Shown: piece by piece, positions 1-64,000 of the stretch
Numbering within the stretch: position 1 is the stretch's first letter
How the letters are laid out: each line of letters begins with the position of its first letter
Source: an uncultured virus (IMG/VR IMGVR_UViG_3300026116_000038)
Taxonomy: Duplodnaviria; Heunggongvirae; Uroviricota; Caudoviricetes
IMG/VR virus record: IMGVR_UViG_3300026116_000038
Direction: 5' to 3' (one strand)
Length of the DNA stretch: 64,000 bases
Program-made: the position numbers and the translations under genes
Notes under the pieces: model-generated
Database searches by the model: none
What the model was told of the DNA's origin: nothing
Seen by the model: the letters and a program-made list of their open reading frames with translations, nothing else

Positions 1-259
1 CTTATGCTGCTTTACCGGAATCTTATAAAGAGGATTCATGTCTTACTTTCTTTGTGGATATAAATGGAAATATTTGTTCTGAAGATGAAAAGGGTAATCA
101 ATATCTTTTTTTGCCGAAATTTAGTGGAGAGAATGATTTTCCACTTTGGATTTCAATAGCGTAGTTGATAATAAATGATTAGTATATTATATATTATAGG
201 ATTCATAATTTTAATTATTTTAATTTATATGTTTTATGATTTTTATAAATTAATTACAC

Positions 260-589
260 ATGATTGAAATATATAAAAAGGTTGCTAATAACTATATTGA
301 ATGGCACAGAAAAGATAATAATCTTTTACATAGAGAAGATGGCCCAGCTGTAGAATATGCTGATGGTACTAAACAATGGTGTCAAAATGGAAAATTTCAC
401 AGAATAGATGGTCCGGCAATAGAATGTCCTAATGGAACTAAAGCTTGGTATCAAAATGGAAAATATCATAGAACTGATGGACCCGCTATAGAATATTGGA
501 ATGGAGAAAAGCTATATTGTTTAAATGGGAAACATTATCCAGATATTAAAACTGATGAAGAATGGTCAATATTTCAAATAATTAATTAA
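260..589 (+). CDS. HRxDGPA (MORN-like) repeat protein, family A, 3 repeats
   Basis: Repeated HRxDGPA(I/V)E..G.K.WYQNG units; tail TDEEWSIFQIIN. Confidence 0.85.
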   Translation: MIEIYKKVANNYIEWHRKDNNLLHREDGPAVEYADGTKQWCQNGKFHRIDGPAIECPNGTKAWYQNGKYHRTDGPAIEYWNGEKLYCLNGKHYPDIKTDEEWSIFQIIN

Positions 590-592
590 AAA

Positions 593-850
593 ATGATTGA
601 AATATACAAAAAGATTTTTAATAGCCATATTGAATGGCGCAGAAAAGATAATGATCATTTACATAATGATAATGGACCAGCACTAGAGTATGATAGCGTT
701 AAAGAGTGGTTTCAAAATGGCGTTCTTCATAGAACAGATGGTCCTGCAATAGAATTTGTTGATGGAACTAAAGAATATTGGTTAAATAATGAACATTATC
801 CATATATTAAAACAGATGAAGAATGGATTATATTTCAGATAATTAATTAA
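593..850 (+). CDS. HRxDGPA repeat protein, family A
   Basis: 2 repeat units; tail TDEEWIIFQIIN. Confidence 0.85.
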   Translation: MIEIYKKIFNSHIEWRRKDNDHLHNDNGPALEYDSVKEWFQNGVLHRTDGPAIEFVDGTKEYWLNNEHYPYIKTDEEWIIFQIIN

Positions 851-852
851 AA

Positions 853-1254
853 ATGACTAAAGTTTATTCAAAAACAGATAAATACGGAAATACTTCTTGG
901 TATAAAGAAGGTACGAATATTCGTCATAGAGAAGACGGTCCAGCTGTAGAATTTTCTAATGGTGATAAATGTTGGTATCAAAATGGAAAGCTTCATAGAC
1001 TTGATGGTCCAGCTGTAGAATTTTCTAATGGTGATAAATGTTGGTATCAAAATGGAAAGCTTCATAGACTTGATGGTCCAGCTGAAGAATATGCTGATGG
1101 AGATAAATATTGGTATCAACATGGTATATTTCATAGACAAGACGGACCAGCAATTATAAGAGCTGATGGTTATAAAGAATATTGGTTAGATGGTAATCGA
1201 TATTTAAATATTAAAACCGATGAAGAATGGATTATATTTCAAATAATTAATTGA
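853..1254 (+). CDS. HRxDGPA repeat protein, family A, 4 repeats
   Basis: Contains an exact 69-bp internal duplication; tail TDEEWIIFQIIN. Confidence 0.85.
   Translation: MTKVYSKTDKYGNTSWYKEGTNIRHREDGPAVEFSNGDKCWYQNGKLHRLDGPAVEFSNGDKCWYQNGKLHRLDGPAEEYADGDKYWYQHGIFHRQDGPAIIRADGYKEYWLDGNRYLNIKTDEEWIIFQIIN
937..1084 (+). repeat. Perfect 69-bp tandem duplication (2 units plus 10 bp) encoding one 23-aa repeat
   Basis: 937-1005 is identical to 1006-1074. Confidence 0.95.
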
Positions 1255-1255
1255 A

Positions 1256-1600
1256 ATGACCAAAGTATATAGTGTAAATGAAAACGGTAACACTTACTGG
1301 GTTATAGAAGGTACTCGTACTTATCATATGGAAGATGGTCCAGCGATAGAGTATGCTGATGGAACTAATTCGTGGTATCTAAACGGATTACGACATAGAA
1401 TTGACGGTCCTGCAATAGAATATTCTTATGGAGGTAAATGGTGGTTTCAATATGGAATGTTTCATAGAGAAGATGGACCTGCTGTCGAAGAAGTTGATCA
1501 GGCTAACAATAGTTATTATTATAAAGATAAATTATATGAGAATATTTCGTCTGATGAAGAATGGCGACAGCTTGTTTGTATCATTAAGATAATAGATTGA
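1256..1600 (+). CDS. HRxDGPA repeat protein, family A, variant tail
   Basis: 3 repeats; ends SSDEEWRQLVCIIKIID. Confidence 0.8.
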   Translation: MTKVYSVNENGNTYWVIEGTRTYHMEDGPAIEYADGTNSWYLNGLRHRIDGPAIEYSYGGKWWFQYGMFHREDGPAVEEVDQANNSYYYKDKLYENISSDEEWRQLVCIIKIID

Positions 1601-1604
1601 TAAA

Positions 1605-1826
1605 ATGAAAACAATATACATTTTAAGTTATGATAATAATATTCACAATTCAAAATATTTTTCTGAGCTAGAAAAAGCCAAAGAAGGATTGAAAAATATT
1701 AAAAAAGATCGTAAAATAAAACCTGGAGTTTATGTGGTCACTGATTCCGAGTTAGTTTTTTCTTTCACTCTCGGCTGGCAGGAAACACAAGTAACGTACT
1801 CAATAAAAGAATTTAAACTAGACTAG
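1605..1826 (+). CDS. hypothetical protein
   Basis: ORF packed in operon. Confidence 0.6.
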   Translation: MKTIYILSYDNNIHNSKYFSELEKAKEGLKNIKKDRKIKPGVYVVTDSELVFSFTLGWQETQVTYSIKEFKLD

Positions 1827-1927
1827 CTTGACAATATAAAATTAAGACTTAAAATAAAAGTGTTACTGACTGAATTAAATAAAAAATATAACAAAAACGA
1901 TACTAATTAAAAAGGAAATTATAAAAA

Positions 1928-2062
1928 ATGGCAAAGCAAATTATTGATTCTGTTTCTACTCAAACCCCTCTTACTAAGGCTGAAAAGGATTTTATCGCGA
2001 TGGTAAGGAATAATCCTACGATGCCTGAATACGTTGAACTATATTTGGCTGGTATTATTTGA
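1928..2062 (+). CDS. small hypothetical protein (44 aa, MAKQIIDS...)
   Basis: Below ORF-track cutoff; AAGGA RBS and upstream TTGACA promoter (1828). Confidence 0.5.
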   Translation: MAKQIIDSVSTQTPLTKAEKDFIAMVRNNPTMPEYVELYLAGII

Positions 2063-2069
2063 TTATAAA

Positions 2070-2255
2070 ATGTATAAAGTATATTTTATTAATTTTCAAT
2101 ATTATTCAGCGAATGAATCCAGTTCTTTTGAAGAAGCCAAAAATATTGCTAAAAAAGCTGGATTTCAATCTACTATAGAATATAATGGGACAATTGTTGC
2201 TTCTTATTGTCCAATGTTAGGTTGGACATACTTTGTTGAACAAAAAACTGCTTAA
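2070..2255 (+). CDS. hypothetical protein
   Basis: ORF 2034..2255, likely start ATG 2070. Confidence 0.55.
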   Translation: MYKVYFINFQYYSANESSSFEEAKNIAKKAGFQSTIEYNGTIVASYCPMLGWTYFVEQKTA

Positions 2256-2577
2256 GGCTGCAAAACAAGAAAATTTATTGCGATTAGCTAAATATGTAGG
2301 ATTAAAAAAATCATTATCACAAATGAGTTTTAATCAATTAGTAAGATTAATTTTTTGGAGAATAAAACCTAAAAGGTATTAATATGCGTACTGAATCGAA
2401 TCAAAAAAATCAAGAAACTGAAAAGTATATCAATTATAATTTAAATCGTGAACAAGAACGTTTCATTAAGGCAGAGAAAGTAGACCCTACTCTTAAGGTT
2501 TCTTTTGCTGATTTGCTGAAAAAAAGCTTGACAAAGTAAAATTTATAATTATTATTTCTATACAAGAAAGTTTGTAA

Positions 2578-2910
2578 ATGAAATTACAATGGTTTGTGAA
2601 TGAAAAACATTTGTTCGATTCAGAAGGTGATGTGCCATTTGTCGGACAATTAATTCATATCAATGATAACACCCAACCTAATCGCTTTCATAAAGAAAAA
2701 TATAAAGTTTTGTGGGTAGAAAGATCAATTTTTGTATCAACAAAAGACATTTCTGCGGTAAAGACTAAATCAAAAGACGTAGAAGATCGATACTATGAAT
2801 GTATAGATATTATTAATAAAGAAACTGAAGGTGGCGTTGTATTTCAAATTTTTTCTCATTTTATGAAATATTCCAAAGATATCGCGCAAATTAATTTAGC
2901 AAAGCTATAA
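2578..2910 (+). CDS. hypothetical protein
   Basis: ORF downstream of a TTGACA promoter. Confidence 0.6.
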   Translation: MKLQWFVNEKHLFDSEGDVPFVGQLIHINDNTQPNRFHKEKYKVLWVERSIFVSTKDISAVKTKSKDVEDRYYECIDIINKETEGGVVFQIFSHFMKYSKDIAQINLAKL

Positions 2911-2915
2911 TATTC

Positions 2916-3191
2916 ATGAATCATTTAAATTTTCGCCATGAAATAAGTTCTAATGGATTTCATAGGATAGTTGAAACCATTTCGAATGCAGAAGGAAGCT
3001 GGGCTAATTATACTAGCCCAGCATTTCTTAAAATTGATAATAGGATATTTGCAGTTCTTACAAAATATTACGCTTCTTATGAAGAGTCACCAAATTCATT
3101 TCCACCAGTAGAAACGGTATTTGAAATGGTAACAGTACATACTGAACATGCTGAAGTTGAAATGAATTTAAGGGCAAAATATTTAACATGA
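2916..3191 (+). CDS. hypothetical protein
   Basis: ORF packed in operon. Confidence 0.6.
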   Translation: MNHLNFRHEISSNGFHRIVETISNAEGSWANYTSPAFLKIDNRIFAVLTKYYASYEESPNSFPPVETVFEMVTVHTEHAEVEMNLRAKYLT

Positions 3192-3397
3192 CTAAAAAGA
3201 ATTCTACAGAGATAAAAAAATCTACGATAATTTCACCTTCTCTTTATGAAAGAGAAAAAGATTATAAAACTAATTTAGAGACAGCTGCAAAACTGTTTCA
3301 TACTGTATGGGGAGAAGCTCACGATTCTCCTGATTACAATAAACAAAATTGGATTGAATTACAAAATACATTATTTAAATTAGGTATAAAAGTATAG
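3188..3397 (+). CDS. hypothetical protein
   Basis: ATGA overlap with upstream ORF. Confidence 0.6.
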   Translation: MTKKNSTEIKKSTIISPSLYEREKDYKTNLETAAKLFHTVWGEAHDSPDYNKQNWIELQNTLFKLGIKV

Positions 3398-3471
3398 TTG
3401 ACAATAAAATATTAATGAATATGTTGTTTGGGTAACGGTACGAAACATTATTTATAAAGGAAATAAGAATT

Positions 3472-3813
3472 ATGATTATTATGAATACATTTAAAACTAA
3501 AATTGGTTCAAGTGGTAAAAGGAATCGAGCAGCTCGCCGTCGAATGGAACGTCGTGCGGCATTTCACAATTCAAAGAAATTTGACTTGGGTGAAGAGATC
3601 TATGCTGAATCTGGTGTAATTGAAATTGTTCCATCTACAATGGAAACTGAAGCTTTGGATCTTTCTACAATTTGGAACGAAGAGACTGCTCGAAAGGCAC
3701 TAGCTATGTTCGCAAATTCTGGTAAGAGTCAGCGGGCATTTGCTGCGGAACATTCATTTCCGGAGTCTCGTCTTCGGTCTTGGAAGAAGAAGCTCGAAAC
3801 CCAAGCTGCATAA
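3472..3813 (+). CDS. putative DNA-binding protein with C-terminal HTH (resembles the IS66 TnpA-type HTH)
   Basis: W.EE.AR..L.....SG.SQRAFAAEH......LRSWKKKL pattern; basic N-terminus. Confidence 0.5.
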   Translation: MIIMNTFKTKIGSSGKRNRAARRRMERRAAFHNSKKFDLGEEIYAESGVIEIVPSTMETEALDLSTIWNEETARKALAMFANSGKSQRAFAAEHSFPESRLRSWKKKLETQAA

Positions 3814-4003
3814 GATTTCTGAATAATTATAGCAAGTTATGAGAGAAAGCGGTCGCAAACAATAAAAAGAATGCGTCCGACGAAAAGATAGTTGACAAGA
3901 GAAGAGACAGTGACTACATAATAGATACGAACGGAAGCCCAGAGCAATACCGCAGCAAGCTTCCAAAATTTATAAAAAAGAAAAACAAAAGGAAAATATT
4001 AAA

Positions 4004-4399
4004 ATGGCTATCAAGAAGAATGAGACGAGTGATAAGAGTGAGTCGACGTTGGCGGTTTCTTTGGGAAATGAGTTCCGCGAAGTATTGAAGCAGCATGCAG
4101 CTAAGGAAGGTAAGGCTGAAGCGCATATTGCTCGATTGGCACTACAGGCTTATCTGACTAGTGCTGGCTACAAGGTTCCTGAAGTTGTAGAAGCTAAGAA
4201 GGGGCCGAAGGCTGGTGCTAATGTTAACCCGTTGGCAGCAAAGTTTGGTCTTACTAATGCTGAATTTAACCGCCGAGTTATTCATTTTCTATCGCATGGT
4301 GGTGATGCAAAGAAGGTTGCTACCCAGGATTGGTCAGCTTATCCTATGCCTGCGCCGAAGGCCCGTGCTAAGGCTGACTCAATTACTGAGCAGGCGTGA
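4004..4399 (+). CDS. putative ribbon-helix-helix (CopG/Arc-like) DNA-binding protein
   Basis: LAVSL..EFREVLKQHA..EG...AHIARLALQAYL; own promoter, strong RBS, terminator downstream. Confidence 0.55.
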   Translation: MAIKKNETSDKSESTLAVSLGNEFREVLKQHAAKEGKAEAHIARLALQAYLTSAGYKVPEVVEAKKGPKAGANVNPLAAKFGLTNAEFNRRVIHFLSHGGDAKKVATQDWSAYPMPAPKARAKADSITEQA

Positions 4400-4426
4400 A
4401 ACTAGCAATCAACAATTGGCTGGATT

Positions 4427-4460
4427 AAGAGTGATCGAATTGATTTTGATCACTCTTTTT
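4427..4460 (+). terminator. intrinsic terminator
   Basis: AAGAGTGATC...GATCACTCTT hairpin followed by T-run. Confidence 0.75.
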
Positions 4461-4482
4461 CTTTTACATAAGGTTTTTATTT

Positions 4483-4866
4483 ATGAGTGCTGATAATGGT
4501 ATTTACATTGCGAAATTTCCTATTGCAAATGATTCTAGTAATGTAGAATTTCGCGTAAAAGAACTTCAGAATATTGAAGATTGCTATGCTAATGGTCATA
4601 GCTCTTTACCATTAGAGATAGCATTAGCAATGAGAGTAATTGCTTTTAGTGATTCCACAGTTTTTGAATCTAAAAAAGAAGCTGAAACTTATGCCATACA
4701 ACTTTACAATGATATTATGAACGGTGAATGTCCTATTATTGAATATGGCATTTGCGATATTGAATTTGAAGAACCTTTGCCAAAAATTAGTATTAAAACT
4801 GCTAGAGATTTCATTGATGATTATTTTGGTTTAATCAGGAAATTTAATAGTTATAAATGTTTATAA
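4483..4866 (+). CDS. hypothetical phage protein (MSADNGIYI N-terminus)
   Basis: ORF. Confidence 0.6.
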   Translation: MSADNGIYIAKFPIANDSSNVEFRVKELQNIEDCYANGHSSLPLEIALAMRVIAFSDSTVFESKKEAETYAIQLYNDIMNGECPIIEYGICDIEFEEPLPKISIKTARDFIDDYFGLIRKFNSYKCL

Positions 4867-4876
4867 CTACCATTGC

Positions 4877-5083
4877 ATGGACTATTTATCTCATAAATTA
4901 AAACCTCATATCTTCTTTGGTTACGAAGATGCTGAAGATTTTAAATGTGATATTTGCGGTGTATGTTTGGCTTACTGTAATAATAAATATTACTTAATGG
5001 ATAATGATGGATTTGTGCAAGATTATTTTAATAAGTTTAAATTAACTTGTAATGAATGGATAATTAAAAGTATCCTGGAATAA
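4877..5083 (+). CDS. small Zn-finger-like protein, family B
   Basis: H...CDIC...LTCNEWIIKSILE. Confidence 0.7.
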   Translation: MDYLSHKLKPHIFFGYEDAEDFKCDICGVCLAYCNNKYYLMDNDGFVQDYFNKFKLTCNEWIIKSILE

Positions 5084-5087
5084 AAAT

Positions 5088-5288
5088 ATGAATTTTTCAC
5101 AAGCATTAGGATACATTAAAGCTGGGCATATGATTAGACATAAATATGATGTGACTTCATATTTACTTATGCGCGGCAAAAAAGAAATAATGCAAGTGAA
5201 AAGTGATGGTAAAGGCAATATTACATCTACTATTTATATAGCTTATTCTGATGATTTAATGGCTGAAGATTATGAAGTAATTACATAG
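5088..5288 (+). CDS. DUF2829 / Tad2-like protein (possible anti-defence nucleotide sponge)
   Basis: MNFSQAL..IKAG..I.. start and DLMAEDYEV end match the DUF2829 pattern (MNF.QAL..LK.G.KV.R ... D.LA.DW..V). Confidence 0.55.
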   Translation: MNFSQALGYIKAGHMIRHKYDVTSYLLMRGKKEIMQVKSDGKGNITSTIYIAYSDDLMAEDYEVIT

Positions 5289-5720
5289 GTGTTGCAAATG
5301 GATAAAATTTTTAATGTTTTAGATAAAATTCAAACACCTAAAGGACCAGGAGTGATTAAATCTCTTAAAAAAAGTACGTATAGCAATAGAATTTTATTCT
5401 ATATTGTAGAGTTAGATTCTGGAGAACAGTATATTTGTCCAACTGTATCGGCTAAACAATTAAAGTAATTTTGTTATTATGGATTTTTTATGAAAAATAA
5501 AATTAAAAATGTAATAATTTATATGTTTATTTCAATAGTATTATTATTGATAATTGGATATTGCATAGCCGCGTACACGGATCCAATCGTAAGTGTGTAA
5601 ATGCAATTGATATTTAATTTAATAATGTTTATTTATGGATTATATATTAATTTAGTAGATACAATTGTAGATTACATTAGAAAATAATTATTGTAAAATT
5701 AAAAATATTAAGAATATAAA

Positions 5721-5975
5721 ATGAAAATTGAACGTGGTAATTTTGTATATTATGGTTCTGATCCTGAATCTCCTGCGGCAAAATCAGATTTGCGCATTGG
5801 TGATTTGATTCTATCGATTAATGGTATTACGTTAGAAACAAATGATGATTTGAATAAAGCTTTGGCAAATTGTGTTGGATTTTTTACATTCGTAGAAGTT
5901 TTACGTGGAGATAAGATTCTATCAATTAAAATTGATATTCCAATTTCTGAATCTAATTCACGGTCATTAAATTAA
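5721..5975 (+). CDS. stand-alone PDZ-domain protein
   Basis: PESPAAKSDLRIGDLILSING...VEVLRG. Confidence 0.8.
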   Translation: MKIERGNFVYYGSDPESPAAKSDLRIGDLILSINGITLETNDDLNKALANCVGFFTFVEVLRGDKILSIKIDIPISESNSRSLN

Positions 5976-5990
5976 TGAAGGAATAAAGCA

Positions 5991-6335
5991 ATGCAAGAAT
6001 TTTGGATTAGTAAAACTTTTGTTCCAAAAGAACATCATTCGAATGATTCACATGCATGTATGAAAGTTTTCATACCAAATGAATGCGTACATTGTAATCA
6101 TAAATTAATCATTACATATGGCAATCATAATGATGCATCTCATTTTGCAGATGCGTGTTATCATTTTTTTACTTATACCAATGTTTGGGAAAATAGAATT
6201 AAAATTTCTATTAAACTGGACCCTAAAGATGATGGGGTTAAATGTAAAAAATGTGGAAATTTTGCGCACATGGCGATATCTAATCAAAATGACGGATCTT
6301 TTATTTGTTATAGTTGTAGGCAAATTCCTTGGTAA
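5991..6335 (+). CDS. Cys-rich Zn-ribbon hypothetical protein
   Basis: CVHC, CKKC and CYSC motifs. Confidence 0.6.
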   Translation: MQEFWISKTFVPKEHHSNDSHACMKVFIPNECVHCNHKLIITYGNHNDASHFADACYHFFTYTNVWENRIKISIKLDPKDDGVKCKKCGNFAHMAISNQNDGSFICYSCRQIPW

Positions 6336-6339
6336 GCTA

Positions 6340-6368
6340 TTGACTCTATTAAATATTGTGATTATAAT
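6340..6368 (+). promoter_or_regulatory. sigma70-type promoter for the helicase
   Basis: TTGACT-N17-TATAAT. Confidence 0.7.
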
Positions 6369-6468
6369 ATAAATATATAAATAATTTTAAAATACGAACT
6401 AGCAATTGTCGAGCGGTGAAAACCTTATCTGTTAAAAACAATTCCTCCACCAACCTAAGGGAGAAATT

Positions 6469-8688
6469 GTGTCTAAAACTTATAATAAAAAATCAACATA
6501 CAAACCTTATGTCGCTCCAGTAATTGAAAGAAAACCTAGATTCATTCCGCCTAATGGTTGGTTATCTGAATTTCAAAATTTATTTGATTTTGCAGTAATT
6601 AGTTCTGAACATGGATCAATTAATGCTGTAGCTGGTAGCGGTAAAACAACAGCTATTGTAGAATTAGCTTATAAATATTTAGAAGCATTTCCTTATCATA
6701 AAGTTCTGGCCGTTGCTTTTAATACTTCTATTAGGAAAGAATTACAAGCTAGAATGCCTGAAGGCGTTAATGTTCAAACTTGCCACAGTTTTGGTTATAA
6801 ATCTGTAATTAAAAATTGGGGCAAAGGAAGAGCTAACTTTGATCTCCAGGGCCCTAAAGGTTTTATTGTACAAAATCTTGCAGAGAACGAAATTGGTTAT
6901 GAAAAAGAAAAAGCAGATGACAGAGATTCACTTTGCCATGCTGTAAGTCTTTGTAAAACGCGATTAGCTTCTAATATTGATGAAGTTATTGAAGTTATAG
7001 CTGCATGGAATATTGATAGTAGTTATCCTAAAGAAATATTTGCTCAATATGTTTTAAACATTATGAACCATATGAAGAATCAACCAAGTTTGAGTGTTGA
7101 TAAGCGTATGGCCATTACTTTCGATGATCAGGTATGGTTGCCAATTGTAAATGATTGGGCTGCTCCAGAACAATATGATTTAGTTTTAGTTGATGAAGCT
7201 CAAGATTTATCACCAGCTAGAAAAGAAATAATTAGACGCTCTCTCAAAAAAGGTGGGAGAATGATTATTGTGGGTGATAAGTATCAGTGTGTTTCCGTTG
7301 AATCTATGATTGATACTCCAAATGGTAAAAAATTAGTTACCGATCTTAAAGTTGGAGATGAAGTTTTATCATATAGAAACGGATATATTGTACCACAAAT
7401 TATTAAACGTAAAGAATTATCTTATTGGGATCATGGAATTAAAGTTATAACTGAATCTAGTAAATCTATGACTATGAGTCCAAATCATAAATTGTGGATT
7501 GAAGATTTCAGTGACAATTTTGTTGACAATAATTCTAATATTAATATATATGCTCATAGTAAAAATAATAATACTGTAGTTGATTATAATTTAAATTATT
7601 ATGTAGCTATAACAAAATCTTTTAATAATTATCGTGATGCATTAAAATTTGCGCAAGAAATGCAAATTAAATTAAAAACAGAAATAATTCATAAATTAGT
7701 TATATCTGATAATAAATATGGTACAATGATAAAAGCTAGTGAACTTCATGTTGGTATGAAAGTTCCTGTTATGATTAATAATACATTGAAACTTGAATCA
7801 ATAACTTCTATTGATCGAGTGAATGGACAGTTTATTGATTTAGATGTTGATGATGCTTCAAATTTTTTCAGCGATGGTATTTTAACACATAATTCCATTT
7901 ATGCATTTGCTGGAGCTGATATTCATGCTTTACAAGATATCACCAAAGAGTTAAATGCAGTTGAATTACCACTTACTTGTTCTTTTAGATGTGCTAAAAA
8001 TATTGTAAAAGAAGCTCAACAATATAACCCGGCTATACAGCATAGAGTTGATGCTCCTGATGGAATTGTAGATATTGTAACTCCTGCTGAAATGATTAAA
8101 AAAGTTAAAGCTGGAGATGCTGTTGTAAGTAGAACTAATGCTGTTTTAGTTAAAGTATTTTTTCATCTTGCTAAAAATGGAACTAAGGTTAGATTGTTGG
8201 GGAAAGATTTTGCCGCTTCAATTGGACAAAGAGTTTTATCATGGCAGAAAAAAGCCAAAAAAGCAAAGCGGAAATTTACGGCCGAAGATTTAATTGAAAA
8301 AAATGCCGAATGGTTAGATGAGCAAATTAAATTCCTTAAAAAGAAAAAGATGTCTACTGATCGTGCTGAAGATGAGCATGATACAATAAATTCTTTATGT
8401 GAAGACCTTTCGGTTAAATTAAACACTGAAGAGGCTATTAAAGAAGTGTTAACTAGAATTAATACTATTTTTTCTGCTGATGAGGAGCCTGGTGGTCATG
8501 ACGGTAAATCTTGTGTTACTTTAAGTAGTACTCATAAATTTAAAGGGCTTGAAAGAGATCATATATATTTAATGTGGGATACGTTTAGACCTTTTTCATC
8601 TGAAGAAGAAACAAATATAGCTTACGTAGGAGTTACTAGAGCTAAAAATCATTTATCTTATGTTAAGGGAAAGCTTTTAAATTTATGA
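6469..8688 (+). CDS. UvrD/Rep-like superfamily 1 helicase containing an intein
   Basis: AVAGSGKT (Walker A), LVDEAQD, VGDKYQ|intein|SIYAFAGAD, SFRC, STHKFKGLE, YVGVTRAK. Confidence 0.92.
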   Translation: MSKTYNKKSTYKPYVAPVIERKPRFIPPNGWLSEFQNLFDFAVISSEHGSINAVAGSGKTTAIVELAYKYLEAFPYHKVLAVAFNTSIRKELQARMPEGVNVQTCHSFGYKSVIKNWGKGRANFDLQGPKGFIVQNLAENEIGYEKEKADDRDSLCHAVSLCKTRLASNIDEVIEVIAAWNIDSSYPKEIFAQYVLNIMNHMKNQPSLSVDKRMAITFDDQVWLPIVNDWAAPEQYDLVLVDEAQDLSPARKEIIRRSLKKGGRMIIVGDKYQCVSVESMIDTPNGKKLVTDLKVGDEVLSYRNGYIVPQIIKRKELSYWDHGIKVITESSKSMTMSPNHKLWIEDFSDNFVDNNSNINIYAHSKNNNTVVDYNLNYYVAITKSFNNYRDALKFAQEMQIKLKTEIIHKLVISDNKYGTMIKASELHVGMKVPVMINNTLKLESITSIDRVNGQFIDLDVDDASNFFSDGILTHNSIYAFAGADIHALQDITKELNAVELPLTCSFRCAKNIVKEAQQYNPAIQHRVDAPDGIVDIVTPAEMIKKVKAGDAVVSRTNAVLVKVFFHLAKNGTKVRLLGKDFAASIGQRVLSWQKKAKKAKRKFTAEDLIEKNAEWLDEQIKFLKKKKMSTDRAEDEHDTINSLCEDLSVKLNTEEAIKEVLTRINTIFSADEEPGGHDGKSCVTLSSTHKFKGLERDHIYLMWDTFRPFSSEEETNIAYVGVTRAKNHLSYVKGKLLNL
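7288..7893 (+). mobile_element. intein (202 aa, no recognisable homing endonuclease) in helicase motif III
   Basis: Starts CVSVESMIDTPNG; SPNHKLW block B; ends DLDVDDASNFFSDGILTHN followed by Ser. Confidence 0.9.
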
Positions 8689-8921
8689 CAAGTAAATATA
8701 AAAAACTAATTTGGATAGTAAATGAATGTCCTAATTGCGGAATAAAAAGTGAATCAAAACCCGCTAAATGGAATTATGATAAAGATGAATTAAAAAACAC
8801 GAAAGAAGTTTGTACTTCATTGGAAATATGTATTCACAATTTAAAACTCAACTATGATTATTTAAAATCAGATATTGATAAGATATTATATCATTTAAAT
8901 ATGGATGATGATAATAATTAA
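8685..8921 (+). CDS. hypothetical protein (CxxC)
   Basis: ORF; similar layout to 15893..16099. Confidence 0.55.
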   Translation: MTSKYKKLIWIVNECPNCGIKSESKPAKWNYDKDELKNTKEVCTSLEICIHNLKLNYDYLKSDIDKILYHLNMDDDNN

Positions 8922-8972
8922 TTAATAAAATAGACATTGACATTTTAAATTAAAAGTATTATCTAATAAAGA

Positions 8973-9278
8973 ATGAAAGCTGAAAATTTATTACCTGATA
9001 TTATTTGTAATGGTAATGCTGTATGGATTAAATCTGGAGATATTTGTTTAGCTAGATTTAATCAGCAAAGTAGAGAATATAAAAATCCTAAACCTTGCAT
9101 TGATGAATATACTATTTATTCCAATGAAGACACAGATCTATATTCTGCTTGGACAATATTTGTTAGTCAAGTAAATAAGAGATTTGGAGTTACAGTTTTA
9201 AACGAACATAAACCAAGTTTTGTTCCTAGCTTTCGTACATTGCGATACAGTAAGTATTTGTCTATTATTGACATATAG
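8973..9278 (+). CDS. hypothetical protein
   Basis: ORF. Confidence 0.6.
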   Translation: MKAENLLPDIICNGNAVWIKSGDICLARFNQQSREYKNPKPCIDEYTIYSNEDTDLYSAWTIFVSQVNKRFGVTVLNEHKPSFVPSFRTLRYSKYLSIIDI

Positions 9279-9294
9279 AGAATAGAGAATTATC

Positions 9295-10215
9295 ATGGGA
9301 TTATCAGAAAGTGAACGTTACAGTAATATTGTAGAAATTGTTAATCAATTATATTCTTTAAATGAATTTAAAGATTATAGATATTTAGTTTTTAATAAGA
9401 TCATTAAAGATCTTTGGTATTGTTTACTGGCTGATAGTGCTAACAACTCTTATTGGTTATGTGGAGGAACATATAATGAAAACTCTATTTCTTCCACGAA
9501 TATCTTTGGTTGCGCAATGATTAAAGCTAAAGATGGTGAAGAATTAGGTAATAAACCATCTATAAATGAATATAATCAATATGATTTAAAGTTACCAACT
9601 GCAATAAGTGTTTTAAAATGGAATGGGTATTCAGAAGATGCAAATGTATTAAAAATATTTACATTGACTGAAAAATATTTTTATTATATAAATAGATATC
9701 AAGATGGCTTTTCAAAATCATTTATTCAACTTACAAAAAACATATGTGAATTACAAGGATTGTGTTATAAAATAATATCTAATGATGCTACTTTTTTAAA
9801 GTGTTGGTTAATTGAAAAAATATATGAAAAACTTATAGTATATAATATTAATGATGCTGTAGATAATTGTTTTCTTAATGTAATTATAACTCCAGTTAGG
9901 TTAAATAACATTTCTTTTAAATGGATTTATAATTTGTATAAAGAATTGCAAATGAAAAAGATGTCAACTGAAAAGCGATTAGTAATTTCTTTAGTTTTAT
10001 CTGGAGATAGTTTTCATTCATTTCAACTTTCAAAATTATTTAGTATTATTGAAAATTATAATAAATTAAATAAAAATGATAAAATTAATCCAGAACTAAT
10101 AGAAAAGATTTGTATAGGTAATTCTAAGATAAAAGAAAAGTTTGACAAGGAATCAAAAGAAGTATACTCTGGTTACTGTGACCTAACGTGCCAAAGGACC
10201 GGGTTAAATGACTAA
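9295..10215 (+). CDS. hypothetical protein
   Basis: 306-aa ORF. Confidence 0.65.
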   Translation: MGLSESERYSNIVEIVNQLYSLNEFKDYRYLVFNKIIKDLWYCLLADSANNSYWLCGGTYNENSISSTNIFGCAMIKAKDGEELGNKPSINEYNQYDLKLPTAISVLKWNGYSEDANVLKIFTLTEKYFYYINRYQDGFSKSFIQLTKNICELQGLCYKIISNDATFLKCWLIEKIYEKLIVYNINDAVDNCFLNVIITPVRLNNISFKWIYNLYKELQMKKMSTEKRLVISLVLSGDSFHSFQLSKLFSIIENYNKLNKNDKINPELIEKICIGNSKIKEKFDKESKEVYSGYCDLTCQRTGLND

Positions 10216-10507
10216 CTCAATGTTTCCTAAAAGTGTCAGTTCTGATGCAGAAAAAGCACGTAAAAGTTTCGAATTAACACGTGATTTATTAAAAGAGGCG
10301 GCTGAAAGATTACGGCCGCCAGCTCCATCTAAAGAAGCATTGGATGAGGTTGAGAAGATTAAAAATGAAAGTAATAAATTAATAGAAGTATTATCTACAG
10401 GTTTTAATCAACAAAATTTGAATAAAATTGATGAATATTCTAGAAATCTTGCCCGTATTTGCCTTAATATTCAGCAATTAACTCTTCATCATAGAGTTAA
10501 AAAATGA
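10208..10507 (+). CDS. hypothetical coiled-coil protein
   Basis: ORF. Confidence 0.6.
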   Translation: MTNSMFPKSVSSDAEKARKSFELTRDLLKEAAERLRPPAPSKEALDEVEKIKNESNKLIEVLSTGFNQQNLNKIDEYSRNLARICLNIQQLTLHHRVKK

Positions 10508-10649
10508 AATATTGTAAATTATATTTAATTACAAAACTTATTGATGTATTTCTTTTCCCAATAGAATTATTTTATTCTGATAAAAGAATGGTGAAGTTAA
10601 TTCAACAAAGGCAAAAAGAATGGGAAAATTATAAGGTTAGATTGAGAAA

Positions 10650-11024
10650 ATGAAAATTTTAATTGTAGATGATGAAAATCAACGCCATTTTGGGTTTAAA
10701 GAAAAATATTTACCTGAAAATGAAGTGATTAATGCTTTTACGGTCAAGGAGGCAATAGCATTTATTCAAAATACTAAATTTGATTTAATTCATTTGGATC
10801 ATGACCTTCAGGATTTTGAACATTTTGATAATGGAAGAAAACCTATTGAGCGTACCGGAATGGATATTTGCCGATATTTAATTAACAATAATTATATGGG
10901 TAGAATAATTATTCATTCATGGAATACGCCGGCTTCAATTAAAATGAAAAAAATGTTTGAAGAAGTTGGTATTCCTGTAGTTTATGAACCTTATTCTTCT
11001 TCTACTACACTGAATAATAGTTGA
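10650..11024 (+). CDS. stand-alone receiver-domain protein (cyclic-phosphate-processing receiver-like)
   Basis: KILIVDD, DLIHLDHDL, TGMDI, IIIHSWN. Confidence 0.8.
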   Translation: MKILIVDDENQRHFGFKEKYLPENEVINAFTVKEAIAFIQNTKFDLIHLDHDLQDFEHFDNGRKPIERTGMDICRYLINNNYMGRIIIHSWNTPASIKMKKMFEEVGIPVVYEPYSSSTTLNNS

Positions 11025-11051
11025 CACTGAATTATTTCGCCTTATCATATA

Positions 11052-11582
11052 GTGATGGCGAAATGTATTAAATATTTATTTATATTAATTTTAATTACAG
11101 GATGTAATCCTTCTGTAAATTTACATTCTAACTTTGTTGTTGATTCATCATTTACTGCTGAACAACAAAATGAAATTGTAGAATCTGTTTCTGAATGGGA
11201 ATCAGTTACTGATGGAATGATTAAACTGAATTTAGTTTTTTCCAATCAGCCTGAAATGTATGGAAACGATTATAATAAAATTTTAAATATTATTGATGAA
11301 TCAAATTATCTTAATACTGATGCCCTTGGCAAAACAAATGTAGTGGCAAGTGTTATTAGGATATTAATTCTATCTAATAGAATTGAACGAAGTCAGTTTT
11401 TATTTAAAGAAGTTGTTTTACATGAATTGGGACATTCTTTTGGCTTACCACATCAAAAAAGTGGGTTAATGAATCCTTCAGTTCATGGTCAAACTTGCAT
11501 TGATAATTCTACACTAGATGAATTTTGTAATTTACACAATTGTAATGATTATGAAATAAAGTCTAGTTGCATTAATTATTAG
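11052..11582 (+). CDS. matrixin-like Zn metallopeptidase, predicted lipoprotein
   Basis: Lipobox LITGC; HELGHSFGLPH and Met-turn LMNP. Confidence 0.8.
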   Translation: MMAKCIKYLFILILITGCNPSVNLHSNFVVDSSFTAEQQNEIVESVSEWESVTDGMIKLNLVFSNQPEMYGNDYNKILNIIDESNYLNTDALGKTNVVASVIRILILSNRIERSQFLFKEVVLHELGHSFGLPHQKSGLMNPSVHGQTCIDNSTLDEFCNLHNCNDYEIKSSCINY

Positions 11583-11610
11583 TTATTTTAAATGAAAACA
11601 TGGGTGAAAA

Positions 11611-12381
11611 ATGGATTATAAAATTATTAATGATATTTTAAATATAGTATTATTGGATCGGCCGAGAATTATTATGGCGGATTTATATGAAATTTGTAAA
11701 TCTAAAATTGAAAATGTATCTTTGCCTCAATTTAGAGTTGAGGTATCTTCATGGATCAATGATAATACAATTCCTGGTTTTGAAATTAGAAAAGGACCCG
11801 CTGGTGGTATTTATAAGATAGGTGCAACTAATGAATTTAAAGTAAAGCAAAATGACTCTTTATTAGATCCTATTATAGTTTTAAATTCATTAAAATTATG
11901 TTTACGTGGTCAAACTCATATTACATGTAGTAATTTATATTTAACTGTTGATACATTAATTAGTGAAGGACAATTCCGATCATTAATTACACAATGGATA
12001 GATAATGGAACATTGCCAGGATATGAATTTCGAAAAGGACCAACGGGAGGAATTTATCCTGTAGAAAGAGAAACTGATAAAGTTTCTGAATCCGAATCAA
12101 ATTTTATTTTACAGATTACACCGGCTTTAAGAATAATTCAATCAGACGATAGAAATTGGGCTATTCAAAAGAAAAATGCCGAATTGTGGATTAACTTATA
12201 TTATCATCCAACTATTTATGGTTGTATTAATTCTATAATAAAACATATAAAGTCTGGAGATTTCAAATTATCAGATTCAGTAATTAATCAATTAAAAGCC
12301 AGTTTAAATTATATTAAAGAAATAGAAAAACGTTTAGAAATTAAATACGAAAATATTATTAAAAATAAGTTTAAGGAATAA
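11611..12381 (+). CDS. protein with two tandem winged-helix-like repeats
   Basis: Duplicated QFR...WI....PG(F/Y)E.RKGP.GGIY. Confidence 0.6.
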   Translation: MDYKIINDILNIVLLDRPRIIMADLYEICKSKIENVSLPQFRVEVSSWINDNTIPGFEIRKGPAGGIYKIGATNEFKVKQNDSLLDPIIVLNSLKLCLRGQTHITCSNLYLTVDTLISEGQFRSLITQWIDNGTLPGYEFRKGPTGGIYPVERETDKVSESESNFILQITPALRIIQSDDRNWAIQKKNAELWINLYYHPTIYGCINSIIKHIKSGDFKLSDSVINQLKASLNYIKEIEKRLEIKYENIIKNKFKE

Positions 12382-12384
12382 ATT

Positions 12385-12705
12385 ATGGACATTAAAGCTA
12401 ATAGAGTTAACAGTGTTTTGGGCGAAGATAAAAATAATCATCATTCATCTTATATGATGGAAGAATATCTACTTAAAGCTTTGAAAGAAGATATTACAGA
12501 TACGCAATTTATGAATGTTATTAGAATTATTCTTGGCAAAAATATTACACATACTGGCGCAGATGGGGAAAATCATTACAAGACCATTGCAAAAAAGAAG
12601 CAAATGGAAAATTTAAATAATTTGAGCGAAGAAGAAATCGAGTCAGAAATTAATGAAGACCAAGAAATTGAGGAGATTGCTGGTCTATTTAATCCAGATA
12701 TTTAA
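12385..12705 (+). CDS. hypothetical protein, acidic C-terminus
   Basis: ORF with AAGGA RBS. Confidence 0.6.
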   Translation: MDIKANRVNSVLGEDKNNHHSSYMMEEYLLKALKEDITDTQFMNVIRIILGKNITHTGADGENHYKTIAKKKQMENLNNLSEEEIESEINEDQEIEEIAGLFNPDI

Positions 12706-12707
12706 AA

Positions 12708-13154
12708 TTGATTGATAAAAATATTCAAAATACATGCACAGACGTATATACGAATGTACGTAAATGGATTGATAAAATCTATGACATAGATATAAATAAT
12801 ATGCAGGGAGCTTGCGCTATTGCTAGTTATACTTTATATCGTTCATTAAAAAAGAAAGGTTATTCAGCTGATTTTGTATTAGCTTGGAATGAAGACGCTT
12901 ATGAAGGGCATGCTTGGATTGAAATAAATAATTATGTAATAGATTTGACATATAAACAATTTAATTATATTTTTGAAAATGATATTCTTATAATAAAAAA
13001 AGAAGAATATAGCCGAAATATTCCAACAATAAATAATTTTAATATTATATATAAAAATAGAAAAGCTATTAAAGAAGTTAAGACTTGGACGAAAAATCAA
13101 AATCCATTTAATTATTTAAGGCAAATTAATTCATATCTTAGAAAAATTAATTAA
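12708..13154 (+). CDS. transglutaminase/papain-like Cys-His-Asp protein
   Basis: GAC...HAWIE...IDLT..QF; paralogue of 44618..45004. Confidence 0.55.
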   Translation: MIDKNIQNTCTDVYTNVRKWIDKIYDIDINNMQGACAIASYTLYRSLKKKGYSADFVLAWNEDAYEGHAWIEINNYVIDLTYKQFNYIFENDILIIKKEEYSRNIPTINNFNIIYKNRKAIKEVKTWTKNQNPFNYLRQINSYLRKIN

Positions 13155-13341
13155 TATAATGAAATTAATATTTAAATATTATTGGTCAATTTTATTTCTT
13201 GCGTTAGGTTTATTCGGTACTATATTAGGTGAACTAAGAAATGATGTTCTTGAAGGAATAGTTGGTGGATTTTTTCTAGGGTTAGCATTTTATTCTATTA
13301 TTGAAATTAAAATAAACGAAAATTATTAGGAATTAAATTAT

Positions 13342-13674
13342 ATGAAATATCTTGAATTGGCTTCACGAATTGCAAAAGGCGGTTCTGAAGATAGAAACTA
13401 TCTTATTGGGTGTGTTGGTGTACGGGCAGACGGAGCTATTGTTGTGGCTCCTAATAGTTGGACAAAAGAGCCAGAACCTAGGGCACATGCGGAAGCTAAG
13501 GTAATTCAAAAATCTGATCGAGGTACCGTTCTTTATGTTGCAAGAATTCATAGGGACGGTAAACTTGCTATGGCTAAACCGTGCGTTAAATGTCAGGCAC
13601 TTATTAAAAATAAAAAAATAAAGCGTGTATATTATTCTATTTCAAATGAAGAGTTTGGTGTTTGGGATCCATAA
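13342..13674 (+). CDS. cytidine/dCMP deaminase-family protein
   Basis: HAE and PCVKC Zn-binding motifs. Confidence 0.85.
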   Translation: MKYLELASRIAKGGSEDRNYLIGCVGVRADGAIVVAPNSWTKEPEPRAHAEAKVIQKSDRGTVLYVARIHRDGKLAMAKPCVKCQALIKNKKIKRVYYSISNEEFGVWDP

Positions 13675-13679
13675 TTTAT

Positions 13680-13940
13680 ATGACGAAAATATTTTCTATA
13701 AAATATAAATTTGGTATTTGTTGGTATAAAAATGGCACAGATACTCTTCATAAAGAGACAGGGCCAGCTAAAATATATTCTAATGGTTCCAGATTTTGGT
13801 ATAAGAACGGATTAGCACATAGAACTGATGGTCCAGCTAGAGAGTTTATTAATGGTAAAAAAGAGTATTGGTTAAATGGGATTAAATATCCATATATTAA
13901 AACTAATGAAGAATGGTTAATATTTCAAATTATAAATTGA
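13680..13940 (+). CDS. HRxDGPA repeat protein, family A
   Basis: Start adjusted to MTKIFS; tail [12 protein letters not shown]. Confidence 0.8.
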   Translation: MTKIFSIKYKFGICWYKNGTDTLHKETGPAKIYSNGSRFWYKNGLAHRTDGPAREFINGKKEYWLNGIKYPYIKTNEEWLIFQIIN

Positions 13941-13941
13941 T

Positions 13942-14205
13942 ATGACTAAAGTTTTTTATGAAATAGATGAGTATGGAACTATTCGCTGGTATAAAAAAAA
14001 TACAGATATTCTTCATAGAGAAGAAGGACCTGCTGTAGAATGGAATGATGGAACTAAATGTTGGTACCAAAATGGTGAACTTCACAGAAAAGACGGTCCT
14101 GCAATAGAATGTATAGATGGATATAAAGAATATTATTTAAATGATATTTTTTATCTAGATATTAAAACTGATGAAGAATGGGTTATATTTCAAATTATAA
14201 ATTAA
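13942..14205 (+). CDS. HRxDGPA repeat protein, family A
   Basis: 2 repeats plus conserved tail. Confidence 0.85.
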   Translation: MTKVFYEIDEYGTIRWYKKNTDILHREEGPAVEWNDGTKCWYQNGELHRKDGPAIECIDGYKEYYLNDIFYLDIKTDEEWVIFQIIN

Positions 14206-14206
14206 T

Positions 14207-14470
14207 ATGACTAAAGTGTCTTCTGAAAAAGATGTATTTGGAAATATTCGTTGGTATAAAGAGGGTACGGATATTCTTCATAGAGAAAATGGTCCAGCTG
14301 TAGAATTTGCCAATGGAACTAAAGCTTGGTATCAAAATGGAAAATATCATAGAACTGATGGACCCGCTATAGAATATGTTGATGGAAATAAATATTATTA
14401 TTTAAATAATAAATATTGCCCAGATATTAAAACTGATGAAGATTGGTTAATATTTCAAATTATAAATTGA
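14207..14470 (+). CDS. HRxDGPA repeat protein, family A
   Basis: 2 repeats plus conserved tail. Confidence 0.85.
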   Translation: MTKVSSEKDVFGNIRWYKEGTDILHRENGPAVEFANGTKAWYQNGKYHRTDGPAIEYVDGNKYYYLNNKYCPDIKTDEDWLIFQIIN

Positions 14471-14471
14471 T

Positions 14472-14735
14472 ATGATTAAAGTGTTTTTTGAAACAGATGA
14501 ACGGGGTACTGTTTATTGGTTTATCGAAGGTACTAGATATCTTCATAGAGAAAATGGTCCAGCTATAGAATATGCTGATGGACATAAAGAGTGGTATCAA
14601 AATGGAAAACTTCATAGAGAAGATGGTCCTGCTGTAGAATGGATAGATGGATATAAAGAATATTGGTTAAATAATGAATATTATCCATATATTAAAACTG
14701 ACGAAGAGTGGATTATATTTCAAATTATAAATTAA
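14472..14735 (+). CDS. HRxDGPA repeat protein, family A
   Basis: 2 repeats plus conserved tail. Confidence 0.85.
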   Translation: MIKVFFETDERGTVYWFIEGTRYLHRENGPAIEYADGHKEWYQNGKLHREDGPAVEWIDGYKEYWLNNEYYPYIKTDEEWIIFQIIN

Positions 14736-14736
14736 T

Positions 14737-15000
14737 ATGACTAAAGTATATTCTAAAATAGATGCATATGGAACTATTTTTTGGTATAAAGAAGGAACAA
14801 ATATTCGTCACAGAGAAGATGGTCCAGCTGTAGAATATGCTGATGGGTCTAATTTTTGGTATCAAAATGGAAAATATCATAGATTAAATGGACCTGCTAA
14901 AGTTTATTATAATGGATATAAAGAATATTATTTAAATGGAAAACATTATCCGGATATTAAAACTGATAAAGAATGGTTAATATTTTTAATTATAAATTAA
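14737..15000 (+). CDS. HRxDGPA repeat protein, family A
   Basis: 2 repeats plus conserved tail. Confidence 0.85.
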   Translation: MTKVYSKIDAYGTIFWYKEGTNIRHREDGPAVEYADGSNFWYQNGKYHRLNGPAKVYYNGYKEYYLNGKHYPDIKTDKEWLIFLIIN

Positions 15001-15001
15001 A

Positions 15002-15274
15002 ATGACTGCAGTATATTCTGAAATAGATGAATATGGAACTATTCGTTGGTGTAAAAAAGGTACATATCTTCTTCACAGAGAAGATGGACCAGCTAAAGAA
15101 TATGTTAATGGAACTGAATATTGGTATCAATACGGAAAACTTCACAGAGAAGATGGTCCTGCTATAGTATATTATAATGGATATAAAAAATATAAAGAAT
15201 ATTATCTAAATGATATTTATTATCCAGATATTTCTTCTGATGAGGAGTGGATAATATTTCAAATATTAAATTAA
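15002..15274 (+). CDS. HRxDGPA repeat protein, family A
   Basis: 2 repeats plus conserved tail. Confidence 0.85.
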   Translation: MTAVYSEIDEYGTIRWCKKGTYLLHREDGPAKEYVNGTEYWYQYGKLHREDGPAIVYYNGYKKYKEYYLNDIYYPDISSDEEWIIFQILN

Positions 15275-15275
15275 T

Positions 15276-15539
15276 ATGACAAAAGTATATTCTAAAATAG
15301 ATGCATATGGAAATATTTTTTGGTATAAAGAAGGAACAAATATTCTTCATAGAGAAGATGGTCCAGCTGTAGAGTTGTATTATGGCGGTAAAATGTGGTA
15401 CCAAAATGGAAAACGTCATAGAGAAGATGGTCCGGCAAAAGAATGGAATAATGGAGATAAAGAATATTGGTTAAATGGAAGATTTTATCCAGATATTAAA
15501 ACTGATAAAGAATGGCTTATTTATTTAATTATTAATTAA
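15276..15539 (+). CDS. HRxDGPA repeat protein, family A
   Basis: 2 repeats plus conserved tail. Confidence 0.85.
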   Translation: MTKVYSKIDAYGNIFWYKEGTNILHREDGPAVELYYGGKMWYQNGKRHREDGPAKEWNNGDKEYWLNGRFYPDIKTDKEWLIYLIIN

Positions 15540-15541
15540 AA

Positions 15542-15844
15542 ATGAAAAAACAAGAATGGAAAGATCCTTCAGGTCTTTTACATAGAAAAAATGGTCCAGC
15601 TGTAATTAATGGAAATGGCGATAAATTTTATTATGAGCATGGATTACTTCATAGATTAAATGGGCCAGCTATTATGTTAGCTAACGGTACTAAAATTTAT
15701 ATGCGAAGACATTTAATTCATAGAGATAATGGTCCAGCAGTAATCAAACCAAATGGCAAAAAGGAATTTTGGATTAATAATTTTCAACTTAAAAATATTA
15801 AATCTACCGCAGAATTAATTATTTATCTTTTAAATAAATATTAA
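15542..15844 (+). CDS. HRxxGPA repeat protein, divergent family A member
   Basis: 3 repeats; tail STAELIIYLLNKY. Confidence 0.8.
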   Translation: MKKQEWKDPSGLLHRKNGPAVINGNGDKFYYEHGLLHRLNGPAIMLANGTKIYMRRHLIHRDNGPAVIKPNGKKEFWINNFQLKNIKSTAELIIYLLNKY

Positions 15845-15892
15845 GATAATAATTTGTTATATGTTTATATAGATTTACAATAAAAGGATTTA

Positions 15893-16099
15893 ATGCCAGG
15901 AATTAAATGTCCAGTATGTCACTTTATTTTTAAGGATAGAGAGCGATTTGAAGAATCATGGGAAGATAAGCCTCACGAAAATTTAAAAGATTGTGTTATT
16001 TATTTGGGTAAAGTTAATCAAGAATTAATAGAATGTATCAATGAAATTGAAAATAGATTTCATTACGAAAAAGTTATGAGAAGAAAAATTTTAGATTGA
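15893..16099 (+). CDS. hypothetical protein (CxxC)
   Basis: ORF with AAGGA RBS. Confidence 0.55.
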   Translation: MPGIKCPVCHFIFKDRERFEESWEDKPHENLKDCVIYLGKVNQELIECINEIENRFHYEKVMRRKILD

Positions 16100-16124
16100 C
16101 AATTCATTAATTAATACTTATAAT
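16096..16124 (+). promoter_or_regulatory. consensus sigma70 promoter
   Basis: TTGACA-N17-TATAAT, perfect match. Confidence 0.8.
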
Positions 16125-16294
16125 ATATGAATGTTTTTAACAATTAAAGTATATTTACTTCCAATTATAATTATAAGTCAATTTATAATTAAAATTGCAA
16201 TAGTATTTTCACTATGGATTTTAATGATATGCTTAATATCATTTATGTATTTTTCTATTGAAGATTTTGTAAGAAAATATTTGAAGAGTGAATT

Positions 16295-16684
16295 ATGAAT
16301 AAACAAGAATTTGAAATACTAAAGTCGATTTTTCCCAAATCAAACATTAACAATATCGAAGATCTTTTAAATCATTCTAAAGATCCTTATGAATATAATT
16401 TTGTTTCAAATTGGGTTAATAATTGTAAAGAAATAGATATTGAAATAGAAATTCCTAAAAATGATTTAATTCTTGCTGCAATAAATGAAGAGTTAAATAC
16501 TGAGGGAATCCAATCTATTTTTGATGATGAGGGTAAGAAATTATTTTCATATTGTAATACGGGTGATGAATTTGGTATTACAGTAATGTATCATCATATT
16601 TCAGAAAAATTCATTTTAAGTTCTTTTATTAATATAATTGAAGCAATTGAAGAAGATATGTTAGAAATGTTTTTGTCTGATTAA
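16295..16684 (+). CDS. hypothetical protein
   Basis: ORF. Confidence 0.6.
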   Translation: MNKQEFEILKSIFPKSNINNIEDLLNHSKDPYEYNFVSNWVNNCKEIDIEIEIPKNDLILAAINEELNTEGIQSIFDDEGKKLFSYCNTGDEFGITVMYHHISEKFILSSFINIIEAIEEDMLEMFLSD

Positions 16685-16900
16685 ATGGAAAATATAGATT
16701 TAAATTATTTAGATCATAATTTTATTGTTATTCCGGATGATAATAACTTTATGATTGATGCATTTATATGTAGTAAATGTAATATAATTTGTTTTTTAAG
16801 TAAAACATTTAATATTTTTTATATATGTCAATATGATGGATATTTATCAGAGTTAAAATTAACTTGCAATGAAATAATAATTGAATCTATAATTGATTAG
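16685..16900 (+). CDS. small Zn-finger-like protein, family B
   Basis: HNF...CSKC...LTCNEIIIESIID. Confidence 0.7.
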   Translation: MENIDLNYLDHNFIVIPDDNNFMIDAFICSKCNIICFLSKTFNIFYICQYDGYLSELKLTCNEIIIESIID

Positions 16901-17141
16901 GAATATAAAAATGAAATTATCACACAAAGAAAAATTAGAAAAAAATAGATGATTTAATATCTAAACATGGTTGTTGTGATGAATCAGAAGTTCAGCATCA
17001 GATTGAATATCATAAAGATAATTTAATTGATAATTATAAAACAGTAATGAAAACATTAGATGAAATTGGTAAACTTCTTTGCTTGTCAGATGAAGAGATG
17101 GAAGAAATGTTTCCTTTTTTAAAAGAAGGTGAATAAATTAA

Positions 17142-17546
17142 ATGTATATTTTAATAATTTTATTACTATTAGGTTTTTCTATACCTGTAGCATACTTTTT
17201 AATTTCTTATTTATATAATTATGATAAATTAGAAAAGAAACCTAAGAAATTAGAATGGGTAACTGAAGAATTTGATGTAGGCAAGGTTGAAGTTACTATA
17301 ATTGATATAAATAATAATTCATTCAATAAAGTAATTATTGGAATTGTAGTTTATAAAAATGAACAAAATAAAACTCGCCCAATAATTATTGATGCAATAG
17401 ATCTATTTGAAAATACGATTTATGATTTCTATGCAAAAACTAGACTATTTCCTATAGATGAAGGTAGCTATATTCCTGAACATAGGATTAAACATATTAA
17501 ATCTTTCTATGAAGAATATTTTATAGAATTTTCTTATAATAAATGA
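17142..17546 (+). CDS. membrane-anchored hypothetical protein
   Basis: N-terminal hydrophobic helix. Confidence 0.6.
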   Translation: MYILIILLLLGFSIPVAYFLISYLYNYDKLEKKPKKLEWVTEEFDVGKVEVTIIDINNNSFNKVIIGIVVYKNEQNKTRPIIIDAIDLFENTIYDFYAKTRLFPIDEGSYIPEHRIKHIKSFYEEYFIEFSYNK

Positions 17547-17680
17547 AATCTAAAATTCATATGCAACTTGATGAAATGGAAAAATTAATAAATTTATGTT
17601 CTGCTTATTTATTAATAATGGAAATAAATAAATTGAGAAAAGAATTTCCACCTAAAATAGTTAAATAACAACAAATTAAT

Positions 17681-17938
17681 ATGTCTGATAGAAATGGATT
17701 AGTTATAGTATGTGGAAATAAATATTGGTATAAAGATAATGAATTTCATAGATTAGACGGGCCTGCTATAGAATATATAGATGGAACTACAATTTGGTAT
17801 CAAAATGGAATTGTTCATAGGAAAGATGGGCCAGCAGTAATATATGATAATGGTAAAAAGGAATATTGGTTAGATAATATTTATTATCCAGATGTTAATT
17901 CTGATGAAGAATGGTTAATATTTCAAATTATAAATTAA
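17681..17938 (+). CDS. HRxDGPA repeat protein, family A
   Basis: 2 repeats plus conserved tail. Confidence 0.85.
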   Translation: MSDRNGLVIVCGNKYWYKDNEFHRLDGPAIEYIDGTTIWYQNGIVHRKDGPAVIYDNGKKEYWLDNIYYPDVNSDEEWLIFQIIN

Positions 17939-17939
17939 T

Positions 17940-18272
17940 ATGACTAAAGTCTATTCTAGTATAGATAAATATAATAACATTCATTGGTATAAAGAAGGTA
18001 CAAATATTCGTCATAGGGATGACGGTCCAGCTATAGAATGTACCAATGGAACCAAATATTGGTATCAAAATGGTATCTTTCATAGAGAAAGTGGGCCCGC
18101 ATTAGAATTTTATGATGGAGAAAAGTGGTGGTGCTATGATGGAAAGCGTCATAGAATTGATGGCCCTGCTGTAGAATATGAAAATGGAGGAAAAGAATAT
18201 TGGTTAAATGGTAAATGGTATATAGATATTAACACTGATGAAGAGTGGTTAATATTTCAAATTATAAATTAA
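17940..18272 (+). CDS. HRxDGPA repeat protein, family A
   Basis: 3 repeats plus conserved tail. Confidence 0.85.
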   Translation: MTKVYSSIDKYNNIHWYKEGTNIRHRDDGPAIECTNGTKYWYQNGIFHRESGPALEFYDGEKWWCYDGKRHRIDGPAVEYENGGKEYWLNGKWYIDINTDEEWLIFQIIN

Positions 18273-18273
18273 T

Positions 18274-18675
18274 ATGACTAAAGTAGTTTGTAAAACAAAT
18301 GAACTTAGTAATCTTTATTGGTATAAAGAAGGTACTAATATTCTTCATAGGGAAGACGGACCAGCTGTAGAGTGTTCTAATGGAGGTAAGTTTTGGTATC
18401 AAAATGATCTATACCATAGAATAGATGGCCCAGCATTAGAGTGGAATGATGGAGAAAAACAATGGTTCAAAAATGGATTATGTCATAGAGAGAATGGCCC
18501 AGCAATAGAATGGATTAATGGTGATAAACATTGGTGTATTAATGGAGAAATTCATAGAATAGATGGTCCCGCTGTAGAATACATAAATGGAGATAAACAA
18601 TATTGGTTGAATAATAAATATTATCCAGATATTAAAACTGATGAAGAGTGGATTATATTTCAGATAATTAATTAA
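18274..18675 (+). CDS. HRxDGPA repeat protein, family A
   Basis: 4 repeats plus conserved tail. Confidence 0.85.
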   Translation: MTKVVCKTNELSNLYWYKEGTNILHREDGPAVECSNGGKFWYQNDLYHRIDGPALEWNDGEKQWFKNGLCHRENGPAIEWINGDKHWCINGEIHRIDGPAVEYINGDKQYWLNNKYYPDIKTDEEWIIFQIIN

Positions 18676-18677
18676 AA

Positions 18678-19010
18678 ATGACTAAAGTATATTCAAAAAA
18701 AGATAAATATGGAAATATTTATTGGTGTAAAGAAGGTACAAATATTCTTCATAGAGAAGATGGTCCAGCTATAGAATTTGTTGATGGAACTAAGCATTGG
18801 TATCAAAATGATATGTGGCATAGAGCTGATGGACCAGCTATAGAAAATAACTCTGGACATAAAGAATGGTACCAGAGTGAAAAATGTCATAGAACGGATG
18901 GTCCTGCTGTAATATGGCCTAATGGTGATAAAGAATATTGGTTAAATGATAAACCATACCCAAATATTAAAACTGATGAAGAATGGATTATATTTCAAAT
19001 TATAAATTAA
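18678..19010 (+). CDS. HRxDGPA repeat protein, family A
   Basis: 3 repeats plus conserved tail. Confidence 0.85.
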   Translation: MTKVYSKKDKYGNIYWCKEGTNILHREDGPAIEFVDGTKHWYQNDMWHRADGPAIENNSGHKEWYQSEKCHRTDGPAVIWPNGDKEYWLNDKPYPNIKTDEEWIIFQIIN

Positions 19011-19013
19011 GCC

Positions 19014-19042
19014 TTGACAAATTGATACGTAAGATCTATTAT
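19014..19042 (+). promoter_or_regulatory. sigma70 promoter for tRNA-Asn
   Basis: TTGACA-N17-TATTAT. Confidence 0.7.
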
Positions 19043-19057
19043 ATAGATAATAAACAT

Positions 19058-19130
19058 TCCAGCTTAGCTCAGTTGGTAGAGCAGGCGGCTGTTAACCGCC
19101 GGGTCCAAGGTTCGAGTCCTTGAGCTGGAG
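19058..19130 (+). tRNA. tRNA-Asn(GTT)
   Basis: TCCAGCT/AGCTGGA acceptor stem, GCTC/GAGC D-stem, GGCGG-CTGTTAA-CCGCC anticodon arm, TTCGAGT T-loop; followed by CTA, not CCA. Confidence 0.95.
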
Positions 19131-19155
19131 CTACTTTTTTAAATAGAAATAAAAA

Positions 19156-19566
19156 ATGGATAATAAAACAACATTAGATTTAGTTGATAATGTAATAAAC
19201 AAAATTAGCAATGGAGTAGAACATATAGCCAATTCCGTTGCTAAAGTTACTCCGGATGCTTGGAAAATTTTGGTCCATTATCAGCGGATGTTAGCAATAC
19301 AAGAAATCATTAAAGGCATTGGATATAGTGTAATTATTATGCTAATATTACTTGTTTATAAAAAATTAGTTTATAATATGTTTCTTAAACTTATTAAAAC
19401 TGATTCTTATTTTGTTTTTTCGCAAGCCATTTGCGGTGCAATTGTTTTAATTTTTTCTATGCTTCTTTTAAATGATAGTATAGATTTAATCTCTAATGGT
19501 ATTATAAGATATAATTCTCCAGATTATTTTGCTGTAAAAGAATTGATTACAACAATTACGAAATAA
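19156..19566 (+). CDS. membrane protein (2 TM)
   Basis: Two hydrophobic segments. Confidence 0.6.
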   Translation: MDNKTTLDLVDNVINKISNGVEHIANSVAKVTPDAWKILVHYQRMLAIQEIIKGIGYSVIIMLILLVYKKLVYNMFLKLIKTDSYFVFSQAICGAIVLIFSMLLLNDSIDLISNGIIRYNSPDYFAVKELITTITK

Positions 19567-19568
19567 TT

Positions 19569-20123
19569 ATGATTGATAAATTAAATGTAATTAAATATAT
19601 TGAAAATAGATTGAAATTAATTCAACGAAAACATAATTTTAATCCTAATTCTGGTAAAAAACAAATAAAGAATCTACCAGAATTAGAAGATGATTTTCTT
19701 ATATTTCAAGAATATATTAAATTAATTAAAAAATGTAAATTGAATATTCATATTAAATATGATCCATTAGGTTTGGATAAAAAATCTATTAGTAAAATTA
19801 AAAATAGAAAAACTCAAGTTTATTTTGCTAGACATTCGAATGATCCAACTATATGGAAAATTGGATTATCTATTGCTCCAAATAAACGAGTAAAAAATAT
19901 TCAAGTTGGTAATCCTGAGCATTTCCAAACAATTTACACAATAGATGGAAATCTAAAATTAAAAAATGCTATTAAATACTATACATCTAAATATCACTTA
20001 GATGGCGGAACTGAATGGCGCAGATTAGATGAAAACGTTATAAAAACTATAATTCAAAAAATTAAAGAATCAGGGACGAATTTTTTATATAAGTCTAAAT
20101 TAGATTTAAATATTAATTCTTGA
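19569..20123 (+). CDS. GIY-YIG-superfamily (T5orf172/MUG113-like) protein
   Basis: VYFAR....WKIGLS..PNKRVKNIQVGNP ... GTEW. Confidence 0.7.
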   Translation: MIDKLNVIKYIENRLKLIQRKHNFNPNSGKKQIKNLPELEDDFLIFQEYIKLIKKCKLNIHIKYDPLGLDKKSISKIKNRKTQVYFARHSNDPTIWKIGLSIAPNKRVKNIQVGNPEHFQTIYTIDGNLKLKNAIKYYTSKYHLDGGTEWRRLDENVIKTIIQKIKESGTNFLYKSKLDLNINS

Positions 20124-20173
20124 CATATACCCATTTACGATTTACATATAATACATAACCAATAAATAATATT

Positions 20174-22270
20174 ATGGAACCAGTTAAAAAATCCAACGCT
20201 CGTAAAACTTCAACCTCTGAAACGAAAGTGTATTCTTATGGAGCTTTTCTTCCTAAAGAATCAGAGCAAATTAAATTAATTAATGATCAATTATATTTTG
20301 CGCATAAATACCGAAACAAACTTGTAGAAATTGAACGAAAGCGTCGAAATCGCTTCCGTAACCTTCGTAAATTAATGTCACCAGAATTACGTCAGCTGGA
20401 AAACGATCTACTTCTCACTGAAGAGAAAATTATTGAATTACGTAAAAGTTTTGGCGGCCGTGCGGAAAATAGTTTAGATCCTAAATTTCCTAAAAAAAAT
20501 CGTCAGTTAACTCCGCAAGCTGTAGAAATTAAGGATTTAAAATTAAAGAAAAAAGATTTAAGTGCTAAGATTAAATCTATTCATACTCAATTAAATTTAG
20601 ATTATTTCAAAGAAGCTGATAGTAAATTTTCTCTTCTAAAGAAAGAACGCTTAGAACAAAAAGCTAAAGAATTAAATAAGGATTCTCTTGGTCCAAATGA
20701 TGTTAATCGTCACAATGTAGTGAATAATCTCTACAAAGAAATGATTGATGGTGGAAATAGGTTTTGGGCTATCAAAGCGAAAATTTCTAAATCAGCTGAA
20801 GCATCAAATAAACGAGCAAGAAGTAATTGCAAATGCTCAAGTGGAACTTATGTTAGTATTGAAGAGGCTGCAAAACAATCCTTTTCAAATTCTAAATTTG
20901 AGCCAAAATTTAAATCATTTGATGGTTCAGGAAAAATTGGCATGCAGCTTACTCAAAATAAAGGTCTGTCAATTAAAGATGCCCTAAGTGGGTCAAGTCC
21001 TGTTCTTAAGATTGATTTACATCCAGAAGTTTATTTACGGCAAAATAAAAAGAAAAATAAAGTTTTAGCTACAGCGCGCATTAAACTTTTTGGCACTGAA
21101 AAAACTGGAAAGTTTGTAGATATTCCTTTTATTATGCATCGCCAAATGCCAGAAGATGCTACAATTAAATGGGTATTTTTAGTTGTATCTAAAATTGGAT
21201 ATCGTAGTATTTATAATATTCAATTTACGATTGAGTCTAATTCATTTACTCAGCCTTCAGCTATTCGTCCAGATGATGTTGCTATTAATTTAGGATGGAA
21301 AGTAAATGATCAAACAGATGATATTACCGTTGCTACTAGCTTTGATGGTAAAAATTATAATGAATTAATTTTGCCTTCTAAGATGCGTGCAAATATAGTT
21401 TATAAAGAAACATTGATTAGTCATGCTGATAAACATTTTGATTCTGTTAAGAAAGATGTATCAAAATGGTTAAAGAATTCAAATTTAGATGAATGTATTA
21501 CGAAATATTTCACAAATTTGCCACAGTGGAGATCGCATAAAAAACTTCTATTCGTCTCTAAAGAATTAGCTAAAGTATTTTTACCAGATAATACTTGGTA
21601 TGATCTTTGGAAAAAATGGAAAACTCATTGTAAAGAAAATAAACCTTGGAAAAATTGTAGTGATAAAGATGATTTATTTACAACATTAGATAATACTATT
21701 CAGTGGTGTAAAGATAATTCGATTGATGATCCCAATGTTCAGATGGCTTTTTATTTAAAGACTTGGGCAGAAAAAGAAATTCATTTAATTAATTGGGCCC
21801 GTGGTATTGAATCAAAACTTCGAAAACATCGAAAAGAAATTTACCGTTGTTTTGCAAAGAAGTTATCTAGCACCTATGGAAAGGTTATCGTTGAAAACTG
21901 GGATAAATCTAAAACTGCCGAAACTCCTGATGTTGAAAATGATAATCGTACAAAGCAAGAAGAAAATGCTAATGCGGTGCGTCAATTTGTTGGAGTAAGT
22001 GTTTTAACTGACGCACTAAAGCAGAAATTTGGAAAAGATTTTTGTGAAGAAAACGCAAAAAATATTTCTAAAGAACATTTTAAATGTGGCGGAGAATTAA
22101 TTAATCAAAAAGAATTATCAGACGTACATTGTAAAAAATGTAATAAATCTGTAAACGTTAATTACAATGCGGCAGCTCACTTGTTTGATCGACATGGCGA
22201 GCGGTCTGGTGCTGTGAAATTACCCGGAACCGCTCGCAAAACACGTAAGTCACCAGAATTATTAGCTTAA
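20174..22270 (+). CDS. cas12m: type V CRISPR effector, Cas12m-like (V-M / V-U1 / C2c4), predicted DNase-inactive RuvC
   Basis: Motifs collinear with Cas12m as recalled: QLYFAHKYRNKLVEIE, FDGSGKIGMQL, DIPFIMHRQMP, VAINLGWK (RuvC-I, N372), QWRS, HRKEIYR, VIVENWD (E574), HxxC...CxxC Zn finger, NVNYNAA (RuvC-III, N663); CRISPR array immediately downstream. Confidence 0.85.
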   Translation: MEPVKKSNARKTSTSETKVYSYGAFLPKESEQIKLINDQLYFAHKYRNKLVEIERKRRNRFRNLRKLMSPELRQLENDLLLTEEKIIELRKSFGGRAENSLDPKFPKKNRQLTPQAVEIKDLKLKKKDLSAKIKSIHTQLNLDYFKEADSKFSLLKKERLEQKAKELNKDSLGPNDVNRHNVVNNLYKEMIDGGNRFWAIKAKISKSAEASNKRARSNCKCSSGTYVSIEEAAKQSFSNSKFEPKFKSFDGSGKIGMQLTQNKGLSIKDALSGSSPVLKIDLHPEVYLRQNKKKNKVLATARIKLFGTEKTGKFVDIPFIMHRQMPEDATIKWVFLVVSKIGYRSIYNIQFTIESNSFTQPSAIRPDDVAINLGWKVNDQTDDITVATSFDGKNYNELILPSKMRANIVYKETLISHADKHFDSVKKDVSKWLKNSNLDECITKYFTNLPQWRSHKKLLFVSKELAKVFLPDNTWYDLWKKWKTHCKENKPWKNCSDKDDLFTTLDNTIQWCKDNSIDDPNVQMAFYLKTWAEKEIHLINWARGIESKLRKHRKEIYRCFAKKLSSTYGKVIVENWDKSKTAETPDVENDNRTKQEENANAVRQFVGVSVLTDALKQKFGKDFCEENAKNISKEHFKCGGELINQKELSDVHCKKCNKSVNVNYNAAAHLFDRHGERSGAVKLPGTARKTRKSPELLA

Positions 22271-22276
22271 ATTTGG

Positions 22277-22305
22277 TTGACGTTTGCCTGAATCGTGACT
22301 ATAAT
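22277..22305 (+). promoter_or_regulatory. CRISPR leader promoter
   Basis: TTGACG-N17-TATAAT, 80 bp upstream of repeat 1; sets the array orientation as +. Confidence 0.8.
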
Positions 22306-22385
22306 CATTGCGTGATGGGGTGTAAACGTAACCTCTCGCAATGTGCTTCGTAGATCTTTGAAAATATAAGTAATTTTGATCGCCC

Positions 22386-23721
22386 GTTGGCAATAGAAGC
22401 TAACCTCTATAAGCGTTAGACCTGTAATAGATGTTGGCAGCCATTTTTGCACCCACTGTTGGCAATAGAAGCTAACCTCTATAAGCGTTAGACCGATTCT
22501 GCCATTACTTTCCAGCGGGATCTAAGTCGGTTGGCAATAGAAGCTAACCTCTATAAGCGTTAGACCGCATCCAAGTAGGCGCCAAGTTTATCCCCCTTGG
22601 TGTTGGCAATAGAAGCTAACCTCTATAAGAGTTAGACGACACTTTGAATCGAAATGCTCACGTTAGGTATGACTGCGTCAATAGAAGCTAACTTCTATAA
22701 AAGTTAGACTATGACGAACAGTGCAAAGGCGAAAACACACTAGGCAGTAATTTAATTACATCATCAATAGTAGCTAATCTCTATAAGAATTAGACAGATT
22801 GTGACAGAAATTTTAACAAAATAACAAACGTCAGCAATAGAAGCTAACCTTTATAAGAGTTAGGCTTGCGGCCAGTCACCAACGCAGTCTCCGGTTCTTA
22901 CGTTATCAACAATAGAAACTAACCTCTATAAGAGTTAGGCGGGCCTGGCGTCACTGAGGGCGGTCAGTAATAGAAACTAACCTCTATAAGAGTTTAGACG
23001 TGAGGATTAAATGATGGTGTCGAGTGCCACTCTCGACTGGCATCAATAGAAACTAACATCTATAAGAGTTAAATGCGTAAAGCTGCTGACCGATCAAAAA
23101 AATAGTGCGAAGTCAGCAATAGAAGCTAACCTCTCTAAGAGTTAGACGAAATGGTGATGGCAGACATCCTCCACCACATAGCGGCATCAATAGAAACTAA
23201 CCTCTATAAGAGTTAGACGGCCCTCCAACCGCAAATCGCGCGAAGCGGTCGATGTCAATAATAGAAGCTAACCTCTATGAGAGTTAGATTAGTCGTCCGA
23301 ATATCTTATTCTTTCTCACCGGCCCGTCAGTAATAGAAGCTAACCTCTATGAGAGTTAGGCAAATAATAGTCCACGTACTAGACATCATCGTCACCATAT
23401 TAGCAATAGAAACTAACCTCTATAAGAGTTAGGCCCGAGACTAAATGGTGGGATCGAGTGCCACTTTCAACAGCATCAATAGAAGCTAACCTCTATAAGA
23501 GTTAGACACGTTTCTCGTCGACATGATTAAATTTGGCTTCAACAAACAATATCAGCTAACTAATATAAGAATTAACGACAGTAAGAAGTTCAATCGCACT
23601 GAAACAAGATATTAAGTAATAGTTGCTAACTACTATAAATGTTAGACTACAACGGCGGTATCATGATGATATTTGAAAGATCAAGCAAATAATAGCAGCT
23701 AATCGCTAAAAAGAATTAGAC
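22386..23721 (+). CRISPR. CRISPR array, 19 repeats (36-bp consensus GTTGGCAATAGAAGCTAACCTCTATAAG(C/A)GTTAGAC) and 18 spacers (22-50 bp, mostly 34-39)
   Basis: Repeat starts approx. 22386, 22458, 22530, 22602, 22674, 22760, 22830, 22905, 22963, 23039, 23112, 23183, 23254, 23326, 23399, 23472, 23542, 23612, 23685. First three identical; later copies degenerate but keep the CTAAC/GTTAG hairpin. Confidence 0.95.
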
Positions 23722-23875
23722 CAGTTTCTGCACTATGCTGTTTATTAAATAATAAGCCGCTTGACAATGTAATTAAATACAGTACGAAGATTACGGATTG
23801 TAAATATCAGGTAACCGTAATAATATTTAAAGCAGATATTGTAATAATAACTTAATTATACCTTAAAATTAAAGT

Positions 23876-24580
23876 TTACTTGGATTTTAAATGTTTGCGA
23901 ATAGCATTATCACTTACACCTAATTTTCGTCCAACTGCTGAGTAATTAGATTCTGAAAGCATTTTCAATAATTCTTCATTTGAAGGCCATTGAATTTTAG
24001 TTTGACGGAAAAATTTGATTCTATCACGTAAATTTTCTCTATCTAAAAAATTAGATAATGCAGTAGAAGATACTTCTAACCATAAAGCTGTTTTATTTAA
24101 ATTAGTATTATTTATACTTTCAATAATTTTATTAATTTCTTCTTCAGTTTTATTGATTAATTCTTTACATATGTGACTTTTTAATTCAATATTAATAATA
24201 TGTTCATCGAAATTACTCATGTCTAAATGTGGATTATGATGATGAGTATGACATAGATGACATAATAATTGGCATTTTTCCACCTCAAGTGTTAATTCTT
24301 TTAAAGATCTATTTCCTAGGGACCTTCCATCAACATTAAATTTTTTTTTACTAGGGTCTATATGATGAAAAACTAATCCAGCCATGTTTTGTTTATACCC
24401 GCAAATTTCACAACATCCTCCCTTTTTATTTATAAAGTATAGTTTTCTATTGATTCCGCGGTCTTTTTGTATAGAATAATTATTATTTTTTGAATTAAAA
24501 TATTTTGTTTTACAAGTTTGTGAACAAAATTTTGATTGACAATTTTCAATTTCAGTATTACATATTACACATAAGTTCAT
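23876..24580 (-). CDS. HNH homing endonuclease-like protein with Zn ribbon and C-terminal HTH
   Basis: CEICGY...LVFHHIDP...KCQLLCHLCHTHHH; YSAVGRKLGVSDNAIRK; next to a tRNA gene. Confidence 0.85.
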   Translation of the reverse strand: MNLCVICNTEIENCQSKFCSQTCKTKYFNSKNNNYSIQKDRGINRKLYFINKKGGCCEICGYKQNMAGLVFHHIDPSKKKFNVDGRSLGNRSLKELTLEVEKCQLLCHLCHTHHHNPHLDMSNFDEHIINIELKSHICKELINKTEEEINKIIESINNTNLNKTALWLEVSSTALSNFLDRENLRDRIKFFRQTKIQWPSNEELLKMLSESNYSAVGRKLGVSDNAIRKHLKSK

Positions 24581-24649
24581 ACCATTCCTCTCGATGTTAT
24601 GAACTTATTCAGATTTATTAATAGATTTTATAAAGAATTTTAAAAACGC

Positions 24650-24678
24650 TTGACAATATAAGTTAATGAACTTAGACT
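24650..24678 (+). promoter_or_regulatory. sigma70 promoter for the tRNA-Ile2/tilS unit
   Basis: TTGACA-N17-TAGACT. Confidence 0.7.
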
Positions 24679-24698
24679 AAAGATAGTACAAACATTAC

Positions 24699-24776
24699 GG
24701 GCCGTTAGCTCAATAGGTCTAGAGCAAAAAACTCATAATTTTGAGGCTGTAGGTTCAAGTCCTACACGGCCCACCA
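24699..24776 (+). tRNA. tRNA with CAT anticodon, most likely tRNA-Ile2 (lysidine-modified)
   Basis: GGGCCGT/ACGGCCC acceptor with C4-G69 and C5-G68, A73, encoded CCA; loop CTCATAA; adjacent to tilS. Confidence 0.9.
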
Positions 24777-24802
24777 TTTTTAATAAAATGAAATTGGAGC
24801 AA

Positions 24803-24838
24803 AATATTAATATCAGCTAACCGATATAAGAGTTAGAT
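24803..24838 (+). repeat. orphan copy of the CRISPR repeat
   Basis: AATATTAATATCAGCTAACCGATATAAGAGTTAGAT; shares AATATCAGCTAAC with array repeat 17 and TATAAGAGTTAGA with most repeats. Confidence 0.8.
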
Positions 24839-24843
24839 AAAAA

Positions 24844-25536
24844 ATGAAACTCGAACGAAATATTCACAAAGCATTAACTGAATCAATTAATCGAAACTAT
24901 AAAACTCCTACTAAATTTACTTTAGGAGTATCTGGTGGTTCTGATTCACAATGTTTGCTTGTATCTTTTCCTCGAGTAGCAAGAGAATTGGGTCATGATT
25001 GTATTGCAGTAGGAATCAATCATGGTCTAAGAAATGAAGCTAATTCAGAACTTGATTTAGCAGAAAATCTTGCTTTAAAAATCAATGTTCCTTTTTATCG
25101 CAAGGTGGTAAAAGTGATTGATGGTCCGGAAGGAATACAATCACATGCAAGGAAAGCAAGATATGATGCATTGTTTGAATATGGCAATGTAATAGTAACT
25201 GCACATCATTTTGACGATTATGCAGAGACTGTTATGATCAGACTTTTGCGTGGTAAAAATATTGGCTCATTAAATGTTTTGCCAGAAGTGTCTAATAATG
25301 GTATTGGAATTTTCAGGCCATTACTCTCTGTACCTAAAAACAGAATTTTAGCACATTTAAAGCGGTGGAATATTTTATATGCAAATGATCCGTCAAATGA
25401 GAATATGGATTATTTAAGAGTTAAAGTTAGAAAAGAAATTCTACCTTTATTAGAAAGTATTAATCCTCAAATTAAAAATAGACTGGTAGAAATTTCACAA
25501 GAATTACAAATTGGAAATCAATTAAATAATTTATAA
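24844..25536 (+). CDS. tilS: tRNA(Ile)-lysidine synthetase (catalytic domain only)
   Basis: GVSGGSDS PP-loop, NHGLR, ARKARY, TAHHFDDYAET, RPLL, DPSN..R..VR. Confidence 0.92.
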   Translation: MKLERNIHKALTESINRNYKTPTKFTLGVSGGSDSQCLLVSFPRVARELGHDCIAVGINHGLRNEANSELDLAENLALKINVPFYRKVVKVIDGPEGIQSHARKARYDALFEYGNVIVTAHHFDDYAETVMIRLLRGKNIGSLNVLPEVSNNGIGIFRPLLSVPKNRILAHLKRWNILYANDPSNENMDYLRVKVRKEILPLLESINPQIKNRLVEISQELQIGNQLNNL

Positions 25537-25915
25537 TGGAAAAATTTATTGTTATACTTATAGTTTTAATATTACTTATTTTTATATATTTAAATATACG
25601 AACTAAGCTACGTGGAAGATGTAAAAATTGTGGATGTAAAACTACTCGAGCTTATTGTTGGTATTGTGAAATAGGTATAAATAAATGAAAAACGAAGATT
25701 ATATAACAAAAGAAGAATTATTATCTATTCTTAATAAAATAGAAGATAGGGCTAGATTATATAATAATTTAGAAACAAAATATAATCCTGTTTTGGAAGC
25801 TAAAATTTCTATTTGTTCAGAATTAATACAATTGTTAACATTCAATAAAATATTATATTAAATATAATTAATCTTTAGATTTAATTATAAAAAACTTTGA
25901 GAATATATTTATTAG

Positions 25916-26152
25916 ATGAAATATAAAATCAAAATGAAACCGAATAATTATAATAGAAATTATTATACAAGTGATTGTGGTATTTTTACTGCTTATTATT
26001 CTACATATTGTGGTTTACATAATGTAAGTGGCCCGGCGATAAAATATCATGATGAAAGATTTTTTTATAAAAACGAATATTGGTTAAACAATATTCATTA
26101 TTCAGATATAAAAAATGATGAAGAGTGGTTAATATTTCAAATAATTAATTGA
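25916..26152 (+). CDS. family A member with a single repeat
   Basis: HNVSGPA plus tail [12 protein letters not shown]. Confidence 0.75.
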   Translation: MKYKIKMKPNNYNRNYYTSDCGIFTAYYSTYCGLHNVSGPAIKYHDERFFYKNEYWLNNIHYSDIKNDEEWLIFQIIN

Positions 26153-26155
26153 AAA

Positions 26156-26428
26156 ATGATTAAAATATACAGCAAAGAATTTGAAAATCGCATTGAATGG
26201 TATAAAGAAAATGATAATGAAGGATATTTGATCTACCATAGAGAAGATGGTCCGGCAATAGAATGGTATGATGGAACAAAATGGTGGTATCAAAATGGAA
26301 GACGCCACAGAACAGATGGTCCTGCTATAGAATGCATTGATGGTCGTAAAGCATATTATTTATATGGGAAACATTATCCAGATATTAAAACTGATGAAGA
26401 ATGGGTTATATTCCAAATATTAAATTAA
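26156..26428 (+). CDS. HRxDGPA repeat protein, family A
   Basis: 2 repeats plus tail. Confidence 0.85.
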   Translation: MIKIYSKEFENRIEWYKENDNEGYLIYHREDGPAIEWYDGTKWWYQNGRRHRTDGPAIECIDGRKAYYLYGKHYPDIKTDEEWVIFQILN

Positions 26429-26757
26429 TGACAAAAATATATTCAAAAATAGAGTATTGTAATATTTATTGGTATAAAGAAGGTACAGATATTTTACATA
26501 GAGAAGATGGTCCGGCTGTAGAATATGCTGATGGAGAAAAGCGATGGTACCAAAATGGGAAAATTCACAGAGTAGATGGTCCAGCAATAGAATATCCTAA
26601 TGGAAGTAGATGGTGGGTTATTAATGGACAGTTTCATAGGACAGATGGTCCAGCTTTAGAAATGAAGAATAGTTATAAGCAATATTGGTTGTATGGAAAT
26701 GAATATTCAAATATTCACTCTGACGAAGAGTGGATTATATTTCAAATATTAAATTAA
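26428..26757 (+). CDS. HRxDGPA repeat protein, family A
   Basis: Start adjusted to MTKIYS (TAATG overlap); 3 repeats plus tail. Confidence 0.85.
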   Translation: MTKIYSKIEYCNIYWYKEGTDILHREDGPAVEYADGEKRWYQNGKIHRVDGPAIEYPNGSRWWVINGQFHRTDGPALEMKNSYKQYWLYGNEYSNIHSDEEWIIFQILN

Positions 26758-26758
26758 T

Positions 26759-27091
26759 ATGACAAAAGTTTATTCAAAAACAGATAAATACGGAAATATT
26801 TTTTGGTATAAAGAAGGTACAACTATTCTTCATAGAGAAGATGGCGCTGCTGTAGAATATTTTAATGGTAATAAATATTGGTATCAATATGGATTGCTTC
26901 ATAGAAAAAATGGTCCAGCAATAGAATTTTCTAATGGTGATAAATGTTGGTATCAAAATGGATTATGCCATAGAGTTGATGGTCCAGCAATGGAATCCCC
27001 AAATGAATATAAAAGTTATTTTTTAAATGGAAAAGATTATCCAGATATTCAAACTGATGAAGAATGGTTAATATTTCAAATAGTGAATTAA
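26759..27091 (+). CDS. HRxDGPA repeat protein, family A
   Basis: 3 repeats plus tail. Confidence 0.85.
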   Translation: MTKVYSKTDKYGNIFWYKEGTTILHREDGAAVEYFNGNKYWYQYGLLHRKNGPAIEFSNGDKCWYQNGLCHRVDGPAMESPNEYKSYFLNGKDYPDIQTDEEWLIFQIVN

Positions 27092-27106
27092 AAAAATCGC
27101 TAAGAG

Positions 27107-27135
27107 TTGACAATTAAATATTATTAATTTATAAT
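27107..27135 (+). promoter_or_regulatory. consensus sigma70 promoter
   Basis: TTGACA-N17-TATAAT, perfect match. Confidence 0.8.
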
Positions 27136-27144
27136 AAATTCATT

Positions 27145-27714
27145 ATGAATGATAAAGAATTTTCAAGATTAGAAGCATTATTTAATTTAGCAATAAATAA
27201 TTCTGATATAAATGAAGTAAGAAACGCTTCAGTTTTATTTGTAAAAATGATTAAACATCATAATTTACTTTCATCTATTAAAAATACAATTATTAATTCA
27301 AACGATTTTAAACCCAAGGAATCAAATTCAAATAATAAAAAAAATTCATCAAAAAATGTAAATGAAGAAGATTTATATAATGAAGAAGATTCATATAATG
27401 AAGAAGATTCATATAATGAAAATTATAGATATTTATCATTTAAACATATTAATTATAATTTTCTAATTTCAACTAAATGTGTAACTATAGTTGACTATAT
27501 TATTAAATTTTTAAAACACAATAAACTTAATTATAATAAAAGTTATATTATAAGTGTAACACAAATTACAAATATAGCTTTAAAAGATCTAATAATTAAT
27601 TATAATGAAATAAGTAAATTTACAAAATATATTAAAGTTCAATTAAATGACGCCGTGCTTCATAATGAATTGATTGGAATTCGTGGAAGAAATGGCGGAT
27701 ATACTCTTAAATGA
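27145..27714 (+). CDS. hypothetical protein with NEEDSY repeats and a C-terminal Rrf2-like wing motif
   Basis: 18-bp tandem repeats at 27361-27420; ends GIRGRNGGYTLK. Confidence 0.55.
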   Translation: MNDKEFSRLEALFNLAINNSDINEVRNASVLFVKMIKHHNLLSSIKNTIINSNDFKPKESNSNNKKNSSKNVNEEDLYNEEDSYNEEDSYNENYRYLSFKHINYNFLISTKCVTIVDYIIKFLKHNKLNYNKSYIISVTQITNIALKDLIINYNEISKFTKYIKVQLNDAVLHNELIGIRGRNGGYTLK

Positions 27715-28637
27715 TAAATAAAAACAATAATATTCTTTTACGAATTGCTCAAGCTGATGCATATGCTATTTGTGTAGAATATATTGATCAATTAAAATAT
27801 CAAGATTTGTTTATTGAAGCATTAAATTTTAAGTCATATTTACAACATCCTAAGTATAATAAATTACTTCCTGGTTATTATACAGATGATACTCAGCAAT
27901 CTATAGCAATTTCTGAAGTTTTAATAAATAAAGGAACAAACGTTAATTCTGATGATTTTTTGTATTCATTTTTATCTTGTTTTAAACGAGACGAAAGAGA
28001 TGGGTATTCTAGAAATTTTCAAAGCATTCTGGAAAAAGCTAATTCGGTAAATGAATTAAAGAAATTAATTAATACAGATTCAAATAGTAATGGAGCCGCT
28101 ATGAGATCTGTGCCATTAGGGATTATTAAAAATCCATTAGATATAATTAATATAGCTAAAATTCAAGCGGCTACAACTCATAATACAAATAATGCGATTC
28201 AATCATCCATATTAGTCGGATTAATGAGCCACTTTTCTTTATATAAAAATGATTCTTTTAAATATTTAAATGAATGGATAAGTGATTATAAATTATTTAT
28301 TGATTGGAATTTATTTAAATATAATTTTTTATTGCCTTGGAATGGAATTGTTCATAAAAATAAAAATGATCCAAAAAATTTAGGAATAGGAATAAATACT
28401 GCTCATGCTGTCAATACTTTATTAATTGAAGAAAATAGCTTAATAGGCATGATGAAAAGAATTATTAATTGGGGAGGAGATACAGATTCAGTAGCTTCTA
28501 TAGCTTGGGGAATTGCTTCTTCTAGGTATCAAGATGAAATATTACCGCAATTTATGGAAAATGATTTAGAAAATAATACATACGGTTCTAATTTTCTCAA
28601 AAAATTAGGAACACAATTAATGAATATAAATATATAA
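27711..28637 (+). CDS. ADP-ribosylglycohydrolase (DraG/ARH family)
   Basis: YTDDTQQS, SNGAAMRSVP, TH, GGDTDSVAS. Confidence 0.9.
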   Translation: MINKNNNILLRIAQADAYAICVEYIDQLKYQDLFIEALNFKSYLQHPKYNKLLPGYYTDDTQQSIAISEVLINKGTNVNSDDFLYSFLSCFKRDERDGYSRNFQSILEKANSVNELKKLINTDSNSNGAAMRSVPLGIIKNPLDIINIAKIQAATTHNTNNAIQSSILVGLMSHFSLYKNDSFKYLNEWISDYKLFIDWNLFKYNFLLPWNGIVHKNKNDPKNLGIGINTAHAVNTLLIEENSLIGMMKRIINWGGDTDSVASIAWGIASSRYQDEILPQFMENDLENNTYGSNFLKKLGTQLMNINI

Positions 28638-28702
28638 TTACAGTATTACTTTAATTTAAATGTGAGAATATTTAATTATTTCACAAAGTTGACATTTTAA
28701 TT

Positions 28703-29689
28703 ATGAATACTTATGATAAAAATGTGATTGATTCGATTCTAAAATCATTTAAAATTCGCGGACATTGTAAAGATGTTAAAGAGCATCGTCATTATAAATT
28801 ATATGATATTGAACTAGATCCTGGGCAATCTATTAAAAAGATTGAAGCTAATGCTCGTGAAATTGGTTTAGCTTTACGGAGTTTGACAATTCCCATTGTT
28901 ACTACTATTTCCGGTAGTGGAATAGTTAGGCTTCAGGTAGCTACCAGAACTGCTGATATGATAAATTTTGATGAATTATATGAGCGAAGCATTAATAGTA
29001 GACCTGATGGATTATTAACATTTTTATTGGGAGAGCAGGCTACTGGAGAACCTATATGGTTGGATATGGCAACTAATCCTCATATGTTGGTTGCTGGTAC
29101 TACAGGTTCTGGTAAAAGTGTATTTCTTCATACATTAATTGCAAACATTAAAAAGCGTAATGATGTAATGCTTTATTTGGTTGATCCTAAAAATGGAGTA
29201 GAGTTTGGAAAATATGTAAGAGATTGTAATTCCATTGTATATAATTATAATGGTGTTATTAAAATGTTGAAATTATTAGCTGAAGAAATTGAAGAACGAT
29301 ATAATTTATTTAGAATATTAGGTATTAAAAGTTTAAATGAAAGTCCTTTTGTTGTGCCTAAAATTATGGTAATTATTGATGAAGTATCTGATTTAATGTT
29401 ACAAGATGATAACGGACAGTTTGAGGAGCTTTTAATTAAAATCTCTCAGAAGAGTAGGGCTGTAGGTTGTCATATGGTATTAGCTACCCAAAGACCTAGC
29501 GTTGATGTTTTAACGGGATTAATTAAAGCTAATTTTCCTGCTAGAGTTGCTTGTAAAGTTAGTTCGGTTATTGATTCAAAGGTAATTATTGATCAAAGTG
29601 GAGCTGAACATTTAATGGGTAAAGGTGATGCAATTTTGAATTGTAATCAATTTTCTAATGTACGATTTCAGATAGCATATAGTTCTTAA
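28703..29689 (+). CDS. FtsK/SpoIIIE-family ATPase (no TM or gamma domain)
   Basis: PHMLVAGTTGSGKS, DPK, IIDEVSDL, LATQRPSVDV, GAEHLMGKGD. Confidence 0.9.
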   Translation: MNTYDKNVIDSILKSFKIRGHCKDVKEHRHYKLYDIELDPGQSIKKIEANAREIGLALRSLTIPIVTTISGSGIVRLQVATRTADMINFDELYERSINSRPDGLLTFLLGEQATGEPIWLDMATNPHMLVAGTTGSGKSVFLHTLIANIKKRNDVMLYLVDPKNGVEFGKYVRDCNSIVYNYNGVIKMLKLLAEEIEERYNLFRILGIKSLNESPFVVPKIMVIIDEVSDLMLQDDNGQFEELLIKISQKSRAVGCHMVLATQRPSVDVLTGLIKANFPARVACKVSSVIDSKVIIDQSGAEHLMGKGDAILNCNQFSNVRFQIAYSS

Positions 29690-29717
29690 TTCTTAATTCT
29701 TAATTCTTAATTTTTAA
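29683..29717 (+). repeat. 7-bp tandem repeat (TTCTTAA x4 plus TTTTTAA)
   Basis: Read directly; joins the FtsK stop to the next ATG. Confidence 0.85.
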
Positions 29718-29977
29718 TGATTAAAGTATATTTTATAACAGATGAATATGGAACTACTTATTGGTACAAAGAAGGTACATATATTCTTCATAAAGATGAT
29801 GGTCCAGCAGTAGAATATATTGATGGAAGTAAATTTTGGTTTCAAAATGGAAGACGCCATAGAATTGATGGTCCTGCCGTAGAATATATGCGTGGAAAAG
29901 AATATTGGTTAAATGATAAATCATACCCAGATATTAAAACTGATAAAGAATGGTTAATATTTCAGATAATTAATTAA
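29717..29977 (+). CDS. HRxDGPA repeat protein, family A
   Basis: 2 repeats plus tail. Confidence 0.85.
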   Translation: MIKVYFITDEYGTTYWYKEGTYILHKDDGPAVEYIDGSKFWFQNGRRHRIDGPAVEYMRGKEYWLNDKSYPDIKTDKEWLIFQIIN

Positions 29978-29978
29978 T

Positions 29979-30240
29979 ATGAATAATATATATAAAAAAA
30001 ATATGTATGAATCATATTGCTTGGTACCAAGAAGGTACAGATATTCTTCATAGAGAAGATGGTCCAGCTATAGAGTGGAATCATGGAACCAAATATTGGT
30101 ATCAAAACGGAAAATTACATAGAATAGATGGTCCAGCTGTAGAATATTGGAATGGTGAAAAAGAATATTGGTTATATAATAAGGCGTATAGAAATATAAA
30201 AAATGATGAAGAATGGTTAATATTTCAAATAATAAATTAA
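29979..30240 (+). pseudogene. family A member with a +1 frameshift in an A8 tract near the 5' end (restart ATG at 30007 possible)
   Basis: ATG 29979 (MNNIYKK) is out of frame with 30007..30240; paralogue 30841 has A7 at this site. Confidence 0.6.
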
Positions 30241-30241
30241 A

Positions 30242-30574
30242 ATGACTAAAGTTTATTCTCAAATAGATGAACATGGAAATATTTGTTGGTATAAAGAAGG
30301 AACATATATTCTTCATGGAATAAATGGTCCAGCTGTAGAATATTCTAATGGAAGTAAATGTTGGTATCAAAATGGATTATGCCATAGAGCAGATGGTCCT
30401 GCTATAGAACATGACAGTGGAGCTAAAGAATGGCACCAAAATGGTGAGCTTCATCGAACGGATGGTCCAGCTATAGAGTATGAAGACGGAAGAAAAGAAT
30501 ATTGGTTAAATAATAAACGTTATCCAAATATAAAAACTAATGAAGAATGGATTATATTTCAAATAATTAATTAA
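30242..30574 (+). CDS. HRxDGPA repeat protein, family A
   Basis: 3 repeats plus tail. Confidence 0.85.
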   Translation: MTKVYSQIDEHGNICWYKEGTYILHGINGPAVEYSNGSKCWYQNGLCHRADGPAIEHDSGAKEWHQNGELHRTDGPAIEYEDGRKEYWLNNKRYPNIKTNEEWIIFQIIN

Positions 30575-30575
30575 A

Positions 30576-30839
30576 ATGACGAAAGTTTTTTCAAAAAAGG
30601 ATAAATATGAAACCATTCATTAGTATAAAAAAGAGACTGAAATTCTTCATAGAGACGACGGCCCAGCTGTAGAATATACTGATGGAACTAAATTTTGGTA
30701 TCAAAATGGTAAAATTCATAGAACTGATGGGCCAGCTATAGCATATTATGATAAATATAAAGAATATTGGTTAAATAATAAATATTATGAAAATATAAAT
30801 AGTGATGAAAAATGGTTAATATTTCAGATAATTAATTAA
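30576..30839 (+). pseudogene. family A member with an in-frame TAG at a conserved Trp
   Basis: MTKVFSKKDKYETIH*YKKE...[15 protein letters not shown] at 30621. Confidence 0.8.
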
Positions 30840-30840
30840 T

Positions 30841-31101
30841 ATGGATAATATATATAAAAAAATATCTGGAGGTCATATTTCCTGGTATAAAGAAGAAACT
30901 GATGTTCGTCATAGAGAAGATGGTCCTGCAATAGAATGGAATAATGGAACTAAACATTGGTATCAAAACGGGGAATTGCATAGAGTAGATGGTCCGGCTG
31001 TAGAGTATTGGAATGGTGATAAAGAATATTGGTTGTATGATAAACGTTACCCGAATATTAAAGCTGATGAAGAGTGGATTATATTTCAAATTATAAATTA
31101 A
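30841..31101 (+). CDS. HRxDGPA repeat protein, family A
   Basis: 2 repeats plus tail. Confidence 0.85.
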   Translation: MDNIYKKISGGHISWYKEETDVRHREDGPAIEWNNGTKHWYQNGELHRVDGPAVEYWNGDKEYWLYDKRYPNIKADEEWIIFQIIN

Positions 31102-31163
31102 AAATAGTTGACATTATACTAGTTAAGACTTATATTTAAATTGAAGAACGAAAGAATACTTAA

Positions 31164-31553
31164 ATGAAAATTAAATTAAATATCGATAAGGGTAGTATTG
31201 CAAATCTTCTATGTTCGGCTTTTGAAAGTAGTTGTGGTTCTCATTATTGGGCTGAATATATTGAATCTATAACTGATAATACATTTAAAGTTAATTTTGA
31301 AGAACTACCCCAATGGTGTCACAGTTATAATTATATTCATGCAGTTTTATTTAAGGGTGGAAAAATTAAAATTCGTGATAAAGAAGATAATAAAACATAT
31401 TATTTAAATTTAAATAAAATTAAAAATGGATTGGAAATTATGGCAAAAATTAGTCCGCGCCAATTTTCTCGTATTTTAGAAGAAAATACTGACGCAATTA
31501 CTGGAGATGTATTTTTACAATGCTGCATTTTTAATGAAGTTAAATATGAATAA
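31164..31553 (+). CDS. conserved phage hypothetical protein
   Basis: YWA...DAITGDVFLQ...F.EV.Y pattern; promoter at 31108-31136. Confidence 0.65.
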   Translation: MKIKLNIDKGSIANLLCSAFESSCGSHYWAEYIESITDNTFKVNFEELPQWCHSYNYIHAVLFKGGKIKIRDKEDNKTYYLNLNKIKNGLEIMAKISPRQFSRILEENTDAITGDVFLQCCIFNEVKYE

Positions 31554-31555
31554 AA

Positions 31556-31589
31556 AAAATACAATTATATTTAAATATAATTGTATTTT
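31556..31589. terminator. perfect 34-bp palindrome between convergent genes (bidirectional terminator candidate)
   Basis: AAAATACAATTATATTT|AAATATAATTGTATTTT. Confidence 0.6.
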
Positions 31590-31611
31590 AATCTAATTAA
31601 TAGTAAAAATA

Positions 31612-31953
31612 TTACTTTAATAATTTTTCAAATTTAGCAGCAAGCTTTAACATTTTTTCACGTGAAGCGGCAAATTTAGCATATTGATTTATATCTTTAA
31701 TTAATTCTTGCAGTAAATCTAAAGATACAGTTTTTCCAGCACCAATGGAAATATCAGAATCGCCAGAAGCTAGACCAGCATCAACTAATTTTTTAGCTTG
31801 CATAAAAGCTGCCTTGGCTAATTCTGGAGCAACAGTATCTCCATTTAAACGTGCTAAACAATAATCCTTAATTGCACCTTCTACTCCAGCTGCATTTAAA
31901 TTAGCGAAAACAGTACCTAAATCTGGTTGAACCTTCATCATATCACTCGGCAT
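31612..31953 (-). CDS. hypothetical protein (rare minus-strand gene)
   Basis: AGGAG RBS; Ala-rich; fills a gap between + genes. Confidence 0.7.
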   Translation of the reverse strand: MPSDMMKVQPDLGTVFANLNAAGVEGAIKDYCLARLNGDTVAPELAKAAFMQAKKLVDAGLASGDSDISIGAGKTVSLDLLQELIKDINQYAKFAASREKMLKLAAKFEKLLK

Positions 31954-32017
31954 GGAAATCTCCTAAAATTAAAAACGTTTAAAATAATACGTAATTATTA
32001 CCAATAGTTAAAATAAA

Positions 32018-32260
32018 ATGTCAAATGAATTAATTTATAGCTTACATACTGCTTTTTCACGAACAAAAAAGAATAATATTTTATATATTATTCCAGCAAT
32101 CAACGGCTACAGTATTTCTATTACTGATTATAGCACTATCGGAATTCGTTTATATTATTCAATTAATAAAGACGGAATAATTTCAAAATTTGACGATGGA
32201 ATGATTTTTAATATCGGAAATATTGACAATTTAGATTCTAATAATTATTACATAAAATGA
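32018..32260 (+). CDS. hypothetical protein
   Basis: ORF. Confidence 0.5.
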   Translation: MSNELIYSLHTAFSRTKKNNILYIIPAINGYSISITDYSTIGIRLYYSINKDGIISKFDDGMIFNIGNIDNLDSNNYYIK

Positions 32261-32354
32261 TTATATTTAATATAGCTATACTTATCTTAGCTTTTCTTAT
32301 ATTTTTAGGACCATTAATTTTTGTGAAATCAGAAAAAAAATAAATAATAAAACC

Positions 32355-32383
32355 TTGACAGATCATAAACTTAGACATATAAT
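32355..32383 (+). promoter_or_regulatory. consensus sigma70 promoter
   Basis: TTGACA-N17-TATAAT, perfect match. Confidence 0.8.
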
Positions 32384-32415
32384 CGAAACGTATCGGGAAA
32401 TTATAGGAAACAAAA

Positions 32416-32973
32416 ATGCACAAAACAAATAAAAAAGTAGCTGTATATGGTGACTTGACTGCTCTCTATGCTGCAAGGGCTTCATTTAATAAAAATATAA
32501 ATTACAATTTACTTGATCTGGCTATTAAAAAATATTCCAATGTGACAAATTTGGCATGTAAAAATTGGTATACACTTTTCCATCCTGAAAATGAATCTCA
32601 AGTTGACTTTGTAAAAATGCTTGAAGCTAATTTTGGTTGGAATGTTATTACCAAGCGACCATCAGAAATTCGACGGACAAATTCTACGAGTCCCAATACA
32701 GATTATCGATTTGATGTACCAATTGCTTATAATATTGGAGAAGCAACATCGGAGTATGATGAAATTGTTGTAGTATCTGATTCAATTGAGTTACTTCAAC
32801 CACTTAAATTAGCTACAGAATTTGTCAAAGTAACATTATCATTTTTTAATGATGCTATGGATAGACGATGGTGGCGACCTTTACAGCAGACAAAAATTAA
32901 TTTTATTGACTTGTCTGATTTAATTTACTCCAATAAAATTTCTCCGGTTCAAGAATCTGAGCGATTTGAATAA
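32416..32973 (+). CDS. NYN/LabA (PIN-fold) domain protein
   Basis: VAVYGD..., FDVPIA, YDEIVVVSDS.ELL, FIDL. Confidence 0.65.
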   Translation: MHKTNKKVAVYGDLTALYAARASFNKNINYNLLDLAIKKYSNVTNLACKNWYTLFHPENESQVDFVKMLEANFGWNVITKRPSEIRRTNSTSPNTDYRFDVPIAYNIGEATSEYDEIVVVSDSIELLQPLKLATEFVKVTLSFFNDAMDRRWWRPLQQTKINFIDLSDLIYSNKISPVQESERFE

Positions 32974-32992
32974 TATTTCTCTTATATTTAAG

Positions 32993-33020
32993 GCTGGGTT
33001 ATATAAATATATAACCCAGC
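32993..33020. terminator. hairpin (terminator candidate)
   Basis: GCTGGGTTATATA...TATATAACCCAGC. Confidence 0.55.
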
Positions 33021-33026
33021 ATATTT

Positions 33027-33467
33027 ATGCTACATTATAATATTTATAATCATCCAAATAATATTTTAACATTTTCAGCGAATAATATTAAAAATTATTC
33101 AAATTATATTTCTTCAGATATAATTGAGTGTTTCATTCGTTGGAAAGTAGAATACGCCGATAAAATAATCGTTTGTTCTAAAAACGAAAATCTTATCGGT
33201 TTTTTTCGTTATGATCGTGGAAACGATAAACGAAATTTATATGAAGCTGGAACTTATATAATTCCAGAATATAGAGGGCAAGGTTTAGCATTTGAACTTT
33301 GGAAAAGGGTTTTTCTTTTAGAAAAACCAAAATGCATATTTGGCCACATTGAAAGTGTAAGTGGATTTAATTTATTTCAAAAAATTAAATTAAATTATCC
33401 AAACGTTGATTTTCAATTTACTGCCTCTAAAGAAATTAATATTGACAAATTAGCAATAAGTGCTTAA
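33027..33467 (+). CDS. GNAT-family acetyltransferase
   Basis: YIIPEYRGQGLA motif A. Confidence 0.8.
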   Translation: MLHYNIYNHPNNILTFSANNIKNYSNYISSDIIECFIRWKVEYADKIIVCSKNENLIGFFRYDRGNDKRNLYEAGTYIIPEYRGQGLAFELWKRVFLLEKPKCIFGHIESVSGFNLFQKIKLNYPNVDFQFTASKEINIDKLAISA

Positions 33468-33476
33468 AATACACCT

Positions 33477-34088
33477 ATGGCAAAACAAGAATTTATTTGC
33501 AAAGCTACTAAGATTTTTAATCAAATTGACACTAATGCTCAATTTATTGTTATCCATAATTATAAAAACAATGATGGAGAATTATCAACTCATTCTCTTT
33601 GTTGGCGAATTAGTTATGAAAATGCAGTAAAGCGCTCATTAGAAATATTGAAAAATTTTGATATTTCTAAGCAAAATTTAACTGAAAAGAAATATAGTAT
33701 CCTTCATCTTCAAGAAGCATTAGAAGAATTAATTGATAGTTTGGTTGTTACTTTGACACATGGTACAGGAAATAATCCATTAGCTACTAGTGCTCACGCT
33801 TATGATTCAGTAACAGATCGATATGGGAAATTAATTCCTGGTGTAAAAATTCACAGAGAGCAAGATGTATTACATTTAACTAATGTTTTTAGATTAAATA
33901 AAATCGTTCATTGCCCTACGGTTTATAAAAAAGTAAATCATAGTCTTAAAACATTGGCTAAAAATGATCTTCGAAAACTTTTGCCATTGAGAAAATTTGG
34001 GCAATTTAAACTTGAGCCGGGAAAGTTTGAACGAATGGTTGTTCAAAAAATTACGTTAAAAGAACATGATATGCTAAGGTTAGAATAA
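33477..34088 (+). CDS. hypothetical protein
   Basis: ORF; promoter TTGACA-N17-TAAAAT at 33442-33470. Confidence 0.65.
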   Translation: MAKQEFICKATKIFNQIDTNAQFIVIHNYKNNDGELSTHSLCWRISYENAVKRSLEILKNFDISKQNLTEKKYSILHLQEALEELIDSLVVTLTHGTGNNPLATSAHAYDSVTDRYGKLIPGVKIHREQDVLHLTNVFRLNKIVHCPTVYKKVNHSLKTLAKNDLRKLLPLRKFGQFKLEPGKFERMVVQKITLKEHDMLRLE

Positions 34089-34775
34089 ATGTCTAATGTA
34101 AAATATAAAATCGAAGAATCATATTTGTCCTATTGCGCTACATGTGATTATTCTTCACATACTCAAAATTATGATAATTATTATGGCAATATTACTTATA
34201 TTGACAAAGGATGGATTGAAGAAGTTAGATATTGGGATATTTATTTGGGATGTAATAATTCTGATAAAATTGAATCTGTTAGAGATTATTGTTTAGAAAG
34301 ATTTATTAGAAAAACATTTAATAAAGATTCATTTAATTTTCGAGCTAAATCTGGTTATTATGGAGATGAGCCTGCAGTTGAAGTGGTAAATGATGTATTT
34401 ATTAAATTAAAAGAATTTATTAATACATTAAATGACGATTCTGTTTCTGATTCATTTATTGTAGAAGATATTCTGAAATTAGAATATAAATTTATTTTAG
34501 ATGAATTGAAAAATAAATCATGGAAATTTAATATAATTAATACTGAAGATATTATTGCTGGCAGTATTATGAGACATACATCTGATGAAGTTTTAGAAAA
34601 ATATTTAAATGAAACGAAAATAAATATTTGTGATCCTCTTGAAGAATATTCAGTTAATTTAGGATGTATTTGTCAAAAAATCGGAAATAAATTTAGATTA
34701 ATTGATGGGTACCATAGATATGCTACAGCAGTAAAATTAAAATTTCCTAAAATAATTGCAATTTATTGTGAATGA
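34089..34775 (+). CDS. protein with C-terminal ParB/Srx-like domain
   Basis: FRLIDGYHRYATA. Confidence 0.6.
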   Translation: MSNVKYKIEESYLSYCATCDYSSHTQNYDNYYGNITYIDKGWIEEVRYWDIYLGCNNSDKIESVRDYCLERFIRKTFNKDSFNFRAKSGYYGDEPAVEVVNDVFIKLKEFINTLNDDSVSDSFIVEDILKLEYKFILDELKNKSWKFNIINTEDIIAGSIMRHTSDEVLEKYLNETKINICDPLEEYSVNLGCICQKIGNKFRLIDGYHRYATAVKLKFPKIIAIYCE

Positions 34776-34954
34776 TTCACGTGGTAAAAAATACTTGGGG
34801 TGATAAATTTTATTTTAAAAATGACTTACTTCACGGAACGGATGGTCCGGCAGTAGAACGTTTTGATAGACATAAGGAATATTGGTTAAATGGTAAATGG
34901 TATATAGATATTAGAACTGATGAAGAGTGGTTAATATTTCAAATAGTTAATTAA
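34772..34954 (+). CDS. family A member with a single repeat
   Basis: HGTDGPA plus tail TDEEWLIFQIVN. Confidence 0.75.
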   Translation: MIHVVKNTWGDKFYFKNDLLHGTDGPAVERFDRHKEYWLNGKWYIDIRTDEEWLIFQIVN

Positions 34955-34955
34955 T

Positions 34956-35285
34956 ATGACTGAGCTATATAAAACAAGATTTCCCGGACGAACAGTGTGG
35001 TGTAGAAAAGATACTGATCTTTGGCATAAAGAAGATGGACCTGCAGTAGAATGGGATTCTGGAACTAAAGAATGGTATCAAAATGGATTATGTCATAGAG
35101 TAGATGGCCCTGCAGTAGAAGATATTGTTGGTAATAAATTTTGGTATCAAAACGGTCAACGTCATAGGGAAGATGGTCCTGCTATAGAATATGAAAATGG
35201 AAATAAATATTATTATTTAAATGATGAATGTTATCCAAATATTAAAACTAACGAGGAGTGGGTAATATTTCAAATTATAAATTAA
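34956..35285 (+). CDS. HRxDGPA repeat protein, family A
   Basis: 3 repeats plus tail. Confidence 0.85.
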   Translation: MTELYKTRFPGRTVWCRKDTDLWHKEDGPAVEWDSGTKEWYQNGLCHRVDGPAVEDIVGNKFWYQNGQRHREDGPAIEYENGNKYYYLNDECYPNIKTNEEWVIFQIIN

Positions 35286-35286
35286 T

Positions 35287-35619
35287 ATGACAAAAGTATA
35301 TTCTAAAATGGATGAATATGGAAATATTCGTTGGTATAAAGAAGGCACATATCTTCTCCACAGAGATGATGGTCCAGCTGTAGAATACTTAAATGGTGAT
35401 AAAGTTTGGTATCAAAATGGAGAATTACATAGAATAGATGGTCCAGCTATAAATCATTTTAATGGAAGTAAATGGTGGATTATTAATGGAAAACTTCATA
35501 GGACAGAAGGTCCGGCTTTAGAATATGAAGACGGAGATAAAGAATATTGGTTAAATAATAAACATTATTCAAATATAAAAACTAATGAAGAATGGATTAT
35601 ATTTCAAATTATAAATTAA
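35287..35619 (+). CDS. HRxDGPA repeat protein, family A
   Basis: 3 repeats plus tail. Confidence 0.85.
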   Translation: MTKVYSKMDEYGNIRWYKEGTYLLHRDDGPAVEYLNGDKVWYQNGELHRIDGPAINHFNGSKWWIINGKLHRTEGPALEYEDGDKEYWLNNKHYSNIKTNEEWIIFQIIN

Positions 35620-35620
35620 T

Positions 35621-35953
35621 ATGACTAAAGTATATTCTGAAAAAGATGTATGTGGAACTACCCGTTGGTATAAAGAAGATACACATACTTTTCATAGAGA
35701 AGACGGGCCTGCTATAGAATTCTATAATGGAAATAAATTTTGGTTTCAAAATGGTAAATATCATAGAATAGGTGGTTCAGCAGTTGAACTTCATGATGGA
35801 ACTAAATTGTGGTATCAAAATGGATTATGTCATAGAACAGATGGTCCTGCTGTAGAATATGAAAATGGAGGAAAAGAATATTGGTTAAATGGTAGATATT
35901 ATTCAAATATTAAAACTGACGAAGAGTGGATTATATTTCAAATTATAAATTAA
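35621..35953 (+). CDS. HRxDGPA repeat protein, family A
   Basis: 3 repeats plus tail. Confidence 0.85.
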   Translation: MTKVYSEKDVCGTTRWYKEDTHTFHREDGPAIEFYNGNKFWFQNGKYHRIGGSAVELHDGTKLWYQNGLCHRTDGPAVEYENGGKEYWLNGRYYSNIKTDEEWIIFQIIN

Positions 35954-35962
35954 AATAATAAA

Positions 35963-36340
35963 ATGTATAAAAAAATAATTAAATATTTGAAAGTTTTTAT
36001 TCAAAAAGATAATAATTTAATTTATAAAAAAATATCTGAAGATAAAATAGAATGGCGTAGGAAAGATAATAATTTTTTACATAAAGAAGATGGACCTGCT
36101 AGAATATATAATAATGGAGATAAATTTTGGTTTCAAAATGGTAAATATCATAGGCTAGATGGTCCTGCATTAGAATTTACTGATGGAGAAAAGTGGTGGT
36201 ATCAAAATGGTAAATGTCATAGGACAGATGGTCCTGCGATAGAAGGTGAAGACGGAGAAAAAGAATATTGGTTAGATAATATTTATTATCCAGATATTAA
36301 TTCTGATGAAGAATGGTTAATATTTCAAATTATAAATTAA
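35963..36340 (+). CDS. HRxDGPA repeat protein, family A
   Basis: 3 repeats plus tail. Confidence 0.85.
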   Translation: MYKKIIKYLKVFIQKDNNLIYKKISEDKIEWRRKDNNFLHKEDGPARIYNNGDKFWFQNGKYHRLDGPALEFTDGEKWWYQNGKCHRTDGPAIEGEDGEKEYWLDNIYYPDINSDEEWLIFQIIN

Positions 36341-36347
36341 ATGAATA

Positions 36348-36824
36348 TTGTCACATATATTTGTGGCAATTGATTTTATGAAGCAATTTCATACTTTAGC
36401 TAAATTCAAAATAGAAGATATTTTACCATTAACCCATTCTCCAACTAAAAGATCTTTTTATGTAGAAGAATTATTATTTCCTGAAGAAGGAATAATTGAT
36501 GTTAAAAAATATATTGTTAAAATGAATGTTCTTCGATATAAAGTATTTGAAGAAAGTATTCAATGTTATAAATGCAAAATAAATGGTGCTTTCTTTTATT
36601 TACAACAACATAAAAAATTAAATCGAAAGACTAAAGATAATGTTGCTCATTTAAATTTATATGCCTTAGATAAATTTAATAAGAATGATGGAAATATTAT
36701 CTTAATGACACAAGATCATTTAATCCCTACTGCAAAAGGTGGGCAAAATATTTTAGATAATTTAAAAACTATGTGTGCTTTATGTAACTTAGAAAAAGCT
36801 GATTCTTTATTGGAAGATTTTTGA
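36348..36824 (+). CDS. HNH endonuclease
   Basis: CYKC ... MTQDHLIP..KGG....NLKTMCALCN..K. Confidence 0.8.
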   Translation: MSHIFVAIDFMKQFHTLAKFKIEDILPLTHSPTKRSFYVEELLFPEEGIIDVKKYIVKMNVLRYKVFEESIQCYKCKINGAFFYLQQHKKLNRKTKDNVAHLNLYALDKFNKNDGNIILMTQDHLIPTAKGGQNILDNLKTMCALCNLEKADSLLEDF

Positions 36825-36910
36825 ATTATATTATATTTTAGATTTTTGTTCGAGTCATGTAAAACTCATCACTCCTTAAAAGTGTAACCTCTTAAGGAGA
36901 GAATAAATAA

Positions 36911-37135
36911 ATGATCGATATTGAAGAAGCAGTTTATTTTTTAATGACCGCAGCACGTTTTGAAAAAAATGGTCCAGAATTAAAGGTTTCGTGGGTCAAA
37001 GAAGGAAAAAACGTAGGTTTTGGTAAATTTAAAAATGAAACCGGTTCAGTTACCGTAAAAATTGATGATCGAGAACATATTTTTAAGAGTAAAGATGCTA
37101 CACGCCTTAGAAAATTAGGTGTTTTACAAGACTAA
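36911..37135 (+). CDS. hypothetical protein
   Basis: AAGGAG RBS. Confidence 0.6.
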   Translation: MIDIEEAVYFLMTAARFEKNGPELKVSWVKEGKNVGFGKFKNETGSVTVKIDDREHIFKSKDATRLRKLGVLQD

Positions 37136-37269
37136 TTTAAAAATAAAACTGTTAAAAATAAAAAGATAATGACAGTATTGACATCTTAAATTTTAAAACC
37201 TATGATGTAGATATCTCAGGGCAACAACAAAATTATCGCTCTGAATTTATAGAAAAGGAAAAATTAAAA

Positions 37270-37647
37270 ATGTCAAATCATATCTTTAGTTCAAAATTCG
37301 TTTCTGCTGTTCGTAGTATTCTTTCTGCTGGTTGTGCTGATGGAAAGCGTCTAACTCGTGAAGAAATTTGCGAGGCGCTAGAGTATGAGGGGTTTTCTGT
37401 AAGCCCTTCAGTTATCGGTCTAGCTATTAGTGATGGTACTTTTAATACTGCAAAACAAGCGTGGGATCTTTTTAAGGGCCGTTTTGGTGGTGTTCGTGAA
37501 CTTGATATTGAAGCTACCGCCAAAGCCGAAGCTGCATTTCAAGCTCGTGCAGAAAAGATTCGCGCTCGTGTAGAAAAGGCTATGGCCACTAAGGCAGCAA
37601 AGAAGCAGGCTCAGCTAGAAGCGGTTCTATCTCAACCTACCGTTTGA
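37270..37647 (+). CDS. putative DNA-binding protein (winged-helix-like plus Ala/Lys-rich helix)
   Basis: Promoter TTGACA-N17-TATGAT at 37178-37206, strong RBS, own terminator; FKGRFGGV wing-like motif. Confidence 0.55.
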   Translation: MSNHIFSSKFVSAVRSILSAGCADGKRLTREEICEALEYEGFSVSPSVIGLAISDGTFNTAKQAWDLFKGRFGGVRELDIEATAKAEAAFQARAEKIRARVEKAMATKAAKKQAQLEAVLSQPTV

Positions 37648-37654
37648 TAGAGAT

Positions 37655-37690
37655 AAACTCCGGCAGATTTTGATAGTCTGCCGGAGTTTT
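37655..37690 (+). terminator. intrinsic terminator
   Basis: AAACTCCGGCAGA...TCTGCCGGAGTTTT. Confidence 0.85.
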
Positions 37691-37736
37691 ATGTTTAAAT
37701 TTTGTTTTAATAGACACTATAACTATTTCGTAATAT

Positions 37737-38198
37737 ATGAATCAAATAATTAAATTCTATTCTCATTCTGGTACAGATAATCTTGGTCGTACATTAAAAG
37801 ATATGTGGACTTGGAGTAATTTAGATTTCGAACGTACTCATAATTATATTCAATGGATGTTTCCTACAGATAAAGTGTCAGAATATAATAAAGATGCCCC
37901 TCTAGTTGATGAGGAAACAATTAAATATTTTCGAGCTAGTAATGAATTACAATCGTATTTAACTACTTCTTCATATATTTTTGAGAATTTTTTGGATTTA
38001 AATAACCCTAACGCTCATTGGTTAACTTTAAGAAATCATAATTTTCTTAGAATTACTAGAGTATTAAATTCTTTAATGATTCTTTCTTGTAAACAAAGGG
38101 CTTATCAATTTCTTTCTAAAGTAGAAAAAACTTATAAACAAAGTGAAATTTGCCCACTTTCATTTTGGAATGCAGCTGTTATGGAAAACAAACATTGA
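37737..38198 (+). CDS. OGFr-N (opioid growth factor receptor conserved region)-like protein
   Basis: LDFERTHNYIQWMFP, NHNFLRITRVL.SL. Confidence 0.8.
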   Translation: MNQIIKFYSHSGTDNLGRTLKDMWTWSNLDFERTHNYIQWMFPTDKVSEYNKDAPLVDEETIKYFRASNELQSYLTTSSYIFENFLDLNNPNAHWLTLRNHNFLRITRVLNSLMILSCKQRAYQFLSKVEKTYKQSEICPLSFWNAAVMENKH

Positions 38199-38494
38199 TT
38201 TTAATTAATTTAATTATAATATCATTAGCAGTATCTTCATTTTCTTATACAATAAGTCAATCTAATTTATTTCAACCAATAAGATTTTTCTTTTTACAAA
38301 AATTTAATTTTATTGGAAAATTAATTTCTTGCACTTATTGTTTGAGTCACTGGATATCATTTTTATTTACAAGTATTTACTTCAAATTAATTTCATATGA
38401 ATTTTTAATAATTTCATTTGCAGCAATTACATTATCTATGATTTGGGTGCCTTTTATTTCTAAGGCTGTTGACTTTATGCCATCAGATGATTAA
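38181..38494 (+). CDS. DUF1360-like membrane protein (start uncertain)
   Basis: TM helices with G.LISCTYCLSHW. Confidence 0.5.
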
Positions 38495-38504
38495 AATTTA
38501 AATT

Positions 38505-38825
38505 ATGATTTCAGTAGAATTAATTGAAGCTGTGTTGATTGAGCGAGATCCAGAGTCTTTAATTTCTATTGGTGCGCCTTCAGATGAATATAAATCTGAA
38601 GCAATTAAAATTCATGATCGATTAATAAATAAACGATTAAATTTAATTGAAATTACATCAGCAATCACTTTTGTATTTTATGAAAGTTTCGGATCAGCTA
38701 TTAAATATTCAATTAATGGTAATGAAGAGTTTTCTGTAGATTATGATTATTTAAATGAAAAACGATTTAATGAATTTACTAAAATTGGTAATTTAATTTT
38801 TAATATTTACAGAAAAAGTTTATAG
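38505..38825 (+). CDS. hypothetical protein (DP...DEY..EA motif, DUF1871-like)
   Basis: RDPESLISIGAPSDEYKSEA. Confidence 0.5.
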   Translation: MISVELIEAVLIERDPESLISIGAPSDEYKSEAIKIHDRLINKRLNLIEITSAITFVFYESFGSAIKYSINGNEEFSVDYDYLNEKRFNEFTKIGNLIFNIYRKSL

Positions 38826-38840
38826 AGAAAGCGAATAAAA

Positions 38841-39497
38841 ATGGGAATTTTGGATAATCTTAAAAGCCTTGTTATTGAAGAAGTTGAAATAAAAGAAACT
38901 ACAATTAGCCCTAAACCAATTATTTTACCAACTTCTTCTCCGATAACATTTAATCAACAATATCAAGCTTCACAAGATGAAATTGTAACTTTAGATAAAT
39001 CATTTAGAATTAAATTAAAAGAAGCAATTACATTAAAATCTCCTCAATTTTTTTCTAAATTAAATGACTTATTGACTACATTAGCTGAAGATATTCCTAA
39101 TGAACAAGCTAGATATAAAACGGCTTTAAAACTTCTAGCTAAAGATGGAGCTTCGCCTGCATCTATTATTTCGGATTTAGATATCTGCATTTCTGCTATT
39201 AATGATAAGAATAAAGAATTTTCTACTGCCCTTAATAAGAAAATTGAAGAACAAATTGGCGGTAGAAAACAAAAGATTATCTCCTTAGAGCAAGAGATTC
39301 AATCTAAAAATCAACAAATTCAAATGCTTCAAGCAGATATCGAAAAGGCTAAATCTCAACATGATTTGGAAAACTCTTCGATTACTGAAGAATCTGCTAA
39401 ATTTGATTTAAGAAAAAATCGATTTGATATCGTATGTACTGATTTAGTCAACCAATTAAATAATCAAAAACAAAAAATTTCAGAATTCACTAAATAA
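38841..39497 (+). CDS. coiled-coil protein, first gene of the transporter-associated operon
   Basis: Long heptad region. Confidence 0.65.
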   Translation: MGILDNLKSLVIEEVEIKETTISPKPIILPTSSPITFNQQYQASQDEIVTLDKSFRIKLKEAITLKSPQFFSKLNDLLTTLAEDIPNEQARYKTALKLLAKDGASPASIISDLDICISAINDKNKEFSTALNKKIEEQIGGRKQKIISLEQEIQSKNQQIQMLQADIEKAKSQHDLENSSITEESAKFDLRKNRFDIVCTDLVNQLNNQKQKISEFTK

Positions 39498-39509
39498 AAG
39501 AAAGATATT

Positions 39510-40547
39510 ATGTCAGAATTAAATCCAACCAAAAGCGCATTTAGTAAACCTGAAAATTGGGTTACTTGGTTTTTTACTGCAGGATTAATTGGTGGAGTAG
39601 GTTATGTATTATATAATTTGCTTCCATATGCTATTAATATTGCCGATAATCTTTTGTATTTAGCAGCTGTAGGTATTCCATTAGCTATTATTGGATTCGT
39701 ACTCACAAGCGCAGATGTACATAAATTGGCTTGGTATGGTTGGAAAAGTGCAATTCGCTGGCTAACTGGTAGATTTGTTGAACTTGATCCAATTGGTATT
39801 ATGAGAACTGGACTTGAAAAGTATGATGAAATTCTAGCGGCAGTTTCATCAGGTATGTCTAGTATGAGAGCTCAATTAAAAAATATTCTTAAATCAATTC
39901 GAGAAAATGAACAAGCAGCAGAGCATTGTTTAGCCCTAGCAAGTCAAGCAAAAGCATTGATCGGATCAGACCCAACTTTACAAAGTAAAGCTGCTCTTGA
40001 AGCTCGTAAGGCTGAAAGATTCAAAGAAACTAATATTAAATATAAAAACATGCAAGCCATGTTAGAAAAAGCTTTATCTGTAGCTGAAAAAATGTTTGAA
40101 AAAGCTACTTATAATCGTGAAGACCTTAAAACTACTATTGATATTAAAAGTAATGAGCGTGAAGCTATAAAAGCCACTTATAAATCAATGTCAGGCTTTA
40201 AGCGCCTATTACAGAGCGATAAAGAGCTCGAGATGTTTAATTTAGGATTAGAAGCTGAAAATAATTTTGAATTTCAGAAAATTGGGGAAATTGAACAGTT
40301 TTGGGATGAAACTAAAGATTTAATGCTTTCTGATTCTCTAGAAAAGCTTGCATCAGAGTCAGAGTCTCTAACCAAGTTGGATGAGTGGGAAAAGAAAAGC
40401 GCAGAAAGAACGGCTAGAAATGTTAGAATTAGTCCGAATCTTTCTCCAAATTTGCGTTTGCCTACTTCAGCCGGATCGTTTGATGATCTTCTAGAATTAG
40501 ATAATAGTAATGATTTTACACTAAATAATAAAACTTTAAAGAAATAA
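39510..40547 (+). CDS. membrane-anchored PspA/IM30-like coiled-coil protein
   Basis: 2 N-terminal TM helices, DPIGI motif, long coiled coil. Confidence 0.6.
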   Translation: MSELNPTKSAFSKPENWVTWFFTAGLIGGVGYVLYNLLPYAINIADNLLYLAAVGIPLAIIGFVLTSADVHKLAWYGWKSAIRWLTGRFVELDPIGIMRTGLEKYDEILAAVSSGMSSMRAQLKNILKSIRENEQAAEHCLALASQAKALIGSDPTLQSKAALEARKAERFKETNIKYKNMQAMLEKALSVAEKMFEKATYNREDLKTTIDIKSNEREAIKATYKSMSGFKRLLQSDKELEMFNLGLEAENNFEFQKIGEIEQFWDETKDLMLSDSLEKLASESESLTKLDEWEKKSAERTARNVRISPNLSPNLRLPTSAGSFDDLLELDNSNDFTLNNKTLKK

Positions 40548-40807
40548 TTTAAATGAAAAATTTAAAATTAAAAGAATATTTATTTTTAATAGAAAGTGTA
40601 TTATATTTTCTTCAGGGAATTTTAACCGGATATTTGGGTTTTATTCGAAAAGATTATGTATATTTATTATTCTCAGTAGTATTTTTTCTATTTTTAGCTT
40701 TACATTCTTTGTTTTTTCTCTTAAAAAGAAACATGAATACATAAATGATTTATATTTTTGAAAATAAAAACAGTATCAAATTAACCGTAGAAAGAAAATG
40801 AATAACC

Positions 40808-42604
40808 ATGGCAACCACAAGTAGAATTAAAAAAACACCTCTCATTATTTTGGCACTAATTATCTTAGCTGTAATTGGATTAAGAGTTGCTTCAGTTAAA
40901 GGATTATTGAGTCCAACTGAATCGAAATCTGTAGTCCCATTAGCTGCAGATTTGCCAGAAGTTACCAATACTAATAATGTTCCTAACGCTTCTGTACCTG
41001 CTTTTCCGTTACCGAGTACTAAAGTTGTAACGGTTCCTGGTCCTACTGTTCGAGCTAAGGTAATGGCTTGGAATGCTCAAATGGGTTGGGCTTTTGCAAC
41101 TGGTGGTCCGCAAACGACCGAAGGTAGTCTAATGCAAGCCCATAAAGTCAACATGAATATAATTCGTGAAGATGATTGTGGTAAAATGCAAACTGAGCTT
41201 ATTAGTTTTGCTAAAGCTCTGAAATCTAATCCCCAACCTACAGATGGAGTTCAATTTGTTGCCGTAATGGGTGATGGATCAGCTGCATTTCTTGAAGGTG
41301 TGCGGCCGGAGTTAGAAAAACTTGGCCCAGAATACATGGCTGAAGTTGTAGGATCAGCCGGTTATTCTCGTGGTGAAGATAAATTTATGGGTTTACCTGA
41401 ATGGAAAAATAATCCTAAGTTAGCTAAAGGTTCATTAATTTCAGTCGTACTAAGAGATGGTGATTGGAATATCGTTATGAAATGGGCTGGTGATAACGGT
41501 ATTTTAGTTAATCCTGATGAAAAAACTTATGATCCCAACGCTATTAATTGGGTAGCTGCAAATGACTTTATCGAAGCTGGGACCAAATATATTCAAAATG
41601 TTTGTGAAGATCGACCAGTCGTAAGTAATGGTAAGCGTACTGGTGAAACAAAGCATGTTTGTGTAAATGGTGTATCATCATGGTCACCTGTTGATGCTAA
41701 TGTTGCTAACCAACGTGGAGGTTTAGTTTCTATAGTTTCAACGAAAGAATATTCTAACCAAATGCCAAATACTATTATTGGTATTAAAAAGTGGAATTTG
41801 GCTAATCGATCGCTTGTAGAAGGTATGCTTGAAGCTATTTTTGAAGGTGGAGACCAAGTAAAAGCATATCCTAACGCATTGCATCGTGCAGCTGAAGCTT
41901 CTGCCACAATTTATAAAGAAGAGTCTGCTGGTTACTGGCAAAAGTATTATCTCGGTGTTGTAGAAACGGATAAGCAAGGATTGCAGGTATCTCTTGGTGG
42001 TTCATATGTCAACAATTTAGCTGATAATATGGCTTTATTTGGCTTAAATTCTGGTTCTGCTAACATTTTTGCTGCTACTTATACAATCTTTGGTAATATT
42101 GTTAGACAACAATACCCTAAGCTTGTATCAAGTTATCCTTCAGTTGATTCTATTTTAAATACCTCATATGTTACTAATATTGCTTCTCATTCAAAAAATA
42201 TTGGAGTGGTTACTAAAACGGAATTTACTGGCGGACAGCTCACACAAACTGTATCTAAGCGTAATTGGAGCATTAATTTCGAGACGGGTAAAGCTACTTT
42301 TACACCTGAAACTTTAGTTCAATTAAATGAATTAAAGAACGGTTTATTAGTTGCTGATGATCTTGCAATTGAGATTCATGGTTACACAGATAATACTGGC
42401 GATGTAAATAATAATTTAACTTTGTCACAAGCTCGTGCTGAAGCTGTAAAGAATTGGTTACAAACGCAGAGTAGTTCGAACTTTTCTGCTGAAAGATTTG
42501 CTGTTGTGCGTGGTCATGGTTCAGCTGATGCATTAGCTAGCAATGATACTGAGACTGGCCGAGCAAAGAATCGTCGAGTTACAGTTATCCTTGGCGTACA
42601 GTGA
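40808..42604 (+). CDS. ABC substrate-binding protein (NitT/TauT-like) fused to a C-terminal OmpA peptidoglycan-binding domain
   Basis: N-terminal signal anchor; INFETGKA, IHGYTDNTG..NNLTLSQARAEAV, GRAKNRRV. Confidence 0.85.
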   Translation: MATTSRIKKTPLIILALIILAVIGLRVASVKGLLSPTESKSVVPLAADLPEVTNTNNVPNASVPAFPLPSTKVVTVPGPTVRAKVMAWNAQMGWAFATGGPQTTEGSLMQAHKVNMNIIREDDCGKMQTELISFAKALKSNPQPTDGVQFVAVMGDGSAAFLEGVRPELEKLGPEYMAEVVGSAGYSRGEDKFMGLPEWKNNPKLAKGSLISVVLRDGDWNIVMKWAGDNGILVNPDEKTYDPNAINWVAANDFIEAGTKYIQNVCEDRPVVSNGKRTGETKHVCVNGVSSWSPVDANVANQRGGLVSIVSTKEYSNQMPNTIIGIKKWNLANRSLVEGMLEAIFEGGDQVKAYPNALHRAAEASATIYKEESAGYWQKYYLGVVETDKQGLQVSLGGSYVNNLADNMALFGLNSGSANIFAATYTIFGNIVRQQYPKLVSSYPSVDSILNTSYVTNIASHSKNIGVVTKTEFTGGQLTQTVSKRNWSINFETGKATFTPETLVQLNELKNGLLVADDLAIEIHGYTDNTGDVNNNLTLSQARAEAVKNWLQTQSSSNFSAERFAVVRGHGSADALASNDTETGRAKNRRVTVILGVQ

Positions 42605-42623
42605 AATAGATTAGGAATATCAG

Positions 42624-43403
42624 ATGTTAGATGCATTTCGACCAAATAAATCAGTAACCGGAACTACTTGGACTATAATTATTACGGCTCAAATTGCTCT
42701 TTTATTGATAATTTGGTCATTTGGATCGACATTTTTGATGCCAAGCCCTATTGCAGTGGGTAGGGCTTGGCTTTTCCTAATTCAAGAAGAGGGATTGCTT
42801 TATGAGTTGGGAGTGAGTATTAAAACTAATTTAGAAGCGATTTTTATTAGTAGTATCATTTCAGTTGGGTTATCATATCTTACAGTATTGCCAGTAATGA
42901 GACCTTTTGTAGAGTTCTGTTCCAAGTCAAGATTCTTCGGAATTAGTGGATTTGTAATTGTATTTACTATGATTTTTGGTGGAGGGCATGGTCTTAAATT
43001 AGCTCTTTTAGTTTTTGGAATGTCGGTATTTTTTATTACAAGTATGAGTTCGGTTGTTGCGAATATTCCAAAAGAAGAGTTTGATCATGCTAGATCTTTA
43101 AGAATGAGTGGGTGGCGAAGCGTATATGAAGTGGTTATTTTGGGGCGGGCCGATGAAGCAATAGAGGTTTTAAGACAAAATGCGGCTATTGGATGGATGA
43201 TGCTAACGATGGTGGAGGGATTAGTTAGAGTTGAAGGCGGAGTGGGAACTTTAATGTTAAATGAAGGTAAACATTTTCATTTAGATGCTGTTTTTGCAAT
43301 TCAATTGACGATTTTATTTATTGGAGTTACTCAAGATAAGATGATTGGCTTGATAAAAAAGGTGATTTGCCCTTATTCTGAGCTATCTTTGGAGCGGAAA
43401 TAA
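42624..43403 (+). CDS. ABC transporter permease (NitT/TauT type)
   Basis: Multiple TM helices; EAA-like FDHARSLRMS. Confidence 0.85.
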   Translation: MLDAFRPNKSVTGTTWTIIITAQIALLLIIWSFGSTFLMPSPIAVGRAWLFLIQEEGLLYELGVSIKTNLEAIFISSIISVGLSYLTVLPVMRPFVEFCSKSRFFGISGFVIVFTMIFGGGHGLKLALLVFGMSVFFITSMSSVVANIPKEEFDHARSLRMSGWRSVYEVVILGRADEAIEVLRQNAAIGWMMLTMVEGLVRVEGGVGTLMLNEGKHFHLDAVFAIQLTILFIGVTQDKMIGLIKKVICPYSELSLERK

Positions 43404-43408
43404 ATAAA

Positions 43409-44233
43409 ATGAATAATAATTATTTATATGAAGAAAAAGATACATTAATTAAAATTGATAATGTATCTTTAAATATTGACGGTAATCAAATTTTAAAGCC
43501 AATTTCAATTGAAGTTAAAGATATTGTTCGCCCGAATGTGCTTCAAGGTCAAGTAGTAGGACTTTTGGGACCTTCAGGCTGTGGTAAGACTTGTTTCAGC
43601 CGAATTTTAAGTGGATTAAATAAACCAACAACTGGATCTGTTACAGTGGCTGGGAAACCTGTGGAGGCAGGAGTTGTTGGCTATGTCGCTCAAAATTATC
43701 CATTGTTTAATCATAGAACAGTTATTGGAAATCTTTTAGTAGCTTTAGAACATACTAATTTAACTGCAAAAGAAGCTGTTGATAAAGCTATTGATTACTT
43801 AACAAAATTTAATTTACAAGATAAAGCTAAATATTATCCAAATCAATTATCCGGTGGTCAGAAACAACGGATAAGTATTATTCAAGAACTTTTATGTTCT
43901 GAACATTATTTAGTAATGGATGAACCTTGGTCTGGACTAGATCCGTTAGCTAAGGATAAAGTTTGTGCAGTGATTAATACTATTGCTAATCTTCATGAAG
44001 AAAATACAATTTTTGTTGTAGCTCATGATATTAATGCTTTGGTAAGTATTTCTGATCGTCTTTGGTTATTAGGACGAGATAGAGATGATAAAGATCAAAT
44101 TATTCCTGGTGCCTATATTAAAAAGCAATATAATTTAATTGAGCGAGGATTAGCTTGGCGTGAAAATATCAGTATAACGCGGGAATTTGCAGATTTTGTA
44201 GCCGAAATTAAAACTGAATTTAAATATTTATAA
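43409..44233 (+). CDS. ABC transporter ATP-binding protein
   Basis: GPSGCGKT, LSGGQKQR, MDEPWSGLD. Confidence 0.92.
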   Translation: MNNNYLYEEKDTLIKIDNVSLNIDGNQILKPISIEVKDIVRPNVLQGQVVGLLGPSGCGKTCFSRILSGLNKPTTGSVTVAGKPVEAGVVGYVAQNYPLFNHRTVIGNLLVALEHTNLTAKEAVDKAIDYLTKFNLQDKAKYYPNQLSGGQKQRISIIQELLCSEHYLVMDEPWSGLDPLAKDKVCAVINTIANLHEENTIFVVAHDINALVSISDRLWLLGRDRDDKDQIIPGAYIKKQYNLIERGLAWRENISITREFADFVAEIKTEFKYL

Positions 44234-44617
44234 AATTATATAATTTATATACAAAGTTTATATGTTTAAAAATAATTCAAAATTTGTACTAATTATAGGT
44301 TTTATAGGAATAATAATTTCATTAAAATTATTTTTAATAGCATATTTAAATCATAACTATAATTATTTAATTTCAATAATTCCGTTATTATTGATACCAT
44401 CTATAGCAATATTAGCTACCTATATTGATTAAATACTAGATAAACACCATGGCTAAAGATAATTACTTTATAAATAAAATTCTTATAAATTTATTGGGAA
44501 TTGGATGTTCATCAATTATACTTGGAGTAGGTGAATATTATAATTCATCTATAATGTGCACTATGGCTTTTCTATATCTTGTTGTTTTTATATATTATTT
44601 AATTAAATACATTTAAA

Positions 44618-45004
44618 ATGAATTCTAAATATAAAATTTGGATAGATAATTATTTACTGGAAAATAAAATTATTGCAGGTAGATGCTATCCTGCTTGTTT
44701 GGCTATGCAAGAAGTTTTTCCCGAATTAGAACTTCAAAAAGGTTATATTATAGATTTATCTCAGGGAAAACGAATGCATTGGTGGCTAGAATTAGCTGGA
44801 GAAATTATCGATCCAACAGCAAGTCAATTTAATAATTTAATTGAATATCAAAAATATAATTTAATTAATCATGGACCGTTACCTGTTGGAAAATGCATAA
44901 ATTGCGCAGAGTTATATTATCTAGATAATTTTGCACCATGTTGTTCAAGTAATTGTTCTAAAGAAACAGTCGATTATTTAAATAATAAAAATATATGTTT
45001 GTAA
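44618..45004 (+). CDS. transglutaminase/papain-like Cys-His-Asp protein with C-terminal Zn ribbon
   Basis: GRC...HWWLE...IIDPT.SQF; CINC...CCS.NC. Confidence 0.55.
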   Translation: MNSKYKIWIDNYLLENKIIAGRCYPACLAMQEVFPELELQKGYIIDLSQGKRMHWWLELAGEIIDPTASQFNNLIEYQKYNLINHGPLPVGKCINCAELYYLDNFAPCCSSNCSKETVDYLNNKNICL

Positions 45005-45150
45005 TATTTTTACAATTTTTTGAACGAAATCGAATTGTTACTCTATTAACAATTATGATTTTTTGTTGGGCGGTTGTAAGAATTGTGCAAGCTTTTTGTA
45101 AAATATTATATAATTTTGATGAAGAAGATGAATTTTAAAGGATAAATATA

Positions 45151-45462
45151 ATGTCTATAGAAAATAATTATGAATTATTTGTATGTAATTGTAATGATAT
45201 TTCACATCAATTTGTTATTTCTACTTGGAATGATGGATATGAAATCCCAACATTAAATATTAATGTAAAATTAAATTCTTTTCAGCCTTGGTATAAAAGA
45301 TTATTAATTGCTATAAAATATTTATTTAAAATTGATGTGAAATGGGAATATGATTGTGTGATGCTAGATCATGAAAAAGTAAATAAATTACAAAACGCTA
45401 TAAATAATTATAAAGTAATACAATATAAATATCTTGCTGAGGATGTTAAATTTGATGAATAA
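45151..45462 (+). CDS. hypothetical phage protein
   Basis: C.C...H motif; WYKRL..AIKYLF. Confidence 0.55.
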   Translation: MSIENNYELFVCNCNDISHQFVISTWNDGYEIPTLNINVKLNSFQPWYKRLLIAIKYLFKIDVKWEYDCVMLDHEKVNKLQNAINNYKVIQYKYLAEDVKFDE

Positions 45463-46036
45463 ATCTTTAATTGAACTATTTAATTCATTTGGAGAAATAA
45501 AAGAAAACACTTGGTTGGATGGACGGTCTTATTCTGAAGCTTTTTTATTATGTATTTCTAGTGGACCATGGAGAATTAATAGAAGATTAACTATTCAAAC
45601 TCAAGCAATAAATTTTGTTGCCGGACGAGATTTATCTAAAATAAATGAAGAAATTTTATTTTTTCCATTAAGTTGGCAGAATTCCTTTTTAACTTCTGTT
45701 ATAAAGAATTTAAAATTACAAAATAAAACTATGGAAAAATATTGTGATTTAATTAAGAAAGAATTAATTATTTCAAATAACAGATTGATATTATATAATC
45801 TTTGTGATTGTCCAAAAGGCGCTAAGGTTTTATCATTATTTTGTAGAGATAGTTTAAAAATTAAAAATTGTTTTCCGATAGATCGTCATGTGAAACGTTT
45901 TTTAAAAGAACATAATTTGCCTGTTGTTGAAGATAAAATGGTAAAATTATGTATAGAAAATGAAATTAGTCCAAGATTATTCAATATTGGATTATCTCAA
46001 CAATTAGGGATAAATAATCCTGATTGGAAAATTTAA
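45455..46036 (+). CDS. HhH-GPD-like DNA glycosylase-fold protein
   Basis: KGAKVLSLF...FPIDRHVKRFL; start adjusted to the ATG overlapping the upstream stop. Confidence 0.5.
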   Translation: MNKSLIELFNSFGEIKENTWLDGRSYSEAFLLCISSGPWRINRRLTIQTQAINFVAGRDLSKINEEILFFPLSWQNSFLTSVIKNLKLQNKTMEKYCDLIKKELIISNNRLILYNLCDCPKGAKVLSLFCRDSLKIKNCFPIDRHVKRFLKEHNLPVVEDKMVKLCIENEISPRLFNIGLSQQLGINNPDWKI

Positions 46037-46116
46037 TTATTTAAAGCACTTGACATTTTAGAAAAAAACGATTATAAAGTATAAGACATTAACGGTTAAT
46101 AGTTGTAAAATTTAAA

Positions 46117-46185
46117 GCCCCTAGATCTGGATGATCAACAGAGTCTTCTAAACTCCGTAGCCAGGATCGTAACCTGGTGGGGGCG
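46117..46185 (+). tRNA. atypical tRNA-Arg(TCT) with shortened D-arm
   Basis: GCCCCTA/TGGGGGC acceptor, GAGT-CTTCTAA-ACTC anticodon arm, CCAGG-ATCGTAA-CCTGG T-arm; only about 69 nt; promoter at 46050-46078. Confidence 0.65.
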
Positions 46186-46200
46186 CTTTTAATAAAAATT

Positions 46201-46446
46201 ATGAGTTATCATTTAAGACCAATTATAATAAAAGGTAAATACGGAGATTTATCTAAAGTCTATGAAGAGCTTGATGAATTAGCTGAATCTTTAGAGCAAA
46301 ATAATAGAATTTTAGCTTTAGTAGAATTATCTGACCTTTACGGAGCTATTGAAGCTTTGGCAGAAACTCTTGGAACAAATATTATAGAAATTGCCAAAAT
46401 GTCTGATGCAACCAAAAGATCATTTAAATCTGGCGAAAGAAAATGA
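46201..46446 (+). CDS. MazG-like (all-alpha NTP pyrophosphohydrolase fold) small protein
   Basis: KVYEELDEL......ELSDLYGA; start ATG 46201. Confidence 0.55.
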   Translation: MSYHLRPIIIKGKYGDLSKVYEELDELAESLEQNNRILALVELSDLYGAIEALAETLGTNIIEIAKMSDATKRSFKSGERK

Positions 46447-46991
46447 TTAATTGGCACAATGTTGCTAAAGCTATTGATTATTACCAATCATTAGGATATA
46501 AATATATAGAAGTTCCTTGGTTTGTTTCAAAACCTGCTATTGAAGCTACATATTCTCAAAATAATATAAAATTTACTTGTGATGTGGGGACTATGGTTGG
46601 ATCTGCGGAACAATCATTTGTCCAACTAATGTTAGATAATAAAATTGAAGCTGGCAAATATGTTGCAGCGTCACCTTGTTATAGAGATGATATTATTGAT
46701 GAATTACACTCATTATCCTTTTTTAAGGTTGAATTAATTTCTATTTTTAATAAAAAAGAAATTTTAATATTAAATTATAATTTAATTGATATTGTTGATG
46801 CAGCAAAAAAATTTTTTAATATTTTAGCGCCTGATAAAAAAATAAAAATAGTTTCTACAAAAGAAGGCATCGATTTAGAAATAGATGGCATAGAAGTTGG
46901 TAGTTATGGGATTAGAAGCTTAAAAGATTGGATTTGGATATATGGTACAGGTTATGCTGACCCAAGATTTTCTTTAGTTATAAAAAAATAA
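46443..46991 (+). CDS. minimal class II aminoacyl-tRNA-synthetase-like catalytic domain
   Basis: GYKYIEVPW (motif 1), SAEQSF, PCYRDD..FFKVE (motif 2), DLE..GIEVGSYG, GTG.A.PR (motif 3). Confidence 0.7.
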   Translation: MINWHNVAKAIDYYQSLGYKYIEVPWFVSKPAIEATYSQNNIKFTCDVGTMVGSAEQSFVQLMLDNKIEAGKYVAASPCYRDDIIDELHSLSFFKVELISIFNKKEILILNYNLIDIVDAAKKFFNILAPDKKIKIVSTKEGIDLEIDGIEVGSYGIRSLKDWIWIYGTGYADPRFSLVIKK

Positions 46992-47040
46992 ATATATTAT
47001 TTATAGCTATAATTTTATATTATTAATGGAGAAATTAATT

Positions 47041-47193
47041 ATGAAAAATAAAAATGTAATTATGGCTATAGTGCAAAAAGAAGATTATAAGCGATACAGA
47101 TCGAGAACAGTGCAGACAGAAAAAGGTAAAGGAAGAAAAGCCCGTCCCAGGAAAAAGAATTGGCGTGAAGTTGAATTAATTTTCAACGAATGA
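47041..47193 (+). CDS. ArfA-like ribosome-rescue peptide (50 aa)
   Basis: MKNKNVIMAIVQKEDYKRYRSRTVQTEKGKGRKARPRKKNWREVELIFNE; GGAG RBS; not in the ORF track. Confidence 0.5.
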   Translation: MKNKNVIMAIVQKEDYKRYRSRTVQTEKGKGRKARPRKKNWREVELIFNE

Positions 47194-47227
47194 TTTAATT
47201 TTTTATTTTATAAATTTTAAAAACCGA

Positions 47228-47695
47228 GTGAATGTTTCGAGAAGCATAAGTATATTTATGACTGATCGTGAATATTTTTATCACATTACTCAGAAAAAAT
47301 GGCCTCAAAAAATTACATTGTATCCTAAAATACAAGGTCAACATAGATCTATTTTAGAACCTAAAATATCAAGAATTTGTGTTTCAAGTACTATTGAAGG
47401 ATGTTTAATTGCTTTAGGTTCTTGTTTATGGCAGAATAAATCTATTTTTGTTTATAGAACATCTGTTAAAGTAAAAGCCTATAATGCAGTTGATGTATGT
47501 GATTCTAAAATAACCAAAGAAAAATGGTTAAAAACGCCTATTAAATTTGTAAAAATTGGTACAGTTAATAAATTATTACCTAGAGAAATATTTTATTTAC
47601 CTGCTGGAACTGGTTTAGAATTTGATTTAAAGGCACAATTAAATTGGTATAATATTTTATACGATATGAATTTTTCATTTGTTGATTTTTTATGA
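47228..47695 (+). CDS. hypothetical phage protein (FYHIT...RICVSSTIEGC; possible ART-like fold)
   Basis: Motif pattern only; likely start at ATG 47258. Confidence 0.5.
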   Translation: MNVSRSISIFMTDREYFYHITQKKWPQKITLYPKIQGQHRSILEPKISRICVSSTIEGCLIALGSCLWQNKSIFVYRTSVKVKAYNAVDVCDSKITKEKWLKTPIKFVKIGTVNKLLPREIFYLPAGTGLEFDLKAQLNWYNILYDMNFSFVDFL

Positions 47696-47946
47696 AAGAA
47701 CATTTATACGTCAAAAAATCAATACCTGAAGAATATGCAAATCGTGGTAATATTGAATATTTAGAATGTAATAATTGCAAATTATGTTTATTAATTCGTC
47801 GTACTAACTACGAAAAAATTTTCAGTATGTGTCATATTTTTAATAACCAAGTAATTAATAGAACTTATTGTTTAGATAATATTTCTTTAGGAAGTTTTGA
47901 ATATTCTTCTTGTGAAGAATTTATAATAAGAAATATTATCGAATAA
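47692..47946 (+). CDS. Zn-finger-like protein, family B
   Basis: H...CNNC...SCEEFIIRNIIE. Confidence 0.7.
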   Translation: MKEHLYVKKSIPEEYANRGNIEYLECNNCKLCLLIRRTNYEKIFSMCHIFNNQVINRTYCLDNISLGSFEYSSCEEFIIRNIIE

Positions 47947-47950
47947 AATT

Positions 47951-48244
47951 ATGCATCTATTTATAATAAGAAACATTAATGATAATGATTGTGATAAAAT
48001 ATTAAAAATAGCTAACTCTTTATTCAAAAATAATACTTGGTATATCTATTTATTACAAAATAGATTTAATCTAAATATTCATTTTTGTCAAACTTGTAAT
48101 ATAAGTTATTTATCTAATAAATCTGTTAGTTATTTTTGGGATATAAATAATACAATTAACTCTTTTAATTATGAATCTCTCTTAATAAGAGAGTTAAATA
48201 AATTAACATGTGCAGAATTTATTATTAAAAATATTATTGAATAA
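47951..48244 (+). CDS. Zn-finger-like protein, family B
   Basis: HLF...CQTC...LTCAEFIIKNIIE. Confidence 0.75.
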   Translation: MHLFIIRNINDNDCDKILKIANSLFKNNTWYIYLLQNRFNLNIHFCQTCNISYLSNKSVSYFWDINNTINSFNYESLLIRELNKLTCAEFIIKNIIE

Positions 48245-48537
48245 TGCATAAATTTAAAAGTAGACTACTTAATAAAGATGATTGTGATAAAATATTAAAA
48301 ATTGCCGATAGTCAATTTATGAATCATTCTTGGAATGATTTTTTAATATATTGTATTGAACGTAATTCTGTTAAAATTTATTTTTGTGAAACATGTAATA
48401 TTAAATATTTAGTAAATCGAGATATTTATTATGATTTAAATAATGAAATAGATTCATATGTAACGAAGAAAAATTTAATTAAAAAATTAAATGAATTAAC
48501 TTGTGAAGAGTTTATAATAAAAAATATCATAGAATAA
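48244..48537 (+). CDS. Zn-finger-like protein, family B
   Basis: HKF...CETC...LTCEEFIIKNIIE. Confidence 0.75.
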   Translation: MHKFKSRLLNKDDCDKILKIADSQFMNHSWNDFLIYCIERNSVKIYFCETCNIKYLVNRDIYYDLNNEIDSYVTKKNLIKKLNELTCEEFIIKNIIE

Positions 48538-48540
48538 ATT

Positions 48541-48831
48541 ATGCATAAGTTTAAAAAACGATTAATTAATAATAATGATATTAATCATATTGTAAATATA
48601 GCAGATAAACAATTTAATTATGCACATATGTGGAATGATTTTTTTGTAATAACTAGTAATAAATTACTAATAATTTATTATTGTCGAATTTGTAATATAA
48701 AATATCTTAAATGTCATTCACAATATTTTAATATAAACGATAATATTAGAACATTTATGAATCGTAAAGAACTATTAATAGATTTAAAATATAATTGTGA
48801 TGAGTGGATTATTAAAAATATAATTGATTAA
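48541..48831 (+). CDS. Zn-finger-like protein, family B
   Basis: HKF...CRIC...NCDEWIIKNIID. Confidence 0.75.
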   Translation: MHKFKKRLINNNDINHIVNIADKQFNYAHMWNDFFVITSNKLLIIYYCRICNIKYLKCHSQYFNINDNIRTFMNRKELLIDLKYNCDEWIIKNIID

Positions 48832-48849
48832 ATTTGTTGGAAATAAAAT

Positions 48850-49830
48850 ATGCCTGAAGATTTTGATTATTTATTTGCTAAATCACAATTATCTAAATCA
48901 ACAATAGATTTGGGTATTGGTGAAAATCATATATTACGTGAACTTGTAATTGAAGCTTACAAGTTAAAAACTATTTCTTTTGAAAATTTCCCTAATATTT
49001 TTGAGTACGCTCCGCCGCAAGGATATGGGCCATTAGTAGAAAAATTAGAAAGTATATATAAAGCTAAAGTAGTAGTTTTTTCTGGAGCTAAATCTGCTTT
49101 ATCGGGAGCTTTCTATGCTATGAAAGCTACAGGTAAAAATAAAATACATTTTCGAAAACCATATTGGCCGAGTATTCCTTCGCTAATAACCAGAGAAAAT
49201 TTAGGTTATTCTTTTATAGAAGATGAATGTGATTGTTCATTAATTGTAAGTCCAAATAATCCTGATGGGTATATGAATTTAAATAGTTCAATTTCTGGAC
49301 CGATTATTCATGATGCAGCATATTATACACATTCTTATTTGCCTAAAAATATAGAATTAAAACCATTTGGAGATATTCAAATATTTTCTGTGGCAAAAAT
49401 GTACGGAATATCGGGAGCGAGGTTAGGATTTGCTGTATGTCATAATGAAGAATATTATTCATATTTAATGAAATTTGTGGAAGCAACTACGGCAGGTGTA
49501 TCAACTCCTTCTCAAAGAATATTGATGCATATTTTAGACCAAGAAATAAATAATCCTGAAATTAGAATAAAATATGAAAATTATGTATATGATATGATAT
49601 CGATAAATAGAAATTATTTATATGATAATTTAAGTTTAAATAAAAATAATATTATAAATTACGGAATGTTCGCTTGGGTCCCTTCAAAAATACAGAATTT
49701 TAATAATGTTAATGTAAATATTATGGGTGGAATTCCATTTGGTGTTGATAATTTTATTAGGATAAATTTAGCAGTTCGTTTTGAAAAAATAGTTAAAGCT
49801 GTTGAAAATATGAATATTATTATTAAATAA
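48850..49830 (+). CDS. PLP-dependent aminotransferase class I/II
   Basis: DLGIGE, SPNNPDG, HDAAY, FSVAKMYGISGARLG, IRINL. Confidence 0.9.
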   Translation: MPEDFDYLFAKSQLSKSTIDLGIGENHILRELVIEAYKLKTISFENFPNIFEYAPPQGYGPLVEKLESIYKAKVVVFSGAKSALSGAFYAMKATGKNKIHFRKPYWPSIPSLITRENLGYSFIEDECDCSLIVSPNNPDGYMNLNSSISGPIIHDAAYYTHSYLPKNIELKPFGDIQIFSVAKMYGISGARLGFAVCHNEEYYSYLMKFVEATTAGVSTPSQRILMHILDQEINNPEIRIKYENYVYDMISINRNYLYDNLSLNKNNIINYGMFAWVPSKIQNFNNVNVNIMGGIPFGVDNFIRINLAVRFEKIVKAVENMNIIIK

Positions 49831-49832
49831 TA

Positions 49833-50093
49833 ATGATTAAAATATATAAAAAGATAAAGCCTAATTGGATTAGATGGCGAAGAAAAGATAATAATCTTTT
49901 ACATAGAGAAGATGGCCCAGCTGTAGAATGGAATGATGGAACTAAATGTTGGTACCAAAATGGTGAACTTCACAGAAAAGACGGTCCTGCAATAGAATAT
50001 TTAGATGAAATTAAAAAATATTATTTAAATAATAAATATTATCCAGATATTAAAAATGATGAAGAGTGGATTATATTTCAAATAATTAATTAA
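49833..50093 (+). CDS. HRxDGPA repeat protein, family A (mosaic)
   Basis: 2 repeats plus tail. Confidence 0.85.
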   Translation: MIKIYKKIKPNWIRWRRKDNNLLHREDGPAVEWNDGTKCWYQNGELHRKDGPAIEYLDEIKKYYLNNKYYPDIKNDEEWIIFQIIN

Positions 50094-50094
50094 A

Positions 50095-50373
50095 ATGGAT
50101 AAAATATATTCTGTAAAAACTAACTATGGATGTACTATTTATTATAAAAATGAATCTTTTCATAGAGAAGATGGTCCAGCTAAAGAATGGGATTTTGGTG
50201 GGGAAGAATAGTACTATAACTCAAGGCGTCATAGGGTAGATGGTCCCGCTATAATATGGCCTAATGGTGAAAAATATTATTATTTAAGTGATATTTATTA
50301 TCCAGATATTAAATCGGATGAAGAATGGATTAAATTTCAAATTTCACTTGCCGAGGAACGGTTCAATGAGTGA
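50095..50373 (+). pseudogene. family A member with an in-frame TAG at a conserved Trp and an altered tail
   Basis: TAG at 50209; ends SDEEWIKFQISLAEERFNE. Confidence 0.75.
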
Positions 50374-50425
50374 ATTTCTTTTTTAGAATTTTCTACCTTC
50401 TTTTACTATATAAAGATCATTAAAT

Positions 50426-52645
50426 ATGAAATTACCTGAAAATAAAATAATCATTGAAAAATCTTCTCAATTTATGGAACGTAGATCTAAAATTGGAAAT
50501 TTATCTATTGTTTTAAATATTTTAAGAAATAAATTATATTCTAATGTAATTGAATCTATTACAAGAGAAATTTCATGTAATGCCAGGGATGCAAATAGGG
50601 AAGTTTCAAAAGGAAATATTCCAATTGAAATTCATTTTCCTAATGCGTTTGATAATAATTATAGAATTTGTGATAATGGACCCGGAATCTCTCCTCAAAG
50701 GATGGATGAGGTTTATATGAATTATGGAAACTCTACAAAACGAGACAGTAATGAATTTACTGGTGCTTTTGGTTTAGGAAGTAAAACGCCTTTAGCTTAT
50801 TCTAATCAGTTTACAATTAAAACTACAACTGAAGAAAATAATATTTTTACAACCAGAACTTATATTTATTATATTGACGAATCTAATGAAGGTATATTAG
50901 CATTAGTATCTGAAGAAAATTTAAATTTGTCATCTGGTACTGAAATTATAATACCGGTTGAAGAAAAAGATTTTGAAAGTTTTATTACTTCAACATTGAA
51001 ATCAACTCAATATTGGCCAATTAAACCTATATTAAAAGGTATTAATCCAGTTCCAGAATATCCACAAACTATTGGTGATTTATTAGCTTCTGGTGAAAAT
51101 TGGAATATTTATAACGTTAAGAATAATTCAGGATTCTATAATTCAACTAAAGCTGAATCTTTAGCTATAATTGATGGAATTCAATATAAAATAGATGAAT
51201 CTTTTATCGCTTCAGATGATCGTTGGATATTACAATCTAATGTTCATATGATTTTTAATATCGGTGAACTTTCTTTATCCGCCTCTAGAGAAGCTATTCA
51301 ATATGACGATAATACAATTAAATTAATTAATAATAAAATTAAATTAATTAAAAAAGAACTAAGTGAACAGATATCTGAACTTATTGATAAAAAAGAAACT
51401 TATGTAGAGGCTGTTGAATTTTATGAATTTATGGAGAAATATTTTTATAGAATTTTAAAAAATAAAGATTTTCTTTGGCGGGGAAATAAAGTAATTGGTG
51501 AAGATGTTGATCTTAGATATAATGTTTTAAAAAATATCAAAAGTAACATTTATGGCTTTAGAAAACATACATCTAATTATAGAACATCAATTAAAAGAGA
51601 TTTTGTATCTAAATTACATATAAATAAAAAAACTGAAATTTATTATAACGATTTAGACCCAAATCATACTTATAGAAATAAAAATATTAAAGCGTTAGAA
51701 AATAATAATTATATTCAAATAATAAATTATTTACCTAATAAAACTTATGATGATTTTGTTAATGATTATAAATCAGAATCAGCTAAATTCATTCAATCTA
51801 ACGAAGTAGATAATTCATTTATTCTTGATATAATTAAACCAAAATTACTTTCTTCTATTATTGAAGATAAACAAATAAAAGTTAAATCTACTATTAAAGT
51901 AATAAAACCATTAATTAAAAATAAAATTAAAGTATATAAATATAATAATATAAATAATTATGTTTCTTATCGGTTAAGAGATAATTTCTCTGAAGATTTT
52001 ATTGAAAAAGATACTGAGGGATATTACGTTCAAATTTCGCTTTCCAATAATAAACATAATAATTTTATTTGTAAATATAAATCAAAAAATTGGAAATTTT
52101 CTATAAATGATATAAATTGTATTTGCAAATTACTTAAAGATGAATCAATTTATTTTGTAAATGAAAAATTCATTTCCAAATTTACAAAATTAAAACCATT
52201 ATCAGAATTAATAGAAAAGAAATTTAATGAATTAATATCTGATGATTATTATAATTTCTTATCTATAATGTTAATAAATAATGATTCATATAAACGTCAT
52301 AACAGCTTTTTAAGTGATTTAAATAAATTAAAAACATTTAATAATAAAATATTAAATAATAATAGTTTATTTTTAAAATATAGTAAAATTTTAACGTATT
52401 CTAAAGATATTAATATTAATAATTTTTTGATTAAATTTGAAAATTTAATTAATGATAATAAGAAATTAAATATTTTCCAAAAGAAAAATGAATTATTAAT
52501 TGAAGAAATGGAAAGTCGATATAAGCTTTTAAATTTTATATCGAATGAAGCATCTTGTTTTGATATTATTGATTATATAAATGCTTGTGATAAAAAGCTA
52601 GTTCATAAAGAAACAAAACCAATAAATATAGCTGTAGGAGCTTAA
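50426..52645 (+). CDS. rIIA: rIIA-like protein (N-terminal GHKL ATPase)
   Basis: LYSN...REISCNARDA, DNGPGIS, STKRDSN..GAFGLGSK, LSASREAI; followed by a rIIB-like gene. Confidence 0.85.
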   Translation: MKLPENKIIIEKSSQFMERRSKIGNLSIVLNILRNKLYSNVIESITREISCNARDANREVSKGNIPIEIHFPNAFDNNYRICDNGPGISPQRMDEVYMNYGNSTKRDSNEFTGAFGLGSKTPLAYSNQFTIKTTTEENNIFTTRTYIYYIDESNEGILALVSEENLNLSSGTEIIIPVEEKDFESFITSTLKSTQYWPIKPILKGINPVPEYPQTIGDLLASGENWNIYNVKNNSGFYNSTKAESLAIIDGIQYKIDESFIASDDRWILQSNVHMIFNIGELSLSASREAIQYDDNTIKLINNKIKLIKKELSEQISELIDKKETYVEAVEFYEFMEKYFYRILKNKDFLWRGNKVIGEDVDLRYNVLKNIKSNIYGFRKHTSNYRTSIKRDFVSKLHINKKTEIYYNDLDPNHTYRNKNIKALENNNYIQIINYLPNKTYDDFVNDYKSESAKFIQSNEVDNSFILDIIKPKLLSSIIEDKQIKVKSTIKVIKPLIKNKIKVYKYNNINNYVSYRLRDNFSEDFIEKDTEGYYVQISLSNNKHNNFICKYKSKNWKFSINDINCICKLLKDESIYFVNEKFISKFTKLKPLSELIEKKFNELISDDYYNFLSIMLINNDSYKRHNSFLSDLNKLKTFNNKILNNNSLFLKYSKILTYSKDININNFLIKFENLINDNKKLNIFQKKNELLIEEMESRYKLLNFISNEASCFDIIDYINACDKKLVHKETKPINIAVGA

Positions 52646-52649
52646 AATA

Positions 52650-53591
52650 ATGACAATCACGAATTTAACTTGGATTAAAACTGATGACAAAATTACAGTT
52701 ATATTACCAAATGGCCAACCAAAAACTATTGTAAAAGGTCATGCAAATTATGATACGGTTTTACAAGCAATAAAAGACAGAAATTTCGATATAATTCCTG
52801 ATTTATTAGATATTAAATCAACGATATATAATTTTTCAGATGGTGTATTTGAAGTTGTTGATAATATTGTGCATTTACAAGGAAAGCCGGTACCTGAAGC
52901 TTTAAGCAAAAAAATTATTGATTTCGCTAAAGAAGGTTTGCCGTATAAGCCTTTATTGAATTTTTGGAATAAATTACAAAACAATCCAAGTTATCATGTA
53001 GTAAATTCTTTATTTGAATTTTTAGATAAAAATAATTATCCAATCACTGAAGATGGAGATATTATTGCTTATAAGGGAATAAATAAGGATTGGACTGATT
53101 GTTATACCGGTAAAATATTAAATACTATTGGCGAAACAATTTCTATGCCAAGAAATGAAGTCAATGATGATCCAGAAGTGGCGTGCAGTCGAGGTTTCCA
53201 CGTTGCTAACTGGGGTTTCAGTTGGTCATATGGAAGTGGTGGCCATATGATTATGGTATCTGTTAATCCTGAAGATGTAGTTTCTATGCCTAACGCATAT
53301 GATTTTACAAAAATGAGAGTTTGCAGATATAAAGTGTTATCTAAAGTTGTTGAAGAAATGAAGGGTAAATTTTATAAACCTTCAGTTGACAATTCTGATA
53401 CAGATGACGATAATGATGATGAATGTCATAATTGTGGTTGTGATATTTGTGGTTGTTATAATTCCGAAAATAATATTACAGAAGAATGCGATTGTTTCAA
53501 TTATAGCTGTGATGAATATAATTCACATCATGAAAATTGCAATTGTAACTCTGATGATGAAGAATGTTGTTTTAAGGATTCTTTTAAATGA
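52650..53591 (+). CDS. rIIB: rIIB-like protein
   Basis: FW.KL..NPS...LF.FL, ITEDG..IAYK, CSRGFHV, V.VNP.DVVS.P, KMRVCRY; Cys/acidic tail. Confidence 0.85.
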   Translation: MTITNLTWIKTDDKITVILPNGQPKTIVKGHANYDTVLQAIKDRNFDIIPDLLDIKSTIYNFSDGVFEVVDNIVHLQGKPVPEALSKKIIDFAKEGLPYKPLLNFWNKLQNNPSYHVVNSLFEFLDKNNYPITEDGDIIAYKGINKDWTDCYTGKILNTIGETISMPRNEVNDDPEVACSRGFHVANWGFSWSYGSGGHMIMVSVNPEDVVSMPNAYDFTKMRVCRYKVLSKVVEEMKGKFYKPSVDNSDTDDDNDDECHNCGCDICGCYNSENNITEECDCFNYSCDEYNSHHENCNCNSDDEECCFKDSFK

Positions 53592-54898
53592 ATAATTGGC
53601 GAGAATTTCGTAGAGAAGGTAGAGGTAAAAATGCCACGCTTGTTTGGAAAATTAAACAAGAAGGCGGTACTTTAGTTACTGAACATGGTCAATTAGATGG
53701 GGCCATGCAAACATTTTCAGATAAGCCGGGAGATAAAGGAAAGGCTGGTACTAAAGCTTATTTATCACCTGTAGATAATTGTTCCTTCCATGTTTTAAGA
53801 GAAATTCGAAAAAAGGAAGAAGCAGGATATTCAGAATTTATTGATGGTAAATATGTAACTGAAGTTGCTACATCTATAGATTTTAATAAAGTTTTACCTA
53901 AAAATTTTACAGGATATAAGCCGCAAACGGATATTTCTGAATCTACTTTAGAAAAAATTCATAAGGCAGGTAAAGCTAGATATACAAGGAAGTTTGATGG
54001 ACAACAACATGCATTAGTAAAACATCCTTGGGGTTGGGAAATTTATTCTCGCCGTATGGATTTAAATACTGAAAAGTTTCCTAATCATATTATTGAATTA
54101 GATAATTTTGATATTCCTGTAGGTACTATTCTTGTAGGCGAGATGGTTTGTCAACGAGAAGATGGAACTGATAATTTTAAAGCTACTTCTAGAGTTTGTA
54201 GATCGGATGCTGAGGTAGCTAGAAAATTAGTTGAGGATAAAGAAGTTCCAGAACCATTATATTTAATTTTTGATATGCTTTTTTATGATGGAAAAGAGTT
54301 ATCAGATGTTACTTATGACGATCGTGCTAAAATTTGGAGAGAATTTAAAGGTAATCTAATTAATCCGGTTACTTATCACGATATAAATCCTAATAATTGG
54401 ATGGAAATTGCTAAAGAAAATCGTTGGGAAGGATTTGTTATTACTGATGGGGATAGTAAACCAGGAGATAAATTCTTTTCTTTTGATGGTACTGCACAAA
54501 GACCAAAAGGACATCATAAATTAAAACCAGAATCGAATACAGATTGTGTTGTATTTGCGGCAGCTTCAGGATCTGGTAAGAGGATGGGGCAGGTTGGAGC
54601 CGTATTTGTAAAGCAAATTCATCCAGAAACTGGGGAATTTTTTAATTGCGGCAAGGTGGGGTCAGGTTTTACGGAAAATGATATTGACGAGATGACAAAA
54701 ATGTGTAAGGATAGGGGTATCCCAATTTTTGAAAAGGATAAGGACGCATTAAAAATTGATCTTCAAGACACATCTCATGATATTGTTGTTGAAGTGAAAT
54801 TTTCTGAACGTCAAGAGGATACTAATAAATTTCGTTTTCCGGTTTTTATAAGAATCCATGGCGATAAAAAGCCGTTAGAGTGCGTAGCAGATGTATAG
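53588..54898 (+). CDS. ATP-dependent DNA ligase with WGR-like N-terminus
   Basis: RKFDG (motif I), VGEM, FDML, WEGFV, KLKP, GKVGSGF, RFPVF.R...DK. Confidence 0.9.
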   Translation: MNNWREFRREGRGKNATLVWKIKQEGGTLVTEHGQLDGAMQTFSDKPGDKGKAGTKAYLSPVDNCSFHVLREIRKKEEAGYSEFIDGKYVTEVATSIDFNKVLPKNFTGYKPQTDISESTLEKIHKAGKARYTRKFDGQQHALVKHPWGWEIYSRRMDLNTEKFPNHIIELDNFDIPVGTILVGEMVCQREDGTDNFKATSRVCRSDAEVARKLVEDKEVPEPLYLIFDMLFYDGKELSDVTYDDRAKIWREFKGNLINPVTYHDINPNNWMEIAKENRWEGFVITDGDSKPGDKFFSFDGTAQRPKGHHKLKPESNTDCVVFAAASGSGKRMGQVGAVFVKQIHPETGEFFNCGKVGSGFTENDIDEMTKMCKDRGIPIFEKDKDALKIDLQDTSHDIVVEVKFSERQEDTNKFRFPVFIRIHGDKKPLECVADV

Positions 54899-55069
54899 TA
54901 CTGCAAATTCGTTACGTGACTAACTGACATATATAAGCCATTTCGCTACATGCATTTTTTCCACACACCTTACCTCACCTCAGAAAAACCGTAATGATTT
55001 TGAATAGTTCACTTTTGGCACAGAATATGCTAAAGTTGGGATCGTCCTCAATAGGAGAATTGATTTCAA

Positions 55070-55372
55070 ATGAAAATGTTCGGAGTACATTGCCTGCTTT
55101 GTCAAGGTGATTTAGAAATATTACAGATAGTAAATGGTGGACTTCATACCAAGTGCACAAATTGTGGCCATATTGGTCGTCCAGAAATTCGTCAAATAAA
55201 TAATACAATTTATTCAAATTTTACTAGAAATCCGAAAAATCCAAGAAAAGCTGTAGACGTTCAGTATTCTAGAAGTAATAGACCTTTTTCTCCTCCGCAA
55301 TCGAGTAAAACTCCTAGTGGAACGTGGAATAAGGATTCATTTTTACCAGCTTCTTATAAAAAAATAGGATAA
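55070..55372 (+). CDS. Zn-ribbon hypothetical protein
   Basis: AGGAG RBS; CLLC and CTNC. Confidence 0.6.
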   Translation: MKMFGVHCLLCQGDLEILQIVNGGLHTKCTNCGHIGRPEIRQINNTIYSNFTRNPKNPRKAVDVQYSRSNRPFSPPQSSKTPSGTWNKDSFLPASYKKIG

Positions 55373-55407
55373 TATATCTAAAATATGATTGGATATATAA
55401 ATGATGA

Positions 55408-56223
55408 ATGGATTCACCTTTTAATAATAGACATGATAAATATGAATCTATCTATGATCTTCAAATTATAGATAGAATTCCTATAATTATAAGAGTAAAT
55501 GGAAGAAATTTTTCTCGTCTAACACGAAGATTAGATCGTCCATATTGTATTAAATTAATCAATGTATTTAAAAATACATTATTACAAACTATTCAAGTAA
55601 TAGATGATGCTATATTTGGTTTTCAATATAGTGATGAATTTACTTTTGTCTTAAGAAATGATAGATCATACGAATATCAACCTTGGTGTCAAAATAAAGT
55701 ACAAGATATCGCTAGTGTAATATCTAGTATGATATCAATTAATTTTTTTAAAAATTTGGTTTTAGAAGATGATTTAAATGAACTTGATGGCGATGCTATT
55801 TTTAAAACAAAAGTATTTGCTATGCCCTCTATTAATGAGGCAGTTCATCATATAATATTAAAACAGCAATTATGCTATGGTGACGCTGTATTTAGAGCGG
55901 CAAATGCAGAATTTACTAAAATATATGGAAAAACTGAAGCGAATAAAAGATTATTTGGCAAAAATTTAGATGAACAAATAGAATTATTACAATCTGAGTG
56001 TAATATTGATTATGAAAATTATCCTAAAGCATATAGATTTGGAATTGGAGCTTATAAAGTTCCTAAAATAATAAAAACTATAGATGGTGAAATTCAAAAA
56101 AATAAATGGATAATAGACTCAAATCTTCCTAGTTTTATTTTAGATAAAAGTTTTTTAAGTAATATAATATATTCTGGAGTTGACATTATTCGTGCTAATA
56201 GAGATATTAAAATAGACGATTGA
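55408..56223 (+). CDS. tRNA(His) guanylyltransferase (Thg1/TLP)-like protein
   Basis: IIRVNGRNFSRLT, YSDEF.F, KVQ.I.S; first catalytic Asp appears as Asn. Confidence 0.85.
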   Translation: MDSPFNNRHDKYESIYDLQIIDRIPIIIRVNGRNFSRLTRRLDRPYCIKLINVFKNTLLQTIQVIDDAIFGFQYSDEFTFVLRNDRSYEYQPWCQNKVQDIASVISSMISINFFKNLVLEDDLNELDGDAIFKTKVFAMPSINEAVHHIILKQQLCYGDAVFRAANAEFTKIYGKTEANKRLFGKNLDEQIELLQSECNIDYENYPKAYRFGIGAYKVPKIIKTIDGEIQKNKWIIDSNLPSFILDKSFLSNIIYSGVDIIRANRDIKIDD

Positions 56224-56420
56224 ATTTCCATTTTGGCTGATAAATTTGAAAAATTAGCCAAAAATCGTGGATATTGTGTATACCCTGCAGAATTTTCAAA
56301 AAATTCAAATAATAAAAACCATATTCTGATAAATAATAAAATCAAGCTAGAAACGCTTTAGCTAAAGTGAATCAATATTCTTCTGTTCCTGAGTGGTATT
56401 CTGGCACCCTTAAGAAATGA
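56224..56420 (+). pseudogene. frameshifted gene remnant (LADKFEKLAKNRG... / NQARNALAKVNQYSSVPEWYSG)
   Basis: Two protein-like fragments in adjacent frames, no start codon. Confidence 0.35.
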
Positions 56421-56710
56421 CAAAAATGCCCTTGTCAATATAGTTGGCAGCGGTTACATTTCTAAATATAAATTTGTATTAAAAATTGCAGAAATGTTTA
56501 ATTATAATTCTAATTTGATTAAACCTATAAAATTTCATTTATTAAATAAACCAGCTAACAAACCATTATTAGCCGGATGATTTACTGATCTTATAGAAAA
56601 TTTAATTGGCAGAAAAATGTTGCATTTTGCAGATGGTCTTAAAATAATTAATTTTTAATTATTTTTATATTTTCACTTTAAAATAAAAATGAATAAAATG
56701 GCATTAGTAT

Positions 56711-56935
56711 ATGCGGCATTCATCTGCGGCAAGACTTCCAGTATATTTTATTCGAAATCGTCACACATGGATTGATTATCTCTCTAGTAACGGTTATAAT
56801 AAAGCAAAATGTGCTGATTGTGGTTTAATTGCAATGCAGGACAAAGGTAGTTTAGGATACTTTGTTGCCGAGAACGAAGATCATGATGCATATTTAAGTT
56901 GCGAGCAGTTGATCATTAAAAATATAATAGAATAA
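56711..56935 (+). CDS. Zn-finger-like protein, family B
   Basis: HTW...CADC...LSCEQLIIKNIIE. Confidence 0.75.
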   Translation: MRHSSAARLPVYFIRNRHTWIDYLSSNGYNKAKCADCGLIAMQDKGSLGYFVAENEDHDAYLSCEQLIIKNIIE

Positions 56936-57036
56936 CTTTTTTTTAAAATACGTTTCAGACCCTAGACAATTTAAACTTTAAGACTTAATTGTTAATTACG
57001 ACGATACGTTTATAAAAACCCAAGAAAGAAAAGAAA

Positions 57037-58452
57037 ATGCTAACTGATGTACCTGAAATTGATCAAGCAGACCTTCAAAATATTTATAGCTATGCCATTG
57101 ATAGTGGCACCAACGTCTTAATTTTAGGCCCTTCTGGTGGTGGAAAAACTCAAATGTGTTTTTCCGTTATCGCTAAGAAAAAATGCCGGCCGATTTACAT
57201 CAATATGTCAGTACTAGAGCGTGTTGATTTTCAAGGTTTACCTGTTATTTCTGATGATAATAAAACTGTAAATTATGCCTGTCCTGACTTTTTACCTTTC
57301 GTTGATGTTAAAGTTCGAAAGCAAAAAGAAGCCATAAATACAATGATTTCTTGGCTAAATAAACAGCCAAATAAAAATATTGATTCTTTAGATAAATTTG
57401 ATGCAATTAAATTTCTTGAAGGTGAAATTTCTAAAATTGATGCGGAAGAAGAAATCAAGCTTCTAAAGCAATCTGCTAATTCATTACCTAATAACGAAAC
57501 TTTTAATGAATTAAAGGGTAGAATTAACGGATTAGATCAATCAGTTAATGAGGAAACTCCTATTGTCATTATGTTTGATGAAGTTGATAAGGGTATGACT
57601 GAAGTTTTAAATACCCTGTTAGAATTTTTGCAATTTGGATCAATTAATGGTCGTAAATTAAATATTCGTACTTGCATTATGACAGCTAACATGCCTGACG
57701 AATTTGCGCATTCAAATCAAATTTCTCATGCTATTACTAAGCGCGGGTTAACTTTTCAACTAAAGTTAAATTTTGAACAATGGGTTTCTTGGGCTGTCAA
57801 TAATGGTATTAGTCCATTGATTACCGGCTTCTTACGTCAAAATAATTCTTATCTATACAAGACGGCTAATGGTGATGATACAGCTTATGCTTTACCATCT
57901 CCTAGAACTTGGGAAATTGCTAATAAAGTTATTAAATTCTTCGAAAAGGAAAAAGAAGAAAATATTAATGAAGAATTGCGTTTGAAATTAGTTTCAGGGG
58001 CTGTTGGTTCTACTGCTGCAATTCATTTTAATAATTGGTATAAGCATTATCATCAACTTGATCCATTTATTAATGATTTAATGGAAAAGGGTGTTTATCC
58101 AACTAAAACCAAACCAGATATGGCTACTGAAGATATTTTTATCTGCGCTTTGTCTGCTTGTTCTAAAGTTGAATCTGTACTTAAGCCTGATAATCGTCCA
58201 CAAATTGAAAAATATGTAAAAAATGCTTTTAATTGGTTAGCTACGTTACCGCCTGATGTTCAAGTTGGATCTATTCGTATGGTTTTTGGTGGTAATTTTA
58301 ATGCTTCTAAAGGTCTTGAAGGTGTAATTCAAAAGTATAAGTTATCTGAAATACCTGAATTTACCAATGTGTTTATTGATATTGATAAGAATTTTAGGAA
58401 ATGGGAGAAATTAAATGCTGAACGATCCGCAGAACTTAGTAAGTCAAAGTGA
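57037..58452 (+). CDS. MoxR-like AAA+ ATPase
   Basis: GPSGGGKT, MFDEVDK, TAN, PSPRTWE. Confidence 0.85.
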   Translation: MLTDVPEIDQADLQNIYSYAIDSGTNVLILGPSGGGKTQMCFSVIAKKKCRPIYINMSVLERVDFQGLPVISDDNKTVNYACPDFLPFVDVKVRKQKEAINTMISWLNKQPNKNIDSLDKFDAIKFLEGEISKIDAEEEIKLLKQSANSLPNNETFNELKGRINGLDQSVNEETPIVIMFDEVDKGMTEVLNTLLEFLQFGSINGRKLNIRTCIMTANMPDEFAHSNQISHAITKRGLTFQLKLNFEQWVSWAVNNGISPLITGFLRQNNSYLYKTANGDDTAYALPSPRTWEIANKVIKFFEKEKEENINEELRLKLVSGAVGSTAAIHFNNWYKHYHQLDPFINDLMEKGVYPTKTKPDMATEDIFICALSACSKVESVLKPDNRPQIEKYVKNAFNWLATLPPDVQVGSIRMVFGGNFNASKGLEGVIQKYKLSEIPEFTNVFIDIDKNFRKWEKLNAERSAELSKSK

Positions 58453-59869
58453 TTTTGATCGTTTAAACGAAAAAATCTCTGCAGCTAAAAGCATAATGGC
58501 CCGAAGTGTTGATCACGGAGGTATGCCATTTGTTTACTCCTTTATTGCTACTAAAAAGCATTATCTAGACGATTTTACTAAAATTGGTAGAGGTAAAAAA
58601 TCTCAATCAGAAGATGGTAAAACCGATGGAGCTGGTTTAGAAAAAGTTGAAGGTACTGCTGCAACTAATGGTAAGAAATATTTCTGGTATCCTGCGTTTT
58701 TAGAAAAATTATCAATTAATGAATTAAAGATAATTTTTTGTCATGAAACGTATCACATTATGATGCAGCATTGTAATCCATTGAGATCTTTTGGAAAGAA
58801 TCATGGAATTTGGAATTTAGCTGTTGATTATGTAGTTAATGCATCTATTGAACATGATTTCAGATGCAATAATGGAGACAGAAATAATTTCACAGCTAAT
58901 TGTGAAGCTGCTTACAAAAATAAAACAGAACATCCTATTTGGAATGGTAATCTTCATAAACCATATGTATTAGCTGATTTAATTGCTGATATTTTATCTT
59001 ATAAAGGTTTATCAGAAGAAGAAAAAAATAAAAAACTAGAAGCGGAAAAGAAGAGTAATAATAAATGTACTTTTGTTGATTTTACTCTTTATAAACGTTC
59101 TCCAGAATCTATTTATGAAGAAATAATGAATGCATATAAATCATCAGGTTTATCTGATGGTGATTTAAATGATTTAATGGATTCATATCTAACAAATGAT
59201 TCTCATTTAGATTCTGATTTAGATAAAAAGGCAATTTTTGAAGAGTTGTTAAGTGCAGCTACCGCCTCTAGGAAAATGTATGGTACTATTCCTGGTTGTC
59301 TTGAGGATACTTTAAATGAATTAGAAAATCCTAAACTTAAGTGGGAAGATATTTGTAGACAAAGTTTACAATATACCCGTCAAGAGTTTGGGGGTAGAAA
59401 CGATTGGTGTCGATTTAGAAGGAAGTCTATACCTTTAGGTTTATATATTCCTAAGAAAAAAGATCAATTTATTCGATGGTTATGTTTACTGGATACTTCT
59501 GGTAGCATGTCTTTGGATGATATGACTTATGGAGTTTCTCAACTAAAAGTATTAGATAGTAGATCTGAGGGTATTGTTGTACCAGTAGATGCCGAACCCC
59601 ATTGGAATAAAATGGTTAAGATTAAATCAATGTTTGATCTTCCCAAAATCAATTTGGCTGGCCGGGGTGGAACAGTATTTGATGAATTTTTCGACACCTA
59701 TCAAAAACGAATCAAAGAACGAATTGATTTAATTATTGTAATTACTGATGGAGGTTTTCATTTAAATTGTAAAACTCCACCTGTAGATACAGTATTTGTA
59801 ATTACTAACCAACATATGCCAGAAGTTCCATTTGGAAGAGTTGCACCATTAAGGTCAATTAATACTTAA
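58415..59869 (+). CDS. DUF2201-type metallopeptidase plus vWA domain protein
   Basis: TAATNG, HETYH, WNLAVDYVVN; LDTSGSM, GRGGT.F, ITDG. Confidence 0.85.
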   Translation: MLNDPQNLVSQSDFDRLNEKISAAKSIMARSVDHGGMPFVYSFIATKKHYLDDFTKIGRGKKSQSEDGKTDGAGLEKVEGTAATNGKKYFWYPAFLEKLSINELKIIFCHETYHIMMQHCNPLRSFGKNHGIWNLAVDYVVNASIEHDFRCNNGDRNNFTANCEAAYKNKTEHPIWNGNLHKPYVLADLIADILSYKGLSEEEKNKKLEAEKKSNNKCTFVDFTLYKRSPESIYEEIMNAYKSSGLSDGDLNDLMDSYLTNDSHLDSDLDKKAIFEELLSAATASRKMYGTIPGCLEDTLNELENPKLKWEDICRQSLQYTRQEFGGRNDWCRFRRKSIPLGLYIPKKKDQFIRWLCLLDTSGSMSLDDMTYGVSQLKVLDSRSEGIVVPVDAEPHWNKMVKIKSMFDLPKINLAGRGGTVFDEFFDTYQKRIKERIDLIIVITDGGFHLNCKTPPVDTVFVITNQHMPEVPFGRVAPLRSINT

Positions 59870-59880
59870 TTGAATTTCAT

Positions 59881-60651
59881 ATGATTATTTGTCATGGTTC
59901 TGATTGGCATGGTTGTCAATATAAAATTCCGTTAGATATATCAGGTAAAAACTATGAAGTTGTTACTCTATTTCCAAAAATAGATAAAGATTTTGATGTT
60001 TTTGTAATGACTGGAGATTTTCTTCCTAATAAAATTTGGGGAGCCAATCGAAATAAACATAAACTTGAAAAAGAAAAACATTTTCAAGCTGATTGGCTTC
60101 GTAAACAAGCTAAATCATTACAAGAATGTATTAAAAATAAACCTTTTCTATTTTGTGGCGGTAATCATGACTTTATTAATCCTTGCCGTATTCTTCAAGA
60201 ATGTGGAATAAATGCGATTGATTTAACTGATAAAGTTGTAGATTTTATGGGTTTTACCTGGTATGGATTTCCTTATATTCCTGTTATGGAATATAATTGG
60301 AATTATGAAAAAAATTTAGAACAAATGCAATATGAAGGATCTATGATGATTAATAGATTAAAAGATTCTAATAAATTAGATTCTTTAGATATTATTGCTG
60401 CTCATTGTCCTTTGCATGGAATTTTAGATAAAGCTTCTAATGAAAATATTGGAAATTCAGTAATGAATTCTCTGGTATCATATAAATTACCAAGGCTTCC
60501 AAAATTGTATTTGTGCGGTCATAATCATGAAGATGGTGGTAAATTCACTTATTTAAATGGTTTAGATCGAACAACTGAAAGTATGTTCATTTCTAACGCT
60601 GCTACTACATACCGCATAATTGATCTTGACAATATGCCTGCATGTGCTTAA
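59881..60651 (+). CDS. calcineurin-like metallophosphoesterase
   Basis: SDWHG, TGD, GNHD, HCP, GHNHE. Confidence 0.88.
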   Translation: MIICHGSDWHGCQYKIPLDISGKNYEVVTLFPKIDKDFDVFVMTGDFLPNKIWGANRNKHKLEKEKHFQADWLRKQAKSLQECIKNKPFLFCGGNHDFINPCRILQECGINAIDLTDKVVDFMGFTWYGFPYIPVMEYNWNYEKNLEQMQYEGSMMINRLKDSNKLDSLDIIAAHCPLHGILDKASNENIGNSVMNSLVSYKLPRLPKLYLCGHNHEDGGKFTYLNGLDRTTESMFISNAATTYRIIDLDNMPACA

Positions 60652-60721
60652 ATTTATTACTGTATGAATAAGTTAAATAGTATAACTTATAGTTTACGAA
60701 TATAAACAGGTATAAATAAAA

Positions 60722-61186
60722 ATGCAACGTGCACGAATTAATATGTATCCGAAAGAAGATGATGATAAAGAAATTTATTATTTAGGAAAATTAAAAAGTC
60801 CAATTACCATAAATTTCAAAAATGGTGTGGCTTTTATGTTATATCCTGATGATGAATTTCCAGAACTTCATTTTTGTCCAATTGATCACCCCGATATTTC
60901 AGATGTTTTTCAATATTATGGTGTTCGCAGGTCTAATCCAAATAGAACTAAACATGGAAATTTACCTATAGAACTAAGTCTTAGGTATGAAAAAGATCCT
61001 AAGCCTGGAAATAAACCAAAAAGATTTTATATTGGCAGAATTCAATTTGATGGATACTTGGACTGTTCTAATGGCGTTGTATTTTTAGCTTTCATTTCTG
61101 ATGAAGGTGAAGAAGAATTACAAATAGCCGTAGTAGATCCAGAAAAAAATTACGTTAAAAAAGCACAACGGGTAGAAAGAAAATAA
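60722..61186 (+). CDS. hypothetical protein with internal duplication
   Basis: YLGKL...F.NGVAF / YIGRI...SNGVVF. Confidence 0.6.
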   Translation: MQRARINMYPKEDDDKEIYYLGKLKSPITINFKNGVAFMLYPDDEFPELHFCPIDHPDISDVFQYYGVRRSNPNRTKHGNLPIELSLRYEKDPKPGNKPKRFYIGRIQFDGYLDCSNGVVFLAFISDEGEEELQIAVVDPEKNYVKKAQRVERK

Positions 61187-61187
61187 A

Positions 61188-61775
61188 ATGTCATTAAATA
61201 AAATAAAAAATGAGAATTCTAAAATGAAATTAACTAATCAGAGATCTGGTAAAGAAACTGAAGTGAATTCAAATATTCGTATTTCGTATTTTACAGTTCA
61301 TACGAATAAAGGTATTGGATATGTTTGTGTTGCTTTATTAAGACCAGAAAAAGGCTCTACTAGTAATTCTTATCGGGCGGCTTTTTCTTCGTATTCTCCG
61401 TTAGATAACAAATCTTTTTCTAAAGTAAATGCCCGAAATGCTGCTATTGGTCGATTACTTTGTTGGCGAACTGATCGAAAAGATGTAACTGGAAAACAAT
61501 GTGAAACAAATCCGCGTTTAGAGTTCAATTACGTGGATTATGATATTCAGACAGAGAAGAAATTGAACTTGAAGGATGTTTTCGTTCAAGCTTTAAATTT
61601 AGCTATGCACAACCGTAATGTTCCTAGTTGGGTTGAGCGATCTTCATTTATCGCATATGGGTTAGACCCGGTTATGGTGACTTCTATTGATGCGCCAAGT
61701 CCTGTTGTTTTTACGCGAGAATCACGAAATAAGTTAAAAAAACAACTTAACGGTCTTGACAATAAAGCAGTTTAA
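61188..61775 (+). CDS. hypothetical phage protein
   Basis: SPLD..FSK..AR..AIGRL motif. Confidence 0.6.
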   Translation: MSLNKIKNENSKMKLTNQRSGKETEVNSNIRISYFTVHTNKGIGYVCVALLRPEKGSTSNSYRAAFSSYSPLDNKSFSKVNARNAAIGRLLCWRTDRKDVTGKQCETNPRLEFNYVDYDIQTEKKLNLKDVFVQALNLAMHNRNVPSWVERSSFIAYGLDPVMVTSIDAPSPVVFTRESRNKLKKQLNGLDNKAV

Positions 61776-61827
61776 ATCCATTATGAGTAGTAACAGGGCA
61801 AAAACCCAAGTAAAGGAAAAAATTAAA

Positions 61828-62328
61828 ATGTCTGAAATTCTAAATAATCAAAATTTGCGAACTGTTCAAAGTCTTTATACAATTTCTCCGGATTTTCGAA
61901 ATCAATTCGATAAGCTGGTAAAGACTGAAATTGCTAAGGCTAAGGATTTCTTGAATAAGTTGTCATTTGATGGCGTTGAAAAACAAGAAGCGCCAGAAGC
62001 TCCTACAAAGAAGCGTGGTCGTCCGGCTGGTTCCAAGAATAAGGCTCCAGCAAAGCCTAAGAAGGAAAAGAAACCTGAAGGGCAAGAACCAGCAAGTGCT
62101 CGTGAAAATGGAGATGTAACGCATAAAGCTGCCATTTTGGCCGCTCTAACTACATCTGCTGATGGGCTTTCAGCTGGACAAATTCTTGAAGCTATTACGG
62201 CGGCAAAGCATAAGCGCTATACTCCGCCAACTAAGGCTACTCTCTATACTACACTAAATGGTATGAAAAATGATGGTGTGGTTAATATGATTGGTGAGCG
62301 GCCGAATACTAAATATGTTGTAGCGTGA
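61828..62328 (+). CDS. nucleoid-associated-like protein: AT-hook plus winged helix
   Basis: KKRGRPAGSKNK; AILAAL....GLSAGQIL...LYTTL..MK..G; AAGGA RBS before ATG 61828; terminator downstream. Confidence 0.65.
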   Translation: MSEILNNQNLRTVQSLYTISPDFRNQFDKLVKTEIAKAKDFLNKLSFDGVEKQEAPEAPTKKRGRPAGSKNKAPAKPKKEKKPEGQEPASARENGDVTHKAAILAALTTSADGLSAGQILEAITAAKHKRYTPPTKATLYTTLNGMKNDGVVNMIGERPNTKYVVA

Positions 62329-62354
62329 TTTTATATACTACAAAAGTATATCTG

Positions 62355-62394
62355 AAAAAAGGCTAGATGATATAAGCTCATCTAGCCTTTTTTT
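62355..62394 (+). terminator. intrinsic terminator
   Basis: AAAAAAGGCTAGATGA...TCATCTAGCCTTTTTTT. Confidence 0.85.
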
Positions 62395-62409
62395 ATTTTA
62401 AGGAATTAA

Positions 62410-62673
62410 ATGAAACATTTTGAAGATTTGTGGGTTGAATCAGAAGAATATACTAAATTATATTATAATGATCCTGTCAATTTAGTTATTGAAAAAGTAA
62501 AAATACAATTAGATAGTTTAATTAATTGTAATGACCAAAATAAAAAAATAGAAATAATTGGAAAAATATTATTAGATATTTCATTTATTTCCCAAAAATT
62601 AAATATTGATGTTTATTCAGCATTAAAAAAAGAAATTGAAGAATTAAAAATTGAATTATTCGATCCGGAATGA
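62410..62673 (+). CDS. MazG-like helical protein
   Basis: IIGKILL.I..IS.KLNIDV..AL pattern. Confidence 0.45.
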   Translation: MKHFEDLWVESEEYTKLYYNDPVNLVIEKVKIQLDSLINCNDQNKKIEIIGKILLDISFISQKLNIDVYSALKKEIEELKIELFDPE

Positions 62674-62907
62674 TTGACATTTTAATTTAAATTACCTATA
62701 TTACTGTAATGATTAAGATTTTAGCATTTTTAATATGCTTTAGTTTTGTTAATTTATCTTTTGCAAATGATAAGGTTAATGAAACATTAGAAAAGAAAAT
62801 AAAACCTAATATAGATAAGGAAATACCATCATCGTTATGTGATTCATCTAAAATAAATTGGAAAATTAAAAATTACCTAAAATGAATAACTATTATAGTA
62901 TATTTAT

Positions 62908-63171
62908 ATGAAAATTTTATTTTATAATATAGTTGAAAATATTACAAAAAGTAAATTAACTCATGTTAAATTACAGTTAATTGATGCTACATTTACAAAA
63001 ATATTAGATAATAATCCTAAATTAAAAATAGGAACTGCTTTAGAAGACAGTTCAGATAATATTTTTAGAGTAACAGGTTATTATGGAGATTATATCGTAC
63101 TTCATTCCGATAAATTAGGTAAACATCCTGTAGGAAAATATTTATTCTGTAAACAAATTATAAATGTTTAA
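62908..63171 (+). CDS. hypothetical protein
   Basis: ORF. Confidence 0.5.
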   Translation: MKILFYNIVENITKSKLTHVKLQLIDATFTKILDNNPKLKIGTALEDSSDNIFRVTGYYGDYIVLHSDKLGKHPVGKYLFCKQIINV

Positions 63172-63496
63172 AATTTTTTCAGAAACAGATAAACTAGGAA
63201 CTATTTATTGGTATATAGAGGGCACTTTCATACTTCATAGAGAAGATGGGCCTGCGGTTGAATGGTATACCGGGGATAAATTTTGGTATTTAAACGGAAA
63301 AACTCATAGAGTAGATGGACCGGCTATAGAATATGCCAATAGAATTAAAGTTTGGTGTCAAAATGACATGCGTCATAGGACAGATGGACCGGCTGTAGAA
63401 TATAGTAATGGAGAAAACCAATATTGGTTATATGGAATATATTACGAATATATTCGAACTAATGAAGAATGGATTATATTTCAGATAATTAATTAA
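63164..63496 (+). CDS. HRxDGPA repeat protein, family A
   Basis: 3 repeats plus tail. Confidence 0.85.
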   Translation: MFKIFSETDKLGTIYWYIEGTFILHREDGPAVEWYTGDKFWYLNGKTHRVDGPAIEYANRIKVWCQNDMRHRTDGPAVEYSNGENQYWLYGIYYEYIRTNEEWIIFQIIN

Positions 63497-63497
63497 T

Positions 63498-63767
63498 ATG
63501 AGTAAAGTATATTCAAAAATTGATTCTAGTGGCAATATATCTTGGTATAGAGAAGGGACAAATTTTCTTCATAGAGAAGATGGACCCGCCATAGAATATT
63601 GGAATGGAGATAAAGAATGGTATCAAAACGGATATCTCTATAGACTAGATGGTTCAGCAGTAGAATATGCTAATAATTTTATGGATAACGAATATTATTT
63701 AAATGGACGATGATATCCAGATATAAAAACGGATGAAGAATTTATTATATTTCAAATAATAAATTAA
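63498..63767 (+). pseudogene. family A member with an in-frame TGA that removes the conserved tail
   Basis: ...YLNGR*YPDIKTDEEFIIFQIIN; TGA at 63711. Confidence 0.75.
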
Positions 63768-63768
63768 A

Positions 63769-64000
63769 ATGCTAAAAGTTTATTCAAAAATAGATGAATA
63801 TGGAACTTTTTTTTGGTATAAAGAAAATACGGATATTCTTCATAGAGATGACGGTCCAGCTGTAGAGATGGGTGATGGATTTAAGTGTTGGCATCAACAT
63901 GGTCATCTTCATAGAGTTGATGGTCCCGCAATAGAATGGCCGGATGGACACAAAGAATATTGGTTAAATGGACAATGGTTTTCAGATATTAAAACTGATG
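63769..64000 (+). CDS. HRxDGPA repeat protein, family A (runs off the window end)
   Basis: MLKVYSKIDEYG...HRDDGPA...HRVDGPA...DIKTD. Confidence 0.8.
   Translation, partial: MLKVYSKIDEYGTFFWYKENTDILHRDDGPAVEMGDGFKCWHQHGHLHRVDGPAIEWPDGHKEYWLNGQWFSDIKTD

Follow-up and report, generated by a model that had tools for sequence, protein, structure and literature searches.

A probable type V-M CRISPR locus with an N-E-N Cas12m effector in a huge AT-rich phage

The stretch of DNA analysed here (64,000 nt, termed the window) probably carries a type V-M CRISPR locus, consisting of a Cas12m effector of a ~700-aa subclade and its own array, in an AT-rich huge phage of ~390 kb. The locus shows that the binding-only Cas12m family includes a subclade of longer proteins (~700 aa), represented here by that of a huge AT-rich phage. 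Two points are new: spacer content differs between natural variants of the phage, and a solitary copy of the repeat is situated in the 5′ leader of tilS and is missing from a sibling variant.

The source is a very large soil phage, present as a viral record in IMG/VR. The window has a GC content of 29%. It encodes the phage proteins RIIA (E = 5e-80) and RIIB (E = 5e-65), as well as an HNH endonuclease, a ligase, a helicase, Thg1 and two tRNAs, and the best match of RIIA is in a 462-kb uncultured phage. Searches were extended to a 131-kb record (G001) of the ~390-kb genome, of which a fetched 13,452-base stretch is 100% identical to window positions 17895–31346. The capsid family Gp23 and the terminase family Terminase_6N were not found in this 131-kb record (it should be noted that the Gp23 control matched nowhere). 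The phage assignment, made in the initial annotation from rIIA/B, ligase and tRNA genes, therefore rests on RIIA and RIIB, the other phage genes, the RIIA match and the IMG/VR classification.

No Cas1, Cas2 or Cas4 is detected by Pfam among the 46 window open reading frames of at least 120 aa, in line with the earlier statement that the window lacks these genes. None was found either when the search was taken beyond the window by six-frame searches of the 131-kb record, about one third of the genome. For window positions 1–17894 the scan for adaptation genes covered open reading frames of at least 120 aa. Pfam shows no transposase family among the same 46 frames. Nothing observed directly supports the proposal that the phage borrows spacer acquisition in trans, the one relevant result being the differing spacer content of the natural variants.

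The 698-aa protein and its RuvC site

The cas12m-like gene is at positions 20174–22270 (plus strand, as are all features described below) and displays, from an ATG start, an intact frame of 698 codons; it was characterized by its open reading frame, profile matches, fold and residue conservation. A promoter-like sequence, TTTACA-18-AATAAT (positions 20141–20170, a consensus match only, at 10/12 positions), is just upstream of the start codon. The GC3 of the gene is 18.6%, which suggests that it has long been resident in an AT-rich lineage. A variant gene with 95.6% identity (90 differences in 2044 bases) is found in a soil run of another study.

The 698-aa protein is a member of the Cas12m family (type V-M, formerly V-U1). 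A phmmer search of PDB sequences gives 23vw_A, “CRISPR-associated DNA-binding protein Cas12m”, as the first match (E = 3.2e-31), followed by Cas12m2 (E = 1.9e-8). With a profile of 14 homologues, five Cas12m sequences with solved structures are on top over nearly their full length (E = 1.6e-136 to 1.3e-68); the next matches are TnpB-like/Cas12f sequences at 1e-9 or weaker (top 1.4e-9; PDB TnpB 2e-4) and are limited to the C-terminus. The PADLOC Cas12u1 model matches with E = 2e-66, and a Cas12f-labelled model scores the same (1.5e-67). The AlphaFold2 model (pLDDT 92.1, pTM 0.89) has Cas12m2 and GoCas12m as its top four Foldseek matches (target-normalised TM 0.73, 0.72, 0.68 and 0.69), compared with 0.46–0.54 for the best Cas12f and at most 0.54 for other Cas12/TnpB structures. 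The parts expected of a Cas12m fold are present, namely WED, a REC that contains a long coiled coil, a RuvC interrupted by a helical insertion, and the zinc finger of TNB, where domain names were assigned by alignment. The HCCC residues of the zinc finger are present (H635/C638/C653/C656). H322/R323 align with the “hr” pair of Cas12m2, with H found in 151 and R in all of 155 relatives. From the alignment this pair is equated with His269/Arg270, which in Cas12m2 recognise the crRNA bases C(-1) and G(-23) (PMC10442227, accessible part).

The likeness to Cas12m had initially been proposed from the order of the motifs. It is now backed by the solved-structure sequences, the PADLOC Cas12u1 model and the fold, together with the lack of adaptation genes in the DNA searched and the repeat structure and shared locus layout described below; the HMM and structure searches against Cas12m and TnpB show full-length matches to Cas12m alone.

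Two other identities were rejected. CasPhi (Cas12j) and CasLambda give no sequence match and have Foldseek TM values of 0.23 (7m5o) and 0.31 (8dc2). Similarity to TnpB of the IS200/IS605–IS607 type is C-terminal only (NF038280, IS607_TnpB, E = 0.009 and 15 bits, with a cut-off of 350; Cas12f1-like TNB domain, E = 0.021), an array is present, and there is no transposase family among the open reading frames scanned.

In a HMMER alignment with solved Cas12m proteins, N372 (AAT, 21287–21289) falls at RuvC-I, E574 (GAA, 21893–21895) at RuvC-II and N661/N663 (22154–22156 and 22160–22162; motif NVNYNAA) at RuvC-III. The aligned motifs of the 698-aa protein and 23vw_A are aiNlgw/aiDlgw, vivEnwd/ivlEeft and NvNyNAA/DqDyNAA. 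Codons and alignment thus agree with the N372/E574/N663 reading of the initial annotation. The difference it noted from the H/D/D set of the mycobacterial enzyme is also seen, as N372 aligns with the H of “alHlgw” in Cas12m2 (His317, paper numbering). By sequence, the RuvC site is of the non-canonical, presumably inactive kind characteristic of Cas12m.

Asparagine at the RuvC-I position is common among the relatives (53/155). At the position of N663 it is rare (2/155, only in the ~700-aa subclade), and D is found in 153 of the 155; at the 661 position D is present in 150. A DxD motif with N is seen in six sequences, all in the 20-member clade of the 698-aa protein and none among the other 135; only in the 698-aa protein are both D positions occupied by N. 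Within this clade the most frequent triad is N-E-D (10/20). These alignments indicate that the ~700-aa subclade is losing its remaining RuvC carboxylates step by step.

Cas12m proteins with D-E-D, H-D-D and N-D-D triads bind dsDNA without cutting, according to the accessible parts of PMC11013384, PMC10442227 and the PmCas12m preprint; the tested proteins with a full D-E-D triad are still non-cutting (PMC11013384, same portion). The earlier statement that Cas12m binds without DNase activity therefore holds for every Cas12m tested in these sources, whatever its triad. Since every Cas12m tested there binds without cutting, RNA-guided silencing is the likely mechanism of the N-E-N protein by analogy, and the loss of two of the three RuvC carboxylates makes cleavage even less likely than in the tested relatives.

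The near-invariance of D661 and D663 in relatives suggests that these aspartates matter to the Cas12m family. In Cas12m2, RuvC residues hold the non-target strand via a Mg ion, and both binding and silencing are weaker with D485A (PMC10442227, accessible part). By this analogy the N-E-N set might weaken DNA binding, and so do more than confirm a dead enzyme. Processing of crRNA is unaffected by the RuvC mutants in the accessible parts of the same three sources, which are of RuvC-I and RuvC-II with RuvC-III not among them, and processing by MsCas12m needed Mg (PMC11013384, in part); on this basis the loss of D663 could affect crRNA processing. With the RuvC-III aspartates otherwise ~97%–99% conserved in a non-cutting family, a natural N-E-N protein provides a test of their role, which may be to hold the non-target strand through a metal or to process crRNA.

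The array, its repeats and its spacers

The gene is followed by a 115-nt leader (positions 22271–22385, 40% GC), in which sequence and promoter scan locate TTGACG-N17-TATAAT at positions 22277–22305. This box, previously described as the leader promoter, is present as stated and is the best sigma-70-like match in positions 19900–25000 (11/12 positions). Promoter-like sites in this region number 20, compared with 23.2 in shuffles, i.e. there is no excess.

The array (positions 22386–23721) has 19 repeats, the number originally counted, with a period of ~72 nt. A repeat consists of a variable 6-nt 5′ part and a 30-nt core (consensus AATAGAAGCTAACCTCTATAAGAGTTAGAC). R1–R16 are well conserved and R17–R19 are degenerate. 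Identity is limited to R1–R3, from which R4 is a single base away; against the R4 core, the other repeats show changes at 0–9 of 30 positions (6–9 in R17–R19, with R19 counted by eye), and the six nucleotides 5′ of the core vary freely. This unusual degeneracy, together with the range of spacer lengths, could represent partial decay. A weak repeat-like remnant past the array end (positions 23803–23832, 74% to the reference copy, family D3) is unconvincing alone.

Two interleaved helices (-29 to -25 with -16 to -12, and -22 to -18 with -7 to -3) pair in 93.3% of cells, compared with 21%–39% when the partners are slid. There are seven double-change cells, a count reached by 0/500 shuffles. The compensatory changes keep both helices, which argues for selection on the RNA. 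The helix positions are within one or two bases of those reported for PmCas12m (PmCas12m preprint, accessible part), and the repeat carries C(-1), A(-2), G(-23) and A(-24), the bases that the available portion of PMC10442227 gives for Cas12m2. The 3′ arm of helix 2 ends at -3 in 11 of 13 repeats examined (two from the window, 11 from related loci). The 30-nt core is thus predicted to form the two-helix pseudoknot of Cas12m. On the minus strand of the window there is no copy of the core with nine or fewer mismatches, and hence no anti-repeat. As in Cas12m systems, the array is adjacent to the gene, with a pseudoknot-type repeat and no tracrRNA.

Spacers are 22–50 nt long, mostly 34–39 nt, and the mean GC of S1–S16 is 0.48. 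No protospacer was found for any spacer of the array, and the 19 spacers have no match in the window or the 131-kb record. A spacer GC of 48% against 29% for the phage, together with the lack of a match in 131 kb, suggests that the spacers are probably directed at foreign DNA, whether of other mobile elements or of the host. The differing spacer content of the natural variants indicates turnover, beyond decay.

It is unlikely that the locus is a decaying relic, with a non-functional effector and a drifting array that do not serve the phage. The divergent repeats, the uneven spacer lengths, the lack of a spacer target and the pair of DxD asparagines found in this protein alone would fit a relic, as would the departure of the protein (P0001) from 7 of 48 conserved columns (1–7 in its clade, with a family median of 2; only 8/155 sequences have at least seven). 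However, three of these seven are conservative R-to-K changes, the 698-codon frame is intact and the variant in another study's data retains the gene (95.6% identity). In addition, the leader promoter matches at 11/12 positions, compensatory changes keep both repeat helices, and the spacers turn over.

In the proposed mechanism of the type V-M system, the leader promoter would transcribe the array. The effector would bind the 30-nt pseudoknot core of each repeat and trim the precursor 5′ of the core, by a process independent of the RuvC residues tested so far in the family (RuvC-I and RuvC-II); trimming at this point would leave the six upstream repeat bases free to vary. The crRNA–protein complex would then bind PAM-flanked matching dsDNA, remain there without cutting and block transcription or replication of the target. 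We infer processing, PAM-dependent binding and silencing by analogy with characterized Cas12m proteins.

A solitary repeat in the tilS leader

Downstream of the array, a promoter-like TTGACA-17-TAGACT (positions 24650–24678) is followed by a tRNA with anticodon CAT (24699–24776) and by an open reading frame for a 230-aa TilS N-terminal-domain protein (24844–25536; PP-loop E = 1.3e-40; TIGR02432, 141.8 bits, cut-off 93.6). An AT-rich phage probably needs this tRNA(CAT)–tilS operon to read AUA codons. A solitary repeat core (AATATCAGCTAACCGATATAAGAGTTAGAT) is present at positions 24809–24838; both of its helices are preserved, and helix 1 contains a compensatory change. Its end is separated from the tilS ATG by 5 nt, and the first bases of tilS, from position 24839, take the position of a spacer. 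By local alignment, positions 24783–24808 are an imperfect upstream copy of the tilS start region, 20/26 identical to 24839–24864 (score 28, reached by 0/2000 shuffles) and mismatched at guide positions 2, 12, 14, 17 and 19. This copy is preceded by TTA at positions 24780–24782.

The X2 variant is without the 56 nt at positions 24783–24838, i.e. the upstream copy and the solitary repeat. Its tilS start directly follows ...TTTTTA and so has a 5′-TTA flank, which resembles the PAM used by published Cas12m proteins. None of the listed X2 differences is in the first 31 nt of the tilS start.

By analogy, the solitary repeat may make one fixed guide, where the Cas12m-bound RNA would be the 30-nt core with the 5′ end of tilS as the guide. 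That this guide is directed at sibling phages without the insertion is a tentative and rather doubtful proposal. The carrier phage would be protected, since at the true copy the PAM has given way to the repeat, whereas the upstream copy carries mismatches. If true, this would be an allele-specific silencing of a competitor's tRNA(CAT)–tilS operon. The locus lets one ask whether phages direct single fixed guides at their close relatives.

A system that serves mainly as a gene regulator, its guides (including the solitary repeat) tuning phage or host genes, appears improbable. An intact repeat so close to the tilS ATG (5 nt), with a promoter-like box and tRNA(CAT) upstream, is what a regulator might show, as is the 20/26 copy of the would-be guide that follows TTA, which we take to recall natural partial-match self-regulators; binding-only effectors also suit regulation. 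Against this, the 19 array spacers are without a match in the window or the 131-kb record, their GC of 0.48 is foreign to the phage, and the solitary repeat is dispensable in a natural variant. An active nuclease, or a TnpB carried by a transposon and found beside a repeat array by chance, is extremely unlikely: E574 is retained and there are the weak C-terminal similarities to IS607_TnpB and the Cas12f1-like TNB domain, but only Cas12m proteins match over the full length, asparagine replaces two of the three catalytic carboxylates, tested D-E-D family members do not cut (PMC11013384, accessible part), the array is adjacent, co-oriented and of a Cas12m-type repeat, and Pfam transposases are absent from the 46 frames.

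A structured but degenerate array, spacer variation between variants and a solitary repeat together make this a natural system in which to study how a phage might maintain and renew its guides without Cas1–Cas2. Used as a tool, a Cas12m that is naturally dead and AT-adapted offers little over the characterized orthologues.

Comparison with known systems

V-M systems have already been reported in plasmids, prophages and viral genomes, and Cas12m triads of the N-E-D and N-D-D types have been published. Eight other IMG/VR contigs encode relatives of the 698-aa protein, with an array beside the gene in six; among other metagenome loci this is the case in 7/8. Across the viral and metagenome loci the array is usually just downstream.

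Cas12m2/MmCas12m and GoCas12m (H-D-D; PDB 8hhl and 8pm4) match the profile over their full length (E = 7.9e-69 and 1.3e-71). They have in common with the 698-aa protein the WED His/Arg pair, the HCCC zinc finger, the best fold matches, a single crRNA with a ~30-nt pseudoknot scaffold and the lack of adaptation genes. However, direct sequence similarity to Cas12m2 is low (the E value of 1.9e-8 above), both are from bacteria and not a huge phage, their triad is H-D-D and not N-E-N, and the 698-aa protein is longer by ~100 aa. Extra stretches at ~140–205 and ~460–520 are filled in alignment A1 only by the window protein and its six closest homologues (P0002–P0007); placed by position, these would belong to the coiled coil of REC and the helical subdomain of RuvC. 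The closest solved relative is 23vw_A (577 aa), whose motifs align one to one over almost the whole length, its D, E and D-x-D corresponding to N, E and N-x-N in the window protein; no paper was found for this PDB entry.

PmCas12m, clades 3 and 4 of Omura and two proteins of the set of Bigelyte have N at RuvC-I, as does the window protein, and PmCas12m and N-D-D proteins bind and do not cut (PMC11013384 and PmCas12m preprint, accessible parts). In these sources the N-D-D and N-E-D proteins keep the RuvC-III aspartate, in contrast to N663 and N661 here.

MvCas12m of myxophage MV-1 is likewise encoded by a phage next to an array; in the available part of the report (bioRxiv 10.64898/2026.09.14.751636), cas1/2/4 are lacking and no target was found for its spacers. 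As described there, it is a protein of 610 aa with an intact D-E-D, one consensus repeat and eight spacers, whereas the window locus is in an AT-rich huge phage (29% GC), with an array of 19 degenerate repeats.

CasPhi (Cas12j) and CasLambda, the typical effectors of huge phages, are also ~700 aa with an array and no adaptation genes, but are of a different family, as the TM values of 0.23 and 0.31 and the lack of a sequence match show. Both are active nucleases.

The solitary repeat is, we presume, comparable to the delocalised crRNAs of V-K transposons and to the partial-match self-regulators tracr-L and CreR. It also resembles viral mini-arrays and solitary repeat units (PMC11656645, accessible part) in being a single repeat outside an array, on a mobile element and beside a tRNA gene. 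Unlike the units described there, it belongs to the phage's own effector and not to that of a host, it is situated in the leader of a phage gene with the 5′ end of the gene in the spacer position, and of two natural variants only one has it.

The Cas12m-like protein and its RuvC residues

The cas12m-like open reading frame (positions 20174–22270, + strand) encodes a 698 amino acid protein. A PDB sequence search with this protein gives 23vw_A as the top match (E-value = 3.2e-31; deposition title "CRISPR-associated DNA-binding protein Cas12m") and also finds Cas12m2 (1.9e-8) and GoCas12m (8pm4, 9.7e-6). A profile of 14 homologues ranks five Cas12m proteins of solved structure first, all matched end to end (1.6e-136, 6.3e-80, 1.3e-71, 7.9e-69 and 1.3e-68). 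Pfam/NCBIfam searches display weak C-terminal matches to a Cas12f1-like TNB domain (E-value = 0.021) and to IS607 TnpB (E-value = 0.009). The PADLOC Cas12u1 model matches the protein at 2e-66, with a Cas12f-labelled model scoring equally. An AlphaFold2 model based on 149 aligned relatives has a mean pLDDT of 92.1 and a pTM of 0.89, and Foldseek places structures of Cas12m2 and GoCas12m at ranks 1–4 (target-normalised TM 0.73, 0.72, 0.68 and 0.69), versus 0.46–0.54 for Cas12f. Because of the full-length profile matches and the Foldseek ranking, the protein is assigned to Cas12m. CasPhi and CasLambda, the effectors usually associated with huge phages, were dropped at TM values of 0.23 and 0.31, respectively.

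The initial annotation had described a 698-aa open reading frame, a leader promoter and a 19-repeat array, all of which are present, and had considered the locus a Cas12m-type system. This identification is right with respect to family, fold, residues and repeat structure, and the profile search, PADLOC model and fold all agree on the Cas12m likeness. The HMM and structure comparison that it proposed, with Cas12m and TnpB among the candidates, gives a full-length match to Cas12m; TnpB as an identity was dropped, as the TnpB-like, Fanzor-like and Cas12f matches of the 14-homologue profile are no stronger than 1.4e-9 and lie in the C-terminal RuvC/TNB part only.

An exhaustive profile search shows a family of 3,347 cluster representatives at an E-value of 1e-30 or better. 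A scan of genome_contigs for cellular relatives yielded only three distant matches with 21%–22% identity (Gemmatimonadales, Polyangiaceae and Pirellulales MAGs); the search pattern was restrictive and the result thus says little about hosts.

Residues were counted in 155 aligned sequences, i.e. the 14 homologues and the new ones among the best 150 of the 3,347, at the columns of N372, E574, N661 and N663. The N-E-N reading of the initial annotation (N372, E574 and N663 at RuvC-I, II and III) is borne out by these columns. The RuvC-I column has D in 98 sequences, N in 53, H in 2, and Q and E in one each. The RuvC-II column has E in 115, D in 12, G in 10, A in 5, K in 3, S in 2 and others in 8. 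In the RuvC-III DxD, the first position is D in 150 and N in 5, and the second is D in 153 and N in 2; the window protein alone among the 155 has N at both. TnpB and Cas12f carry a HAD-x-NAA motif. By analogy with this motif, the second D, at column 663 and two residues ahead of NAA, is here taken as the catalytic RuvC-III position. N663 starts the last long helix of the AlphaFold2 model, which is consistent with this choice.

In a FastTree phylogeny (572 columns, midpoint root) the window protein is sister to the homologue P0002 (48% identity, support 0.998), and both are within a clade of 16 (support 0.992) that widens to a group of 20 long proteins (median about 719 aa). N at either DxD position is found in six sequences, all six in the 20-member clade and none among the 135 elsewhere, and N at RuvC-I is present in 18 of the 20. 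Since the DxD changes are confined to this clade and the RuvC-I change is common in it, the aligned residues indicate that the long-protein clade is shedding RuvC carboxylates and that the window protein is the extreme case. The window protein departs from 7 of 48 highly conserved columns (family median 2, clade range 1–7). Besides the DxD, the departures are R304K, R376K, R487K, R385T and Q662V. The cas12m gene has a GC content of 31.6% (GC3 18.6%), and both kinds of substitution, D to N (GAY to AAY) as well as R to K, are those that AT pressure would favour. AT bias acting on residues under relaxed constraint would thus be a plain explanation of N-E-N.

The repeat array, its leader and its spacers

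The 115-nt leader is directly 3′ of the cas12m open reading frame (+ strand) and contains the sequence TTGACG-N17-TATAAT at positions 22277–22305. This matches at 11 of 12 positions and is the best sigma-70-like site in 19900–25000; the number of such sites in that segment is not above expectation (20, versus 23.2 in shuffles).

The CRISPR array (22386–23721, + strand) has 19 repeats by count. Each consists of a 30-nt core, with consensus AATAGAAGCTAACCTCTATAAGAGTTAGAC, and approximately 6 variable bases at its 5′ side. Repeats R1–R3 are identical, R4 is one base off, R5–R16 have 0–5 core changes and R17–R19 are degenerate. Spacers are 22–50 nt long, mostly 34–39 nt.

The core is predicted to fold into two interleaved helices: helix 1 (ATAGA/TCTAT) pairs positions −29 to −25 with −16 to −12, and helix 2 (CTAAC/GTTAG) pairs −22 to −18 with −7 to −3. 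Over 18 distinct repeat copies 93.3% of cells are paired, versus 21%–39% when the partners are slid by 1–3 columns. Changes on both sides are seen at three pairs (7 cells), a count reached by none of 500 shuffles. MAFFT puts the one-base insertions of R9 and R19 at the end, thus both repeats count against the structure there. The helices of PmCas12m, −28 to −26 with −17 to −15 and −23 to −20 with −6 to −3 (PmCas12m preprint), agree with those of the window repeat within one or two bases. The window repeat also carries C(−1), A(−2), G(−23) and A(−24), the same nucleotides that are singled out in the Cas12m2 crRNA (Omura et al. 2023, PMC10442227). In Cas12m2, C(−1) and G(−23) are read by His269/Arg270 (PMC10442227). 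H322/R323 of the window protein align with an "hr" pair in the PDB sequence alignment to Cas12m2, and this pair is here equated with His269/Arg270.

Eleven related loci have repeats of other sequences that fit the same two-helix plan. The 3′ arm of helix 2 ends at −3 in 11 of 13 repeats (two window repeats included); shuffle tests of single repeats are moderate only, with 0–101 of 300 shuffles reaching the score. Processing in the Cas12m family occurs just upstream of the scaffold (PMC10442227; Bigelyte et al. 2024, PMC11013384), and the 6 bases 5′ of the core, which vary freely, fit such processing here.

The mean GC content of spacers S1–S16 is 0.48 (range 0.24–0.77) and that of the window is 0.287. 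Because of this distance the spacers appear to be foreign to the phage. Spacers S9 (23000–23038) and S15 (23435–23471) are 82% alike over 33 nt (family D5), as would be seen if two variants of one target had each been captured. A blastn search with the array (22386–23760, E-value up to 1) gave no match in 50,697 phage, 72,556 plasmid and 20,395 E. coli records. Individual spacer scans of large collections were made with S03, S09 and S15. With 28 nt of S03, an exact IMG/VR scan hit no record but the phage's own, and the same was true of a degenerate S09/S15 pattern, which had no match in genome_contigs. With respect to self-targets, spacer matches in the window outside the array are all 14 nt or less, and the 131-kb IMG/VR record of the same phage (G001) shows only the array and a solo repeat.

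Natural variants and a solo repeat before tilS

Evidence for natural variants consists of contigs in every sequencing run. Run X1 probably represents the source sample. The variant of X2, a soil run from another study, has a cas12m gene with 95.6% identity (90 differences in 2044 bases). Array contigs of X2 and of a further run, X3, show repeat copies around spacers missing from the window: one of 36 nt in both runs and one of 32 nt in X2. One X2 contig skips 22735–23258. Joints within a repeat array are prone to error, and the sides here are only 29–65 nt; the novel spacers nevertheless sit between good repeats, which indicates that spacer content differs among variants. Such differences are consistent with guides being gained and lost, and do not single out any particular route of gain. 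An RNA origin of X3 is a guess, and its few 151-nt contigs are too little to show transcription.

An HNH endonuclease gene (23876–24580, − strand; PHROG HNH, E-value = 2e-18) is located between the array and a tRNA. On either side is a 21-nt direct copy (23758–23778 and 24647–24667, 86% alike) of a CGCTTGACAAT... promoter-like box. The gene appears to be absent from the variant in run X4, on the weaker evidence of a single short contig, of depth 2.7 and with 48 nt on its shorter side, that joins 23738 to 24641 with 13 other letters between. By this junction, the gene looks like a free-standing homing-endonuclease insertion that one variant lacks.

A promoter-like box (24650–24678, + strand, 10 of 12 positions) and a tRNA(CAT) (24699–24776, + strand) are next to a tilS-like open reading frame of 230 aa (24844–25536, + strand, ATG at 24844), which has the TilS N-domain only (141.8 bits, cut-off 93.6). 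The tRNA and the TilS-like protein are probably a phage tRNA-Ile2/lysidine synthetase pair for AUA codons in a genome of 29% GC. The 5′ leader of tilS contains, on the + strand, a TTA (24780–24782), a 26-nt segment (24783–24808) and a solo 30-nt repeat core (24809–24838). Both helices of this core are intact, and helix 1 is changed on both sides (ATATC/GATAT). Within G001, the window's share included, no other repeat copy lies outside the array.

The 26-nt segment recurs imperfectly, as a direct copy, at positions 24839–24864 (20 of 26 identical). The local alignment score of 28 for the two copies is reached by none of 2000 shuffles, and the flanks of 18 array repeats score 9–14. Four of five base differences are synonymous in the tilS frame (TTG/CTC, GAG/GAA), and the fifth is Gln/Arg. 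A 2,584-nt X2 contig (depth 6.1) covers 23478–24782 and resumes at 24839, thus exactly 24783–24838 is missing. These 56 nt are the upstream copy and the core, with nothing more or less, and so in X2 the tilS start directly follows TTTTTA. None of 40 listed differences between X2 and the window falls in 24839–24869 (the list leaves out another 155 across the whole stretch), and of 30 differences counted in the X2 piece, the 24 listed are all at or beyond 24870.

Three readings of this arrangement may be considered. The solo repeat may be neutral, left behind by recombination or copy-choice with the array close by; the same AATATCAG variant is seen in R17, the trailer repeat. Alternatively, its transcript may be bound by Cas12m with the 5′ end of tilS as guide, and may silence insertion-free siblings, where the perfect match is flanked by TTA. 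Finally, the RNA may regulate its own operon by way of the mismatched upstream copy. Another locus, L027, also has a solo repeat (2565–2600), with 4 mismatches to its array repeat. It is located approximately 270 nt beyond the array, with a TTGACA-like box in front of it and an ATG about 90 nt further on. The similarity of its two flanks is equalled by 466 of 2000 shuffles and is not significant, thus the window duplication is no demonstrated general feature.

Phage context and comparison with known Cas12m systems

The jumbo-phage context named in the initial annotation is found: the window encodes RIIA (5e-80), RIIB (5e-65), a helicase, a ligase, Thg1, an FtsK-like protein, HNH endonucleases and two tRNAs, these two being all that Rfam finds. 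The closest RIIA in GenBank phages is from a 462-kb uncultured phage, and the contig on record for the cas12m protein has 390,274 bp. G001 (131 kb, with an estimated completeness of 31%) represents this phage itself rather than an independent copy. The claim that cas1, cas2 and cas4 are missing holds for the scanned window open reading frames and, in a wider search, for G001. Gp23 and Terminase_6N were also not found in G001, where the Gp23 control itself matched nowhere. Neither the tilS start, scanned for exactly, nor a search of IMG/VR with the TilS protein turned up other relatives of the phage; both returned the same record only.

Other open reading frames in the window include a cREC_REC receiver protein (10650–11024), an ADP-ribosylglycohydrolase (27711–28637) and the Thg1-like tRNA-His guanylyltransferase (55408–56223), as auxiliary functions. 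A UvrD-like helicase (6469–8688, 739 aa) has a weak Hint_2 match at residues 274–317, between helicase motifs (E-value = 3e-4, below the cut-off), which may represent an intein. Tandem paralogous small genes (~85–135 aa) are present at 337–1254, 13887–15539, 17681–19010, 25916–27091, 29716–31103 and 35025–36340. They are built of 69-nt (23-aa) repeats, YWYKEG...HREDGPAIE, with ends ...DEEW(L/I)IFQI(I/L)N, and display 265–404-nt periods with 71%–77% identity and one weak DUF6745 match (E-value = 5e-6).

Relatives of the protein are found on eight other IMG/VR contigs (21%–35% identity, all loci 56%–69% GC), with an array beside the gene in six, and at eight other metagenome loci, seven with arrays, two of these being near-duplicates. 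The arrays listed for the metagenome loci have identical or nearly identical repeats, unlike the window array. On a 182-kb metagenome contig of 35% GC (L024), a second, degenerate mini-array (4480–4760, − strand) is present upstream of the cas12m-like gene and runs on the opposite strand. About five repeat copies make it up, with spacers of only ~14–16 nt and compensatory changes in helix 2 (CCGGC/GCCGG, CTGGC/GCCAG, TCGGT/ACCGG, CTAGT/ACTAG).

The locus is likely to be a working, or recently working, V-M system. By analogy with characterised orthologues, the leader promoter would drive an array transcript, which would be processed to crRNA; the Cas12m-crRNA complex would bind PAM-flanked foreign dsDNA, and the bound complex would block transcription or replication of the target without cutting.

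Virus-borne V-M is already in print, as viral proteins from landfill metagenomes group with Cas12m (PMC12607003) and a myxophage Cas12m has a D-E-D triad (2026 preprint, bioRxiv 10.64898/2026.09.14.751636); the locus is thus less exceptional than the initial annotation held. Among the papers listed for Cas12m, for Cas12m with jumbo phages and for virus-encoded V-U1 systems, neither an N-E-N enzyme nor the long-protein clade came up; the 134-variant list of Bigelyte et al. may include clade members.

In Cas12m2 (H317/D485/D579) a single bound Mg ion holds the non-target strand, D485A weakens binding and silencing, and restoring D-E-D is reported not to regain cleavage (PMC10442227). Cas12m clades carry the triads HEK/HQK, HDD, DED/NED and DED/DND/NED (PMC10442227). 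In the experiments reported by Bigelyte et al., D-E-D, H-D-D and N-D-D orthologues all bind PAM-flanked dsDNA and none cut it, the tested orthologues shield E. coli against plasmids and phage, and pre-crRNA cleavage is Mg-dependent, with a RuvC-I mutant having no effect (PMC11013384). The RuvC-III residue is not among the mutants in the processing tests as described in these two papers (PMC10442227, PMC11013384), so the loss of D at this position (N663) could change binding strength or processing. N at RuvC-I is already known, since N-D-D and NED triads have been published. PmCas12m, an N-D-D enzyme that binds without cutting (PmCas12m preprint), has N at RuvC-I as does the window protein; the window protein adds N at RuvC-III, and this is what is new here.

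Follow-up and report, generated by a model that had tools for sequence, protein, structure and literature searches.

Diverged repeats with retained stem pairing in a phage-borne type V-M CRISPR array

The absence of adaptation genes from the locus is typical of type V-M CRISPR systems, without defining them, and a T- or C-rich 5' PAM is a further feature of the type. Compact CRISPR arrays without adaptation genes are also known from huge phages, where they accompany CasPhi (Cas12j) and others. Soil huge phages have been reported to carry such compact systems, whose arrays average 6.8 spacers (PMC11748809), and V-M has been named among the systems that interfere without cutting (PMC10120712). 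According to the structural account of the Cas12m2 crRNA, bases -36 to -30 of its 36-nt repeat are disordered, positions -22..-17 form a pseudoknot with -8..-3, G(-23) is paired to A(-2) while A(-24) is flipped out, and the optimal heteroduplex is 17 bp (PMC10442227); GoCas12m retains about 30 nt of its repeat (PMC11013384). Published RuvC triads of Cas12m clades include DED, NED, DND, HDD and HEK/HQK (PMC10442227) as well as N-D-D (PMC11013384).

The array and its setting

The window, as we use the term, is the whole 64,000-nt stretch of DNA analysed, which belongs to an uncultured virus (IMG/VR record IMGVR_UViG_3300026116_000038). The array lies on its + strand at 22386-23721, in a huge-phage contig, with a Cas12m-like gene and a near-consensus promoter directly upstream; effector, promoter and repeats are all on the same strand. 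In the lines below, r1-r19 are the repeats and S1-S18 the spacers.

20174..22270, + strand, cas12m-like effector gene (P0001, 698 aa), from phmmer against PDB
22271..22385, + strand, leader, from the effector stop to r1
22277..22305, + strand, sigma-70-like promoter in the leader (11/12 consensus bases, 17-nt spacer), pointing into the array
22386..22673, + strand, tier 1: r1-r4 with S1-S4, all 36 nt; a distinct 5' hexamer common to r1-r4; 10/10 stem pairs in each repeat; nhmmer 39.5-40.7 bits
22674..23541, + strand, tier 2: r5-r16 with S5-S16; variable 5' hexamers, spacers of 22-50 nt, cores with 0-4 substitutions; stems 10/10 paired save r6, r10 and r11 (9/10 each), with a 1-nt insertion in the 3' arm of stem 2 in r9; nhmmer 30.3-40.2 bits
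23542..23721, + strand, tier 3: r17 (23542), r18 (23612) and r19 (23685) with S17 and S18; cores with 5-9 substitutions, several compensatory; 7/10, 10/10 and 9/10 pairs, respectively; nhmmer 19.2-24.8 bits
23876..24580, - strand, 234-aa zinc-ribbon/HNH-looking ORF, between the array and a solitary repeat

The best PDB match of P0001 is the Cas12m 23vw (phmmer, E 3.2e-31, over stretches 14-184, 240-471 and 525-671); Cas12m2 8hhl/8hio (E 1.9e-8) and 8pm4 (E 9.7e-6) are also matched, and no family besides Cas12m was found in PDB at E <= 1. The third aligned stretch spans the putative RuvC/zinc-ribbon (TNB) region, with CxxC pairs at residues 638 and 653 onward. This putative TnpB-like C-terminal region reached only E 0.021 and 15.4 bits against Pfam PF07282, below the cut-off of 26.3, and P0001 matched the NCBIfam IS607 TnpB model at E 0.0089. 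Aligned to the D/E/D of 23vw, its RuvC positions are N372, E574 and N663, and N372 is invariant in 7/7 close relatives; close homologues at E <= 1e-30 number about 340. With Asn at two of the three catalytic positions, the guides most likely serve to bind and block DNA rather than to cut it.

The promoter at 22277-22305 is the best of 14 promoter-like sites within 22150-24900. Among the sequencing runs listed as containing this DNA, none was of RNA. No anti-repeat of the tracrRNA kind was found in the 64-kb window, where the best minus-strand profile match outside the array has E 0.24, and the layout there is that of a repeat followed by its guide, without tracrRNA; an Rfam scan returned tRNA only. 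Cas1 (PF01867) gave no match in the 131,451-bp record (31% completeness, about a third of the full ~390-kb genome), in a search whose positive control was found in 9 of 14 known genomes, and no cas1, cas2 or cas4 domain appeared in 45 scanned ORFs, a set that mostly left out ORFs under 110 aa. The 234-aa ORF had weak Pfam matches only (E 0.014), and its putative HNH character is a reading of the sequence by eye.

The array comprises 19 repeats of 36 nt, on which a repeat search and our own extraction agree. They start at 22386, 22458, 22530, 22602, 22674, 22760, 22830, 22905, 22963 and 23039 (r1-r10) and at 23112, 23183, 23254, 23326, 23399, 23472, 23542, 23612 and 23685 (r11-r19); S1-S18 measure 36, 36, 36, 36, 50, 34, 39, 22, 39, 37, 35, 35, 36, 37, 37, 34, 34 and 37 nt. 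A 21-nt core pattern allowing up to three mismatches gave 17 matches against 0.01 expected by chance, and the repeat profile recovered exactly 20 copies at E <= 1e-4, the next-best match having E 0.24. The initial annotation was right that r1-r3 are identical, that r4 differs from them (at repeat position 29 only), that the first four spacers are of one length, and that r5-r19 vary in their first 6 bases and have spacers of irregular length; r5-r19 in fact all differ, mainly in these bases. There, 37 of 96 cells are off consensus, against 47 of 480 in the 30-nt core, although the variation is not quite as free as the initial annotation put it, position 4 being off in only 1 of 16 copies. Beyond the two phases that it described, r17-r19 constitute a third, much more diverged tier.

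Stem pairing in the diverged repeats

The conserved 30-nt core (repeat positions 7-36) holds two interleaved stems, stem 1 of positions 8-12 with 21-25 and stem 2 of positions 15-19 with 30-34. The initial annotation had recognised a single stem and had overlooked stem 1, which carries more covariation than the one it noted. Counted from the 3' end, stem 2 is -22..-18 with -7..-3; an A stands at -24 in all but one of the 20 copies, and the consensus reads G/A at -23/-2. The two predicted stems match the pseudoknot scaffold reported in the solved structures of Cas12m crRNAs. As the first 6-7 repeat bases are disordered or trimmed in those crRNAs, the free 5' end and the variable spacing may be understood as a slack linker.

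Substitutions in the array do not ignore RNA pairing, as would be the mark of a neutrally decaying remnant. The 16 non-pristine copies keep 153 of 160 stem pairs (with 1-nt insertions placed), against 136.1 +/- 3.2 when the same 47 core substitutions (47/480 cells) are placed at random and 142.9 +/- 2.1 when the 23 stem substitutions are randomized within the stems, 153 being reached in 0/20,000 trials in both cases. A covariation check of the repeats had been proposed in the initial annotation, and its expectation that changes would be non-random relative to pairing is supported by these counts. Fourteen of the 23 stem substitutions lie at doubly changed, still paired positions, and the density of substitutions falls from 0.385 in the tail to 0.150 at unpaired core positions and 0.072 in the stems.

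Among the 20 copies (18 distinct), 93.3% of cells are paired against 87.6 +/- 1.0 after shuffling (0/500 as high), and within the array both partners have changed in 7 cells, against 1.3 +/- 1.0 (0/500), in permutations that treat the copies as independent, whereas r6/r19 and r17/solitary repeat have changes in common. Counted conservatively, the independent compensatory double changes number four to five, at least four. The two measures that are robust to relatedness are marginal within the array, the covarying pairs (3/10) being reached in 22/500 shuffles and the pair types in 45/500. Partners slid by 1-3 columns are 21-39% paired. Because MAFFT aligns the 1-nt insertions of r9 and r19 wrongly, as it does the window row among the family arrays, the shuffle counts for both the array and the family slightly understate pairing. 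Free-energy folding of seven cores with ViennaRNA, which cannot model pseudoknots, gave weak values and no support either way (-0 to -5.9 kcal/mol, z -2.6 to +0.4).

Pair 12-21 occurs in three Watson-Crick states in this one array, A-U, U-A (flipped in r18) and C-G (r19); in r19, pair 19-30 has also become U-A. The paired change C19>T with G30>A, reported in the initial annotation for r6 and r19, is real in both, and the one reported for r5 is not a clean compensation, its positions 20 and 28 lying outside the family stems; for r5, ViennaRNA favours a lengthened stem 1. The copies that have diverged furthest (r18, r19 and the solitary repeat) keep 29/30 pairs via double changes. Seven pairs are broken in total, one each in r6, r10, r11 and r19 and three in r17, so some units may be dead. 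The pairs kept above the random expectation, together with the compensatory changes, support selection on the scaffold; the earlier claim that the old units are under selection therefore stands for the scaffold of most of them, and not for all.

Equally heterogeneous arrays with kept stems make up 12 of 25 related Cas12m arrays, so such heterogeneity is a trait of the family and not peculiar to this phage. Eight heterogeneous related arrays have 657/672 stem cells paired, with double changes in three of them (L062, L032 and L024). When 20 related arrays were aligned with this one, all 8 tested pairs covaried (0/500 shuffles reach the score), 86.2% of cells were paired against 56.6 +/- 2.9, and 23 further pair types were found against 16.3 +/- 2.0 (0/500). 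Stem 1 has five A/U-rich pairs here, compared with three G/C pairs in most relatives.

Origin of the variation and turnover of the units

We consider it likely that the locus is a phage-borne type V-M (Cas12m-like) crRNA array in which the scaffold is kept by selection, the linker drifts and units turn over slowly. The array would be transcribed rightwards from the promoter at 22277-22305 and processed into units, each consisting of a 30-nt pseudoknot scaffold and a guide made of the first ~17-20 nt of the spacer; all 18 spacers have at least 22 nt, more than the 17 bp given as the optimal heteroduplex of Cas12m2. The remaining spacer and the first 6 nt of the next repeat would form the linker, which, not being held by protein, would be trimmed or disordered and could drift freely in sequence and length. 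Lacking its own adaptation genes, the locus would renew its units slowly, and old units would gather point changes, small indels, duplications and inter-repeat exchanges, with Cas12m binding selecting against stem-breaking changes unless a second change restores the pair. Once loaded, the guides would most likely act on DNA without cleavage. The four pristine units at the leader end would be the youngest. A host integrase supplied in trans may have inserted their spacers, each time copying the repeat next to the leader, or the units may stem from recombination with a different array.

A second lineage, from run X2, bears on the source of the variation. It has in common with the window the leader, the start of r1, S4-r5, S4, S5, S11 and S13-S18, on short contigs (depth 4.4-6.1) that rebuild the array only partly and leave S1-S3 and 22808-23110 (S7-S10) uncovered, a gap that is no sign of absence except where a contig joins 22734 to 23259. 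The spacer retention that the initial annotation suggested comparing is thus seen in this relative for S4, S5, S11 and S13-S18, together with block differences. One X2 contig joins 22734 to 23259, that is, S5 to an S13-like unit; two S13-like units are present, with 6 and 2 differences from S13 of the window; S5 stops about 13 nt earlier on its 3' (linker) side; and X2 also has spacers absent here, so that the individual retention of old guides was not borne out. Divergence is also uneven along the array. r5 differs at 6/36 positions, against 1/61 in S4 plus the first 25 nt of S5 (errors being possible at a contig depth of 4.57), and S16-r17 has 12 substitutions and 3 indels in about 60 nt, beside units with none, S17-r18-S18-r19 showing no listed difference. 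In X2, r17 has T19 and G34 and its stem 2 is fully paired, compared with two mismatches in the window. Such patchy divergence points to exchange between repeats or arrays rather than to slow point mutation.

Shuffling, by unit duplication, deletion between repeats and gene conversion, including with arrays of related phages, might accordingly be the main source of the heterogeneity in place of slow decay under selection, and many 'compensatory' pairs would then have been inherited as blocks from working repeats. We regard this as a serious possibility, while leaning somewhat against it; it complements the main explanation and alters only where the variation comes from. Besides the X2 junction, the two S13-like units, the spacers absent from the window and the concentrated r5 changes, it would account for the likeness of S9 and S15 (82% over 33 nt), for A14, G35 and certain 5' hexamers that recur in non-adjacent repeats, for the chimera-like r4, whose 5' end is that of r1-r3 and whose position 29 keeps the old base, and for an internal 105-nt duplicate of 95% identity in the related array L049. 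However, each of the three states of pair 12-21 needs a double change somewhere, shuffling alone leaves the fivefold lower substitution density of stems relative to tail unexplained, and the X2 contigs are short and of low depth.

Possible, and rather unlikely in our judgement, is that the r1-r4 block was imported by recombination from another array of the same family, in which case two histories would meet within r4, and no activity at the leader end would be required. That r4 combines the new 5' hexamer with the old base at position 29 fits such an import, although one mutation of the leader-side repeat followed by two or three acquisitions gives the same pattern of r1-r3 versus r4, and the exact 36-nt spacers and identical repeats look integrase-made. 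The failure to find Cas1 in the 131-kb record or cas1/2/4 domains in the 45 ORFs also fits, with the reservation that the Cas1 search covered only about a third of the genome; in addition, the repeat is absent from all bacterial species genomes searched, so that none of them points to a compatible integrase in a host. In X2 the leader is strongly altered over its final 30 nt: the segment 22354-22382, where divergence of the flank peaks, has 8 substitutions and one inserted base, against 1 difference in 22000-22353, differences that may singly be errors at a contig depth of 4.4. X2 nevertheless has the same leader, r1 start and S4-r5, and the junction therefore predates the split of the two lineages. 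An imported block fits the data as well as acquisition does, and the earlier claim that the leader end still acquires spacers was not upheld.

It is very improbable that the array behind r4 is dead and decays neutrally, its conservation reflecting recent common descent of the copies. Indeed r17 and r10 look damaged, with three broken pairs in the former and the usual 3' end gone in the latter, the G+C content of the far-end spacers S16-S18 (0.35-0.38) is nearing that of the window (0.287), and no targets were found; yet the sparing of stems relative to the tail, the excess of kept pairs over the random expectation, the double changes of r18, r19 and the solitary repeat, and the like behaviour of eight other heterogeneous arrays are at odds with neutral decay. 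An assembly artefact, through collapse or chimerism of strain variants in a metagenomic source whose repeats assemble poorly, can practically be dismissed, since over 6,101 bases the window agrees with the IMG/VR and JGI records at every position, all 8 listed pieces from run X1 (possibly the source sample) tile the array without difference, hardly any 31-mer recurs, given the variable 5' hexamers and unique spacers, and X2, an independent study, also contains diverged repeats, r17-r19 among them.

The solitary repeat, targets and known systems

The twentieth copy of the repeat lies outside the array, among the following features:

24650-24678, promoter-like site upstream of the tRNA
24699..24776, + strand, tRNA with anticodon CAT (Rfam tRNA, 68.7 bits)
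24783..24838, + strand, 56-nt stretch with the solitary repeat (24803-24838; 28.5 bits, E 8.4e-8)
24844..25536, + strand, TilS-like gene (tRNA lysidine synthetase N-terminal domain; PF01171 E 1.3e-40, TIGR02432 E 2.4e-41)

On one side of it is the tRNA(CAU) gene and on the other, at 24844, the start codon of the tilS-like gene, whose first bases would form its 'guide'. All 10 stem pairs are intact, 11-22 and 12-21 in stem 1 being changed on both sides; the initial annotation counted this copy as '+1' and missed the two compensated pairs. The 26 nt before it resemble the tilS-like start (24/30 aligned columns), and no second site was found. The profile search revealed no further scaffold copies ahead of other genes beyond the 20, and a fold-geometry scan gave 14 matches, 13 of them in the array or the solitary repeat, against 1.2 in shuffles. 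A core like that of r18, seen in X1 with different flanks, is absent from the 131-kb record. A contig of X2 skips exactly 24783-24838; in this un-inserted tilS allele, the sequence that comes after the solitary repeat in the window is preceded by T,T,A, the only indirect hint at a PAM.

One may speculate, with low expectation, that the phage keeps inherited, long-lived Cas12m silencing guides, each unit selected, and plants the scaffold before its own genes. The solitary repeat would then turn the 5' end of the tRNA-tilS transcript into a crRNA whose guide matches the un-inserted sibling allele at every base, with T,T,A at the place of the PAM, and the phage's own allele would be shielded because the repeat replaces the PAM. 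If true, this would amount to allele-specific RNA-guided exclusion or repression between sibling phages, like a homing element guarding its own site.

Searches for targets were negative. Against the array-masked window, the best spacer matches were 12-14 nt; the whole array gave nothing below E 1 against 72,556 plasmids, and its sole match among 50,697 phage records aligned 22 nt of S9 with a paaD gene (E 1) and was rejected as a target because it does not extend. The first 24 nt of S1 and the repeat were each found in IMG/VR only in the phage's own contig, and the repeat had 0 matches in species genomes, as did a degenerate S9/S15 pattern in 185,579 of them. No protospacer from which to read a 5' PAM emerged from the window, phage, plasmid, IMG/VR or species-genome searches, and with no target for any spacer the 'regulatory' role first ascribed to the old guides was not borne out.

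The array amounts to a mutational scan, made by nature, of the scaffold in Cas12m guides, and can inform the design of guides for these compact DNA binders: the first 6 nt and positions 14, 20, 26, 28, 35 and 36 tolerate change, and the stems must stay paired. Many V-M arrays besides this one are mosaics of diverged, fold-preserving repeats with irregular spacers, which standard CRISPR finders, expecting uniform repeats, will truncate or miss, and which imply slow turnover where an own integrase is absent. Should the targets of the old guides be fixed, the phage Cas12m, as a protein that does not cut, would constitute a set of RNA-guided repressors, a step from immunity to regulation.

Compared with ordinary arrays, in which terminal repeats are degenerate, the leader-distal copies r17-r19 are likewise the most diverged; here, however, 15/19 copies are affected, paired positions are spared and compensated pairs are present. 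With crRNA-like regulatory elements (CreR/CreA, scaRNA, and the SRUs of V-A loci and viruses) the locus shares a solitary diverged repeat by a gene start and the idea of long-lived guides that repress by partial or full pairing without cleavage. Such elements are defined in PMC10120712 by conservation in close loci, whereas the solitary repeat, a stand-alone unit outside the array, is skipped in X2; moreover, no partially matching promoter target was found here, and the main array has 18 different spacers and is no mini-array. The compact arrays of huge phages (Cas12j/CasPhi and others) similarly combine a single-effector type V locus with a nearby array and no cas1/cas2 nearby, but the effector here is of the Cas12m family and the array is long (18 spacers) and heterogeneous.

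The closest likeness is to type V-M Cas12m (MmCas12m2 and GoCas12m; formerly V-U1), in effector homology, in the 36-nt repeat whose last 30 nt carry stem and pseudoknot in the register of the solved crRNA, in an array downstream of the effector without anti-repeat and, in the scanned record, without adaptation genes, and in a non-canonical RuvC triad. The phage triad is N-E-N, with the third Asp also replaced, a combination not among the triads quoted above from PMC10442227 and PMC11013384. The effector is about 100 residues longer than the ~600-aa characterised Cas12m proteins, at ~21-29% identity, its carrier is an AT-rich huge phage, and 15/19 repeats are non-identical. These differences leave the classification unchanged: the locus is of type V-M.

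Array anatomy and phage surroundings

Repeat search and extraction delineated 19 direct repeats (r1-r19, in order) at 22386-23721 on the plus strand, and the array is a real one of a known kind, type V-M. The layout originally described was confirmed by extraction: r1, r2 and r3 are identical, r4 deviates solely at position 29, spacers S1-S4 (each numbered after the repeat it follows) are 36 nt each, and S5-S18 range from 22 to 50 nt (50, 34, 39, 22, 39, 37, 35, 35, 36, 37, 37, 34, 34 and 37 nt), with start-to-start steps of 72, 72, 72, 72, 86, 70, 75, 58, 76, 73, 71, 71, 72, 73, 73, 70, 70 and 73. A profile built from the repeats retrieved exactly 20 copies from the 64-kb window at E <= 1e-4, the 19 of the array and a solitary copy at 24803-24838, and the 21st-ranking match reached only E 0.24. 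In place of the proposed two phases, the profile scores give three tiers: r1-r4 (39.5-40.7 bits), r5-r16 (30.3-40.2 bits) and r17-r19 (19.2-24.8 bits). The features discussed here are as follows.

6469-8688: UvrD-type helicase ORF, with a weak Hint-domain match in the ATPase region (E 3.1e-4; 21.6 bits, below the 28.4 cut-off)
19569-20123: ORF with a T5orf172/MUG113 domain (E 1.9e-5), on one side of the CRISPR locus
20174-22270, plus strand: Cas12m-like effector ORF, 698 aa, with the array directly downstream
22277-22305: promoter-like site (11/12 consensus bases), directed into the array
23876-24580, minus strand (opposite to the array): zinc-ribbon/HNH-looking ORF, on the other side of the locus
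24699-24776: tRNA gene, anticodon CAT, directly upstream of the TilS-like gene
24803-24838, plus strand: solitary repeat with full scaffold, 27 nt past the tRNA(CAU) gene and 5 nt before the TilS-like start codon
24844-25536: TilS-like protein of 230 aa that has only the N-terminal lysidine synthetase domain

Among solved structures, Cas12m proteins are the sole relatives of the 698-aa ORF (23vw, E 3.2e-31; 8hhl and 8hio, E 1.9e-8; 8pm4, E 9.7e-6). The RuvC D/E/D of 23vw aligns with N372, E574 and N663, and N372 is invariant across the seven closest relatives aligned. In a representative library the effector has 2,510 homologues at E <= 0.001, of which 344 reach E <= 1e-30; it belongs to a populous branch and is no oddity. 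The surroundings look like those of a huge phage: G+C content is 28.7%, nearly all ORFs share one strand, and the window carries two tRNA genes and Pfam matches to a TilS-like protein, a Thg1-like protein, a DNA ligase and a UvrD helicase. The window matches a 131,451-bp IMG/VR contig at 100%, and the effector protein is also on record on a 390,274-bp contig. Cas1 was not found in the 131-kb record, which is rated 31% complete, and no cas1/2/4 domain occurred in the 45 ORFs scanned (4 + 41, drawn from the 64 ORFs that reach 110 aa and one shorter ORF). The tRNA genes flank the CRISPR locus on both sides (19058-19131 and 24699-24776), and together with the bracketing ORFs the locus may constitute a mobile island. 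Elsewhere in the window, the Hint-domain match suggests that the UvrD-type helicase ORF may contain an intein, and at 13942-15539 six ORFs of 87-90 aa follow one another head to tail at nearly constant steps of 264-273 nt and look like tandem paralogues; the one of them scanned gave no Pfam match.

Pairing within the array and across related arrays

The conserved core of the repeat comprises 30 nt (positions 7-36 from the 5' end), within which two stems interleave. In stem 1, positions 8-12 pair with 21-25 (ATAGA with TCTAT); in stem 2, the only one recorded in the initial annotation, 15-19 pair with 30-34 (CTAAC with GTTAG). Measured against the old-copy consensus, substitution density is 37/96 (0.385) in the first six bases, 24/160 (0.150) in the unpaired core and 23/320 (0.072) in the stems, which bears out the reported variability of the 5' hexamer in old repeats. 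In the 16 non-pristine copies, 153 of 160 pairs are kept once the 1-nt insertions of r9 and r19 are placed by hand; r6, r10, r11 and r19 have one broken pair each and r17 has three. Fourteen of the 23 stem substitutions lie in doubly changed, still-paired positions, one leads to G-U and eight break a pair. The substitutions thus fall nonrandomly with respect to pairing, as had been proposed: random placement of the 47 core substitutions kept 136.1 +/- 3.2 pairs, placement of the 23 stem substitutions inside the stems kept 142.9 +/- 2.1, and 0/20,000 runs reached 153 in either case, under the assumption of independent copies. Shared changes link r6 with r19 and r17 with the solitary copy, so that a conservative count gives four to five independent double changes.

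Aligned with MAFFT, the 20 copies, 18 of them distinct, had 93.3% of cells paired (shuffled, 87.6 +/- 1.0; 0/500 reach this) and seven cells changed on both sides (shuffled, 1.3 +/- 1.0; 0/500). Three of ten pairs covary, namely 11-22 (G-C, U-A, G-U), 12-21 (A-U, C-G, U-A) and 19-30 (C-G, U-A); the last is the reported CTAAC/GTTAG to CTAAT/ATTAG replacement in r6 and r19, which was recovered. The measures robust to relatedness are weaker, three covarying pairs being found in 22/500 shuffles and five further pair types in 45/500. The other reported example, CTAACTT/AAGTTAG in r5, does not qualify as a clean compensation: positions 20 and 28, where r5 is changed, belong to neither family stem, and at minimum energy r5 folds into an extended version of stem 1. 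Free-energy folding, by a method without pseudoknots, gave no support (0 to -5.9 kcal/mol; z -2.6 to +0.4).

The pairing was also followed across loci next to Cas12m-like genes (L-numbers), by aligning representative repeats of 20 related arrays with the window array. From 62 loci, we left out duplicates of the window contig, loci with fewer than three repeats, near-duplicate arrays (L008, L033, L041, L047, L048 and L060), loci with an unclear 36-nt frame (L013, L036, L044 and L059) and coding repeats (L016 and L054). All eight tested pairs covary, a count that 15/500 shuffles reach (6.1 +/- 0.9). None of 500 shuffles reached the covariation score, the 86.2% of cells paired (shuffled, 56.6 +/- 2.9), the 47 cells changed on both sides (14.9 +/- 3.1) or the 23 further pair types (16.3 +/- 2.0), and slid partners left 31-44% paired.

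A set of 25 related arrays adjoining Cas12m-like genes was parsed by one script, after removal of window-contig duplicates, arrays of fewer than four repeats and three loci that nearly duplicated others. Nine were uniform (all or all but one repeats identical; spacers of 33-41 nt), four were intermediate, and 12 were heterogeneous, fewer than half of their repeats equalling the consensus, with shortest spacers of 8-13 nt and longest of 90-107 nt. Repeats equal to the consensus number 0/20 in L002, 9/60 in L025, 1/15 in L047 and 4/16 in L062. In eight heterogeneous arrays, with stems picked by script on each consensus, 657/672 stem cells are paired; L062 (8 cells), L032 (3) and L024 (1) show double changes, and in 6/8 arrays substitutions are sparser in the stems than in the unpaired core. 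Heterogeneity is therefore a trait common to about half of the related arrays examined and not peculiar to the window phage, whose array is distinctive only in its high 5' hexamer variability (0.31, from a parse that caught 17/19 repeats; only L006 is higher, at 0.48). Internal unit duplications, spacers down to 10-13 nt and numerous repeat variants were seen in L049, L047, L062, L002 and L025, including a 105-nt duplicate of 95% identity in L049 (7097-7201 and 7412-7516), and the L062 array seems to combine two repeat families. None of the papers listed in one literature search described degenerate, compensated Cas12m/V-U1 arrays.

Taken as a whole, the claim that selection acts on the crRNA fold of the array is supported, and in sharper form: the fold takes the shape of a pseudoknot, and what varies freely is linker. 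The heteroduplex of Cas12m2 is 17 bp in PMC10442227. If the Cas12m protein held no more than the 30-nt scaffold plus the initial 17-20 nt of spacer, the leftover spacer bases and the first six bases of the next repeat would form a single unconstrained linker, and the hexamer and spacer length would vary together because both belong to it. The shortest of the 18 spacers is 22 nt, and therefore every unit still offers a full guide.

A second lineage and the origin of the spacers

Two sequencing runs contain the stretch, all records being contigs: X1 (0.93 of sampled words), which shows zero differences in eight listed pieces and may be the source sample, and X2 (0.22), from a separate study. X2 is a close relative, and compared with the window its array is a mosaic. 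The 354 nt before 22354 (22000-22353) carry just one difference and 23576-24782 carries four, whereas the leader end adjoining r1 (22354-22382, ~30 nt) has eight substitutions and one insertion (contig depth 4.4). The leader, the r1 start, S4 (one difference) and the S5 start are common to both, as are S11 and r12 (one difference, plus three bases inserted at the r11/S11 border), r15-S15-r16 (one difference) and S17-r18-S18-r19 (no listed difference). In one X2 contig an S13-like unit comes directly after S5, and 524 nt of the window are passed over; there are two S13-like units (6 and 2 differences) and at least two spacers without counterpart in the window. The X2 cover excludes S1-S3 and 22808-23110, from which no absence is inferred. 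As to the suggested longevity of old spacers, old units are indeed common to both lineages, but they are not frozen. S16-r17 shows 12 substitutions and three indels within about 60 nt, and r5 differs at 6/36 positions against 1/61 flanking spacer bases (contig depth 4.57, errors possible). With T at position 19 and G at 34, X2 r17 has a fully paired stem 2, in the compensated form of r6 and r19; the window copy has two mismatches there. Divergence this uneven suggests that, besides point change, repeats or arrays have exchanged sequence. The first 25 nt of X2 S5 agree with the window, after which it is ~13 nt shorter before the next core, which lends direct support to the linker reading. In an X1 contig, an r18-like core (corresponding to window 23614-23646) lies within quite different AT-rich flanks; this form is absent from the 131-kb record and may represent a further solitary copy, either at some other place in the genome or on a different phage.

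The spacers average 0.47 G+C and the window 0.287, which marks the spacers as foreign to the phage; the host, rivals or plasmids may be their source. No spacer targets were found in the window, phage records or plasmid records, nor in IMG/VR for S1 or in species genomes for one S9/S15 pattern, and the window repeat occurs in no bacterial genome of the species collection. A 22-nt exact match of S9 to a paaD gene in a GenBank record labelled Acinetobacter phage MD-2021a (E 1) did not extend and was rejected. S9 (23000-23038) and S15 (23435-23471) resemble each other at 82% over 33 nt, shifted by one base relative to the repeats, and when both are read in one frame several of the differences, at few sites, are synonymous or conservative; this likeness would fit two acquisitions from homologous genes as well as duplication. 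As to the proposed continuing acquisition at the leader side, the r1-r3 versus r4 pattern fits one repeat mutation followed by acquisitions, r4 also looks like a recombination joint, and no integrase was found in the 131-kb record or the ORFs scanned. That the old guides are regulatory is a reasonable guess from this non-cutting family, as portrayed in PMC11013384 and PMC10442227.

The solitary repeat and the published Cas12m scaffold

The solitary repeat keeps 10/10 pairs, with pairs 11-22 and 12-21 changed on both sides, and its nearest array copy is r17. The adjoining tRNA and TilS-like genes look like a phage-borne tRNA-Ile2 plus its modifying enzyme. The 26 nt preceding the solitary core resemble the tilS-like start beyond it (24/30 aligned columns identical), and an X2 contig skips exactly 24783-24838, a 56-nt stretch containing the repeat. 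RNA downstream of the solitary scaffold is the tilS-like 5' end; these bases are preceded by the repeat's end in the window and by T,T,A in the un-inserted X2 allele. The T,T,A fits the 5'-TTN PAM given for GoCas12m in PMC11013384. The solitary repeat might thereby supply a guide directed at sibling phages that carry the un-inserted allele, an idea we rate low because T-T-N is common in such AT-rich DNA.

The two-stem core of the array repeats corresponds to the published Cas12m scaffold. In GoCas12m, ~30 nt of the repeat form a triplex-pseudoknot core within a crRNA of ~50 nt, according to PMC11013384. For Cas12m2, PMC10442227 describes a 36-nt repeat with bases -36 to -30 disordered (negative numbers counting from the repeat 3' end), a pseudoknot of -22..-17 with -8..-3, a flipped-out A(-24) and a G(-23) that meets A(-2). 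Here position -24 is A in 19/20 copies, consensus -23/-2 is G/A, and stem 2 pairs -22..-18 with -7..-3; the 36-nt repeat length is common to both, and the register of stem 2 agrees with the pseudoknot described for Cas12m2.

Follow-up and report, generated by a model that had tools for sequence, protein, structure and literature searches.

The junction between a tRNA gene and tilS in a very large AT-rich phage carries a 56-nt block (positions 24783-24838, plus strand) made up of a second, diverged version of the tilS 5' end and, after it, a solitary repeat core of the Cas12m type; this block is missing at the same place in a sister strain. We consider it probable that the block is a recent insertion of array-derived DNA, i.e. 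a phage solitary repeat unit. All positions refer to the window, the whole 64-kb stretch of viral DNA that was analysed.

The window has a base composition of about 20-40% GC per kb, and its genes lie densely on the plus strand. Over 19500-26000 it is 100% identical to the viral record G001, and since this record has 131 kb at an estimated completeness of 31%, the source is a very large phage. The region of interest begins with a membrane-protein gene (19156-19566, assigned through phrog_1486) and a gene with a T5orf172/MUG113 domain (19569-20123). On the plus strand there follow the gene of a Cas12m homolog of 698 aa (20174-22270), a promoter-like site for the array (22277-22305, TTGACG-17-TATAAT, 11/12, by pattern match only) and a CRISPR array with 19 repeats (22386-23721). 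The HNH endonuclease gene, reported by the first-pass annotation between array and tRNA, is indeed there on the minus strand (23876-24580); it matches PHROG HNH families, with phrog_3106 as the best (E 2.3e-18), and has no Pfam match. Back on the plus strand, a promoter-like site for tRNA and tilS (24650-24678, TTGACA-17-TAGACT, 10/12, by consensus match only) precedes a tRNA with anticodon CAU (24699-24776), which ARAGORN calls Met and which its link with tilS suggests to be tRNA-Ile2. An Rfam scan of 19000-26000 gave nothing significant beyond two tRNAs. The tilS gene (24844-25536, plus strand) is intact and encodes 230 aa with the PP-loop N-terminal domain only; its earlier identification is confirmed by TIGR02432 (141.8 bits, cut-off 93.6) and PF01171 (E 1.3e-40).

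The effector, referred to as cas12m before, holds up as far as homology to Cas12m is concerned. Judging from its matches, the product of 20174-22270 is a Cas12m homolog: among solved structures it matches 23vw_A, named 'Cas12m', with E 3.2e-31 and Cas12m2 (8hhl_A) with E 1.9e-8, and in PADLOC it matches Cas12u1 with E 2e-66. Its identity to the nearest solved Cas12m is about 22-25%, as estimated from the alignment. Further relatives reach 34-48% identity in the protein table and only 21-24% in viral contigs. The effector has N at the 'INLG' position, which is invariant in 7/7 aligned relatives, the window's protein included, and it reads 'NVNYNAA', with N where the other six have D ('DxDxNAA'). 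By our own reading of the motifs, we take the 'INLG' position to be RuvC-I and the 'DxNAA' motif to be RuvC-III. Binding of DNA that does not lead to cutting is published for Cas12m variants whose site is D-E-D, H-D-D or N-D-D, and Cas12m is able to block transcription or replication (PMC11013384). For Cas12m2 and GoCas12m the literature gives TTN as the PAM; no data on mismatch tolerance were found in these two sources (PMC11013384, PMC10442227). Neither Cas1 nor Cas2 was found in G001, i.e. in 131 kb or 31% of the genome.

Repeats R1-R4 of the array are near-identical and R17-R19 are degenerate. The 18 spacers have 22-50 nt and 24-77% GC, and four of them (S6 and S16-S18, with 24-38% GC) are AT-rich like these phages and include the old spacers near the trailer. 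Beyond the array lies a decayed 20th repeat, R20 (23803-23832, plus strand), recognized by repeat-family comparison and by reading the sequence. Just before R20, the plus-strand stretch 23741-23796 resembles the tRNA promoter region (24627-24700), with a local alignment score of 35 against 22.8 +/- 3.4 for shuffles, 1/200 of which reach it; this likeness hints at an earlier exchange between the two sites. Targets of the spacers were searched in several ways. The whole array has no blastn match in the phage and plasmid collections. Exact and degenerate spacer patterns hit only the phage's own record among viral contigs and nothing among genome contigs, and the 18 spacers gave only chance-level matches of 12-20 nt in a short-word blast against 149 kb of this phage's DNA and all fetched loci. 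The present array contains no donor spacer matching the tilS start.

We searched both strands of the window for the repeat pattern CTAACNNNTATAAGNGTTAG, allowing up to 3 mismatches, and found 35 matches where 1.03 are expected from shuffles. Of 19 matches on the plus strand, 18 lie in the array and one lies at 24817-24836 with 0 mismatches. Outside the array this orphan is the sole match, both in the 64-kb window and in the 131 kb of G001. The first-pass annotation had placed the orphan at 24803-24838; the core at 24809-24838 stands as a repeat, with 25/30 identities to R04, R13 and R16 and 24/30 to R17, and the letters 24803-24808 turn out to be part of the tilS-like duplication described below. 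AATATCAGCTAAC is common to the orphan and R17, and the first 15 nt of R20 agree with the orphan at 14/15 positions, including the orphan-type TC and CG variants. By its variants, then, the orphan is of the old, trailer-end repeat type of the phage's own array. It is located 1.1 kb from the array and 2.6 kb downstream of cas12m, and it ends at 24838, 5 nt before the tilS ATG at 24844, just as noted earlier.

The orphan is well preserved as a putative crRNA handle. An alignment of the 19 array repeats and the orphan shows two interleaved stems, ATAGA/TCTAT and CTAAC/GTTAG. The paired cells amount to 94.4% over the 18 distinct rows, and sliding the partner column lowers this value to 16.7-43.6%. 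Changes on both sides occur in 3/10 pairs. The covariation score and the paired percentage are reached by 0/500 shuffles, and two weaker measures, the number of double-change pairs and the number of pair types, by 21/500 and 42/500, respectively; the structure was derived from the same sequences that enter this count, which favours the structure. The orphan forms 10/10 pairs of both stems, so the claim that its CTAAC/GTTAG stem is intact is borne out, and in two of its pairs both partners depart from what most array repeats have (U-A and C-G in place of G-C and A-U). The sister strain X2 has two changes in R17, 23560 C>T and 23575 A>G, which would restore two pairs broken in the R17 of the window. 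In the published Cas12m guide, the repeat-derived part of ~30 nt contains a triplex, a pseudoknot and the predicted stems I and II; a tracrRNA is not needed, and the pre-crRNA is cleaved within or upstream of the repeat, independently of RuvC (PMC11013384, PMC10442227). The orphan has the architecture of such a handle, namely about 30 nt, two stems and a pseudoknot, and because it also keeps all ten pairs it is a plausible binding site for the phage Cas12m. Covariation among the repeat variants of one array and the orphan thereby supports a Cas12m handle of pseudoknot form in an ortholog that is only remotely related.

The orphan is flanked by two copies of the tilS 5' end, as had been described. 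Copy A (24783-24808, plus strand) is the diverged one and consists of 5 nt of leader and 7 codons; copy B (24839-24864, plus strand) is the real tilS leader with the first 7 codons, and it takes the spacer or guide position 3' of the repeat. The two copies are identical at 21/26 positions. Matches of at least 21/26 at offsets of 27-120 form 0-2 clusters per shuffled 64 kb (20 block shuffles). The window has 47 other real duplication clusters outside the array, all in other repeated DNA and 38 of them at the 69-nt period of repeat genes. The duplication of the tilS 5' end is far above chance, and owing to the doubled start tilS is still intact. Of the five differences between the copies, four fall in the seven duplicated codons, and 3/4 of these are synonymous: on reading the sequence, TTG/CTC (Leu) and GAG/GAA (Glu) are synonymous and CAA/CGA is not. 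Copy A opens the 10-codon uORF that was reported to end inside the repeat (ATG 24788, TAA 24818-24820, MKLEQNINIS), and the synonymous bias could reflect selection on this uORF. The T-run before copy A is found at 24777-24781; with the next letter it forms TTTTTA (24777-24782, plus strand), a TTN-type PAM-like flank of copy A, which in the X2 allele flanks the tilS start. A search for the tilS-start pattern in viral contigs gave L103 and L105, where it lies inside an unrelated ORF, and we take these matches as chance.

Contigs from sequencing runs provide both alleles of this site. Four runs contain words of the window; X1, probably the source sample, has 0.97 of the words that were sampled, and X2, from another study, has 0.47. 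The contigs of these runs were compared with the window over 19000-26500. An independent assembly of X1 is of the filled type: its record 6 (23478-26393, 2916 nt) shows 0 differences from the window. Record 13 of X2, a 2584-nt contig with depth 6.1, follows the window over 23478-24782 and then over 24839-26135, skipping exactly 56 nt, and TTTTTA runs straight into the tilS leader. At least 255 letters are aligned on each side of the joint from 24782 to 24839, and only 1 letter fits both sides. This empty allele is seen in one contig of one independent soil run, and since the comparison does not report differences closer than about 31 nt to the joint, the copy-B type of its tilS start follows from the position of the joint only. 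Two further contigs of X2, records 9 and 10, span cas12m and the leader (19828-22413, with 90 differences in 2044 nt and 19 in 555 nt). Hence the strain has cas12m, array pieces, the HNH gene, tRNA-CAU and tilS, with flanks 92-99% identical to the window. Its array pieces hold a 36-nt spacer that is not in the window, so that the two strains differ in spacer content. The run X3, which we guess to be RNA, gave only scattered contigs of 151 nt, none of them over 24660-25000.

More distant relatives do not have the block either. TilS relatives of 223-231 aa include 17 proteins at 68-76% identity among 94 matches, and their N-termini vary (MKQERNI, MKPEQNI, MTLERNI and others). We collected 69 metagenome loci as tilS outgroups, two of which are close. 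L022, with a TilS 72% identical, has a TTGACA promoter-like site, tRNA-CAU, 9 nt and the ATG; L021, at 69%, has TTGACA at the equivalent place, tRNA-CAU, 27 nt and the ATG; neither has a repeat. A CAU tRNA ends no more than 30 nt before the first aligned tilS codon in 6/25 scanned loci (L013, L021, L022, L023, L024 and L042, of which the sequence was read for L021 and L022). The gene upstream in L022 is a homolog of the membrane-protein gene of the window (46% over 63 aa, E 4e-13), so the block from T5orf172 through cas12m and the array to HNH is an island placed before a conserved tRNA-tilS module. Among the fetched loci, only the phage's own record has both cas12m and tilS. The orphan repeat is therefore strain-specific and not conserved at the tRNA-tilS junction. 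The first-pass annotation had proposed that the effector cuts or binds the tRNA-tilS transcript and sequesters the tilS start, or that the repeat and the tilS 5' end act as a crRNA guiding the effector to the upstream partial copy, either of which would tie CRISPR to AUA decoding. It had suggested looking for the repeat in relatives and had named absence from relatives with both cas12m and tilS as evidence against; the repeat is absent in X2, L022 and L021, and X2 has cas12m and tilS without it. A conserved tie of this kind is thus not upheld, and with it falls the attractive idea of a CRISPR control of AUA decoding in this phage family. Both proposals are possible as strain-specific consequences since the predicted handle is intact, a promoter-like site lies upstream and TTTA precedes copy A. 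Its third proposal, a scar of ectopic repeat insertion, is the best fit to a 56-nt block missing in X2, L021 and L022.

A gain of the block in the lineage of the window is favoured over a deletion in X2. The X2 joint has one ambiguous letter and its tilS start aligns to copy B from position 2 on, which argues for a gain, and a recombinational deletion between the copies would leave an A/B chimera, which makes a loss in X2 less credible. Between the tRNA and the start in copy A there are 11 nt, as many as before the tilS start in the X2 allele. Copies A and B differ at 5/26 positions, and the strains differ by 1.4-8% in the flanks; because the copies are more diverged than the flanks, one of them probably came from a diverged template. 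The 56-nt block ends exactly at the 3' end of the repeat, and the homologous stretch begins exactly after TTA. Both boundary facts fit a captured repeat-plus-spacer unit.

We propose that such a unit arose when a spacer was taken from the tilS start of a sibling phage, beside a TTA PAM, and that the unit was then copied into the phage's own homologous site by break repair or template switching. Repair synthesis would prime on the repeat core, copy the core and the tilS-derived spacer, and return through the homology between spacer and tilS. The left junction would have formed through the microhomology AATAT (AATATT in tilS, AATATC in the core) and the right junction through the spacer/tilS homology. 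The alternative order, a spacer tail followed by the next repeat, needs fewer assumptions on ancestral alleles, but it turns both boundary facts into coincidences. An integrase-type insertion with target duplication was rejected as the main model: a 26-nt duplication and a 30-nt insert agree with the lengths of neither repeats nor spacers, the identity of the copies is broken at 5/26 positions, and no Cas1/Cas2 was found in G001. After the insertion, the tRNA-tilS transcript would carry a complete predicted Cas12m handle 5 nt before the AUG. Cas12m would probably bind this handle, cut there or upstream, and hold the first ~20 nt of tilS as a guide, with the tilS AUG at guide positions 6-8, and the TilS output from the bound molecules should fall. 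We take this effect on tilS to be a by-product, not a conserved and selected control of AUA decoding. A new, strain-specific function is possible despite the absence from the sister strain, because all ten handle pairs are intact and a strong promoter-like site lies upstream.

If a coupling of TilS to Cas12m were selected in this strain, Cas12m would separate the tRNA from the mRNA and occlude or destroy the tilS start, and TilS output should fall as Cas12m rises. An intact predicted handle on the same strand, 5 nt before the AUG and behind a promoter-like site, would suit such control in cis, as would the pre-crRNA cleavage by Cas12m proteins, which takes place within the repeat or upstream of it and needs no tracrRNA (PMC11013384, PMC10442227); moreover, our reading of the phage genes finds no Shine-Dalgarno, so that an open leader may matter for initiation. 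We nevertheless regard selected RNA control as unlikely, given that the block is missing in X2, L021 and L022 and that tying TilS to Cas12m has no evident gain. The RNA itself does not help either: the MFE fold of free RNA 24777-24880 has z -0.27, with 70/200 shuffles folding as well, and with no fold beyond chance nothing in the free RNA masks the tilS start. The guide formed by the tilS 5' end might instead act on DNA, steering Cas12m to copy A and blocking transcription into tilS. Copy A is preceded by TTTA/TTA within its TTTTTA flank, in line with the TTN PAM published for Cas12m2 and GoCas12m (PMC11013384, PMC10442227), it matches the guide at 21/26 positions, and solitary repeat units with guides partly matching PAM-flanked sites are known regulators (10.1101/2024.12.27.630466). 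Such autorepression seems improbable to us. Only 15/20 of the first guide positions match, with mismatches at positions 2, 12, 14, 17 and 19, so that a PAM-proximal position is affected, and the published crlRNAs match contiguously, e.g. over 16 bp with one mismatch (10.1101/2024.12.27.630466). In addition, the target would lie between the tRNA and the unit and not in a promoter, X2 does not have the block, and the spacer searches found no protospacer from which the PAM of this ortholog could be read.

The guide might also be directed at other phages. No good PAM-flanked target of it exists in 149 kb of the phage's own DNA, and it appears to match the uninterrupted X2 allele with a TTA PAM, where TTTTTA should be followed directly by a copy-B-type start as deduced from the joint. 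We speculate that the captured repeat-spacer unit, transcribed from the tRNA promoter, could target the uninterrupted tRNA-tilS junction of siblings and would spare its own locus, where the repeat has cost copy B its PAM (the letters on that side are TTAGAT) and copy A carries five mismatches, one of them at PAM-proximal position 2. The difference between the two strains' arrays, with the 36-nt spacer of X2 not in the window, and the phage-like AT-rich spacers near the trailer (24-38% GC; S6, S16-S18) speak in its favour, as does the ability of Cas12m to block transcription or replication (PMC11013384). This use of the unit is doubtful, since TilS and the tRNA act in trans and little would be gained from silencing the tilS of a co-infecting sibling unless replication is blocked; also, the identity of the first 31 nt in X2 is not directly listed. 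If true, the unit would serve one sister phage as a self-immune and allele-specific weapon against another, directed against the AUA-decoding module or replication through it. A lone repeat behind a promoter-like site might also soak up the Cas12m of competing phages, given that viral units consisting of a solitary repeat are able to serve as RNA anti-CRISPRs (PMC10651486). The phage's own Cas12m would be titrated just as much, and the units described in that source typically come without cas genes while cas12m lies only 2.6 kb away here, so we give a decoy very little credence. An assembly artefact in the window or in X2 is the most far-fetched explanation of all. Each allele does come from one sample only, but the filled form is found in the window, in G001 and in the separate X1 assembly (0 differences in 2916 nt), copies with 21/26 identity cannot be collapsed by 31-letter words, and 255 aligned letters or more flank the joint of X2 in either direction.

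The probable array-derived insertion leaves a natural pair of filled and empty alleles in two otherwise near-identical strains. This pair can show how lone repeats arise in phages with type V effectors, and whether solitary units guide against the unmodified allele. In literature listings, no listed title dealt with a lone repeat at tilS or with one that belongs to a Cas12m carried by a phage.

Among the systems known so far, solitary repeat units are reportedly treated in Faure et al. 2019, and CreTA/CreR are regulators of the crlRNA or solitary-repeat type. Varble et al. 2019 is said to have dealt with recombination between CRISPR spacers and phage targets, in connection with host arrays and transduction. 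Our case resembles it in that spacer-target homology would be the recombination substrate that moves array DNA beside a protospacer, and differs in that array and target belong to the same phage genome and that the event is a reconstructed one. Viral solitary repeat units (SRUs) and RNA anti-CRISPRs (Racr) were described by Camara-Wilpert et al. 2023 (PMC10651486). Like an SRU, the orphan is a single repeat-like unit in a phage genome outside an array, similar to a real repeat in sequence (25/30) and structure. An SRU is expected to have a promoter within about 250 bp upstream; for the orphan, TTGACA-17-TAGACT about 130 nt upstream is a candidate by consensus match only. Unlike SRUs, which mimic host repeats and typically have no link to cas genes (PMC10651486), the orphan matches the phage's own Cas12m array, and its place is a protein-gene leader, where a duplicated stretch of tilS adjoins it.

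The likeness to crlRNA/CreR units (10.1101/2024.12.27.630466) is that a solitary repeat has its cognate Cas effector in the same genome and that the spacer-like sequence downstream partly matches a nearby PAM-flanked site. Those units have promoter targets, a contiguous PAM-proximal match and conservation across strains (10.1101/2024.12.27.630466), whereas the orphan has a 15/20 match with a mismatch at position 2 to a site that is no promoter, and its association is not conserved, as L021, L022 and X2, the last with both cas12m and tilS, do without it. With the type V-M crRNA handle it shares the two-stem pseudoknot of ~30 nt and a design that involves no tracrRNA, next to a Cas12m homolog with a non-canonical RuvC site (PMC11013384, PMC10442227). 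The effector differs from the characterised type V-M effectors in its 698 aa, in its location in a huge AT-rich phage and in its identity of only about 22-25% to the nearest solved Cas12m.

The cas12m gene of the window lies on an island of about 5 kb (19569-24580) that carries a T5orf172-domain gene, cas12m, the CRISPR array and an HNH gene. The metagenome locus L022, which encodes a close TilS relative, has one small ORF in place of this island in the compared region (positions 1-590). The island is flanked by a conserved membrane-protein gene on one side and by a conserved module of promoter, tRNA(CAU) and tilS on the other.

We calculated the share of ATA among the isoleucine codons in the ORFs of at least 200 aa in the window, which is 258/1091 overall. 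The share is bimodal between genes and ranges from 0.03 to 0.51, with the lowest value in cas12m (1 of 39 isoleucine codons); tilS uses ATA at 2 of 19. The two modes may represent gene classes that differ in whether they need the tRNA-CAU/TilS pair of the phage.

Two spacers of the array (22386-23721), at 23000-23038 and 23435-23471, are 82% alike over 33 nt and look as if each had been acquired from a different variant of the same protein-coding target. Searches of the phage, plasmid, viral-contig and genome-contig collections and of 149 kb of the phage's own DNA found no target for either. The array of the sister strain X2 has at least one spacer of 36 nt that is not present in the window. 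In repeat R17 (23542-23577), the differences listed for X2 relative to the window, C>T at 23560 and A>G at 23575, would presumably re-form two base pairs in the second stem (CTAAC/GTTAG) that are broken in the window R17. Behind the array, the stretch 23741-23796 resembles the promoter region of the tRNA, and after it comes a decayed 20th repeat (23803-23832), the same variant as the solitary repeat before tilS (24809-24838).

A single AGCTAACCAATATAAGAGTTAGAC was observed at 1500-1523 of L101, a viral record smaller than that of the window phage, immediately after a terminator-like hairpin, and the same site occurs in L102. The first stem of the repeat (ATAGA/TCTAT) is not kept at the L101 site, and no Cas12m match was found in the L101 record. 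This sequence may have arisen by chance, or it may be a lone repeat directed against this Cas12m family.

Many tandem small genes in the window (337-1151, 13887-15539, 17815-18932, 26240-27092, 29716-31103 and 35025-36261) are built of a putatively MORN-like repeat of 69 nt (23 aa) with the pattern DGPA.E..NG.K.WY.NG..HR. Some of their consensus units contain in-frame stop codons, suggesting that some copies are decayed.

In an alignment of the window Cas12m (20174-22270) with its six closest relatives, the residue near 663 is N in the DxNAA motif of the window protein versus D in all six, and the N of the INLG position is invariant, being common to the window Cas12m and the same six relatives.
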